Positions 1 through 32,000 of a DNA stretch of 32,000 nucleotides are shown one piece after another. The position numbers and the translations under genes are program-made. The stretch comes from Candidatus Methylomirabilis oxygeniifera (GTDB taxonomy: Bacteria; Methylomirabilota; Methylomirabilia; Methylomirabilales; Methylomirabilaceae): NCBI GenBank assembly GCA_000091165.1, contig FP565575.1, positions 1,980,001 to 2,012,000 on the forward strand. The letters run 5' to 3'. The notes beneath the pieces are model-generated. The model made no database searches and was not told the origin of the DNA. It saw only the letters and a list, made by a program, of their open reading frames with translations. Positions within the stretch are counted from its first letter, which is position 1. Every line of letters starts with the position of its first letter.

Positions 1-615
1 CGTCAGGTTCGTGAACACGGCCACGTCAAACTCGCAGCCATCAACGCGATGCAAAGCCAGGGCGTGCGATGAGACCTCCATGACCACACTATCGGCGCGC
101 AGACGCGCCATCCGTTCGAGGAGCGCTTGCAGATCGCAGGATTCCGGTGTGGTCCGCGCCGCCTCCAGCTCCAGCTCGTTACAGCGATACCCGATCGTGC
201 CGATCAGTCCGACCTGATGCCCCGCGCACCGTAGCACCGACTCGACCAGGTAGGTCGTGGTGGTCTTGCCGTTGGTCCCGGTCACTCCCACCATGGAGAG
301 ACTGCGCGAGGGATGACCGTAGAACCGACACGCAACGGCAGCAAGGCTTTGCCGGGTATTCGCCACCTTCACCACCGTCCCGCCCTGCAGCGCCGCCTCC
401 GTCAGATCGGTTCGCTCTACCAGGGCTGCAACAGCGCCTGCTGCCCAGGCGGCCTGAATAAAGTCGTGGCCATCCCGCCTGAACCCTCCGATACATACGA
501 ACAGATCGCCGGGCTTTACCTGTCTGGAATCGTACCGGATCTCATGAACCTCCAGATCGACGGACCCGCGGAGGACCTGGTGCTCGGTTCCGTTAATTAA
601 GTCGAAAAGCTGCAT
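1..615 (-). CDS. murE: UDP-N-acetylmuramoyl-L-alanyl-D-glutamate--2,6-diaminopimelate ligase, N-terminal ~205 codons (3' end beyond left edge)
   Basis: Absent from the ORF track because it has no stop in the window. Hand translation of the minus strand from ATG 615 gives MQLFDLINGTEHQVLRGSVDLEVHEIRYDSRQVKPGDLFVCIGGFRRDGHDFI...LSMVGVTGTNGKTTTTYLVE...MEVSSHALALHRVDGCEFDVAVFTNLT, with no in-frame stop down to nt 1. The DSR-x-V-x-PGDLFV, GTNGKTT P-loop and EVSSHAL motifs are Mur-ligase/MurE hallmarks. It lies directly after ftsI and overlaps the ftsI 3' end by 23 nt. Confidence 0.88.
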   Translation of the reverse strand, partial: MQLFDLINGTEHQVLRGSVDLEVHEIRYDSRQVKPGDLFVCIGGFRRDGHDFIQAAWAAGAVAALVERTDLTEAALQGGTVVKVANTRQSLAAVACRFYGHPSRSLSMVGVTGTNGKTTTTYLVESVLRCAGHQVGLIGTIGYRCNELELEAARTTPESCDLQALLERMARLRADSVVMEVSSHALALHRVDGCEFDVAVFTNLT

Positions 616-2386
616 TGCGGATCCCTTCCGCCAGCCGAAACGGCGCTCGGTCAACTGGGGTCTTCCTAAGGTGCTTCAGGGACTCACGAGCAATCTCCCG
701 GAACGTCGGCGCCGCAATCGATCCGCCCCAACGGAGTGTGGTCGGCTCATCAATGATGACGATAATAGCCAGTCGAGGCCGCTCTACCGGGACAAACCCG
801 ACAAACGACGCCACCACCTTATGTCGAGAGTAACGGCCGGTCGCTCGATCTACCTTCTGAGAGGTCCCGGTCTTGCCTGCTACTTCGAATCCCTCCACGG
901 CAGCGGCCTTTCCCGTTCCTTCCGTCACGACTCCCTTAAGAATAGTCGCAAGGGTTCTCGCGGTATCTTCCGAGATAACTCGTCTGACCTGCATCGGTGC
1001 GTTCTCGAGGACAACTTGGCCGTCCGCCGCAACGATTGATTTCGCAACGTATGGACGAATCAGGTTGCCGCCGTTCGCAATAGCGCTCATCGCCGTTAAC
1101 ATCTGCAGCGGACTGACGGAGATCTCCTGTCCGATGGAGAGCGATGCGAGCGAGAGGGCCGACCACTCCTTCGGACGTCGGATCAAACCGGGCGTCTCTC
1201 CCGGCAGATCGATCTTAGTAAGATTCCCGAACCCGAACCCGCTGATGTAATCGTAGTAGTGGCTTTTGCCTAACCGCTGGCCGACCCTAATAGCCCCCAC
1301 ATTACTGGAGTGAGCCATCACCTCGGCAAACGTGAGGGTCTCAAACCGTTCGTGATCCCGAATCGTGACCCCGCCCACCTCGATGGCGCCCCCCTCAGCG
1401 TTGAACCGGTCTTCTGGCCGCACAAGCCTTTCCTCCAGGGCACCGGCGCCCACGATGGCCTTGAATGCCGACCCCGGCTCGTAGTAATCAGCCACCGCGC
1501 GATTCCGACGGGCGAACGCCGATGCCTCGGCATACACATTAGGGTCAAACGTCGGATAGTTGGCAAGCGCCAGGATCTCGCCGCTGAAAGGATCCATCAC
1601 AATGGCGCTGCCGCTGAGCGCGACGGATTGGCTCACCGCAGCCTCCAGCTCCCGCTCAGTGATATACTGGATCACCTCATCAATCGTCAGATGCAGATCT
1701 GAACCCTGTGCTTCGCCGGCTTCCTCTCTGAAGATCGGCCGACGCTTGGCATCCTGTTGCCGCATGATCCACTTACGCTTACCGGCCAGGTAGATATCGT
1801 ACTGCAGTTCAAGTCCTTCCAGTCCCTGGTCGTCCGTCCCGACAAATCCCAGCAGGTGGGCTGCCTGTTGGGATTTCGGATAAAATCGCTTACCATGCAC
1901 ATCGGATCCGATCCCCTTCAGCATAAGGCGCTCCACTGCCTCCGCCTCCTCAGCAGAGGCTGATCGCTTGAGGTAGACAAACGACTTTCCTGCTCGCAAT
2001 CGCTCAAGGATCTTTTCGGCAGGCAGGCCAAGTGCGGCCGAAAGGGCTGCGGAGGCGCGCTCCGGATTCTCTACTTTGGAGGGTCGAGCAAAGATCGAAG
2101 AGGTCGCGAGGCTGATAGCCAGCTCCCGACCGTTGCGATCGTAAATCGTTCCGCGTCTGGACACCGATGGGACACGCTTCGAGACCTGTCCATCGGCAAC
2201 CTTCACCAGCTCCGAGTATCGAAATACCTGGAGAGAAAAGAGTTGGCCGGAAATAATCGTGAGGGCTGCCGCGAGTGAGCAGAACAGTATGATGATGCGA
2301 CGTCGTAACAGACCGCGCTTCATCGGCGCGGGCGTGGCCTCTCCTTTGTCGGATGATTTTCCGGGAGCACGACGTTGCATCCGCAT
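593..2386 (-). CDS. ftsI: Peptidoglycan D,D-transpeptidase FtsI (class B PBP)
   Basis: 597-aa ORF with an ATG start. It has an N-terminal TM helix (IIILFCSLAAALTIISGQLF) and the transpeptidase motifs SxxK (GSAFK), SxN (HSSNVG) and KTG (AGKTGTS). It occupies the dcw position between ftsL and murE. Confidence 0.9.
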   Translation of the reverse strand: MRMQRRAPGKSSDKGEATPAPMKRGLLRRRIIILFCSLAAALTIISGQLFSLQVFRYSELVKVADGQVSKRVPSVSRRGTIYDRNGRELAISLATSSIFARPSKVENPERASAALSAALGLPAEKILERLRAGKSFVYLKRSASAEEAEAVERLMLKGIGSDVHGKRFYPKSQQAAHLLGFVGTDDQGLEGLELQYDIYLAGKRKWIMRQQDAKRRPIFREEAGEAQGSDLHLTIDEVIQYITERELEAAVSQSVALSGSAIVMDPFSGEILALANYPTFDPNVYAEASAFARRNRAVADYYEPGSAFKAIVGAGALEERLVRPEDRFNAEGGAIEVGGVTIRDHERFETLTFAEVMAHSSNVGAIRVGQRLGKSHYYDYISGFGFGNLTKIDLPGETPGLIRRPKEWSALSLASLSIGQEISVSPLQMLTAMSAIANGGNLIRPYVAKSIVAADGQVVLENAPMQVRRVISEDTARTLATILKGVVTEGTGKAAAVEGFEVAGKTGTSQKVDRATGRYSRHKVVASFVGFVPVERPRLAIIVIIDEPTTLRWGGSIAAPTFREIARESLKHLRKTPVDRAPFRLAEGIRNAAFRLN

Positions 2387-2402
2387 ACCGTTCTTCCGAA
2401 GA

Positions 2403-2753
2403 TTACTCGAGTACGATCACTTGACCTGACTTCGGGCTGGTGAGCCCAAGCTGGCCGCGGGCAATCTCTTCCACACGGCGGAGCGACATGAGCCGGGCCA
2501 CATCGAGGCGCAGCTCTTTCTGTTGCTGAATGAGGGCGGTGCGCTCCCCCGCGAGGTATTCTACCTCGTACCCCAATCGAACGACCTGAACGTGCTGCCA
2601 GACGTAAAACAGGACTACAACCAGGACGGCGCCTCCCAGCACCAACGACTGGAGCAGATCGAACCCTCGAATCTGATCGAACCGCGGCCTCAGCAGGCTG
2701 CTTGCCCGGTCTCGTCCGACTGATGTCCACGCGGCAATACTTTGACCTCTCAT
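2403..2753 (-). CDS. ftsL: Cell division protein FtsL (small bitopic coiled-coil protein)
   Basis: The track ORF 2403..2843 overlaps rsmH. The internal ATG at 2753 is preceded by GGAGGG (2760-2765) and lies just after the rsmH stop (2767). The protein has a TM segment (LVLGGAVLVVVLFYVW) followed by a heptad-rich segment, and sits between rsmH and ftsI. Confidence 0.75.
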   Translation of the reverse strand: MRGQSIAAWTSVGRDRASSLLRPRFDQIRGFDLLQSLVLGGAVLVVVLFYVWQHVQVVRLGYEVEYLAGERTALIQQQKELRLDVARLMSLRRVEEIARGQLGLTSPKSGQVIVLE

Positions 2754-2766
2754 CCCATTCCCTCCT

Positions 2767-3684
2767 CTAGCACCGTTCTGCAGCCCGAAGCTTGGCGCTA
2801 CGGGCACGCGGATTGATCTCACTCTCCCGTTCCGTTGGGACAACCGGCCGTTTGGTCAGAAGACGAACACGCGGCGGCTCCGAACGCGCCCATCCCCGAA
2901 ACACCTCCTTGACAATCCGATCCTCCAGGGAGTGAAAACTGATAACGCAGATCCTGCCTCCAACGGCAAGCAGTTCAACGGCATTCTGCAGACCGCGACG
3001 CAGTCTGGCCAGCTCATCGTTCACGGCAATGCGTAACGCTTGGAAGGTTCGTGTCGCGACATGGATTCGCCGAGGCCAGGCGCGCCGTGGCACTGCCGCA
3101 GCCACCAGACGTGCAAGCTGAGCGGTGGAGGTGAGCGGCTGCGTCCGACGCGCTTCTACGATCCGCGCCGCGATCCGCTTCGCCCAACGCTCCTCGCCGT
3201 AGTCTTGCAACAGCCTCGCAAGTTCTCGCTCCGGAATCCGAGCGAGCAGTTCTGCTGCCGACTTGTCACATCCCTGACGATCCATCCGCATGTCCAGCAG
3301 CCCATCCCTCATAAAGCTGAATCCCCTGGAGGCGTTGTCCATTTGAAATGATGAAAAACCGAGATCAAACAGGATACCGTCGAAAGGCCTCCATTCGTTC
3401 TCGGCGGCGATAGCGCCCAAACTGGCGAAATCACCATAGCGCAACTCAACCCGACTCCCGAACTGCCCAAGACGGCCCTTGGCTAAGGCCAGAGCCTCGA
3501 CATCACGATCGATCCCGCACAGACAACCCGTCGGTGCGCTCTCGATCAGGAGGGTTTCCGCATGCCCTCCCAATCCTACGGTCGCATCGAGGTAGCAACC
3601 GCCCGGCCGCGGTTGTAGGAAGGCTACCGTCTCCTCCAACAGGACCGGGAGATGCCGACCCTCGACGGTCACGTCTCCTTCCAA
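2767..3684 (-). CDS. rsmH: 16S rRNA (cytosine1402-N4)-methyltransferase RsmH/MraW
   Basis: 305-aa ORF containing HLPVLLEE..DATVGLGGHAE and FDLGFSSFQMD, which match the RsmH signatures. The start is uncertain: TTG at 3684 or GTG at 3672. Confidence 0.9.
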   Translation of the reverse strand: MEGDVTVEGRHLPVLLEETVAFLQPRPGGCYLDATVGLGGHAETLLIESAPTGCLCGIDRDVEALALAKGRLGQFGSRVELRYGDFASLGAIAAENEWRPFDGILFDLGFSSFQMDNASRGFSFMRDGLLDMRMDRQGCDKSAAELLARIPERELARLLQDYGEERWAKRIAARIVEARRTQPLTSTAQLARLVAAAVPRRAWPRRIHVATRTFQALRIAVNDELARLRRGLQNAVELLAVGGRICVISFHSLEDRIVKEVFRGWARSEPPRVRLLTKRPVVPTERESEINPRARSAKLRAAERC

Positions 3685-3704
3685 GGCGCCCCCACATCTC
3701 GCAC

Positions 3705-4154
3705 CTACACACGGATCCCGAGTTCCGCCAGCTTACCCGCGTAATCCTCAGGGTCCCGCTCCTGGGCGCAAAAGGATGTCCAACGTTCTCTGTTCCAGAT
3801 TTCGATCTTGTCCAACACCCCAACGATCACGACATCCCGTCGCAGATCTGCCTTTTCCCGAAGTTGCGGGGGGATCAGGATTCGCCCCTGACTGTCAACC
3901 GTCGACTCGACCGCATGAGCCGAGATGAGGCGAGCGTACTCCCGAAACTTCCTGTCCGAGTTTCCGTGACTCAGGAGATTCTGCTCAATCTGCTGCCAAG
4001 CTTTGATCGGGTAGGCTACGATGCAGGCGTCAAACAGGGGATCGACGAGGATAAGCTCACGCTCTCGCCGCCGTTTAAGAATCTCGCGGTATCTGGCCGG
4101 GATGCTGAGCCGTCCCTTGTCGTCAATGGCGTGTTCGAAGCTTCCGCGGAACAT
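3705..4154 (-). CDS. mraZ: Transcriptional regulator MraZ
   Basis: 149 aa with two SpoVT/AbrB-like repeats carrying DxxxR motifs (DDKGRLSIPARYRE and DSQGRILIPPQLRE). It is the first gene of the dcw cluster. Confidence 0.92.
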   Translation of the reverse strand: MFRGSFEHAIDDKGRLSIPARYREILKRRRERELILVDPLFDACIVAYPIKAWQQIEQNLLSHGNSDRKFREYARLISAHAVESTVDSQGRILIPPQLREKADLRRDVVIVGVLDKIEIWNRERWTSFCAQERDPEDYAGKLAELGIRV

Positions 4155-4194
4155 GGGATCACACCGCTTTTCGATGGTAGTTTATACCATTTCA

Positions 4195-4232
4195 TCCCAC
4201 CTCATCCCACTGTGTCGCAACGATATTCCCAC
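4195..4232 (-). promoter_or_regulatory. Putative MraZ operator: three GTGGGA boxes
   Basis: The minus strand carries GTGGGATGAG-GTGGGATGAA as a direct 10-bp repeat (plus TCCCAC at 4195-4200 and 4205-4210). A third GTGGGAA box (4227-4232) lies inside the -35/-10 spacer. This resembles the TGGGN direct repeats bound by E. coli MraZ. Confidence 0.5.
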
Positions 4233-4248
4233 CCGTTTGCGTTGTCAA
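4220..4248 (-). promoter_or_regulatory. Putative sigma70-type dcw promoter (Pmra)
   Basis: The minus strand reads TTGACA (plus 4243-4248), a 17-nt spacer, then TATCGT (plus 4220-4225). It lies about 65 nt upstream of the mraZ ATG. Confidence 0.55.
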
Positions 4249-4343
4249 GAAAAATATGATGGGAAATCGGCGATCGGCTATTCGCTGTCAGTCTTCAGCA
4301 ACAACGATCCGCTGATGGCTCACAGTCGGCATTCGAACGACGT

Positions 4344-4371
4344 CGCGCTGAGTGCTGATAGCTGACGGCTG
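4344..4371. repeat. Heptad-periodic repeat (NNNGCTG)x4
   Basis: The units are cgcgctg agtgctg atagctg acggctg, between the panC stop and the dcw promoter. Confidence 0.6.
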
Positions 4372-4383
4372 GCAGGACGAATT

Positions 4384-5232
4384 TCAGGCAGGTGTGATGA
4401 TACAGTTATCAATGAGGCGCGTCTCGCCGAATCGCACGGCGAGGGCCAACAATACGGGGCCATCAACGCGATCGAGCGGCTGCAGCGTGTCCGGGTGACA
4501 GAGAGTCACATAATCGATCCGCGCCAACGGTTCACCTTCGATCATTGCTCGTACCGCATCAACGATGGTCTTGGCGCTGCGCTCCCCGATCTTCACCCGC
4601 TCTTCCGCACGGCTGAGCGACGCATAGAGGACAGCGGCCGCCCGTCGCTGCGGCGTCGTCAACCGAACGTTTCGAGAGCTCATCGCGAGGCCGTCGGCCT
4701 CACGCGCGGTTGGCAGCACCACGACATCAAGGCCAAAGTGAAGATCCGCTACCAAGCGCCGAACTACCACCGATTGCTGATAGTCCTTCTGTCCGAAGTA
4801 GGCCCGGTGCGGCCTGATAAGATTGAACAGTTTCGCGACCAGTGTGGTGACACCGTGAAAGTGGCCCGGACGCGATGCGCCGCACAACCCTTCGGTGAGC
4901 TCGGTGACGTCAACGTATGTCTGAAAGCCCTTCGGGTAGATCGCCTCTGCGGACGGCGTAAACGCCAGATCGACCCCTGCCCTCTCCGCCTGGGCCAGAT
5001 CCCCTGGCAGATCCCGTGGGTAGCTGTCGAAATCCTCTCCCCGTCCGAATTGAATCGGATTCACAAAGATACTCACCACGACGATATCGTTGTTCTTGCA
5101 CGCGCTCCGCATAAGCGAGACGTGTCCCTCGTGAAAGGCACCCATTGTCGGCACAAGTCCGATGGTCTTCCCTTCGCGCCGAAGCGACTCACAGCAGCGT
5201 TGGATTGCGGACGGTTCATCAATGACTTGCAC
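4384..5232 (-). CDS. panC: Pantoate--beta-alanine ligase
   Basis: 282 aa with a GTG start. The motif LVPTMGAFHEGHVSLM is the PanC HxGH nucleotidyltransferase signature. The gene is adjacent to panB. Confidence 0.92.
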   Translation of the reverse strand: MQVIDEPSAIQRCCESLRREGKTIGLVPTMGAFHEGHVSLMRSACKNNDIVVVSIFVNPIQFGRGEDFDSYPRDLPGDLAQAERAGVDLAFTPSAEAIYPKGFQTYVDVTELTEGLCGASRPGHFHGVTTLVAKLFNLIRPHRAYFGQKDYQQSVVVRRLVADLHFGLDVVVLPTAREADGLAMSSRNVRLTTPQRRAAAVLYASLSRAEERVKIGERSAKTIVDAVRAMIEGEPLARIDYVTLCHPDTLQPLDRVDGPVLLALAVRFGETRLIDNCIITPA

Positions 5233-5312
5233 GACAGTCTTTACCCTTTTGATCTCTCAGAACTCCAAATCCACCCCGACCCCACTGTGATGAATGGAAG
5301 CGAGGGGGGATT

Positions 5313-6155
5313 TTACAGCTCCAGCAGGGCGTTCTCGGTCTCCTGGTCGATCGGATATGTATGTTCGGCCTCAGGGAATCGGCAATCGATCACGTCCTGC
5401 CGAAATTGGCCCACAGCATCGCCGATGATCCCGGCGAGATTCGCGTACTGCTTCGTGAACCTTGGGACAAAACGATCGAACAGCCCGAGCAGGTCGTGGA
5501 GGACCAGCACCTGACCGTCACAATGAGGCCCGGCGCCGATCCCGATGGTAGGCACCGTCAACCTGTCGGTAATAACCCTGGCGAGCGCACCGGGAATCGC
5601 CTCAAGTACGATCGCGAAGACCCCCGCCTGCTCAAGCGCCAGAGCATCCTCAAGGATGCGGCGGGCGTCGTCGAGCCCTTTCCCCTGAACCTTCAACCCT
5701 TCCTGCAAGACCGCCGTTTGTGGGGTCAGCCCAACATGTCCCATGACCGGAATCCCCGCCTCCACAATCGCCCTCACACATGGGAGCGAAGGCCAACCTC
5801 GCTCGACCTTGACAGCGTGAGCCAGGCCCTCTTTTATGAACCGCCCGGCGTTTCTGATTGCATCGGCCGGTTCGGCCTCATACGACATGAACGGCATGTC
5901 GGCAATTATCATGGCTCGTTTGACAGCGCGGGTCACTGCCTTGGTCATCATGAGCATCTCGTCCATGGTGACAGGGATCGTCGTCTCATATCCCAGGACC
6001 GTCATCCCGCCGGAGTCACCCACCAGGATCAGATCGATCCCGGCACGATCAACCAGCAACGCCATCGGATAATCATACGCCGTCAGCATGGTGATCTTCC
6101 GCCCTTCGCGCTTCATCTGCTGCAGCGTGACCGTCCTGACCGTCTGACTGGTCAT
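5313..6155 (-). CDS. panB: 3-methyl-2-oxobutanoate hydroxymethyltransferase
   Basis: 280 aa with an ATG start. The sequence MLTAYDYPMALLVDRAGIDLILVGDSGGM is typical of PanB. Confidence 0.92.
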   Translation of the reverse strand: MTSQTVRTVTLQQMKREGRKITMLTAYDYPMALLVDRAGIDLILVGDSGGMTVLGYETTIPVTMDEMLMMTKAVTRAVKRAMIIADMPFMSYEAEPADAIRNAGRFIKEGLAHAVKVERGWPSLPCVRAIVEAGIPVMGHVGLTPQTAVLQEGLKVQGKGLDDARRILEDALALEQAGVFAIVLEAIPGALARVITDRLTVPTIGIGAGPHCDGQVLVLHDLLGLFDRFVPRFTKQYANLAGIIGDAVGQFRQDVIDCRFPEAEHTYPIDQETENALLEL

Positions 6156-6162
6156 GATCGAT

Positions 6163-6326
6163 CGTAACTACTCAGGTAGATAGGCTGGAGGCTGAAGGCT
6201 TTTAGGGGTAAGTCATGCGTGATCATACAAAACTCCGAAAAGGTCTTGAATGGCTTGATTCGTGCCTTGCGAGATAATTTAGAACCTTCAGTCTTCAGTC
6301 TACAGCCTAAACGCCTTGTAGTTACG
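6163..6326 (+). mobile_element. MITE-like non-autonomous element, copy A (imperfect ~40-bp terminal inverted repeats, CGTAACTAC termini)
   Basis: The left end is CGTAACTACTCAGGTAGATAGGCTGGAGGCTGAAGGC. The reverse complement of the right end is CGTAACTACAAGGCGTTTAGGCTGTAGACTGAAGACTGAAGG. The core is homologous to the reverse complement of the core at 30291-30486. The element fills the whole panB/kinase spacer. Confidence 0.6.
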
Positions 6327-6334
6327 ATCGGTCC

Positions 6335-6991
6335 TTACGTGCGGGATCCGAGCGGCACATAGTATTGGGTGCCTGGCCGAACCGTCTCGATCTGTTTAAC
6401 CAGATCTTCAAAATCCTCCTTGTGCCTGACAAAGTCGATCTCGTTGGTATTGACAACTAGCAGCGGCGTCGCTGAATAGTGAAAGAAAAAATGGTTGTAG
6501 GCGGCGTTGACGTCCTCCAGGTAGGACTGCTCCAGCTCACGCTCGGACGCCCGCGCCCGTGACTGAATCCGTCGAATCAGGACATCGGTGCCGGCCTGCA
6601 GATACAGGACGAGGTCGGGTTTGACGACGCGCGTCTCCAGAAGCGGCTGCAACCGCTCGTAAAGGGCCAGCTCGTTGTCGTCGAGCGTCAGGTACGCAAA
6701 GATCTTGTCTTTGACGAATAGATAGTCGCTCACCAGCGACTGCTTAAAAAGATCGAACTGGGCCAGTTCCTGCTGTTGGCGGAATCGGTTCAACAGGAAA
6801 TAGAGCTGGGTCTGAAAGGCATACCGACGCATGTCGGTGTAGAATTGCGTAATAAATGGATTCTCGTCGGGACCCTCCAACAACTTACCGGCTTGAAGCC
6901 GTTCCGCCAGCAATTCGGCGAGGCTCGTCTTGCCGACACCGATCGGCCCTTCGACCACGATGTAACGAGGTTTGAGTGCGCGACCAGTCAT
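6335..6991 (-). CDS. Deoxynucleoside kinase family protein
   Basis: 218 aa with the P-loop EGPIGVGKTSLAELLA. The overall dNK/dCK-dGK-like layout is present (ENPF...FY, LVSDY, R-rich lid IRRIQSRAR). The ATG abuts the folK stop (TAGATG). Confidence 0.8.
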   Translation of the reverse strand: MTGRALKPRYIVVEGPIGVGKTSLAELLAERLQAGKLLEGPDENPFITQFYTDMRRYAFQTQLYFLLNRFRQQQELAQFDLFKQSLVSDYLFVKDKIFAYLTLDDNELALYERLQPLLETRVVKPDLVLYLQAGTDVLIRRIQSRARASERELEQSYLEDVNAAYNHFFFHYSATPLLVVNTNEIDFVRHKEDFEDLVKQIETVRPGTQYYVPLGSRT

Positions 6992-7522
6992 CTATGCATC
7001 CTCGCCAGACCACGCACACCAGGCTGCCGGAGCCAACAGCCGGACGCGCGACGAATCGTCGACACGATCGAGCAACTGCTGCATGGTGACGCCAAAGACA
7101 GGATGGCGGAGAGCCGGATCAAGTTCGCAGAGTGGTGTCAGGACAAAACGCCGCTGATGCAGCCGCGGGTGGGGGAGGATCAAATTCGGTTGCTCCACAA
7201 CCTGTGAACCCATGAGCAGCAGGTCGAGATCGATACTCCGATCCACGCCTTGCGCTCGCTCTGCCGCGCGACCCATGCTCCGTTCAATCCGTTGTAGTTC
7301 GAGGAGCAATGCGCCCGGCGTTAGCTCAGCCTGCACCAAGACGACTCCGTTAACAAACCAGCCGCCGGTGGCGGGAGGAACTGGCGCGGTCTCATAGAGC
7401 GATGAGGCGCGTCTCACTGCGACCCCCGCGATCTCCGATATAGCCCTAATAGCTGTCTGACAGCGTTCGATTCGGTCGCCCAGATTAGATCCGATCCCGA
7501 TATACGCGCAATCGCTCATCAT
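6992..7522 (-). CDS. folK: 2-amino-4-hydroxy-6-hydroxymethyldihydropteridine diphosphokinase
   Basis: 176 aa. AYIGIGSNLGDR at the N-terminus and IDLDLL...LILPHPRLHQRRFVLTPL are classic HPPK motifs. Confidence 0.9.
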   Translation of the reverse strand: MMSDCAYIGIGSNLGDRIERCQTAIRAISEIAGVAVRRASSLYETAPVPPATGGWFVNGVVLVQAELTPGALLLELQRIERSMGRAAERAQGVDRSIDLDLLLMGSQVVEQPNLILPHPRLHQRRFVLTPLCELDPALRHPVFGVTMQQLLDRVDDSSRVRLLAPAAWCAWSGEDA

Positions 7523-7579
7523 CGAGGGTATGGGGCACAGGGCTTAGGGTAGAACAAGACACGGGCCCGCCGGCTAAAG

Positions 7580-8761
7580 CTATCTTGGCCGGAGATTCGA
7601 GGCGGCAATCCGCTCAATCGCCTCCCTAATCCGGGAGACGTCCACCGTCAGGGCCGCTCGGATATACCCTTCACCGCTCCGGCCAAATCCTGTCCCCGGG
7701 GTCATGACAATACCGACATCAGAAAGTAGCGCCGAGGCGAAGGAAGCGGAGGTATGTTCCTTCGGAACACCGATCCAGACATAGAAGGTCGCTTGAGGTT
7801 TGTCCACCACGAATCCGAGCGCCAACAGACCATCTACAAGCGCATCGCGCCTCTCTTTGTAGACGGCCCTCATCGCCTCAACACACTCCTGCGGGCCGTT
7901 CAGCGCCGCGATGGCAGCCTCCTGCACCGCCTGGAAGACCCCTGAGTCCAGGTTGGTCTTAATCCGGCCAAGGCCGGACAGCACCTCACGGCAGCCGACC
8001 GCAAATCCAATCCGCCATCCGGTCATGTTGTACGTCTTGGACAGTGAATGGTACTCAATGGCCACGTCTTTTGCCCCCTCCACCGCCAAGAGGCTCTCCG
8101 GCAGGTACCCGTCGTACGCCATCTCGGAATAGGCTGCGTCGTGGCAGAGAATCAGCCGGTGTCTGCGCGCAAAGGCGACCGCCTCGGCAAAAAAGGCCCC
8201 GGACGCCACAGCAGCCGTCGGATTATTGGGGTAGTTCAGGAACATGATCCGAGCCTTCTTCAGAACCTCCGATGGGATCGCTTCAAGATCCGGCAGGAAC
8301 GACCGTTCCCGCGTAAGCGGCATAAAGTACGGGATCCCGTCGGCAAAGACGGTTCCTGCCTGATACACCGGATAGCCTGGATCGGGAACCAGGACGACGT
8401 CACCCGGATCGATAAACGCGAGGGGGATGTGGCCGATCCCCTCTTTCGATCCGATCAGGCTCAGCACCTCAGTCTGCGGGTCAAGCGTCACGCCGAACCG
8501 TTTACCGTACCAGTCGGCCACGGCCTGTCGAAAGCTCAGCATCCCTTCGTATGAAGGGTACTGGTGGTTGCGCGAGTCGGCCGAAGCCTGCTGCATCCTT
8601 GCGATGATGTGCGACGGTGTCGGCAGGTCAGGGTCGCCGACTCCCAGGTTGATGATATCCATGCCGCGACGGATCGCGTCCTGCTTCAAGCGGTCGATTT
8701 CAGCAAAGAGATACGGCGGCAGCTTTGACAGCCGCTGTGCCACACTAAAGGGTTCTCCCAT
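7580..8761 (-). CDS. dapL: Class I/II PLP aminotransferase, probable LL-diaminopimelate aminotransferase
   Basis: 393 aa with a GGAGGAG RBS. It has an LPPYLFAEID N-terminus and the PLP-lysine motif SLSKTYNMTGWRIG. It is clustered with dapB, dapA, dapF and lysA, and no dapD, dapC or dapE is present in the cluster. Confidence 0.7.
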   Translation of the reverse strand: MGEPFSVAQRLSKLPPYLFAEIDRLKQDAIRRGMDIINLGVGDPDLPTPSHIIARMQQASADSRNHQYPSYEGMLSFRQAVADWYGKRFGVTLDPQTEVLSLIGSKEGIGHIPLAFIDPGDVVLVPDPGYPVYQAGTVFADGIPYFMPLTRERSFLPDLEAIPSEVLKKARIMFLNYPNNPTAAVASGAFFAEAVAFARRHRLILCHDAAYSEMAYDGYLPESLLAVEGAKDVAIEYHSLSKTYNMTGWRIGFAVGCREVLSGLGRIKTNLDSGVFQAVQEAAIAALNGPQECVEAMRAVYKERRDALVDGLLALGFVVDKPQATFYVWIGVPKEHTSASFASALLSDVGIVMTPGTGFGRSGEGYIRAALTVDVSRIREAIERIAASNLRPR

Positions 8762-8785
8762 GCCTTTCTTCTCCTCCTGGATTCT

Positions 8786-8813
8786 CTGTCAGCTTTCGGC
8801 TGTCAGCTTTGAG
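8786..8813. repeat. 14-nt tandem duplication ctgtcagctttcgg/ctgtcagctttgag
   Basis: Two adjacent 14-mers overlap the stop codon (8803-8805) of the FAH-family gene. Confidence 0.6.
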
Positions 8814-9564
8814 CAACAATCGTGTTACTCAGTCGGCCGATCCCTTCCACCTCGATCTCAATCGTATCGCCGGGCCGCATTGGACCGATCCCCGAAGGGG
8901 TGCCGGTAGTAATGACATCACCCGGATAGAGGGTCATGACCGTAGAGACAAAATGCAGCAGGTACGGCACCTCAAAGATCAGATTATTGATGTTGGACTC
9001 CTGCCGGACCACACCGTTCAGGAACGCCCGGATGGGGGCATCGGAGAGGTCCAGATCCGTCTCAACCCAAGGGCCGAACGGCGCGAAGGTATCGAACGAT
9101 TTTGCTCGAGTCCACTGTCCGTCTTGACGTTGCAGGTCTCTCGCTGTCACATCATTAAAGCAGACATACCCCAGGATGTAGCGATGCGCCTTCTCGACCG
9201 GTACGGCCCTCGCGGTCCTCTTCACAACGATTCCCAGCTCCGCCTCATAATCCAGCCGACCGCACGACTTCGGATAGATAATCCGGCCGCGATGGGGAAA
9301 CGACGCGCTCGACGGCTTTAAGAAGATGATCGGCTCGTCCGGGGTCTGCAGCTTCATCTCTTCGGCATGATCGCGATAGTTCAGGCCTACCCCCACGATC
9401 TTGGACGGCTCGGTCGGCGCAAGGAACCTGATCCGCTTCAGCGAATGCGTCCGATCCGTCACGATAAACTTGCCGAAGATGTCGCCCTGTATCTCCCGGA
9501 CAACACCGTCCTCTACGATACCGTATCGTGGTTGCTTGCCGACGACAAACCGCACAATCCGCAT
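8803..9564 (-). CDS. Fumarylacetoacetate hydrolase (FAH) family protein
   Basis: The track ORF starts at TTG 9582. ATG 9564 gives MRIVRFVV..., a typical FAH-family N-terminus. The motifs GVGLNYRDHAEE, DYEAELGIV and PGDVITTGTPSGIG match the FAH fold. Confidence 0.85.
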   Translation of the reverse strand: MRIVRFVVGKQPRYGIVEDGVVREIQGDIFGKFIVTDRTHSLKRIRFLAPTEPSKIVGVGLNYRDHAEEMKLQTPDEPIIFLKPSSASFPHRGRIIYPKSCGRLDYEAELGIVVKRTARAVPVEKAHRYILGYVCFNDVTARDLQRQDGQWTRAKSFDTFAPFGPWVETDLDLSDAPIRAFLNGVVRQESNINNLIFEVPYLLHFVSTVMTLYPGDVITTGTPSGIGPMRPGDTIEIEVEGIGRLSNTIVAQS

Positions 9565-9589
9565 AATATAAGCTTTCAGCAATCAGGCA

Positions 9590-9677
9590 GTTAGGCCGAA
9601 GACTGAAGTATAAGAACAGGCCTTCGCTGCCTTCTATTAGTCTACCTACCTTCAGCCTTCAGTCTATCTACCTTCAG
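9590..9677. repeat. Inverted repeat built from CTGAAG-type heptads
   Basis: The left arm is GTTAGGCCGAAGACTGAAG (9590-9608). The right arm is CTTCAGCCTTCAGTCTATCTACCTTCAG (9650-9677). The right arm lies inside the dapB 3' end. Confidence 0.55.
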
Positions 9678-10484
9678 TGCCTCTTTCAGTCCTAACACAT
9701 CCTGCATATCGTACAGGCCGGGCGGGCGGCCGATGACCCAATGGGCTGCGCGCAACGCGCCATGAGCAAAATTATCCCGACTGTGGGCCCGGTGCGTCAT
9801 CTCAATCCGCTCCCCCATACCCCCGAAGATCACCGTATGATCTCCGACCACATCGCCGGCACGCAGCGCATGGATGGCGATCTCCTCTTTGCCGCGTTCT
9901 CCGACCAATCCCTTCCGGCCATAGATCCCTGTCGCGTCCAGGTCCCGGCCCAGCGCCTCCGCAACTACCTGCGCCATTTTCAATGCAGTCCCGCTGGGAG
10001 CGTCCTTCTTAAACCGATGATGGGTCTCAACGATCTCGACGTCGTACGCCTCTCCAAGCGCAGAGGCCACCTGAGCAAGGACTTTGAACAAGACATTGAC
10101 CCCGATGCTCATATTGGGGGAGAGCACGCACGGAACAGACGAGCCGATTTCCCTGGTCTTATCCAGATCGGCTACGCTGAACCCGGTGGTTCCGACAACA
10201 ACAGGCACCTTCGCCTGGGCGGCGATAGCCAGATGGATCATGGCAGCCTGCGGGGCGGTGAAGTCGATCACCACCTGTGCTTCGCTCACCACCGCACCCA
10301 GATCACCGACAATCGGTATGCCCAGCGTACCGATGCCCGTCACCTCACCGGCATCACGCCCGATGCTTGCACTGTTCGGTTGTTCGACGGCCCCAGCCAG
10401 GATAAAGTCGCTCGCTTCGCGGATCATGGCGATGATTCGTCCGCCCATTCGTCCAGCCGCACCGCAGACAACAGCACGTATCAT
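9642..10484 (-). CDS. dapB: 4-hydroxy-tetrahydrodipicolinate reductase
   Basis: 280 aa with an ATG start. It has the N-terminal Rossmann motif VVCGAAGRMGG and the motifs EAYDVEIVETHHRFKKDAPSGTA and GLYDMQDVLGL. Confidence 0.92.
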   Translation of the reverse strand: MIRAVVCGAAGRMGGRIIAMIREASDFILAGAVEQPNSASIGRDAGEVTGIGTLGIPIVGDLGAVVSEAQVVIDFTAPQAAMIHLAIAAQAKVPVVVGTTGFSVADLDKTREIGSSVPCVLSPNMSIGVNVLFKVLAQVASALGEAYDVEIVETHHRFKKDAPSGTALKMAQVVAEALGRDLDATGIYGRKGLVGERGKEEIAIHALRAGDVVGDHTVIFGGMGERIEMTHRAHSRDNFAHGALRAAHWVIGRPPGLYDMQDVLGLKEALKVDRLKAEGR

Positions 10485-10499
10485 CGAAGGCCACCGAAT

Positions 10500-10531
10500 A
10501 AGGCTGAAGGCTGAAGGCTGAAGGCTGAAGG
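10500..10531. repeat. Perfect heptamer tandem repeat (AAGGCTG)x4.6
   Basis: The sequence aaggctg aaggctg aaggctg aaggctg aagg occupies most of the 52-nt dapA-dapB spacer. Confidence 0.9.
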
Positions 10532-10536
10532 AACGC

Positions 10537-11421
10537 TCACGGGATCAGACCGTAGGCCCGCATGGCCGTTTTGAGTCGGTTCAGATTGGGCTCGCTCATC
10601 GGGCAGAGCGGCAGGCGAAGCTCGCCGCTGATCATCCCCAAAATCGCCATGGCGGTCTTCACCGGGATCGGGTTGGTCTCGTAAAACATCGCCTGGCAGA
10701 GCGGGAAGAGCTTCAGGTGTATCTCCCTGGCGCGCTTCCAGTCGCCGCCAAGGAACGCATGAGTCAAGTCGGCCACATCGCGCGGCACGATGTTGGCGAT
10801 CACCGATATCACGCCTCGCCCTCCCACCGCCAGAAGCGGCAGCGTGAGTGTATCATCCCCAGACAGAAACGAGAGCTTGTCCCCGCACAGGACGATGTCA
10901 TGGGTCATCTGTTCCAGGTTGCCGGTCGCCTCCTTCATGCCGACGATATACGGATGATCCGCCAATACCGCCAGCGTCTCCGGCAGCATGTTGATCCCCG
11001 TCCTTCCCGGGATGTTGTAGAGAATCAACGGCAACTCCGCGGCATCGGCAACAGCGCGGCAGTGCGCGATGAGGCCCGACTGGGTCGGCTTGTTGTAATA
11101 GGGGAGGACCAGGAGGGCGCCGTCGGCCCCGGCCTGCCTGGCAAAGCGGGTCAGATCGATCGCTTCATCTGTGCTATTCGACCCGGTCCCGGCGATAACC
11201 GCAACACGCCTGTTCGCCACCTCAACCGTCAGCTCGATGACGCGTCTGTGCTCATCATGGCTGAGGGTCGGGGATTCCCCTGTCGTCCCGCACGGAATCA
11301 GGGCATCGGTGCCGTTGTTGATATGAAACTCTACCAACCCGCGGAGCATCGGCTCGTCGACCCGTCCGCCTTGGAAGGGAGTCACCAACGCCACCATCGA
11401 CCCCTGAAACTTTCTCTTCAT
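10537..11421 (-). CDS. dapA: 4-hydroxy-tetrahydrodipicolinate synthase
   Basis: 294 aa. It contains GTTGESPTLS and the Schiff-base lysine context VGMKEATGN. Confidence 0.92.
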   Translation of the reverse strand: MKRKFQGSMVALVTPFQGGRVDEPMLRGLVEFHINNGTDALIPCGTTGESPTLSHDEHRRVIELTVEVANRRVAVIAGTGSNSTDEAIDLTRFARQAGADGALLVLPYYNKPTQSGLIAHCRAVADAAELPLILYNIPGRTGINMLPETLAVLADHPYIVGMKEATGNLEQMTHDIVLCGDKLSFLSGDDTLTLPLLAVGGRGVISVIANIVPRDVADLTHAFLGGDWKRAREIHLKLFPLCQAMFYETNPIPVKTAMAILGMISGELRLPLCPMSEPNLNRLKTAMRAYGLIP

Positions 11422-11459
11422 GCCATCTCCAGTCAGCGCAGTCGCAAGTTTTCAGCACT

Positions 11460-11501
11460 GAGTGTTGAATCAAGCACCGAACACTCAACACTCCACACTC
11501 A
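11460..11501. repeat. Heptamer repeat (ACACTCN)x3 with an upstream inverted partner
   Basis: The units are acactca acactcc acactca (11481-11501). GAGTGTTGA (11460-11468) pairs with TCAACACTC (11485-11493). Confidence 0.6.
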
Positions 11502-11504
11502 AAA

Positions 11505-12329
11505 CTATTCTTTCAGCGCATCCGCCATCAGTTCGCCCTGGTAGACCAGCCGGACCTCCCCCTCGAAAAAGACCTCCTCGTATTCCGGTCCATTCCCGGT
11601 AAGAGACACCGTCAGCATCTCACCGCTCCTGACCTGTACCCGCACCGGGGAAGCGACCAGCCCTAACGTGGCCGCCACCAGCGCCGAGGCGACGGTCCCC
11701 GTCCCGCAAGCCAGCGTCTCGTCCTCGACGCCGCGTTCGTAGGTCCGGATAGCCAGTGTGCGGCCGTCAACGGTCGTTGCAAAATTGACATTGGTCCCAG
11801 CGGGTTGAAAGGCCGGATGAAACCTGATGGTGCGCCCCAGCGTTCGGACCGGGACCGCCTCCAGGTCGGTAGAAAACAGGACGACATGCGGCACCCCTGT
11901 ATTGATACTGTGGACCACATGCGCGGCACCATCCACCTCAATCGATTGGTGGAGGCGGATCCCCTGTGGCCGACTGATCTGCAGCTTGACCTTGGAACCG
12001 TCTACCCACGCTCTGATTATTCCAGCCAGCGTTTCAAAGGCCATGTGGGGTCCTGCGATCCCCAGCATCTCGGCAAACCTGGCCACGCAGCGGCCGCCAT
12101 TACCGCACATCTCCGCCTCGCTGCCGTCTGCGTTCAGGATCCGCATGCGGAAATCCGCTACTGAGGAAGGCTCGACCAGAATCAGGCCGTCGGCTCCAAC
12201 CGATATCCGCCGCCGACAGATCCGTTCGGCTAATGTCCTTGGCTCTATGTCAAGATGGCCATTGCGGTTGTCGATGACGACAAAATCGTTCCCGCTTCCG
12301 CTCATCTTCATAAAGATCAGCTTGTCCAT
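11505..12329 (-). CDS. dapF: Diaminopimelate epimerase
   Basis: 274 aa. It contains MSGSGNDFVVIDN and the two catalytic Cys contexts MCGNGGRC and LACGTGTVA. Confidence 0.92.
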   Translation of the reverse strand: MDKLIFMKMSGSGNDFVVIDNRNGHLDIEPRTLAERICRRRISVGADGLILVEPSSVADFRMRILNADGSEAEMCGNGGRCVARFAEMLGIAGPHMAFETLAGIIRAWVDGSKVKLQISRPQGIRLHQSIEVDGAAHVVHSINTGVPHVVLFSTDLEAVPVRTLGRTIRFHPAFQPAGTNVNFATTVDGRTLAIRTYERGVEDETLACGTGTVASALVAATLGLVASPVRVQVRSGEMLTVSLTGNGPEYEEVFFEGEVRLVYQGELMADALKE

Positions 12330-12342
12330 ATCGCTCTCTAAC

Positions 12343-12377
12343 CAGCTATCAGCTCGCAGCTCATAGCCGACAGCTAC
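12343..12377. repeat. Heptad-periodic repeat (CAGCTNN)x5
   Basis: The units are cagctat cagctcg cagctca tagccga cagctac, in the lysA-dapF spacer. Confidence 0.6.
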
Positions 12378-12380
12378 AAA

Positions 12381-13637
12381 TCAAAGCTCCGGTAGTGCCC
12401 GCTCGCCATGAATCAGATCCTCGTAGCTTTCCCGCTCGCGGATTGTAAACCAGCGATCGCCTTTCACCAGGATCTCCGGCAGCCGCGGTCGGCTATTATA
12501 GCTGGATGACATCGTATAGCCATAGGCGCCGGCGCTCATCACCACCAACAGCTCTCCCGGCTCAGGGGCCGGCATAGACCGGTCCTTGGCCAGAAAATCT
12601 CCCGACTCGCAGACAGGGCCCACCACATCAGCCATCACCTCCTCCCGACCTTTCTGACGCCGCGCGGGGAGGATAGAGTGGAATGAGCCGTACAGACTCG
12701 GACGGACCAAGTCGTTCATCCCGGCATCAACCACGATAAAGTGCTTGGCGGGTGTGCGCTTGTCGTAGAGCACCTTTGTCACCAGGACCCCCGCATTGCC
12801 AACAATCACCCGTCCGGGCTCCAGCACGATGGTGCAGCCCAGATCCTTGATGACTGCAATCATGGCTTCCGCAAAGACCCGTGGCACAGGTGGATCTTCA
12901 TCTTTATAGGTAATTCCAAGTCCGCCACCGACATCCAGGTACTGAATCGCAAAGCCATGCTGCCGAAGCTCGGCGATCAGGCCCGCAACCTTGACCAGGC
13001 TGTCCACAAAGGGCGCAATCTCGGTAATCTGGGACCCGATATGCTGATGGACCCCAACAACATCGATATGGCGCAGTTCCTTAGCGACTCGGTACTCCTC
13101 CATCGCCAGGGAGATGTCGATACCGAACTTACTCTTCTTCAACCCAGTCGAAATATACGGATGTGTTTTAGGATCGACGTCTGGGTTGATCCGCAGCGCC
13201 ACCCTTGCCTTCGTCCCCATGGCCCCGGCCACATCGTTCAACAGGCGGAGTTCCTGGGGGGATTCTACGTTAAACATCAGGATATCAGACTTCAGGGCGA
13301 AGCCCATCTCCTCACGGGTCTTACCCACTCCCGCAAAGACGATCCGGCTGGGTGGAATGCCGGCTCTCATGGCACGATACAACTCCCCGCCAGACACGAC
13401 GTCGGCGCCGCTTCCAAGATCGGCAAAGAGCTTCAAGGTCGCGCCGTTGGAGTTGGCTTTGATCGCAAAACAGACCAAGTGGGGGATATCAGCAAACGCC
13501 TGGTCAAAGGTTTGGAAATGGTGCGTGAGCGTGGCGTGACTATACAGATAGAACGGCGTACCGACCTCCGCGGCGATCCGCTCGATCGGTAGTTCTTCGC
13601 ACATAAGCAGATCGCCGCGATACTGGAAATGATGCAT
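12381..13637 (-). CDS. lysA: Diaminopimelate decarboxylase
   Basis: The track ORF reaches 13727. ATG 13637 (MHHFQYRGDLLMCEELPIERIA...) has a GAGGAG about 9 nt upstream and avoids overlap with the M48 gene. The sequence shows the PLP-lysine context CFAIKANSN and the motifs GGGLGI and CESGD. Confidence 0.9.
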   Translation of the reverse strand: MHHFQYRGDLLMCEELPIERIAAEVGTPFYLYSHATLTHHFQTFDQAFADIPHLVCFAIKANSNGATLKLFADLGSGADVVSGGELYRAMRAGIPPSRIVFAGVGKTREEMGFALKSDILMFNVESPQELRLLNDVAGAMGTKARVALRINPDVDPKTHPYISTGLKKSKFGIDISLAMEEYRVAKELRHIDVVGVHQHIGSQITEIAPFVDSLVKVAGLIAELRQHGFAIQYLDVGGGLGITYKDEDPPVPRVFAEAMIAVIKDLGCTIVLEPGRVIVGNAGVLVTKVLYDKRTPAKHFIVVDAGMNDLVRPSLYGSFHSILPARRQKGREEVMADVVGPVCESGDFLAKDRSMPAPEPGELLVVMSAGAYGYTMSSSYNSRPRLPEILVKGDRWFTIRERESYEDLIHGERALPEL

Positions 13638-13695
13638 GCAGCACTCTCCTCGTAAGTGGTTGTCTGCCGGATTCTGGCATAGGGGGGGCAAGGAG

Positions 13696-14025
13696 TCAAA
13701 AGGAAAGTGGGAATCTGATGCGGCCATTGGCTACCTTTTCCCACTCAGGCAGGTAGGCGCTCATCAGGCTCTTAAAAAGCTTGCCATGGTTGTGCACGCG
13801 GAGGTGAAGGAGCTCGTGGACGATGACCACCCGCTGAAAGGCGCGATCCTCACTGAGGAGATCTTTACTGAGACAGATGCGTCCGCTGGGCGAGCACGAA
13901 GCCCATTTCTTCGTCATGGACTGGATCTGGACACGTAGAGGCCTCACGCCGATCTTTGAGGCCCATTGGTCTACCTGATTTTTCAGGATCCCGGCTTGGG
14001 TGAAACTCGATTGCTTGGGTCTCAT
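13696..14025 (-). CDS. Short M48/DUF45 (YgjP-like) zinc metallopeptidase domain protein
   Basis: 109 aa. KKWASCSPSGRICLSKDLL...VIVHELLHLRVHNHGKLF matches the WGSC...HExxHL..xNH core of the DUF45 proteins that commonly follow hsdR. Its ATG overlaps the hsdR stop (ATGA at 14022-14025). The ~90-aa N-terminal part seen in full-length family members is missing. Confidence 0.7.
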   Translation of the reverse strand: MRPKQSSFTQAGILKNQVDQWASKIGVRPLRVQIQSMTKKWASCSPSGRICLSKDLLSEDRAFQRVVIVHELLHLRVHNHGKLFKSLMSAYLPEWEKVANGRIRFPLSF

Positions 14026-16913
14026 GATCTACGCTGAAGCCGAAGGATTTGTTCGGCGAGTTCCACCATACGATCTCTTCCAACCACGGGCAGAAGCACC
14101 TTGTACAGCTCGGCCTTCAGGTGGCGGAGGTGAGCGGTGTTGTACCGGTAGTTCGGAAACCGTCCAACGGCAGCATCGATGAGGGGCGCGACCCTTTCGG
14201 GCTCCGAAGCTCCTGCTTGCTTGAGGACCCAATAGATCGTAAAGGTGTTGAGATCGAATCCCGTCTGCTCGCGTTCCCTGGTTGCCTGGGCATACTCCGC
14301 CAGCAACCTCTCAAGTTGCTTCAGCGCCTCCTGCGTGCTGATCTGTCGATCATCGTACGATTCCAGGACGGCCTCCGCCCGCTCACCGATTGGCACCAGG
14401 TAGGGTTGCTGTTCGCCTTTTTCATTTACGCCCTGGATGAGGCTCCTGCCAAGATTGATGACCTTCGCAGGCCCGGAGCCGTCGGCCTTCCTTAACGCCT
14501 CGAGAGTCTTTTCGTCGATCTTCACCAAAGGCATGGAGGTTGGAAGTGTATACGCCCGAGCCCACTCACGAACCAACGATTCGGTCTTCTTGGCAATCTC
14601 CTCATACAGAACAGGGCCTTGTCTGAAGGCGTTTCGGACGATCTGGTAGAGAACGGAAAGCTTCTTGTAGCTGTCGAGTTGGGGCCGCAAGAATGGGTCC
14701 GGGGAGATGATCTCGTAAAGGGCCTCAATCTCCCTGAAGAATGTGTAGAATCGTTCCCGCCGCTCCCTGTCGGCAAATGCGTCGATGGCCAGCTCGACGG
14801 CCTTGTCGTCAATAGGATCTTCGCAGAACGCGAGATACGGCTGTGCCTCTACGGCTATGAGCGCGGCGAAGCGCTCCTTGAGGACATCGAGGTTTTGGAT
14901 GACGCTGGCGACGGTGTCGGAATCGAAAGCCAGTGCCTTTTCGAGCTTCTCAAAAATTCCGACGAAATCCAGGACAAAGCCGCCCGGCTTCTTAACCCCG
15001 CCCTCATCCTGATATGGCCTGTTGACGCGGGCAATGGCCTGCAGCAGCGTGTGATCCCGCATCGGCTTGTCCAGGTACATGCAGTAGAGGATGGGAGCGT
15101 CGAAGCCGGTCAGGAGCTTTTCGGTTACGATGAGAATCTTCGGAAGTGAGTCCCGTTTGAGGAACGTCTTCCGAATCGCTTTTTCGTCGTCCTTGCTCAG
15201 TCGGTACTGAGCCAGGATATCATCGTCATCGAGAGCGGAAGAGTAGACGACGGTGGAGTAGTCAGGAGGCAGATACCGGTCCAGTGCCCTCTTGTACAGG
15301 GCGCACGCCTCCCGATCGACCCCCACGAGAAAGGCCTTGTAGCCGAGTGGCTCGACGTTCTCACGGAAATGGCGAGCGACATACTGAGCCACCTGCTCAA
15401 CGCGATCGGACGCCTTCAAAAATGCCTTGAGCCTTACGGCCTTATTGAGGATTCGGTTCAGCTCCTCGATATCGCTCACGCCCTCGGCTTCCACCAGGTC
15501 CAGGAACTCTCTTTCGAGCTGCTCCCGCGGCACTCTGATATCGTTTGGCGCCAGGGTGTAATGCAACTCCAGGGTCGTGCCGTCCTCGATCGACTCGGAG
15601 ATGGAATACTTGTCCAGATATCCCTGGGGATCATCCTTGCCAAAGACCTTGAAGGTCCCCTTGCCGTAGGCGATCTTATCGATGGGCGTCCCAGTGAAAC
15701 CGATCATCGTGGCATTCGGCAGGGCGGCGACCAAGTAGTTTCCGAGGTCTCCGCTCATGCTCCGGTGGGCCTCATCCACCAGGATGAAGACATTGTTTCG
15801 GGTACACAAGTCTGCGTCGGCCCGGTCGAATTTGTGAATCATCGAGACGATCAACCCCCGGTAGTCGGCGCGCAACAGCTCGCGCAGGTGCGCCTTGCTC
15901 CGGGCAAGCTCGGCCTTACCGTCACCGAAGACGCTTACGATCCAGCCGGCGAGTTGCCCTTCCAACTCGTTGCGATCGACCAGCATGATGACCGTAGGCT
16001 TCTCAAAGGCCGGATGGCGAAGGATCTGCTCCGCAGCCTTAATCATCGTGAAGGTCTTGCCAGAGCCTTGGGTGTGCCAGACCAGCCCCCGGGTCTTCTC
16101 CGGGTCGAGTACGCGGTCCACTACCTTTTCGACGACGCGAGTCTGGTGCTGGCGGAGGACGATCTTACGCAGCTCATCGTCCCGGGTATAGAAGATAATC
16201 CACTCACCCATGAGCTTGAGAAATCGCTCGCGGCTGAAGAAGCGCTTGACCTTCCTTTCGAAGTCGCCGCGCTCCTCATCCTTCCAGTTGAAGATATCCT
16301 TTCGGTCAAGATTCCAGGTGACGCCATAATAGAAGTCGATGAGATGGGTGACGTTAAAGAGTTGTGGCGCCGTCATCAGTTCGGGGGTCTCCCGGTGGTA
16401 GCGCCGGAGACGGACGATTGCCTCGTCGATACCGGCCGGTCTTCTCGCCCCTTTAGTCTCCACGAGCGCCAGGGGGATGCCGTTGATCACAAACATGACA
16501 TCGGCGCGATTCGTGTGCTGTCCGTTGGTGTATTGCCACTCCTCCGTCACGTGGAAGACATTGTGGGCTGGATGCTCAAAATCGATGAGGATTACGTTGC
16601 GCTGGCGCTTTTCATTCTGAACATACACCGACCGCTCACCCCGAAGCCACGCAAGCATTTCAGCATTGCCTTCGATGGTATTCCGGACGCTCTCGATGCT
16701 GGCGATGACCTGATCGACGTTGTCTATCGTCACGACACCGGGATTGAGGGCGATAAGCTTGTCTCGAAGGGTCGGATAGAGCAGCGTGCCGCTCTCCCCG
16801 CGCCTGAGTGTCAGGGCCTCATCGGGCGACAGATAACCCCACCCGATCTCTACGGCATAGCCGATCATCGGGTCCTGTACCGTAGAGCGTTCGGTTCCGA
16901 GATTAGGAGGCAT
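14022..16913 (-). CDS. hsdR: Type I restriction enzyme R subunit (SF2 helicase/translocase + nuclease)
   Basis: The track ORF starts at TTG 16928. ATG 16913 gives MPPNLGTER..., matching the start of the relic copy at 18790. It has the helicase motifs TQGSGKTFT (I) and ILVDEAHRS (II), with type I HsdR length and layout. Confidence 0.92.
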   Translation of the reverse strand: MPPNLGTERSTVQDPMIGYAVEIGWGYLSPDEALTLRRGESGTLLYPTLRDKLIALNPGVVTIDNVDQVIASIESVRNTIEGNAEMLAWLRGERSVYVQNEKRQRNVILIDFEHPAHNVFHVTEEWQYTNGQHTNRADVMFVINGIPLALVETKGARRPAGIDEAIVRLRRYHRETPELMTAPQLFNVTHLIDFYYGVTWNLDRKDIFNWKDEERGDFERKVKRFFSRERFLKLMGEWIIFYTRDDELRKIVLRQHQTRVVEKVVDRVLDPEKTRGLVWHTQGSGKTFTMIKAAEQILRHPAFEKPTVIMLVDRNELEGQLAGWIVSVFGDGKAELARSKAHLRELLRADYRGLIVSMIHKFDRADADLCTRNNVFILVDEAHRSMSGDLGNYLVAALPNATMIGFTGTPIDKIAYGKGTFKVFGKDDPQGYLDKYSISESIEDGTTLELHYTLAPNDIRVPREQLEREFLDLVEAEGVSDIEELNRILNKAVRLKAFLKASDRVEQVAQYVARHFRENVEPLGYKAFLVGVDREACALYKRALDRYLPPDYSTVVYSSALDDDDILAQYRLSKDDEKAIRKTFLKRDSLPKILIVTEKLLTGFDAPILYCMYLDKPMRDHTLLQAIARVNRPYQDEGGVKKPGGFVLDFVGIFEKLEKALAFDSDTVASVIQNLDVLKERFAALIAVEAQPYLAFCEDPIDDKAVELAIDAFADRERRERFYTFFREIEALYEIISPDPFLRPQLDSYKKLSVLYQIVRNAFRQGPVLYEEIAKKTESLVREWARAYTLPTSMPLVKIDEKTLEALRKADGSGPAKVINLGRSLIQGVNEKGEQQPYLVPIGERAEAVLESYDDRQISTQEALKQLERLLAEYAQATREREQTGFDLNTFTIYWVLKQAGASEPERVAPLIDAAVGRFPNYRYNTAHLRHLKAELYKVLLPVVGRDRMVELAEQILRLQRRS

Positions 16914-17027
16914 ACCATCTATTCCCAATTTCCGTCAGAATTGCTTGGGATTTGTTTTTTATCTACAATTCAGTAAGCAAATAAAGACAAGAGAAATCAT
17001 ATTGTTACAACCACGAATTGCTTTTTA

Positions 17028-18686
17028 TCACGTGTTACCTGTGTCTTTTGATGCAATTCCGGGATCTGCGCCTGGATACCAACGGCTAGCCTTGGTGTGA
17101 CCGACATTGTGAATTCGCCCCTCGGATTTAAGTTCTCTGAGTAATGTCTGGACTTGGGCTCTCGACAGTGCCGGCAGGACCTGCATCAACTCCCGGAGTT
17201 GGCTACCCTCTGTCTCATTTTCCTCAATGTGCCTCGCAAGTAGCGTCTTATTCGTTTCGCGATCAAGACCCCGTCTTCGAGTATAGGCGCCTTTCCTACC
17301 CATAAATTGGTGGAACCGCCTTGACAGAAGGTAGCGGGCTCCCTTGCCATGGCCTACGGTCTCAATGACGCCCCGATCCCTTAAGATGGCTAACCGATCT
17401 TTCAATACTGGGGCGATCCGTTGCTCCCTATGAACCAAGTCCAAAACAAGCAGATCTTCGAGTGTAAACGATGCCAAGGTTTCCTTGCCGATCTTCTCAA
17501 GAAATCGTAGAAACACAGGGTCTTGAACATCACCCCGGAGGGTAAGGAACACCTGGTAGTCATCGGTCCCCGAGAAATCAGGTCGAGGTTTGCTTTCCCT
17601 GATGCACTGCCTAAACATTCGGTCGGCTCCTTGACCTGCGCGCTCAACCAGCCCGCACCTGGCAAACACCTCTGCGATTCGGCGGTTCCGGGGAACTTGC
17701 TTTCTTAAGATGTTTTCGGGTGTAACACCAGGCGGGAAACCGCCAGGGCTGATGACCTCCAACTTTCGAGGCAACTGACGGACAAAGACTGACCCTGCTA
17801 GACGATAATCACGATGGCTGACCGCGTTGAGGATTGCCTCGCGAACTACCATCTCATTGAAAGTAGGGATATCCCACACATAAAGACCATCCTGAAAATG
17901 CTGGACTTCATTGCGAAGGTTGATCGTATCCCATAAATCGTCGTTAAAGAGAAAAAAGCCTTGTCGGTACTCTTTACGTTGCTGATAAGGAATTGAGGCC
18001 TCACTGGACCGATACTCGAAGATTACCTCTGACTGTGCCAAGTGCCTACCAATTGCTTGCCTGGTCCCAAGAAGGATCAAGGCGGCATAAGTAACGCTGC
18101 CGTTCACGATCAACTCCGCATCCTTCAAGAGCTGCTCACCTGAAAGTTGCGCAAGAGCCTCATTTCCGGATTTACGGCGCCACATCTCACGGAAGCGTTG
18201 GACAGCCAATGGATCGAGATCAGCAGGCATCGCAGGGGGGCAGAGTTCGGCCGAAAAATCTGGTCCGGCTTCATCGAAAATGCGTTTAAGTTGATCGGGT
18301 GTCATCGGCACCAACGCCTCGCCACCCCGCATCCAGTAGGCGCCCTTGTATTGGATCGGCATGCCAATTGGACGAGGCGGCACTGAAATCACAAGGACCC
18401 GACCATCTGGATGCAATACCTCGTCAATCTCAATGCGCAAATGCAGACGTTCGATAAGCCCCGACTTGGTGCGTTCCAGATGTTCGAACGCGCGACTGCC
18501 GACGATCCGTCTCGGTAGCTTGTTCGTAATACCGAGAACCATCCGGCCGCCGCCTTCGTTAGCCAGCGCGACGCAGTACCTGACCAACTCCTCAAATTCG
18601 TAACTGTTCTTCGCTTCCTTGAACTCAAGGTGCTCGTCTTCCTTGCTGTCCATCCACCTTCGGATCTCGTCTAGACTTACACTCAT
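17028..18686 (-). CDS. AlbA_2 (Schlafen-like) + HATPase_c_4 + C-terminal wHTH protein (family often mis-annotated as RecG-like or transcriptional regulator)
   Basis: Starts at ATG 18686 (MSVSLDEIRRWMDSKEDEHLEFKEAKNSYEFEELVRYCVALANEGGGRMVLGI), a typical AlbA_2 N-terminus. The central AILNAVSHRDY region is HATPase_c_4-like. The C-terminal LRELMQVLPALSRAQVQTLLRELKSEGRI is wHTH-like. Domain calls are from memory of the family consensus, not from a search. Confidence 0.7.
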   Translation of the reverse strand: MSVSLDEIRRWMDSKEDEHLEFKEAKNSYEFEELVRYCVALANEGGGRMVLGITNKLPRRIVGSRAFEHLERTKSGLIERLHLRIEIDEVLHPDGRVLVISVPPRPIGMPIQYKGAYWMRGGEALVPMTPDQLKRIFDEAGPDFSAELCPPAMPADLDPLAVQRFREMWRRKSGNEALAQLSGEQLLKDAELIVNGSVTYAALILLGTRQAIGRHLAQSEVIFEYRSSEASIPYQQRKEYRQGFFLFNDDLWDTINLRNEVQHFQDGLYVWDIPTFNEMVVREAILNAVSHRDYRLAGSVFVRQLPRKLEVISPGGFPPGVTPENILRKQVPRNRRIAEVFARCGLVERAGQGADRMFRQCIRESKPRPDFSGTDDYQVFLTLRGDVQDPVFLRFLEKIGKETLASFTLEDLLVLDLVHREQRIAPVLKDRLAILRDRGVIETVGHGKGARYLLSRRFHQFMGRKGAYTRRRGLDRETNKTLLARHIEENETEGSQLRELMQVLPALSRAQVQTLLRELKSEGRIHNVGHTKASRWYPGADPGIASKDTGNT

Positions 18687-18790
18687 GGCTGTATCGCTTC
18701 CGGTGAGAGATAGCCCCACCCGATCCCGACGGCGCACCCGACGAGGGGATCTTGAACGATTGGCCGTTCGGTTCCGAGATTAGGATGCAT
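18683..18790 (-). pseudogene. Relic 5' end of a second, diverged hsdR (35 codons), now a leader ORF overlapping the AlbA_2 start
   Basis: It translates to MHPNLGTERPIVQDPLVGCAVGIGWGYLSPEAIQP*, versus MPPNLGTERSTVQDPMIGYAVEIGWGYLSPDEAL for the real HsdR N-terminus. My hand alignment gives 68/90 nt and 23/30 aa identical. Its TGA overlaps the AlbA_2 ATG (ccATGAgt). Confidence 0.8.
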
Positions 18791-18810
18791 CACGGCGAAT
18801 TGACCAATCC

Positions 18811-19725
18811 TTAACCGCTGAATTCACTAGCGGCAAGATACGCCTCCCCTGTCTGCGACGCGTGTCTTCTCACACGCTCAACAACGTCCGCAAGGCCCAT
18901 GATTCCACCAAGGATCAGATACAGATGGTTGTGGTCAAACAGTAGAATCGGAGTTCTTTCTCCTGATGCTTCCTGTAGGGCGACTGACGAGTACCCGGAG
19001 ATCGAAACCATGATGCCCATCGTATTGTCCGCCTTTGAAGTAACCTTCTTGAAAAAGGTGTCGATATCGTTGGCGCCCGCTTGTTCGGTGGTGAATTTCA
19101 GCTCTACGAGGTAAGTGGTACCGGAAAGCGTCAGCGAGCCGTCGATCTGGCGACCTGCGTGGACATAGGGCTTACGATTAGGAATTTCGGAGAAATCGAC
19201 CAGGTCGTAGAACCAGTTCTGGAAATCATATCCTGCCTGTTGATCTCCGAGCCTCGTACCCAATTCGGTCAATCGGTCATTGAGTTTTTTGAGGGACTGT
19301 TGGGAGCGACTGACTTGCCCCTGACGTTTTCGAAATTCCTCCTTGGCTTTCTGTTTCTCTTCTTCCGATTGCAGTTCGTCCTCTTGCTGGGAGTGGTACA
19401 CGCGCAGGCGTGTGACGGCATCGTGCGCGGCCTTGATTTTCTGCGCCGAGTCTTCCCAATTCTGGAGATCCGGAAAAGTTTGTTGATCCATTAGGTGGGT
19501 GGCAATTCGCAAGAGCCCTGAGCGCCCTTGGTCGGTCTTCGGAAGCTCAGTAAAGACGCGATCAAGGAAGTCTCTCTTTGTCTCCTCAGACCCCCACGTC
19601 GCTATGAACGACTCGGAAATCCCACACTGGCGGAGAAACTTCGACAACGCTTTCTTCCTCCAGAATGACTTCAGGCAGGTGTCGTAAACCAAGCCAATGT
19701 AGTATGGTGTCAATCGAGACTTCAC
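18811..19725 (-). CDS. Unknown N-terminal domain + coiled coil + C-terminal PD-(D/E)xK (Mrr_cat-like) nuclease domain
   Basis: 304 aa with a GTG start (uncertain). A charged coiled segment (QQEDELQSEEEKQKAKEEFRKRQGQVSRSQQSLKKLNDRLTEL) precedes GYDFQNWFYDL...GRQIDGSL...YLVELKF. This supplies the D (19141-19143) and ExK (19096-19104) of a restriction-endonuclease fold. Confidence 0.65.
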   Translation of the reverse strand: MKSRLTPYYIGLVYDTCLKSFWRKKALSKFLRQCGISESFIATWGSEETKRDFLDRVFTELPKTDQGRSGLLRIATHLMDQQTFPDLQNWEDSAQKIKAAHDAVTRLRVYHSQQEDELQSEEEKQKAKEEFRKRQGQVSRSQQSLKKLNDRLTELGTRLGDQQAGYDFQNWFYDLVDFSEIPNRKPYVHAGRQIDGSLTLSGTTYLVELKFTTEQAGANDIDTFFKKVTSKADNTMGIMVSISGYSSVALQEASGERTPILLFDHNHLYLILGGIMGLADVVERVRRHASQTGEAYLAASEFSG

Positions 19726-19800
19726 TGTTTTTTGGCCAACGCCTCGGCGCCGATCGGCCAGCAGAGCTAGCCCGCTGAAGCGCCCTATTCTGCGTGCCCT

Positions 19801-21153
19801 CTATTTCTTCAGGACCGCCAGTATCTTCGCAGCTACAACTGCCACTCCCTCCGCAGACTGCGCTGCGACTCGATCAGCCAGGGTCGGCGAGTAAGCCAGG
19901 ACGCCGTCACGATCGGTCTCGTGCCACACAGGCAGCACAGCCTTCTCGCCCGACGCCGTCTCACGAGCGACGAGCCCGTCAAGCTCTTTCTGCGGCCACT
20001 GTTTCCGAAAGAAGTGAGGGCTTAGGATGACCACCCCATACCGGCATTTCGTGAGGCCTTCGTCGATCTTGCGGCGCAAGCTATCGCCCAGTTCCAGGAC
20101 CGCCTCGTCAAACCACACCCTCACGCCCTGAGCGTTGAGTTCCTGATACAGCGGTCGCGCGATCGCATCTTTGTCCTCGGACGCATGCGAAATGAAGACG
20201 TCGAATGGTTCGAGTTGCTGGTTCTGCGCCTGCCCCGCTTGACTGGGCTCTTGGATTCGCTTGTCGATCGATGTGAGGGCCTCGGCCTGCTGCTGTTTGA
20301 GGTCCGTGATTTGCCGATGAATCGCCATCTCGGAGGGTTGGGTTTGCGCCACCCTCGTGATAGCCTCAAGCGCGTGCTGCACGTCGGCCACCAGATCCTG
20401 AAACGCCTGGGAAGGCAGATCGAAACCCGGTGTCTGTTGAGCGAGTTGCAAAAGTTGCTGACCCAGTTCCTGGACCTGGATCGCCGATTCAGCAGTCGGC
20501 TTGGCTTGAAATTGTCGGAAAGCCGCCTCGAACTGCGCCCTTACCTGGTTTAGAGCCGTCAGCGGTCGGGTAGGAGCAAGAAGGTTGAAAACCGCTGTCT
20601 GTTGTTGCTTGACATTCTCCCGCACTTGTCCCCATTGCCGCGCTAGGTCCAGCTTTTTGTTCAACGCGCCGTGAATGTTGATGATCGATTGAGTCTCCCC
20701 TGTCTCCTGACTGCGTTGCGTGGCCAGTAGGGCGATGTCAATCTCTGACCAGATTTTAGCTAAGGTCCTTTCTCGCATAGCATCAAACGAGGGGAGGGCA
20801 TTGCCACGCAAGTTCTCACTAGCGAAACGATGTATCGTGATCAGGTCGTCACAGTCAGCGGCCAGTTGACTAGCAATCTCCTCTTTAAGCTGACGATTGA
20901 GCCCAACATCGATAGCTAACGATTGACCTGATACAATACGGCTCAGCACTTTCCAAGCCAGCAGTGCCCGGATGTCCAGTTCGCGCATGAGCGCCTGTCC
21001 GGTTTTCTCCTTTAATCCCCCCGACGTCCCAAGGCCCTGAAGAGCCAGCTCCTGCTGGATTTCTTGGACCTCTCGGCTAAATCTTTCCCGCCGTCCGTCA
21101 AATTCGATTCGGATTCGCGTTATAGCGAGTTCAAGTAGCTCAGGGTTTAACAT
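19801..21153 (-). CDS. Unknown helical/coiled-coil N-terminal region + C-terminal TIR domain protein
   Basis: The C-terminal ~135 aa read FDVFISHASEDKDAIARPLYQELNAQGVRVWFDEAVLELGDSL...VVILSPHFFRKQWPQKELDGL, a bacterial TIR_2-type domain. The conserved Glu lies in WPQKEL (codon 19984-19986). ATG 21153 overlaps the hsdS 3' end by 14 nt; the track start is TTG 21189. Confidence 0.8.
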   Translation of the reverse strand: MLNPELLELAITRIRIEFDGRRERFSREVQEIQQELALQGLGTSGGLKEKTGQALMRELDIRALLAWKVLSRIVSGQSLAIDVGLNRQLKEEIASQLAADCDDLITIHRFASENLRGNALPSFDAMRERTLAKIWSEIDIALLATQRSQETGETQSIINIHGALNKKLDLARQWGQVRENVKQQQTAVFNLLAPTRPLTALNQVRAQFEAAFRQFQAKPTAESAIQVQELGQQLLQLAQQTPGFDLPSQAFQDLVADVQHALEAITRVAQTQPSEMAIHRQITDLKQQQAEALTSIDKRIQEPSQAGQAQNQQLEPFDVFISHASEDKDAIARPLYQELNAQGVRVWFDEAVLELGDSLRRKIDEGLTKCRYGVVILSPHFFRKQWPQKELDGLVARETASGEKAVLPVWHETDRDGVLAYSPTLADRVAAQSAEGVAVVAAKILAVLKK

Positions 21154-22492
21154 TACCCTTTGCCTGTAGCACGGCTTCAATGGGCTCAATAGCGGTGCTC
21201 ACTCGAACTTGGCCGGTCATGAGCAGGTGGAGCATGGAAGAGAAAAGTGACTTAAGAGTATCGCGCCTTGCCCATGCCAACTCCAGCTTGTTATCCAGAC
21301 AGCGCAAGCTATGTGCGATCTCTTGCTGCTCTTCGATAGAGGGTCTGGGGGTCGACCATGGTTTGAGAAAGTTAATGTTGATATTCTTCTGCGTCCCCTT
21401 TGGAGCCAGATGGTTCATGTCCGCTTTCTGCGTGCGGAGATAGCATTCCAGGAAAGCGGCATCCATAGTTCCATCTGGAGTGATTCCAACTAGGCTGTCC
21501 GGAAAGGCGCTATCGAATTCCAGAATCGCCGTGTCAGCGATATTTGCCGCAATGGTGAGCACGATCGTTCCTTTCGGGAATAGTCGGCTGATCGCCAGAC
21601 CTTCTTCATTAAGTGTCTGCGAATAGGTCCGAATGCGCCCGTTCGATTTGGCAACGTCCCCAGTCTGAATAAATGGGATCGCCCCCCCATAGAATCGCGG
21701 CTCATTCCGAGGACGATGGGTAAACTTTCCACGCTCGATGCTCGCTAGTTCACAGAGTCTCATCACCTCCCAGCTCTCGGGGATCTCGCCGATTTCGGTT
21801 TGCTTGAGGGGTTCGCCTCGCAGGCCTTCACAAAAAAGCTTGGCCGTGGTTGCGGCCTTAAGTTCCTTGAGCGCGGCGACGAGCTTGTCTTGTACCTCTA
21901 CCGCCGCTTGAATCTTGGACAGCACCGCCGCAATAGCGTGCTGCTCAGCAAGAGGAGGAACAAGTATCTCCTGCCCTAGGATGTCACCATCGGTTACAGC
22001 CGGATAACTGGCGCCTCGCTGCAGGTTGCCGATACGCTCGATGAATTCGTCCGTCAAGAGGGTATAGTAGATAAATCGAGAATCCGCCTGCGTAGGATTA
22101 GCTCGGAGGACGCAAAAGGCAGTGGACACAATCTGACCGTCAAGGTACTCCGGAATCATAGCAATGCGCCTCAGCATTGGGCGCACGGTCGCAAAAATCA
22201 CGTCATTGGCCCCCACAAGTTTGCGTGCCCGACTAGGAGCTGTTGTTCCCAAGTGCTCCGTGGAACCTGTAATCTTCCACAGATCATTGGATACTGCCGA
22301 GACATCAATGTATTGAAACGATGTGGCGGGGCTCTTCGTTGGGTCGGTAAGCTCAGTTGCCAGACAGAGCGAGCGAAGAGGAACTGTTCTCCAGCCATCC
22401 GGTATTCCGGAACCGTTTTGGGCTGCCCGTTCCAAAGTCAAAAACTGAGACCTTTGACGAGAGCGTCGGTACGCCTTTGTGACAGTCCTCAT
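21140..22492 (-). CDS. hsdS: Type I restriction enzyme specificity subunit
   Basis: 450 aa with two target-recognition halves. They are separated by conserved helices (LVPPLAEQHAIAAVLSKIQAAVEVQDKL and RPSIEEQQEIAHSLRCLDNKLELAWARRDTLKSLFSSMLHLLMTGQVRV). An AAGAGGA RBS is present. Confidence 0.88.
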   Translation of the reverse strand: MRTVTKAYRRSRQRSQFLTLERAAQNGSGIPDGWRTVPLRSLCLATELTDPTKSPATSFQYIDVSAVSNDLWKITGSTEHLGTTAPSRARKLVGANDVIFATVRPMLRRIAMIPEYLDGQIVSTAFCVLRANPTQADSRFIYYTLLTDEFIERIGNLQRGASYPAVTDGDILGQEILVPPLAEQHAIAAVLSKIQAAVEVQDKLVAALKELKAATTAKLFCEGLRGEPLKQTEIGEIPESWEVMRLCELASIERGKFTHRPRNEPRFYGGAIPFIQTGDVAKSNGRIRTYSQTLNEEGLAISRLFPKGTIVLTIAANIADTAILEFDSAFPDSLVGITPDGTMDAAFLECYLRTQKADMNHLAPKGTQKNININFLKPWSTPRPSIEEQQEIAHSLRCLDNKLELAWARRDTLKSLFSSMLHLLMTGQVRVSTAIEPIEAVLQAKGNVKP

Positions 22493-22609
22493 TACTCATC
22501 CTCTTCCAGAGGGGAGGCAGAAGTTAATCCGCCGACGGGCCATGCGAAGTAGCCGCTCTATGACTGTCTGGATGATAACTACCTCATTTTTTGCAGAAAG
22601 AAGTTCAAT

Positions 22610-23493
22610 CTACGACCGCTCCATGGGAATCTTGAGAGGTGGTTGCCACCGTGACTTCTCAATCTCTTCCCTGAGCGCGACAGCGGTCGGCGTTGCTAAG
22701 TCTGGTTCGAATAGAGAGAGCGTGTGTCTAACAAAATCAACGATCTGAGCAAGGGTTTCTCGTATCGGGGTTCTATCGAACAAGCCTATATAGACTGAAA
22801 GCTCGAAGTTCACATCCACATGAGGATTGGGTCCAGCAACCCTAAGGGGGAAGCGCAACAACTCTGCACCAGGCTCCAGTGGGCGTCCCGGGATATGAGA
22901 TGTTCCAGATTCACCAACGACCTCGCAATCGCGCACAGTTTCCAGTCGAATTGTAGCCTTCCAATTGGAGGGCACCAGGGTCACGAACCTCAATACTCTG
23001 TGTTTGTCAGTGTTTGATAGATCATTAAGAGATAGCAGGGGGTGTACGCGTGGACCGTCCCATCCGCGATACGGCTGCAACTGTTCAATAATTGCGCAGT
23101 GCGAGGGGCTTACGTGGCTTACCATACGCTGGACGTTCCGGTCGTTCCAACCAGATGCATTTCGACATATGGGAAACTGAGTACGCTGCGGTCGCCCTCC
23201 TGAGTCCAGCGGCTCACGCATCGAGTGAAGGATCGAGAGATCCCACACGAGGTGATCGAGGGCACCCCGCAGATTGTGTATTATTTCGCCCGCTAACAGA
23301 CCCCAATGGGGGGACACTCTGGAACTGAGATGATAGTACACACCCATTCCTGGCGATCTTGGTCGAAATTTTGCGTGATATCTATCGGGTCTCTTTTTCC
23401 GGGAGTTACAAACGCTTCGACTTCCTGATCGAGTCGTTTAAGGTGTTGTTCGCCCCGATGGAATTTGAGCCAACAGCCTGGCATGGAAGTCAT
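22610..23493 (-). pseudogene. Frameshifted gene of unknown function with an Rx4H motif (possible HEPN-like), between hsdM and hsdS
   Basis: Two overlapping track ORFs (23293..23493 and 22610..23347) lie in different frames. They join cleanly if the C6 run (plus-strand G6 at 23308-23313) were C7, giving ...TIISVPECPPHWGLLAGEIIHNLRGALDHLVWDL... The sequence contains NLRGALDH (Rx4H) and NTDKHR. Confidence 0.6.
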
Positions 23494-23657
23494 GAGATAT
23501 CTTTACCCTCTTGGCAACAAGGATTGCTGGTGGGCAACCTCCCAACTCTCTGGGATGTCACCCAATGTGGTGGTCTTGAAAGGTTCGACGCGAGTCACTG
23601 CTAATCCTCGGCCGGAACCAGGGCGCGCCCGCTAGTCATTGCCAGAAGCCCGAGGAC

Positions 23658-23688
23658 TTTTCGAAATCACAATTTGTGATTTCGAAAA
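23658..23688. repeat. 31-bp perfect palindrome TTTTCGAAATCACAA-T-TTGTGATTTCGAAAA
   Basis: Read directly from the sequence. It lies in the 270-bp spacer between the hsdM stop and the frameshifted gene. Confidence 0.85.
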
Positions 23689-23764
23689 CTAAGGTTGCCA
23701 AAATGAAACCTCCATGTCCGTGGTGGTCGCAGATTGCGACCGCCTCAGCATAGTCATCATCTAG

Positions 23765-25675
23765 CTAAGCCCCGCATCGATATCCGAGTCCTATGAAGAT
23801 CTCCTTCAGCTCACTATCCAATTGCTTCACTTCCGCGTCCAGCTTCGAAAGGTCATCCAGGACTGTCTGGATGTCGCGATGCTCGGTCGGCGCGGTGGTT
23901 TCGATGTAGCGCGAAGGCGAGAGATTATAGTCGTTCTTGGCGATCTCCTCGATACTGGCGACCTTGACGAAGCGTTCAACGTCCTTGCCTGCATGGAACG
24001 CCTCAGCGATCTTCTTGACCGACGCATCGGGAATGAAGTTTTTCGGGCGGCCTTTCTCGAATTCGGTGCTGGCGTTGATCAGAATCACGCGGCCCTGTCG
24101 GCCTTTGGCTTTCTGTCGGTTGAGGAGGATGATGATCCCGGCTGCTGTGGTGTTGTAGAAAAGATTGTCCGGGAGGAGGATGACGCCCTCGATCGCGTCG
24201 CGGTCCACAAACCAGCGGCGGATGGTTTTTTCCTTATTTTCGCCTTGGCTTCCGCTGCCCCGGCTGGCGGCCCCCGTATCAATGACCACAGCCGCGCGGC
24301 CAGCGTCATTGAGCGAGGCGTGGACATGCTGGAGCCAGGCCCAGTCGGCGCTCGAGGCAGGGGCAAATCCGCCGCGCTCCACAAAGCGCTCGAATGGATC
24401 GTTTTCATACGATGCGGGGTCGAAATTGTCCTGGTTCCACATCGGATTGGTGACCACGATGTCGAAACGCCTGAGGCTCGATCCATCAAGAAACTTCGGG
24501 TTGGCCATCGAGTTGCCACGGACGATCTCCCCCTCCATGTCGTGCAGGACCATGTTCATCCGGGCGATGGCGAAGGAGGACCCTGTCAATTCCTGGCCGT
24601 ATAGCCTAAGGGGCCGGGCGATCTCTTCCTCCTGCCCTTTGAGCACAAGCTCACACTTGATGAGGAGTCCGCCGGACCCGCAGCATGGGTCGTTTACCTC
24701 CTCCCCCTGTTTCGGCCTCATGAGATAGGCGATGAGCCACCCGACCTCTTTGGGCGTGAAGAACTCGCCAGCGCTCTGCCCCTGGCCTTCTGCAAATTTG
24801 CGCAGCAGGTACTCGTAGGCGCGTCCGAGGAAGTCGGGTTCGACGTCGTGAAGCCCCATACGATAGCGCGGGTCGCTCAGTAACTCGATAAGGCGAGACA
24901 GCGCCCCATCGCTGATCTCTCGTTCGCCGTTGCGGATCTCGTTATAGTCGACGATGTCGATCACCCCCTGGAGGGAGGGGTTCAGTCGCGCAATGGCGCG
25001 GACGGTCGTCGTGAGCTGCTCGCCCAGCGTCTTGGGTCTTTTACCTTCAGGCCATTCGAACATCTGCCGGCTACTGACCACAGGCCACGTGGCCTGTGGT
25101 GGGATGTAAAAGCGAACGACGCCGTGGTCCGCTTCAAGCACTGTGCGGGCTCTCTCCTCGTTCCCTTCGTAGGTTTCGGTCAGTCCGGCCATTTCATCCT
25201 CGAAGACATCGGAGAGCCGCTTGATAAAAACCAGTGGCAAGATGTAATCCTTGAATTTCGGCGCGTCTTTCTCGCCCCGGATAGAGCAGGCCGCCTTCCA
25301 GAGAAGACCTTCCATAGATTTTGTATCGAGACTCGGACTGATTGATGCTTTCGGACGGCCGACGTCTGTTCCGCCGGCCCTCTTGCCGCGCTTCGTGCGC
25401 TTGCGAGGCGGAGGGACAGGGATGTCGATTCCCGGGAGGGTGGCGACTTGATCGCCGAAATACAGCTCGAGCAGATCGTTGTATGCCGGGCCGAGCCTCT
25501 GGAGGTACTGCTCGATGACATGAAGGGCCATAGCATCCGGTCTCGTCTTGCCCTTTTCCCACCGGTTGATGGTCGGAAGCGACACGCGGAGCTGCGCAGC
25601 CAGTTTCTCCTGACTAATGCCTAAACGCCGGCGCAGATCACTAATGAGCTTGGAAATATTAATGTCATACCTCAT
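23765..25675 (-). CDS. hsdM: Type I R-M N6-adenine DNA methyltransferase subunit with N-terminal XRE-type HTH fusion
   Basis: The N-terminus LISDLRRRLGISQEKLAAQLRVSLPTINRWEKGKTRPD is an HTH_3/XRE motif. A basic linker (PPPRKRTKRGKRAGG) follows, then an HsdM_N-like region. The AdoMet motif is DPCCGSGGLLI and motif IV reads TNPMWN. Start candidates are ATG 25675, ATG 25687, ATG 25699 and TTG 25711. Confidence 0.88.
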   Translation of the reverse strand: MRYDINISKLISDLRRRLGISQEKLAAQLRVSLPTINRWEKGKTRPDAMALHVIEQYLQRLGPAYNDLLELYFGDQVATLPGIDIPVPPPRKRTKRGKRAGGTDVGRPKASISPSLDTKSMEGLLWKAACSIRGEKDAPKFKDYILPLVFIKRLSDVFEDEMAGLTETYEGNEERARTVLEADHGVVRFYIPPQATWPVVSSRQMFEWPEGKRPKTLGEQLTTTVRAIARLNPSLQGVIDIVDYNEIRNGEREISDGALSRLIELLSDPRYRMGLHDVEPDFLGRAYEYLLRKFAEGQGQSAGEFFTPKEVGWLIAYLMRPKQGEEVNDPCCGSGGLLIKCELVLKGQEEEIARPLRLYGQELTGSSFAIARMNMVLHDMEGEIVRGNSMANPKFLDGSSLRRFDIVVTNPMWNQDNFDPASYENDPFERFVERGGFAPASSADWAWLQHVHASLNDAGRAAVVIDTGAASRGSGSQGENKEKTIRRWFVDRDAIEGVILLPDNLFYNTTAAGIIILLNRQKAKGRQGRVILINASTEFEKGRPKNFIPDASVKKIAEAFHAGKDVERFVKVASIEEIAKNDYNLSPSRYIETTAPTEHRDIQTVLDDLSKLDAEVKQLDSELKEIFIGLGYRCGA

Positions 25676-25680
25676 GGAGG

Positions 25681-25706
25681 TTATCATCTGACATCTCATA
25701 TGATAA
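25681..25706. promoter_or_regulatory. Inverted repeat TTATCAT-N12-ATGATAA (candidate operator) overlapping a possible hsdM promoter
   Basis: A perfect 7-bp inverted repeat lies immediately upstream of ATG 25675. The minus strand shows TTGACT (25706-25711), a 17-nt spacer, then GATGAT (25683-25688). That places a transcription start at or next to the ATG. Confidence 0.4.
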
Positions 25707-26048
25707 GTCAATAAGAAAATTCCCAGTCACACCAATGTGGGAACACAGCGAATCAACTCCAAATCTATTCTTCTTTTTGGCGTTGACCTTACGTGGGAAC
25801 GAACCCATGCGACCCGAAGGGTCAGCGCTCAGGATCTGGTAAGTTGTATGGGGAACGAAGGGAAAAAGGTGCTGGGGGCACAGTGCGGGGATGTGAGGTG
25901 AGGGTGGAGCGGCATTTGCGCTATGCGCGGAAACTCGGCTTCTTCCACCTGAGGACTCCTACGTGGATGGAGTTCGAAGCCCCTGTAGACGGAGTTTACA
26001 ACGTGGCTTCGCATGGCCACGCTTTGAATCGACTGAGGGTTCACTCCC

Positions 26049-26165
26049 CGCGGCTTGCCGCGAGTTCGTCATACCGGCGGAAGCCGGTATCCAAGGGTCA
26101 GACTGGATTCCGTGTCAAGCACGGAATGACGGGCCAGAACGGGGGGATACCTCGCGGCTTGCCGC
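26049..26165. repeat. Cluster of REP-like perfect hairpins
   Basis: The hairpins are CGCGGC-TT-GCCGCG (26049-26062), ATACCGGC-GGAA-GCCGGTAT (26071-26090) and ATTCCGTG-TCAAG-CACGGAAT (26107-26127). A second CGCGGCTTGCCGC occurs at 26153-26165. Confidence 0.7.
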
Positions 26166-26264
26166 AAGGTAGTTCATTACCTCTCAGAACACACGATTAG
26201 TGCACCGTTAAGCTATTGTCGCTCAGCGATCCTCCAGGATTAATCGGAGTGAATAATTGTCCAC

Positions 26265-26342
26265 GTAGGTCGGGATGGTTCGCAGGACCGACCTACTCGA
26301 CTCGTTTGATTCGTCTGGTTACGCTGCGCTAACCCGACCTAC
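26265..26342. repeat. Two REP-like hairpins sharing a GTAGGTCGG/CCGACCTAC module, downstream of csp
   Basis: GTAGGTCGG (26265-26273) pairs with CCGACCTAC (26288-26296). GTCTGGTTA (26313-26321) pairs with TAACCCGAC (26330-26338) with one mismatch, followed by CCGACCTAC again (26334-26342). They could act as a csp terminator or stabiliser. Confidence 0.6.
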
Positions 26343-26353
26343 GCAACTGATGA

Positions 26354-26557
26354 TTACCCGCGAAGAATTCGGACCCGGACCGCTTTTGCGCGGCCGCGAT
26401 CGTCCTGACCCAGGTCAAACTCGACGTCGTCGTTTTCCCTCGGGGTGGCGCCCCCCTCCACGTCGCTCGCGTGAACAAACGCATCCTGCCCGCCGTCGTC
26501 CCGCACGATAAACCCAAAGCGCTTTGTCACGTTGAACCACTTCACTTTGCCTTTCAT
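26354..26557 (-). CDS. Cold-shock domain protein (CspA family)
   Basis: 67 aa from ATG 26557, preceded by GGAGGAG. MKGKVKWFNVTKRFGFIVRDDGGQDAFVHAS carries the RNP1- and RNP2-like motifs. The 186-aa track ORF is an artefactual upstream extension. Confidence 0.9.
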   Translation of the reverse strand: MKGKVKWFNVTKRFGFIVRDDGGQDAFVHASDVEGGATPRENDDVEFDLGQDDRGRAKAVRVRILRG

Positions 26558-26666
26558 GCTCGTCTCCTCCTCTAGTCTTGAGAGCCTACAGCCTTTCAAC
26601 GCCCTGTCCCTATGGACAGGAATCTTTGCTCCACACCCCCACATCCTTCGCTGCACCACACTTCGA

Positions 26667-28691
26667 TTAGCTTCTTTCCTCCCGCCTCGTCTGCTCCCCG
26701 ACAACACCAACCCGGTGCTTCTCCATCTCCCTGATTCGATCTCGAAGCTCCGCCGCTCGCTCAAACTCGAGCCGCTTCGCTGCTGCCCGCATCTCTTTCT
26801 CCAACTGCTCGATATAAGCCGGCAGCTCTTCTTGCGTGACACGGCCGACCTCCTCAACGTCAGGCGCGGCTGGAACAGTATAGTAGTCCTTCTCAGTGAC
26901 GCTCGACAGGACATCGGAGATCGACTTCTTGATGCTTTCCGGCGTGATGCCGTACTCGCGGTTATAGGCTATCTGTCGCTCGCGTCGCCGCTCGGTCTCC
27001 TCCATGGCGCGCCTCATCGAGTCGGTGATGGTATCGGCATACAGCACCACCCGTCCCTCGACGTTTCTTGCGGCACGGCCGATGGTCTGAATAAGAGACC
27101 CGGAGGAGCGCAGGAACCCCTCCTTGTCGGCATCCAGGATAGCCACCAGCGCGACCTCAGGAATATCCAGTCCTTCCCGCAACAGATTGATCCCGACCAG
27201 CACATCGAACCTTCCAAGTCTCAGCTCGCGGATGATCTCGTTTCGCTTGAGCGTATCGATATCGGAGTGCAGGTAGCGGACCTTAATCCCGACCTCGGCG
27301 AGGTACTCAGTCAGGTTCTCGGCCATCCGCTTGGTCAGCGTGGTGATCAGGACGCGATGACCTCTCGCGGTGATCGCCCGGACCTCGCCGATCAGGTCAT
27401 CGATCTGCCCGCGAATCGGCCTGACCTGGATTTCAGGATCGATCAGTCCGGTGGGTCGGATGATCTGTTCCACGATCTCCCCTTTGACCTTTGCCAGTTC
27501 GTAGGGGCCGGGCGTCGCCGATACATAGATGATCTGACCCACGGCCCGCTCGAACTCTTCAAAGGTAAAGGGTCGATTGTCCATAGCGGACGGAAGGCGG
27601 AACCCGTACTCGACCAGCGTCTCTTTGCGGGACCGGTCGCCGTGATACATGCCGCGGATCTGCGGAATCGTTTGATGCGATTCATCGATAATGACCAGGG
27701 CATCCCTTGGCAGATAGTCCATCAGCGTGGGGGGCGCCTCGCCCGTGGCCCGACCCGACAGGTGGCGCGAGTAGTTCTCGATCCCCTTGCAGACCCCGAC
27801 CTCCCGCATCATCTCCAGGTCGAAGCAGGTTCGCTGCTTCAGCCGCTGCACCTCAAGGAGTTTCCCGGCCTTCTCAAAGGACGTCACCTGTTCATTCAGC
27901 TCCTCGAGGATCGCCGCAAAGGCCGCCTCTCGACGGTCGTGGGGGGTGACATAGTGCGTGGCCGGATAGATGGGAACCCGGTAGAGCATCTGGATCCGCT
28001 CGCCCGTGACCGGGTCGATCTCCCACAGCCCTTCCACCTCGTCGCCGAACAGCTCCACCCGAACCACAGTATCGGCGTAGGCTGGAAAGATCTCCACGAC
28101 GTCCCCTCGGACCCTGAACGTTCCGCGGTGCAGATCGTACTCGTTCCGCTGATACTGGATCTCCACCAGCTTCCGGAGCATCGCCTCCCGATCGCAACGG
28201 CCGCCCCGCTCCAGAAAGACCATCATCCCATAATAGGCCTCCGGGGAACCCAGGCCGTAGATGCACGAGACGGAGGCCACGATGACCACGTCGCGCCGCT
28301 CCAGCAGCGAGCGCGTGGCCGAATGGCGCAGCTTGTCGATCTGATCGTTGATCATCGAATCCTTCTCGATGAAGGTATCGGTGACGGGCAGGTACGCCTC
28401 TGGTTGATAGTAGTCGTAGTAGCTGACGAAGTATTCGACGGCATTGTGCGGGAAAAACGCTTTGAACTCTTCAAAGAGCTGAGCCGCCAGGGTTTTGTTA
28501 TGCGCAATGATCAGCGTGGGACGCTCGATGGCCGCGATCACGTTCGCCATGGTAAAGGTCTTGCCCGAACCGGTCACGCCCAGGAGCACCTGGTGGGGCC
28601 GGCCCTGCAGGCACCCCTCAACCAGCCTTCTGATCGCCTGAGGTTGATCGCCCTTCGGCTGATAGTCGCACACGAGCTTAAAGTTAGACAT
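26667..28691 (-). CDS. uvrB: Excinuclease ABC subunit B
   Basis: 674 aa starting [20 protein letters not shown]. It has Walker [11 protein letters not shown], the IIDESHQT box and a C-terminal UVR domain ([23 protein letters not shown]). Confidence 0.95.
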
Positions 28692-28703
28692 AGGGGAAGG
28701 CGG

Positions 28704-29249
28704 TCAGGACAGGGAGTCCGACAGGTCCCCATCCGCTCCGCGCGGGAGGTACTTACTCCAGGACCCGATCCCGTGAGGGGAATAGAACATGATACCAAGG
28801 TACACGACCGAAACCGGCTTGGCGGGCTTACGGAGCAGGCTCATGCTGACCTCGTGCAGGGGCTTGCTTCCCTTCTTCACATTGCAGGCGCGGCAGGCAC
28901 TCACCACATTCTCCCAGACGGTTCGGCCGCCCTGCGATCTGGGGATCACATGATCGATAGTCATCCGTTCGCCGCCGTTTCGACCACAATACTGACAGGT
29001 ATAGCCATCCCGCTTCAGGATATTCTTCTTGTTAAAGGAGACCGTGGGAATGATAGGGCGCTTCACGTAGCGATAGAGGCGGATCACAGCAGGGATGACA
29101 AAAATGATAGAGGGGGAGTGAACGATGCGTGGACTGTCCTCGATCCGTTCGGCTTTTCCGGTATACAGCAGAATAATGGCTCTTCGCGCAGTGCAGACGT
29201 GGAGGGGTTCAAAGGAGTTATTCAATACTAATACTTTGTCAGTGTCCAT
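28704..29249 (-). CDS. HNH endonuclease family protein
   Basis: ATG 29249 gives MDTDKVLVLNNSFEPLHV... CQYCG...DHVIPRSQGGRTVWENVVSACRACNVKKG is the HNH/CxxC motif set. The stop lies 12 nt before the uvrB ATG. Confidence 0.85.
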   Translation of the reverse strand: MDTDKVLVLNNSFEPLHVCTARRAIILLYTGKAERIEDSPRIVHSPSIIFVIPAVIRLYRYVKRPIIPTVSFNKKNILKRDGYTCQYCGRNGGERMTIDHVIPRSQGGRTVWENVVSACRACNVKKGSKPLHEVSMSLLRKPAKPVSVVYLGIMFYSPHGIGSWSKYLPRGADGDLSDSLS

Positions 29250-29350
29250 CGAACGGTTCTGTGGACTCAACGCTAACGAATCCCGGAACGACGGATTCAT
29301 CCTTAGCATACAACGGGGATCGGTGTCAACGCAAAGGAAAGAAGAGGGCG

Positions 29351-30289
29351 CTAGTCTCGCGGGGCGTGCTGCCTGAGGAGGTCGAGGAGGATCCCTTCGC
29401 GCAGACCGCTGTCGCTGACGACCAACTCGTCGTAGGCCAGGACGCCCATGACCGTCAGGAGAAGAGCGGTGCCGGCTATAATCACATCGGCCCGTCCAGG
29501 CTCCAAGAGCGGGACCTCGCGCCGCTCGGCCAGCGGTCTCGTCGCTAACGCGTGAAGCAGTTGCCTCGTCCGAATCATCGAGAGCCGATGGCCGTTCACT
29601 CGATCAGGGCCATAGACGGTGAGCCCCAGATCCATCGCCGCAAGGGTGGTTGGAGTCCCAGCCGTACCGATAAGAGCCGTCCCCTCAAGATCCGGCAGTT
29701 CCACACGAAGCCGCCGAAGCCGGTCCGCGACAACCTGTTCAATGGCCTCCAGTTCACCGGGGGTCGGCGGATCACTATTGAGATGCGCCTCAGTCAGCTT
29801 GACGACGCCCAGGCCGGTGCTCACCATCGCCTCAATCGTTTCCCCCCGAGTCAGAATGAACTCGGTGCTCCCCCCGCCGATGTCCATCACCAGAACCCGA
29901 CTCGACCCGAAGCGGAGCCCGTGCCGAACGCCGAGGAGGGTAAGTCGCGCCTCCTCGTTACCGTCGATCACCCGGACGGTGAGCCCACTCTCCCGGAGTG
30001 CCGCCGCGACAAACTCCTCGCGGTTGCTCGCCTCCCGCACGGCACTGGTGGCGACTACCGCGACGCACAGGGGGTTGAAACGACGGGCCGTCTCCGCGAA
30101 CCTCCTGAGAACCACAAGACTTCGCCGGCTCGGTACATCCTGGAGCAGCCGGCTTGGCATCAACCCTTCACCGAGACGAGCGACCTCCTGTTCCTCGTGA
30201 AGAATGGCGAAGCGATCTAAGCCTGTCGCTTCGGCGACAAGCAGGCGTAGCGTATTCGTACCTATATCAATGGCTGCGTAAATCGCCAT
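29351..30289 (-). CDS. Ppx/GppA family phosphatase (exopolyphosphatase-like)
   Basis: 312 aa. AAIDIGTNTLRLLVAE and DIGGGSTEF are the ASKHA-fold Ppx/GppA motifs. Confidence 0.88.
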   Translation of the reverse strand: MAIYAAIDIGTNTLRLLVAEATGLDRFAILHEEQEVARLGEGLMPSRLLQDVPSRRSLVVLRRFAETARRFNPLCVAVVATSAVREASNREEFVAAALRESGLTVRVIDGNEEARLTLLGVRHGLRFGSSRVLVMDIGGGSTEFILTRGETIEAMVSTGLGVVKLTEAHLNSDPPTPGELEAIEQVVADRLRRLRVELPDLEGTALIGTAGTPTTLAAMDLGLTVYGPDRVNGHRLSMIRTRQLLHALATRPLAERREVPLLEPGRADVIIAGTALLLTVMGVLAYDELVVSDSGLREGILLDLLRQHAPRD

Positions 30290-30290
30290 T

Positions 30291-30486
30291 CGTAACTACT
30301 CAGGTGTTTAGGCTGTAGGCTGAAGGCTGTTAGTCATTGCGCATGGACCGAATCAAGGCGCCCAGAACCTTTTTGGTCTCCATCATTGTTGCGTCGCATT
30401 TGGTATGGTCTCGCATGGCGCGTTCCTACAGTCTCACAGCCTATAGCCTAACAGCCTTCAGTCTATCCACCTTGTAGTAGTTACCG
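30291..30486 (-). mobile_element. MITE-like element, copy B (inverted relative to copy A)
   Basis: The left end CGTAACTACTCAGGTGTTTAGGCTGTAGGCTGAAGGCTG matches the reverse complement of copy A's right end (25/29 after the CGTAACTAC terminus by hand count). The right end is ...CCTTGTAGTAGTTACCG. The core matches copy A only when reverse-complemented. Confidence 0.6.
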
Positions 30487-30490
30487 TCAC

Positions 30491-32000
30491 TCAGTCCTCA
30501 GCGCGGGACGCGTCTGCGGCGGCGTGCAGTCGACGAACCAGGCCGGCCTCAGGCTGAACGGTAATCGTCTTCTCCTGTGTGAGCAAGACGGCTCCCGGTG
30601 CGGCAGCCTTCGGCTTCCTTAGAAATTTTCGCAAAACATAGTCTACCGGCACCTTGGCCTCCCCGCGCGCCCGGCTGTAGTAGGCGGCAAGTTGCGCCGC
30701 TTCGCAGAGAGTCCTAGGGGGCGCCTGCTTCCCTTTCTGCAAGCGAACGAGGACATGTGAGCCGTGGATGCCCTGGGCGTGCAGCCACAGATCGTGTGAT
30801 CGGGCCAGCCGCCAGGTCAGGTGATCGTTACCGGCCCCGTTTTTGCCGACCAGGATCGCTAGGCCATCAGAGGAGCAGAAGATGCGCGGTTCGGGGCCCT
30901 CGGACTGCCGAACGCGCGGCGCTGCCGGCCCCTGGATAGGCCGACGCCTCGCCATACAGGCGAAGGCGGCATCAACCCGCTGCAACTCGCCCACATCTTT
31001 CGCCGTCTCTACCTGCTTCATCATCGTCTGCAGCGTACGGAGCCGCTTCGCGGTCTCTGCGAGACGCTCGCCGACAATCTGCGCGCCGCGCTTGGCCTTG
31101 CGGTGCAGGGCGAAATAGTGCTGAGCATTCTCCTCGAGAGAGCAGGCGGGATCCAGTTCAATCTGAAGCGCCCGCTGCGCGGAATCGGCGTAATCGACGA
31201 GTTCGACCATTTGCTGTCCGCGCCGAATGCCGGCCCGATTAGCCAGCAGAAGCCGACCCTTCCGGGCATGCAGTTCGCCGTCACGATAGAGAGTTGCCTC
31301 CCGCTCGAGTTCGGTCATAAGCCGCTCCGCCGCACCAACGTCGCTCTCTAAGCGGTGTAGCAACCCAGCTCGAAGCGTCTGCAGTCGCTCAATCTGCTCG
31401 CGGCTTTCGTGGTACGCAGCACATGCCTCAGCCATCGTGGAATAAGAAACCTGATGGTCATCGGGGACCGTGACAAGCGGAAAGGCTGCGACACCGAGGG
31501 GCTTTCCATCGCTTCCCATGAGAAGCCTGGGCTCGAATGCAGCGGTGGCCACACGGCCCATGAAATCGTAAAATGGCTTCCACAGAGCGTGCGCTTGCTC
31601 GTCGAATGAGGCGAGCGTCGAGAGGCCGGCACGGACCACCAGTTCCGCCGCCATCAATGGGCTGAATCCTGTGAAGCAGGTCGTGAGGATGCGCGCCGGT
31701 TCGACCCCTTCAGTGAGGCGCAGGCGGACCAGTTCAAGGAATTCGTTTTCCTGAACCAACCTGGGATCGACGCGGCCGCAATCGAGGGGAGGCTGATACG
31801 GCTCGCCCGGTCCCGGCGTCTCACCCCTCGCTCGTCCGGAGGCCGCGCGAAGGCGGTCGATGACCGTTCCAGCAGCTCGATCGACGAGGAAAAAGTTGCT
31901 CGCAGGCCCCAACATCTCTACATATAAGATCATAGCCGCCTCGCTTGTGGTGAGCCCCGTCGAACCAGGCAGCGGGCCGCTACGCATATGGATCGCCATG
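30491..32000 (-). CDS. NFACT-family (FbpA/RqcH-like) protein, C-terminal ~500 codons (5' end probably beyond right edge)
   Basis: The C-terminal DGLAILVGKNGAGNDHLTWRLARSHDLWLHAQGIHGSHVLV...VPVDYVLRKFLRKP is the NFACT-R/DUF814 signature. The segment LYVEMLGPASNFFLVD resembles the internal EL-G-x-SN motif of the NFACT-N domain, so the true N-terminus is likely outside the window. Confidence 0.75.
   Translation of the reverse strand, partial: MAIHMRSGPLPGSTGLTTSEAAMILYVEMLGPASNFFLVDRAAGTVIDRLRAASGRARGETPGPGEPYQPPLDCGRVDPRLVQENEFLELVRLRLTEGVEPARILTTCFTGFSPLMAAELVVRAGLSTLASFDEQAHALWKPFYDFMGRVATAAFEPRLLMGSDGKPLGVAAFPLVTVPDDHQVSYSTMAEACAAYHESREQIERLQTLRAGLLHRLESDVGAAERLMTELEREATLYRDGELHARKGRLLLANRAGIRRGQQMVELVDYADSAQRALQIELDPACSLEENAQHYFALHRKAKRGAQIVGERLAETAKRLRTLQTMMKQVETAKDVGELQRVDAAFACMARRRPIQGPAAPRVRQSEGPEPRIFCSSDGLAILVGKNGAGNDHLTWRLARSHDLWLHAQGIHGSHVLVRLQKGKQAPPRTLCEAAQLAAYYSRARGEAKVPVDYVLRKFLRKPKAAAPGAVLLTQEKTITVQPEAGLVRRLHAAADASRAED

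What the first reader, a model, noticed from the sequence alone, without database searches (positions are those of the whole stretch)
13696..25711. Type I R-M operon expanded to nine ORFs (seven intact genes, a frameshifted gene and an hsdR relic): a compact defence island with no mobility gene
A canonical type I locus has three genes. Here a single-strand, tightly packed array reads:
- HTH-hsdM
- a frameshifted Rx4H-motif gene
- hsdS
- the TIR protein
- the PD-(D/E)xK nuclease
- the hsdR relic
- the AlbA_2/HATPase_c_4 protein
- hsdR
- a short M48 peptidase

Several junctions are overlapping start/stop pairs: hsdS/TIR, relic/AlbA_2 and hsdR/M48. The block is inserted between lysA and a csp-uvrB unit. 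Spot counts on single 60-nt lines gave about 53% G+C at 17041-17100 and about 68% at 10201-10260, which suggests foreign origin. I see no integrase, transposase or tRNA at either edge. The left edge abuts the lysA RBS, and the right edge is a REP-like hairpin field.
Basis: partly seen in the sequence, partly recalled or inferred. Interest (0 to 1): 0.7.

Follow-up and report, generated by a model that had tools for sequence, protein, structure and literature searches.

The report
Type I restriction operon with swappable defence cargo
This is a 12-kb type I restriction-modification operon in the methane oxidiser Candidatus Methylomirabilis oxyfera that carries extra anti-phage genes between its own genes, a known kind of defence island whose recombination scars show how that cargo is exchanged.

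Summary
On the minus strand of 13696-25711 lie:
- HTH-hsdM
- a gene of an unnamed family with one frameshift
- hsdS
- a TIR protein of the AbTir/PdTIR type
- a 304-aa Mrr-like PD-(D/E)xK protein
- a 36-codon relic of the hsdR 5' end
- a Schlafen-type AlbA_2/HATPase_c_4 protein
- hsdR
- a short YgjP/M48 peptidase

I add a short hsdS-like relic at 23503-23598. The organism is Ca. Methylomirabilis oxyfera. A relative about 91% identical has uvrB-csp-lysA with only about 180 bp where the window has 12.6 kb. Two other relatives carry the same scaffold at the same site with different cargo. One of them is flanked by a 153-nt direct repeat.

The hsdR relic is a true recombination scar. In a sister locus, cargo plus relic match an intact cargo-hsdR junction at 95% identity.

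Genes embedded in type I systems are already described (PrrC, the EPEC RRDM island, "guilt-by-embedding"). This is therefore a new member of a known kind. The repeat-bounded cargo slots are the informative extra. All functions are inferred from sequence.

The parts
23765..25675 (-). hsdM with an N-terminal XRE-type HTH domain. The ORF runs up to a TTG at 25711.
   Evidence: HTH_3 2.7e-11, HsdM_N 8.2e-21, N6_Mtase 8.7e-92. MTase_I 5.7e-162. The motifs DPCCGSGG and NPMW are visible. Gene callers give 636 or 640 aa.
25684..25711 (-). Promoter-like site (TTGACT-17-GATGAT) overlapped by an 11-nt imperfect inverted repeat, TTATCATATGA-GATG-TCAGATGATAA, directly before the hsdM start. It is a candidate operator for the HTH domain.
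   Evidence: The 60%-identical HTH-hsdM in L152 is preceded by a perfect 10-nt inverted repeat, ATGTTATATA-N10-TATATAACAT. A role as an operator is inferred.
25883..26035 (.). Single remaining copy of the roughly 153-nt repeat that flanks the island on both sides in sister genome L187 (att-like).
   Evidence: L187 1847-1999 and 12779-12931, 86% identical, spacing 10,932; window 25895-26017 matches both L187 copies; alignment with the empty site.
23658..23688 (.). Perfect 15+15-nt palindrome between the hsdM stop and the hsdS-like relic. Its function is unknown.
   Evidence: I8. It is unique in the window.
23503..23598 (-). hsdS-like relic of 31 codons (..TTLGDIPESWEV..), placed where hsdS would start after hsdM.
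   Evidence: 68% identity over 19 aa to the motif that precedes TRD2 in this hsdS, E 1.8e-6. The same motif occurs in L099 and L152. It is short, so the support is moderate.
22610..23493 (-). Gene of an unnamed family, broken by one -1 frameshift in a C6 run at 23308-23313.
   Evidence: end-to-end alignment with intact P0241, E 1e-93. No Pfam, NCBIfam, PADLOC or PHROG hit. The same frameshift is present in four independent assemblies.
21140..22492 (-). hsdS with two target-recognition domains.
   Evidence: Methylase_S 2.9e-27, two stretches. Specificity_I 7.8e-57. TRD1 is shared with L187 and TRD2 with L183.
19801..21153 (-). TIR protein. About 300 N-terminal residues are poorly conserved. The C-terminal TIR domain is of the AbTir/PdTIR/TcpB NADase family.
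   Evidence: PDC-S66 2e-60. E about 1e-39 to 3H16 and 8G83, with the WPQKELDGL glutamate conserved; more than 3000 homologues share only the TIR domain.
18811..19725 (-). 304-aa Mrr-like PD-(D/E)xK protein from a very conserved, widespread family.
   Evidence: Mrr_cat 1.4e-4; 2504 homologues, 72-91% identical, full length; invariant D195, E208 and K210; found alone in varied contexts.
18683..18793 (-). hsdR 5'-end relic: a 36-codon mini-ORF whose TGA stop overlaps the ATG of the next gene.
   Evidence: One search shows the origin of such relics in sister locus L178: cargo plus relic match the intact cargo-hsdR junction of L183 at 95.2% over 1267 nt.
17028..18686 (-). Prokaryotic Schlafen-type protein with SLFN_AlbA_2 and HATPase_c_4 domains.
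   Evidence: 3LMM, 1.4e-18. E16-x4-E21-x-K23 is visible and matches the catalytic Ex4(E/D)xK motif of PMC13056530.
14022..16913 (-). hsdR.
   Evidence: HSDR_N, SWI2_SNF2, ResIII and T1R_D3-like. TIGR00348 462 bits. GSGKT, DEAH and D-x12-ETK are visible.
13696..14025 (-). Short YgjP-like/M48 metallopeptidase containing HELLH. Its 3' end was truncated by a junction deletion.
   Evidence: 86 bits, profile positions 115-200 of 207. Short forms of 118-119 aa follow hsdR in L152, L187 and L188. One search shows the C-terminus replaced here.
13713..13723 (.). Island/chromosome junction on the lysA side, formed by a deletion at a TCAGAT microhomology.

Best explanation
The locus is a chromosomal type I restriction-modification operon of Ca. 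Methylomirabilis oxyfera that serves as a scaffold for other defence genes.

**Inferred from domains and motifs**
- HsdM and HsdS methylate a bipartite target.
- Together with HsdR they translocate along and cut unmodified incoming DNA.

**Inferred, weaker**
- The HTH domain fused to HsdM probably represses the operon's own promoter through an inverted repeat that overlaps it.

**Cargo, co-oriented and tightly packed so probably co-transcribed (co-transcription is inferred)**
- A TIR NADase of the AbTir type.
- A Mrr-like nuclease.
- A Schlafen-type nuclease with an intact catalytic motif.
- A gene of an unnamed family, now inactivated by a frameshift.

By analogy with characterised relatives, these cargo genes would act as second-line, abortive-infection effectors. 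They would deplete NAD, cut DNA or cut tRNA when a phage escapes or blocks restriction.

**Shown by comparison of sequences**
- The scaffold sits between csp and lysA in at least three lineages.
- It is absent from one close relative.
- Its cargo differs in every copy examined.
- Cargo boundaries coincide with duplicated ends of hsd genes.

**Inferred from those scars**
- Cassettes move between related type I loci by recombination that duplicates 44-153 nt of the target, without an integrase in the island.
For: **Domains and motifs:**

**Organism and identical contigs:**

**Empty site:** L007 has uvrB-csp-lysA with about 180 bp in place of window 13724-26350.

**Same scaffold at the same site with other cargo**
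- L099: hsdR-M48 95.8% nt, AlbA_2 78%, and a 1267-aa ORF in the slot.
- L187: cargo ORFs of 180, 194 and 180 aa.
- L100, L178 and L179 carry further cargo sets next to the same relic.

**Relic origin:** L178 1-1266 matches L183 8825-10091 at 95.2%. That stretch covers the SDH protease gene plus the first 91 nt of an intact hsdR.

**More duplication scars**
- Three relics in tandem in L179 and two in L100.
- A 153-nt direct repeat around the L187 island.
- A 44-nt hsdM 3'-end repeat around an MNT/HepT pair in L186.

**Composition:** GC3 is host-like for hsdM, hsdR and M48 and lower for the cargo.

**Operon structure:** there is no excess of terminators inside, and the only promoter-like site lies before hsdM.

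**Published parallels**
- The RptR-HsdM-HsdS-DarTG-HsdR-M48 island gives phage protection (PMC12255303).
- Embedded genes in type I R-M are common and co-oriented in 96.7% of cases (10.1101/2024.01.29.577857).
- Bacterial Schlafens are phage-triggered tRNases (PMC13056530).
Against: - No activity of any component was or could be tested.
- Co-transcription is unproven. Gaps of 75-166 nt could hold promoters of a type the scan does not cover.
- One cargo gene is frameshifted, and the YgjP gene is 3'-truncated, so parts of the island are decaying.
- The TIR and Mrr-like families mostly occur outside R-M loci. Embedding is therefore not needed for their function, and no coupling to the R-M enzyme is shown.
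- Relics were found only in this hsdR lineage. They were absent from six other AlbA_2-containing type I loci.
- The recombination mechanism is not identified.
- The direction of the presence/absence difference with L007 (gain or loss) is unresolved.
Confidence: 0.8

Rival explanations
1. The type I scaffold is ancestral to this Methylomirabilis clade and was not recently acquired. The 'empty' relative lost it by recombination between the two flanking 153-nt repeats. Only the cargo is recent.
For: - hsdM, hsdR and M48 have host-like GC3 of 0.68-0.73.
- Window against L187: scaffold 83-88% nt and flanks 82-87% nt, which is equal divergence.
- L007 keeps exactly one copy of the repeat, as expected after excision.
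Against: - Against L099 the scaffold (95.8%) is more similar than the flanks (91-93%), which suggests later transfer.
- The same hsdR family sits at unrelated sites in other genomes (L183-L186).
- It occurs at 72-78% identity in other phyla, so it does move.
- L008, L010 and L011 have other content upstream of lysA.
Confidence: 0.45
2. The embedded proteins are functionally coupled to the restriction enzyme. They would be held silent by it and released when a phage anti-restriction protein disables it, as PrrC is by EcoprrI. They would then be guards rather than independent systems.
For: - They are embedded between hsdS and hsdR on the same strand with overlapping or short junctions.
- AlbA_2-type proteins recur between hsdS and hsdR in several type I families (L107, L109, L111, L152, L172).
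- The PrrC precedent rests on established knowledge and is also named.
Against: - TIR and Mrr-like homologues are mostly found without any R-M genes.
- The cargo differs in each sister island while the R-M proteins stay 87-97% identical. That argues against specific protein-protein coupling.
Confidence: 0.2
3. The extra genes are not defence genes. The AlbA_2/HATPase_c_4 protein would be a DNA-binding regulator, the TIR protein a Tcp-like effector against eukaryotes, and the others selfish or decaying passengers.
For: - The TIR domain is closest to TcpB, PdTIR and AbTir, first described as virulence-type proteins.
- The AlbA_2 protein ends in a region typical of winged-helix regulators. This rests on knowledge of COG2865 and was not tested here.
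- One cargo gene is already a pseudogene.
Against: - M. oxyfera is a free-living methanotroph.
- The catalytic motifs are intact.
- The PADLOC candidate model PDC-S66 was built from embedded genes.
- Sister islands carry recognised defence or toxin modules in the same slots: HEPN/MNT, HicAB, AbiU2 and an SDH protease.
Confidence: 0.1
4. The relics and repeats are assembly artefacts or chance similarities.
For: - Most sister loci are metagenome contigs.
- The hsdS-like relic is only about 20 aa of similarity.
- The open reading frame of the hsdR relic is not clearly more than chance: P is about 0.04, and a non-coding frame is equally open.
Against: - The window sequence is identical in four independent assemblies, including an NCBI genome.
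- The hsdR relic is present at the same junction in six diverged islands from different samples.
- L178 and L183 show 1267 nt of collinearity.
Confidence: 0.03

Closest known systems
RRDM island of enteropathogenic E. coli (RptR-HsdM-HsdS-DarT-DarG-HsdR-M48; PMC12255303)
   Same: - It is a type I R-M operon with a regulator at the 5' end.
- Defence cargo lies between hsdS and hsdR.
- An M48-family metallopeptidase gene follows hsdR.
- Everything is on one strand.
- The hsdS-hsdR gap was proposed there as a recombination hotspot.
   Different: - Here the HTH regulator is fused to HsdM instead of being a separate 79-aa protein.
- The cargo is TIR + Mrr-like + Schlafen instead of DarTG.
- There is a second cargo slot between hsdM and hsdS.
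- The slots are marked by duplicated hsd gene ends.
- No IS elements flank the island.
- Nothing here has been tested experimentally.
Genes embedded in type I R-M, BREX, DISARM and Hma systems ('guilt-by-embedding', Payne et al. 2024, 10.1101/2024.01.29.577857), including the PADLOC candidate PDC-S66
   Same: - Extra co-oriented genes are nested inside a multi-gene defence system.
- The TIR protein matches PDC-S66 at 2e-60.
   Different: - The text passages I searched in that paper did not mention duplicated hsd gene ends at cargo boundaries.
- The Mrr-like protein and the frameshifted gene match no PADLOC model, apart from a 1e-4 hit to PDC-S02.
prr locus of E. coli CT196 (hsdM-hsdS-prrC-hsdR; PrrC anticodon nuclease). 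This rests on established knowledge.
   Same: A latent nuclease gene is embedded in a type I R-M operon. The Schlafen-type protein here is, like PrrC, a predicted tRNA-cutting enzyme.
   Different: - There is no sequence relation to PrrC.
- Coupling to the R-M enzyme is not shown.
- There are several cargo genes instead of one.
AbTir / PdTIR / TcpB bacterial TIR NADases (PDB 8G83, 3H16, 4LQC)
   Same: The TIR domain matches at E about 1e-39, with most aligned positions identical. The glutamate-containing motif is conserved.
   Different: - The roughly 300-aa N-terminal part is almost unique. Only three hits cover it.
- There is no ThsA-type partner, so this is not a Thoeris system.
Prokaryotic Schlafen nucleases (PMC13056530)
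   Same: The SLFN_AlbA_2 domain carries an intact Ex4ExK motif at residues 16-23.
   Different: It is fused to HATPase_c_4 and a C-terminal region, not to the Ig-like sensor of the studied RorSlfn5. Its trigger is unknown.
Cis-mobilisable elements and genomic islands bounded by att repeats. This rests on established knowledge.
   Same: A sister island is bounded by 153-nt direct repeats of the target sequence. The empty site holds a single copy.
   Different: - There is no integrase in or next to the island.
- The repeats are only 86% identical.
- The window itself has lost one copy.

Membership tests
Type I restriction-modification system | HsdM with an N6-adenine methyltransferase domain and SAM/catalytic motifs | tested here: met
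   N6_Mtase 8.7e-92 and HsdM_N 8.2e-21. DPCCGSGG and NPMW are in the translation. The TIGR00497 score of 209 is below its equivalog cut-off of 243, so this is a divergent subfamily.
Type I restriction-modification system | HsdS with two target-recognition domains | tested here: met
   Methylase_S with two stretches. Specificity_I 7.8e-57 over residues 31-433.
Type I restriction-modification system | HsdR with an N-terminal PD-(D/E)xK nuclease and an SF2 translocase | tested here: met
   TIGR00348 462 bits against a cut-off of 284.55. HSDR_N, SWI2_SNF2, ResIII and T1R_D3-like.
Type I restriction-modification system | Sequence-specific methylation and ATP-dependent restriction | not testable with these tools
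   This needs methylome data or enzyme assays.
Defence genes embedded in a type I R-M operon (RRDM-like, guilt-by-embedding) | Extra genes between hsd genes on the same strand | tested here: met
   One slot lies between hsdM and hsdS and one between hsdS and hsdR.
Defence genes embedded in a type I R-M operon (RRDM-like, guilt-by-embedding) | Cargo varies between related scaffolds | tested here: met
   Window, L099, L100, L178, L179, L187 and L183-186 carry different cargo, while hsdR is 87-97% identical.
Defence genes embedded in a type I R-M operon (RRDM-like, guilt-by-embedding) | Protection against phage | not testable with these tools
   No culture or assay is available.
Bacterial TIR NADase (AbTir/PdTIR/TcpB; PADLOC PDC-S66) | TIR domain above family thresholds with a conserved catalytic glutamate | tested here: met
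   TIR_2 79 bits against 28. PDC-S66 2e-60. The alignment to 3H16 and 8G83 has WPQKELDGL conserved. That this glutamate is the catalytic one rests on published work on AbTir and is recalled, not tested.
Thoeris | A ThsB-type TIR protein together with a ThsA effector (SIR2/SLOG or Macro) | tested here: not met
   There are only ThsB-type hits for the TIR protein. No island protein hits ThsA models.
Prokaryotic Schlafen nuclease | SLFN_AlbA_2 domain with an Ex4(E/D)xK motif | tested here: met
   SLFN_AlbA_2 45.6 bits against 25.3. The motif definition comes from PMC13056530.
HEPN (frameshifted gene) | Match to a HEPN profile | tested here: not met
   No Pfam, NCBIfam, PADLOC or PHROG hit for the window protein or for eight intact homologues. 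No PDB sequence hit for the family profile.
HEPN (frameshifted gene) | All-alpha HEPN fold | tested here: not met
HEPN (frameshifted gene) | Conserved Rx4-6H motif | tested here: inconclusive
   R76-GALD-H81 is present. R76 and D80 are at least 90% conserved, but H81 is below 90%. The invariant residues are Q140, P141, K164 and H165.
Mrr-like PD-(D/E)xK nuclease | Mrr_cat profile match and a D...ExK triad | tested here: met
   Mrr_cat 22.4 bits against a cut-off of 21. D195, E208 and K210 are invariant in 30 homologues. The fold is not confirmed: C-terminal pLDDT is below 50, and only weak hits to Cdn1, MspJI and Can2 were found.
YgjP-like / M48 metallopeptidase | YgjP-like profile match with HExxH | tested here: met
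   86 bits against 26. HELLH is present. Only profile positions 115-200 of 207 are covered. The short form is shared with L152, L187 and L188.
Integrase-borne genomic island | Integrase or recombinase gene, and insertion at a tRNA or tmRNA gene | tested here: not met
   No tRNA. No recombinase domain in any island ORF. The flanks are lysA/dapF and csp/uvrB.
Integrase-borne genomic island | Flanking direct repeats of the target | tested here: inconclusive
   L187 has a 153-nt repeat at 86% identity. The window has one copy only, and no flanking repeat of 14 nt or more.

The most novel reading that the evidence does not exclude
In this family of type I R-M islands, cargo is gained and exchanged by an integrase-free route. 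The conserved ends of the hsd genes (hsdR 5', hsdM 3', hsdS 3') and a 153-nt chromosomal sequence would act as homology anchors. Cassettes would enter, for example, as circles by single crossover, or by homology-facilitated illegitimate recombination. Each event would duplicate 44-153 nt of the target and restore the interrupted hsd gene. The result would be chains of relic-cargo-relic-cargo. The type I operon would then behave as a self-repairing, integron-like collector of defence genes.
Probability: 0.35. Interest if true: 0.65.

Novelty: new member of a known kind. Interest (0 to 1): 0.45.

Why it matters
**What is ordinary.** Defence genes nested in type I R-M operons are already used to discover new systems, so the island itself is not surprising.

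**What this locus adds.** It gives a clean natural series. The series has an empty site, three occupied copies at the same chromosomal position, and further copies elsewhere. All share a scaffold that is 87-97% identical, and each has different cargo. The recombination scars are still readable. This makes the open question of how embedded cargo gets in and out directly testable, and it suggests that no dedicated recombinase is needed.

**Candidate defence genes for testing.** It also flags two large, unnamed protein families:
- a 304-aa Mrr-like protein that is 72-91% identical across phyla;
- a family of about 7,200 clusters with a confident fold that has no solved relative.

**A side note.** It records a TIR NADase and a Schlafen-type nuclease in an NC10 methanotroph.

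Tried and rejected
- **TIR plus Mrr-like as a two-gene system: rejected.** Homologues of each occur without the other. In L179 the Mrr-like gene is present without TIR, and the homology to the window covers exactly the ORF.
- **Thoeris: rejected.** There is no ThsA.
- **HEPN for the frameshifted gene: not supported**.
- **Selection keeping the relic mini-ORF open, for translational coupling to the Schlafen gene: not demonstrated.**
  - All six distinct copies are open, and all keep the ATGA overlap.
  - One copy has an in-frame 9-nt deletion.
  - A crude model gives P about 0.04, but another non-coding frame is equally free of stops.
  - Substitutions by codon position are 20/19/29.
- **Relics as a general feature of AlbA_2-containing type I loci: rejected.** None was found in L106, L107, L109, L111, L114 or L152.
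- **An hsdM 3' relic before hsdS in the window: rejected.** There is only a 13-nt match.
- **The 153-nt repeat as an RNA gene or riboswitch: no support.** Rfam gives nothing and the fold z-score is -1.0.
- **Flanking repeats around the L183 and L186 islands: none found**.
- **Fold searches.**
  - The structure of the Mrr-like protein was too poor in its C-terminal half for a fold assignment.
- **Plasmid search with the unnamed family.** It gave only hypothetical proteins.
- **Literature search.** It found no description of hsdR relics at cargo boundaries. The library is incomplete, so this is not proof of absence.

Full report
**What is there**

All long ORFs between 13.7 and 25.7 kb lie on the minus strand. 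Profile searches identify them as follows, in the order of transcription:
- hsdM with an N-terminal XRE-type HTH domain, 23765-25675.
- A gene of an unnamed family in two overlapping frames, 23293-23493 and 22610-23347.
- hsdS, 21140-22492.
- A TIR protein, 19801-21153. It matches PADLOC candidate PDC-S66 at 2e-60.
- A 304-aa protein with a marginal Mrr_cat match, 18811-19725.
- A 36-codon ORF that copies the start of hsdR, 18683-18793.
- A SLFN_AlbA_2/HATPase_c_4 protein, 17028-18686.
- hsdR, 14022-16913. TIGR00348 scores 462 bits.
- A 109-aa YgjP-like (M48-type) peptidase, 13696-14025.

The relic is 76% identical to the hsdR 5' end over 92 nt.

The frameshift is one missing base in a C6 run at 23308-23313. 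With it repaired, the 294-aa protein aligns from end to end with an intact homologue, E 1e-93. The same frameshift is present in four independent assemblies.

It is a 31-codon hsdS-like fragment at 23503-23598, just after hsdM.

There is no tRNA, no Rfam family and no recombinase.

**Where it comes from**

The exact YgjP protein occurs on contigs of Candidatus Methylomirabilis oxyfera that are identical to the window.

I scanned species-representative genomes with LysA.
- A relative whose flanks are about 90-95% identical (L007) has uvrB-csp-lysA-dapF contiguous. About 180 bp there correspond to window 13724-26350.
- Other relatives have other content upstream of lysA. L008 has chemotaxis-type genes. 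L010 has a glycosyltransferase cluster preceded by a duplicated lysA 5' fragment.

**Composition**

The island is 55.2% G+C. The flanks are 58.8% and 60.2%. The dip is not uniform.
- hsdM, hsdR and the YgjP gene have GC3 of 0.68-0.73, like the neighbouring housekeeping genes at 0.68-0.78.
- hsdS and the cargo genes have GC3 of 0.49-0.63.

**Sister islands**

Searches with the AlbA_2 protein and with HsdR and context look-ups gave a series of related loci.

Two of them sit at the same csp-lysA site.
- L099: hsdR-YgjP 95.8% nt, AlbA_2 78% nt, other hsdS TRDs. A single 1267-aa ORF that matches a phage protein family fills the slot.
- L187: scaffold 83-88% nt, about the same as its flanks at 82-87%. 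It has three small unknown ORFs as cargo.

L100, L178 and L179 are shorter contigs with the same relic-AlbA_2-hsdR arrangement and yet other cargo:
- an MNT/HEPN pair and a 262-aa protein;
- an SDH-type protease;
- AbiU2, toxin-antitoxin pairs and the Mrr-like gene.

L183-L186 carry the same hsdM, hsdR and YgjP (72-91% aa) at unrelated chromosomal sites. They have no AlbA_2 gene. HsdR proteins 72-78% identical occur in several other phyla.

The scaffold is thus a widespread, mobile type I family, and its cargo differs in every copy.

**The scars**

All hsdR relics begin at codon 1 of hsdR and end between codons 22 and 50. L179 has three in a row, each after a cargo module. L100 has two.

The origin of one relic can be read directly. 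L178 positions 1-1266 match L183 8825-10091 at 95.2%. That stretch is the SDH protease gene, the spacer and the first 91 nt of an intact hsdR. The match ends where the AlbA_2 gene begins. The relic is therefore the old hsdR start. The AlbA_2 cassette sits inside hsdR and is followed by a second, complete hsdR start.

The same pattern appears at two other levels.
- A 44-nt repeat of the hsdM 3' end brackets an MNT/HepT pair in L186.
- A 153-nt direct repeat, 86% identical, brackets the whole island in L187.

The empty site in L007 has one copy of that 153-nt sequence. The window keeps only the copy next to hsdM, at about 25883-26035. The other copy and the last 14 codons of the YgjP gene were removed by a deletion at a TCAGAT microhomology, with the junction at 13713-23.

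Relics were not found in six AlbA_2-containing type I loci of other families. The phenomenon is so far specific to this lineage.

I could not show that the relic mini-ORF is kept open by selection.

**What the parts probably do**

The R-M genes have all the expected motifs.

The HTH domain fused to HsdM, an 11-nt inverted repeat over the only promoter-like site, and a comparable repeat before the 60%-identical gene in L152 suggest autoregulation. This would parallel the separate RptR repressor of the E. coli RRDM island.

The TIR domain is close to PdTIR, AbTir and TcpB, with E about 1e-39 and most aligned positions identical. The glutamate motif is conserved. Its N-terminal 300 residues are nearly unique. 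There is no ThsA partner.

The AlbA_2 protein carries E16-x4-E21-x-K23. This is the catalytic motif of bacterial Schlafen tRNases that are triggered by phage proteins.

The Mrr-like protein has an invariant D-ExK triad. It belongs to a family of more than 2500 clusters that are 72-91% identical at full length, in Acidobacteria, Zixibacteria and others. It is found alone in varied contexts.

The frameshifted gene belongs to a family of about 7,200 clusters at 50% identity. The family has no Pfam model. Its predicted fold is confident (pLDDT 94) and has no solved relative, but it has two phage homologues. It cannot be filed as HEPN.

All functional statements are inferences from homology.

**Comparison with what is known**

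Genes nested in type I R-M operons have been known since PrrC. They were surveyed systematically by Payne et al.. The EPEC island RptR-HsdM-HsdS-DarTG-HsdR-M48 has the same layout and protects against phage. Its authors already called the hsdS-hsdR gap a likely recombination hotspot.

The present locus is a new member of that kind. It has new cargo and a fused regulator.

What I did not find described is the bracketing of cargo by duplicated hsd gene ends and of the island by a long target repeat (the library is incomplete). That is the basis of the novel reading, which I hold at about one in three.

**Verdict**

The qualifications are that the scaffold is probably old in this clade, that the cargo is the recently exchanged part, and that the 'Rx4H' gene is not demonstrably HEPN.
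- Interest is moderate. The system type is ordinary, but the natural series of variants is unusually informative.

Noticed in passing
window 18811-19725; L094-L098, L179-L182: The 304-aa Mrr-like protein belongs to a family of more than 2500 clusters. Members keep the same length and 72-91% identity across distant phyla. The gene sits alone in very different neighbourhoods. Between the window and L179 the nucleotide homology (91%) starts and stops exactly at the ORF ends. No library names the family.
   Followed up: partly
window 22610-23493: The frameshifted gene belongs to a family of about 7,200 clusters at 50% identity with no Pfam model. Its predicted fold is confident (pLDDT 94), mixed alpha/beta, and has no PDB match by Foldseek. 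Two unnamed phage proteins share the fold (E 9e-13 and 5e-6).
   Followed up: partly
window 23658-23688: A perfect 15+15-nt A+T-rich palindrome, TTTTCGAAATCACAA-T-TTGTGATTTCGAAAA, lies between the hsdM stop and the hsdS-like relic. It is unique in the window and its role is unknown.
   Followed up: partly
window 25684-25711; L152 1505-1535: Inverted repeats lie directly before two HTH-hsdM genes that are 60% identical, with a different sequence in each. In the window the repeat overlaps the promoter-like hexamers. The -10 element ends only a few bases before the ATG at 25675, so the mRNA may be leaderless.
   Followed up: partly
L010 3905-4174 and 10001-11254: In a Methylomirabilis MAG with LysA 85% identical, a copy of lysA codons 7-96 (82% aa) lies 6 kb upstream of the intact lysA. 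A glycosyltransferase/phosphodiesterase cluster lies between the two. This is another insertion bracketed by a duplicated gene start at the same chromosomal region.
   Followed up: no
L186 5085-5128 and 5921-5964: A 44-nt repeat of the hsdM 3' end (84% identical) brackets an MNT/HepT toxin-antitoxin pair. In L183-L186 the MNT domain is called as a fusion with HsdS or HsdM.
   Followed up: partly
L099 1967-5770: The cargo of the sister island is one 1267-aa ORF with no Pfam domain. It matches PHROG family phrog_18693 over its whole length (E 1e-141) and matches PD-Lambda-4_A weakly.
   Followed up: no
window 21140-22492 vs L187 and L183: The hsdS gene is a mosaic. Its first half (TRD1) is 87.5% identical to L187 and its second half is unrelated to L187. 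Its second half is about 75% nt identical to L183. This indicates TRD shuffling and different specificities in sister islands.
   Followed up: partly
L007 (DATMXF010000086.1): This record is titled 'Patescibacteria group bacterium'. It is collinear with the M. oxyfera window at 90-95% nucleotide identity over 14 kb, so the bin label is probably wrong.
   Followed up: no
L091-L093: A TIR homologue (68% identical in the TIR domain) in a Nitrospirales genome lies next to a Macro-NAPRTase fusion and an isochorismatase-type (nicotinamidase-like) gene. That places it beside NAD salvage genes.
   Followed up: no
window 26049-26166 and 26265-26345: Several short G+C-rich hairpins lie between csp and the repeat copy. 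About 70 nt of them (GTAGGTCGG...CCGACCTAC and neighbours) are absent from the otherwise alignable spacer of L007. No other copies occur in the window, so REP status is untested.
   Followed up: partly
L008 2951-6683: In another Methylomirabilis MAG the csp-lysA gap holds a PAS histidine kinase, a CheR-PAS protein and CheB on the opposite strand. This shows that the gap is a general variable spot.
   Followed up: no

Follow-up and report, generated by a model that had tools for sequence, protein, structure and literature searches.

Copies of the hsdR start inside type I restriction operons appear to mark how these operons acquire and reshuffle cargo

Type I restriction-modification operons are known to house embedded defence genes, prrC being an example, and recombination at conserved regions of hsdS reshuffles their target-recognition domains. 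To our knowledge, how such embedded genes enter the operon, remain expressed there and are exchanged has not been worked out. In class 1 integrons, a short reading frame at attI, ORF-11, was reportedly found by Hanau-Bercot et al. in 2002 to boost the translation of cassettes that have no ribosome-binding site of their own. The EcoprrI type IC locus has the order hsdM-hsdS-prrC-hsdR, with prrC between hsdS and hsdR and co-expressed (PMC12707154). Sequential displacement of T6SS effector-immunity modules was described by Kirchberger et al. (2017), who cite work on Rhs and CDI, and homology-facilitated illegitimate recombination was put forward as the mechanism of T6SS/Rhs/CDI displacement (PMC5361080).

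The window analysed here, 32,000 nt of DNA from Candidatus Methylomirabilis oxygeniifera, contains a type I operon in which a truncated copy of the hsdR start precedes an accessory gene. Copies of this kind, found also in related operons (L numbers below), appear to mark how the operons acquire and reshuffle cargo.

A copy of the hsdR start ahead of the AlbA_2 gene

The annotated genes flanking the operon (Table 1) are uvrB, csp, lysA, dapF, dapA and dapB. The stop codon of the Mrr_cat-like gene lies 20 nt upstream of the ATG of a short reading frame, hereafter the relic, which is translated as MHPNLGTERPIVQDPLVGCAVGIGWGYLSPEAIQP before its stop. Codons 1-31 of the relic (18790-18699) are homologous to the start of the intact hsdR (16913-16822), whose product begins MPPNLGTERSTVQDPMIGYAVEIGWGYLSPDEAL. 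An ungapped local alignment gave 70/92 identical nt (76%) and 23/31 identical amino acids; these figures replace the 68/90 nt and 23/30 amino acids of the hand alignment behind the original prediction, whose claim of homology stands. As had been proposed, the homology stops at codon 31, and the last four codons and stop (AIQP, stop) are junction sequence unrelated to hsdR. The copy is real by two further routes: an independent repeat search returned the same pair as the longest direct repeat in the operon (D1, 92 nt, 76%, 16822-16913 / 18699-18790), and a profile built from 80 HsdR N-termini matched the relic with E = 1e-9. In the 32 kb searched, the 20-mer CCTAATCTCGGAACCGAACG was found only at the relic and the hsdR start, even with up to 3 mismatches allowed (chance expectation from shuffles, 0.00), which argues against a generic repeated motif, the outcome that had been named as fatal to the prediction.

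Table 1. Positions of the operon genes, the relic and its two parts in the window
Feature	Position	Strand	Details
hsdM	23765..25711	(-)	N-terminal HTH_3 domain; first gene of the operon
hsdS	21140..22492	(-)	
TIR-domain gene	19801..21189	(-)	PDC-S66 / ThsB-like; cargo
Mrr_cat-like nuclease gene	18811..19725	(-)	cargo
Relic ORF	18683..18790	(-)	35 codons; ATG 18790-18788, TGA 18685-18683
Relic 5' third (nt 1-34)	18757..18790	(-)	goes with the upstream cargo
Relic 3' two-thirds of the hsdR-homologous part	18699..18756	(-)	orthologous to the L087 and L175-r3 relics; part of the conserved AlbA_2-hsdR module
AlbA_2 (Schlafen-like) / HATPase_c_4 gene	17028..18686	(-)	552 aa; Pfam SLFN_AlbA_2 1e-11, HATPase_c_4 4e-16
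AT-rich spacer (hsdR 5' leader)	16914..17027	(-)	114 nt; 32% GC
hsdR, intact	14022..16913	(-)	963 aa from ATG 16913; Pfam HSDR_N, SWI2_SNF2, ResIII, T1R_D3-like; PADLOC REase_I 7e-97
YgjP-like gene	13696..14025	(-)	overlaps the hsdR stop; last gene of the conserved module

The two copies are almost identical over the first 26 nt (25/26), and most of their differences (16/23) fall at third codon positions. The relic is also closer to the hsdR alleles of two sister loci (77/92 for L087 and 75/92 for L095) than to the window's own hsdR. These observations bear out the earlier suggestion of a diverged allele rather than a fresh target-site duplication, and support the view that the relic genuinely derives from the 5' end of an hsdR allele that was functional and had diverged. 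It is truncated to 35 codons and released from the constraint on HsdR, having C19 and G22 where Y19 and E22 are invariant among 8 aligned family HsdR sequences.

The N-termini of HsdR from up to 80 loci align from the methionine of ATG 16913, and the homology of L095 to the window starts exactly there. By these alignments hsdR starts at ATG 16913, as had been argued, and not at TTG 16928. The spacer ahead of it is AT-rich, as described originally; the length of 99 nt given for it had been counted to TTG 16928. Its motif AAGCAATTCTGAC (16946-16934) recurs upstream of hsdR in related loci, and neither a sigma-70-like promoter nor a terminator was found within it. The AlbA_2 gene starts at ATG 18686, supported by the family N-terminus MxxxLDxLxxWM. 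Homologues of its product are 65-94% identical and spread across phyla, and the sole PDB relative is 3lmm, an uncharacterised protein. The identical AlbA_2 protein was read on 9 contigs, with the same gene order in 6/6 places shown (NCBI, ENA and several Logan runs), so the arrangement is not an assembly artefact. A single arrangement was likewise seen with the identical HsdR, and no excision or deletion variant (8 contigs read, 4 places shown).

Relics and breakpoints in related operons

The order HTH-hsdM, X, hsdS, variable cargo, AlbA_2, spacer, hsdR, ygjP recurs in L007, L031, L087-L094 and L097, and the AlbA_2-hsdR unit that the original prediction proposed to look for was found throughout this operon family. 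Most close relatives have an hsdR-start relic ahead of AlbA_2, and the relic/AlbA_2 junction GGAAGCGAT[A/G]CAGCCATGA is common to the window, L087 and L175. Since the junction is identical in these two sister loci, it is inherited and not a private scar. The cassette exchange envisaged originally, in which the insert and a new hsdR 5' end were joined at about codon 31, thus keeps its topology, which fits the family-wide pattern, but AlbA_2 can no longer be seen as a private recent insert: AlbA_2-spacer-hsdR-ygjP is a conserved module.

The relics before AlbA_2 take several forms. They comprise 24 codons in L007 and L097 (in frame, TAA + 3 nt + ATG), 26 codons in L091 and L094 (ATGA) and 12 codons, in frame, in L031; the L087 relic is frameshifted and that of L088 degenerate, with its start lost. 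Other cargo is preceded by relics as well, namely a nucleotidyltransferase/HEPN gene pair in L092 (ATGA), a SWIM/DUF6880 gene in L157 (9-nt gap), Fic in L118 and HicB in L175 (2-nt gap). Two loci contain arrays, with relics at 3708, 4538 and 6784 and hsdR at 7386 in L092, and relics at 1508, 3239 and 4475 and hsdR at 6346 in L175; these relics separate AbiU2/MqsA-type, Mrr-like, HicAB and AlbA_2 cassettes. The Mrr-like gene of L175, a 91% homologue of the one in the window, is itself followed by another hsdR relic. There is also a mirror case, L089, in which a relic of the hsdS 3' end lies downstream of a SIR2-like cargo gene. Repeats flank AlbA_2 genes in unrelated contexts in L008, L041 and L059.

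The extent of 15 in-locus repeats was measured. Wherever preservation is good, all of them start no more than a few nt from the hsdR start codon, and they end 35-180 nt in; in no locus does the sharing extend to the 5' UTRs. The family's own hsdR was the best of 78 for 9/16 relics and ranked fourth or better for 15/16. Among an unbiased sample of hsdR genes, none of the 22 operons in which hsdS abuts hsdR had a relic, and 6/28 cargo-bearing operons did (5 distinct). As the other 22/28 carry cargo without one, cargo gain does not need relic formation. A six-frame translation of 851 kb yielded no further match to the HsdR N-terminus profile.

Comparison of close relatives places the edges of the variable region. 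Over its first 34 nt the relic is identical to the orthologous L087 relic at only 20/34 positions, and from nt 35 to the AlbA_2 ATG at 62/73. A block of 89% identity between window and L087 opens some 35 nt inside the relic. Close relatives differ in their upstream cargo and, along with it, in the relic's first ~34 nt, and judged by these alignments the boundary between variable cargo and conserved module falls within the relic. At the other side, the hsdS 3' end (~21265-21198) has 87-97% nt identity in nearly all related loci, so the cargo slot is bounded on its left by this conserved stretch.

The hsdR genes of the window, L087, L095 and L175 are 86-90% identical but the cargo differs, and L095 has no AlbA_2 although the window and L087 hsdR alleles are ~89% identical to its own. 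Between L007 and L097, hsdR is 96-98% identical from the ATG, whereas the spacer and the 3' half of AlbA_2 are only 45-74% identical, and AlbA_2 identities are incongruent with HsdR identities. Nucleotides 27-52 of the window hsdR match the L175 r1 relic at 24/26 positions.

Proposed origin and competing readings

We think it fairly probable that incoming cargo with an hsdR 5' end displaced the resident hsdR start, and that the relic became a later homology arm and a probable leader. The homology, recurrence, shared junctions, breakpoints and resemblance to the local allele are observed; the recombination mechanism and the translational role are what we infer from them. The relic would then be a 5' end displaced from a resident hsdR allele. 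DNA carrying AlbA_2, the leader and an hsdR 5' end would have entered a type I operon, paired on one side through hsdR homology and been joined illegitimately on the other at about codon 31 of the resident hsdR. This would restore an intact hsdR and strand the old start codon and 31 codons upstream of the insert. The event would be older than the split from at least 2 sister lineages, and repetition with other cargo in the operon family would build arrays with a copy of the hsdR start before each cassette. On the right-hand border of the cargo slot, opposite the conserved hsdS 3' end on the left, the relic would also offer a stretch homologous to hsdR; crossovers in later cargo swaps could fall inside it and renew its 5' part with sequence from hsdR alleles of the donor or the resident. 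Such crossovers would explain why a head identical at 25/26 nt is followed by a diverged remainder. One-sided homologous and illegitimate joining is inferred from the end products; no donor or intermediate was observed. The short relics (12-60 codons) are not explained by displacement alone.

As originally noted, the relic's TGA overlaps the AlbA_2 ATG, so that a start codon, an open frame and a stop overlapping the next start give the geometry of a coupled leader. Tight stop/start spacing recurs at most related relic junctions; at most of those examined, three cargo types among them, the relic start codon is kept and its frame is open to 0-9 nt before the next gene. A leader role for AlbA_2 is therefore plausible on geometry, and the relic start and open frame would probably bring ribosomes to the gene by termination-reinitiation.

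Alternatively, the relic might be a leftover with no present role, AlbA_2 using a weak ribosome-binding site of its own and the ATGA overlap being incidental. Indeed, whatever the context, most AlbA_2 genes have an A after the ATG, which creates a +1-frame TGA; taken by itself, the overlap is thus a weak argument for a leader. In addition, the AlbA_2 ATG has a GGAAG 10 nt upstream, kept at the window, L087 and L175-r3 junctions, that could serve as the gene's own Shine-Dalgarno (SD) site, and no good SD site was found before the relic ATG. The frameshift in L087, the lost start in L088 and the changes at invariant HsdR residues point the same way, and coding-derived open frames of 25-35 codons would persist without selection. 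However, the open geometry survives indels that change the frame, as ATGA in L091 and L094 and as TAA + 3 nt in L007 and L097, and in other places the stop of an upstream ORF, mostly a real gene and often of >400 codons, usually overlaps AlbA_2. We therefore regard a purely neutral scar as possible but rather unlikely.

A more far-reaching idea, which we hold to be doubtful, is that the hsdR start serves in general as a docking site at which defence and toxin-antitoxin cassettes without promoters insert with no recombinase involved. A cassette flanked by relic and hsdR would excise as a circle and re-integrate by a single crossover at another hsdR start, through homologous recombination among related type I operons; each insertion would restore hsdR and leave a start codon and the first 12-60 codons as a leader that translates the cargo and permits its excision, movement and re-insertion. 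The three-relic arrays, the repeats that start exactly at the start codon, the presence or absence of AlbA_2 among ~89% identical hsdR alleles and the mutual mosaicism of relic and hsdR 5' sequences all suit this idea, as does a perfect 21-nt block within the diverged window copies, about the size needed for a homologous crossover. The repeats of L008, L041 and L059 hint that the docking principle may reach beyond type I systems. Against it, the species showed neither a circle nor a deletion variant nor an empty site, cargo mostly comes without a relic, and repeats that are 35-180 nt long and 76-91% identical make poor RecA substrates. Furthermore, the junctions differ between cassettes (12, 24, 31, 38, 43 and 50 codons), which suggests a separate illegitimate event for each rather than one conserved site.

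It is quite improbable that the hsdR message opens with a cis-acting control element of ~30-90 nt, such as one governing translation of the nuclease, that was copied before cargo for co-regulation and is kept similar by selection. Relic and hsdR are more alike within a locus than between loci, the head of the window relic is nearly identical to hsdR, and the HTH domain of hsdM could supply a controller. Relic length and sequence vary widely, however, with no nucleotide block shared across loci beyond protein-imposed conservation; the differences from hsdR are of coding type, the 5' UTRs are not shared, and frameshifted and decayed copies exist. Finally, a target-site duplication by an AlbA_2-carrying transposable element, or a chance or generic repeat, is contradicted by the data to the point of being negligible: a direct repeat does flank the inserted gene, but its 92 nt are only 76% identical, terminal inverted repeats are lacking, transposase and integrase are absent from the operon and its annotated flanking genes, the 20-mer occurs at two sites with none expected, and the HsdR profile matches only places upstream of hsdR.

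On the displacement reading, the duplicated hsdR starts and the one duplicated hsdS end would be physical traces of insertion events. They would show that cargo can be added without inactivating the restriction gene and mark the sites of later crossovers, and a copy of an operon's own gene end inside the operon would be a signature for finding cargo boundaries and dating insertions. If the relics also drive translation, they would explain how genes with neither promoter nor ribosome-binding site work on arrival. For annotation, the starts of hsdR and AlbA_2 are fixed, and short ORFs of this type are to be read as gene-end relics and not as new genes.

Comparison with known systems

Like prrC, the AlbA_2 gene is an accessory gene between hsdS and hsdR, although it has no detectable PrrC similarity. 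PrrC/RloC proteins combine an ABC-ATPase head with an anticodon-nuclease domain; Pfam gives only SLFN_AlbA_2 and HATPase_c_4 for this protein, and none of Pfam, PADLOC and NCBIfam assigned it to PrrC/RloC. The fold of AlbA_2 is that of the Schlafen core, and in eukaryotes Schlafens cleave tRNA, so by analogy a guardian role is conceivable. We know of no hsdR relic described at prr loci. As in hsdS recombination, conserved type I gene segments would act as crossover points that reshuffle the variable DNA between them; however, hsdS recombination swaps domains within one gene and leaves no duplicated ends, whereas at the relic loci whole genes are exchanged and gene-end fragments remain.

The likeness to integrons lies in a short ORF at the site of insertion, which stops at, or close to, the point where an inserted gene without a promoter begins and can drive that gene's translation, and in the build-up of cassettes into arrays. 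In contrast to integrons, the leader is a fragment of a neighbouring gene re-created at each insertion, and the junctions vary; no integrase domain was found in the operon genes or their annotated neighbours, and no attC-like inverted repeats. The docking idea, if true, would amount to integron-like gene capture built from a gene end.

The Rhs/CDI/T6SS displacement arrays are similar in more respects. In those arrays, and at the hsdR loci if displacement is their origin, homology is anchored in a conserved gene, and a fresh variable segment arrives on incoming DNA along with a substitute for the conserved end. The former end is shifted aside but survives as an orphan fragment, and recurrent events produce arrays whose orphans later recombine with the main gene. 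A retained gene-end fragment and an intact copy with variable DNA between them were found in the window and in >10 related loci, with breakpoints at the conserved gene end (relic nt ~35; hsdR ATG). Alternative ends of one polymorphic protein with a cognate immunity gene were not found at these loci; the cargo consists of unrelated whole genes (TIR, Mrr-like, HicAB and other TA pairs, the nucleotidyltransferase/HEPN pair, Fic and AlbA_2) rather than alternative protein tips. The hsdR orphan also gives its cargo a start codon and a putative leader ORF, with no wait for re-fusion. Moreover, what is displaced at hsdR is a restriction-enzyme gene's 5' end and not the 3' end of a toxin gene, so hsdR arrays would grow upstream. 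By this analogy, the hsdR relics are a mirror image of the known displacement arrays.

A copy of the hsdR start in front of AlbA_2

The 35-codon relic and the start of the intact hsdR form an ungapped alignment of 92 nt in which 70 nt and 23 of 31 amino acids are identical, and its first 26 nt differ at a single position (25/26). A repeat search returned this pair as the longest direct repeat in the operon, and a profile of HsdR N-termini recognised the relic with E = 1e-9, in agreement with the original prediction that it is a copy of the hsdR N-terminus. A generic repeat would have been expected to recur. The 20-mer common to both copies is absent elsewhere in the window at up to 3 mismatches (shuffles give 0), and the profile gave no further hits on either strand of 851 kb. 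Since the differences lie mostly at third codon positions, as had been noted (16 of 23), and 11 of the 19 codons that differ encode the same amino acid, most of the divergence arose while both copies belonged to working hsdR genes. The relic has since been freed from constraint as HsdR: it has C19 and G22 at positions that are Y and E in the 8 HsdR sequences of the family that were aligned. The 12-nt tail (AIQP*) that follows the hsdR homology, up to the ATG of AlbA_2, does not match the 3' ends of hsdR or ygjP.

The predicted hsdR start also stands: N-termini of HsdR homologues align from the methionine at 16913, the same ATG is the start codon of several relics, and homology to the hsdR of a related locus, L095, begins there. 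Because these coincide, ATG 16913 is preferred over TTG 16928. For AlbA_2, the family N-terminus MxxxLDxLxxWM fits, and supports, ATG 18686 rather than the GTG 18737 of the mechanical ORF list. The AlbA_2 protein received no name from PADLOC or NCBIfam, and its sole match in the PDB is an uncharacterised protein, 3lmm.

Features of the operon in the window and of the related loci (L-numbers) compared with it
Locus	Feature	Position or form	Strand	Basis
Window	hsdM with N-terminal HTH_3 domain	25711-23765	-	Pfam and PADLOC
Window	unknown 245-aa gene	23347-22610	-	Pfam and PADLOC scans
Window	hsdS	22492-21140	-	Pfam and PADLOC
Window	TIR-domain gene (PDC-S66/ThsB-like)	21189-19801	-	Pfam and PADLOC
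Window	Mrr_cat-like gene	19725-18811	-	Pfam and PADLOC
Window	35-codon ORF (relic)	18790-18683	-	
Window	SLFN_AlbA_2/HATPase_c_4 gene	18686-17028	-	Pfam
Window	spacer, 114 nt, 32% GC	17027-16914	-	
Window	hsdR	16913-14022	-	Pfam and PADLOC
Window	YgjP-like gene	14025-13696	-	
L087	relic	31 codons, 1-nt deletion		
L007, L097	relics	24 codons, TAA, 3 nt, ATG		
L091, L094	relics	26 codons, ATGA		
L031	relic	12 codons, in frame into AlbA_2		
L088	relic	decayed, without start		
L092	hsdR-start copies	3708, 4538, 6784; real hsdR 7386		
L175	order	hsdS end, AbiU2, DUF4258/MqsA, r1, Mrr-like, r2, HicBA, HicB, r3, AlbA_2, hsdR		
L008	direct repeats	5658-5983 vs 7926-8151 and 11137-11239		
L041	direct repeats	5385-5875 vs 7649-8138		
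L059	direct repeats	5726-5870 vs 7576-7719		
L009	direct repeats	5707-5917 vs 7867-8077		
L012	direct repeats	5564-5808 vs 7796-8040		

Housekeeping genes border the operon: uvrB and csp at one end, lysA, dapF, dapA and dapB at the other. A scan of 16700-19900 for promoters and terminators found nothing promoter-like and a single terminator-like site, which is on the opposite strand and fewer than shuffle expectation. The motif GCAATTCYGA lies in the AT-rich leader 5' of hsdR in most related loci (window copy 16934-16946, minus strand AAGCAATTCTGAC), and L097 has it a second time, upstream of its relic; a function as hsdR promoter or regulatory element is possible. The XRE-type HTH_3 domain of hsdM, present in every related operon with a visible N-terminus, may be a built-in operon controller. 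The Mrr_cat-like protein (304 aa) is one of a very conserved family (72-91% identity across >100 metagenomic clusters) and, since its homologues have quite diverse neighbourhoods (L176-L179), for example beside a D12 methyltransferase, its gene is a mobile single-gene module. These four homologues lie outside type I loci and have no relic.

Relics, cargo and arrays in related loci

The closest AlbA_2 homologues (67-94% identity) lie in operons of the order HTH-hsdM, small variable gene, hsdS, variable cargo, AlbA_2, spacer, hsdR and ygjP, the cargo including DUF4238, SIR2-like, ORF6N, a nucleotidyltransferase/HEPN gene pair and unknown genes. Almost all of them carry an hsdR-start fragment before AlbA_2, and the window's relic/AlbA_2 junction, ...CCGGAAGCGATACAGCCATGA, recurs in a sister locus, L087, and in the last of three successive relics (r1-r3) of L175. 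The notion of a private scar, left by a cassette exchange in this genome, is therefore abandoned; being found in both, the junction predates the split of the window, L087 and L175 lineages. Other genes found behind relics are SWIM/DUF6880 (L157), Fic (L118) and unknown ORFs (L144). L089 has no hsdR relic; here a SIR2-like cargo gene has the intact hsdS upstream and, downstream, a fragment of the hsdS 3' end (4512-4601, ...LLSFLLHQFMTGQVRV...), the mirror image of the hsdR relics.

When metagenomes were scanned with an HsdR alignment, a relic was present in 0 of 22 operons in which hsdS abuts hsdR and in 6 of 28 cargo-bearing operons (5 distinct). Given also the lack of profile hits elsewhere, relics are tied to cargo boundaries, yet a cargo gain does not always require one.

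Two loci, L092:3708-7480 and L175:1508-6470, contain three relics each in addition to the real hsdR, and in both the cassette after each relic differs. In L092 the first is coupled by an ATGA overlap to the nucleotidyltransferase of the HEPN pair, the second precedes two small ORFs and AlbA_2, and an ORF of 188 codons is fused to the third. This ORF (6784-7350) and the ORF directly upstream of AlbA_2 (4801-5004) have in common the peptide FFTATFRP..QVP..Y.TS, probably debris of another displaced gene. L175 was reached via a 91% homologue of the window's Mrr-like gene. A simple origin of the window relic as an r2/r3 hybrid, by a deletion between the two, is no more than suggested: informative sites lean towards r2 in the 5' part and towards r3 in the 3' part, though not cleanly, and the Mrr-relic spacer is 20 nt in the window and 225 nt in L175.

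AlbA_2 is also flanked by direct repeats in unrelated, non-type-I contexts (L008, L041, L059). In L008 the upstream copy is a PLD/SNF2 helicase gene with an internal deletion that joins its 5' end to its 3' end, and its stop abuts the AlbA_2 ATG; the intact gene lies downstream. Two Nitrospira-type loci (L009, L012) have repeats of 211-245 nt, 90-92% identical, around AlbA_2, and in L009, the locus translated, these are copies, on the opposite strand, of a gene for a small HNH endonuclease.

Exchange points and a proposed mechanism

Where the sequence is well preserved, each of the 15 in-locus repeats measured begins on the start codon or no more than a few nt away from it. The repeats extend 35-180 nt into the gene and never include a common 5' leader. 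Of 16 relics, 9 place the local hsdR allele at the top of 78 alleles and 15 place it among the first four; relics resemble each other less (37-47/70) than they resemble hsdR starts (44-57/70). The window and L087 share an 89%-identical block running from about nt 35 of the relic through AlbA_2, spacer, hsdR and ygjP, whereas nt 1-34 match at only 20/34 and everything upstream differs. Since the block begins there, the border between variable cargo and constant module lies within the relic. The AlbA_2 start is a second exchange point because L097:3360 and L113:3448 diverge there: beginning 12 nt into AlbA_2 their identity is 99.7%, and upstream of this they are unrelated, one with a relic and the other with a gene of 333 codons that has its stop overlapping the ATG of AlbA_2.

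The L095 hsdR, which has no AlbA_2 beside it, is 89% identical to the window's from the ATG on. Those of L007 and L097 are 96-98% identical from the ATG on, the AlbA_2 5' half 92-100%, and the spacer and AlbA_2 3' half only 45-74%; in general, AlbA_2 identities do not agree with those of HsdR. The AlbA_2 gene of this pair is itself a mosaic (3' half 60-75%, hsdR 98%). In the window hsdR, nt 27-52 (16862-16887; S-T-V-Q-D-P-M-I) match r1 of L175 at 24/26, other alleles at 14-20/26, and differ from the alleles of the sisters L087 and L095. This suggests that sequence passes between relics, r1 being non-functional, and working hsdR genes.

We infer the following mechanism as a whole from its end products. 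DNA carrying cargo and an hsdR start would pair with the resident hsdR, and illegitimate joining a short distance into the latter would restore an intact hsdR while displacing the old start. The relic could later serve as a homology arm: double crossovers in the hsdS 3' end, conserved at 87-97% identity between loci, and in the relic would swap cargo and refresh the relic head, which would explain why the first 26 nt are nearly identical in the window. Circle excision and re-integration of cassettes is a possible alternative, but all listed Candidatus Methylomirabilis oxyfera contigs with identical HsdR have one arrangement, and an exact-protein look-up showed no excision or empty-site variant among those listed with identical AlbA_2 or HsdR. 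The identical AlbA_2 protein occurs on 9 contigs assigned to this species, with the window arrangement in 6 of the 6 places listed, from independent assemblies and sequencing runs. Attachment of the tRNA type is excluded, because a scan of seven loci found no tRNA gene.

Leader function and comparison with known systems

A role for the relic as a translation leader for AlbA_2, as originally predicted, is plausible, but an incidental overlap with no such role is about equally probable. At most relic junctions the start codon is kept and the frame stays open until 0-9 nt from the next start, with different cargo and after frame-changing indels; elsewhere, the start of AlbA_2 usually overlaps the stop codon of a real gene upstream. 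On the other hand, the ATGA is weak evidence because the A after the ATG is a trait of the AlbA_2 family, such that any ORF in that frame stops there. Furthermore, the L087 relic is frameshifted, that of L088 lacks a start, and there is a GGAAG 10 nt ahead of the ATG of AlbA_2. Fragments of 25-35 codons of coding origin stay open for long without selection.

The literature searched on partial hsdR, on Schlafen/COG2865 in type I loci and on AlbA_2/HATPase_c_4 contained no description of hsdR-start duplications. The setting is like that of prrC and similar genes already known to be embedded in type I loci (PMC12707154). The kind of process, displacement of gene ends with orphan arrays, is known as well, and the hsdR-start version is a new variant: illegitimate recombination facilitated by homology has been proposed for the orphan arrays of Rhs, CDI and T6SS loci (PMC5361080), which the hsdR relics resemble in the proposed displacement of a gene end, but the type I relics are mirrored to the 5' end and their cargo consists of unrelated whole genes.
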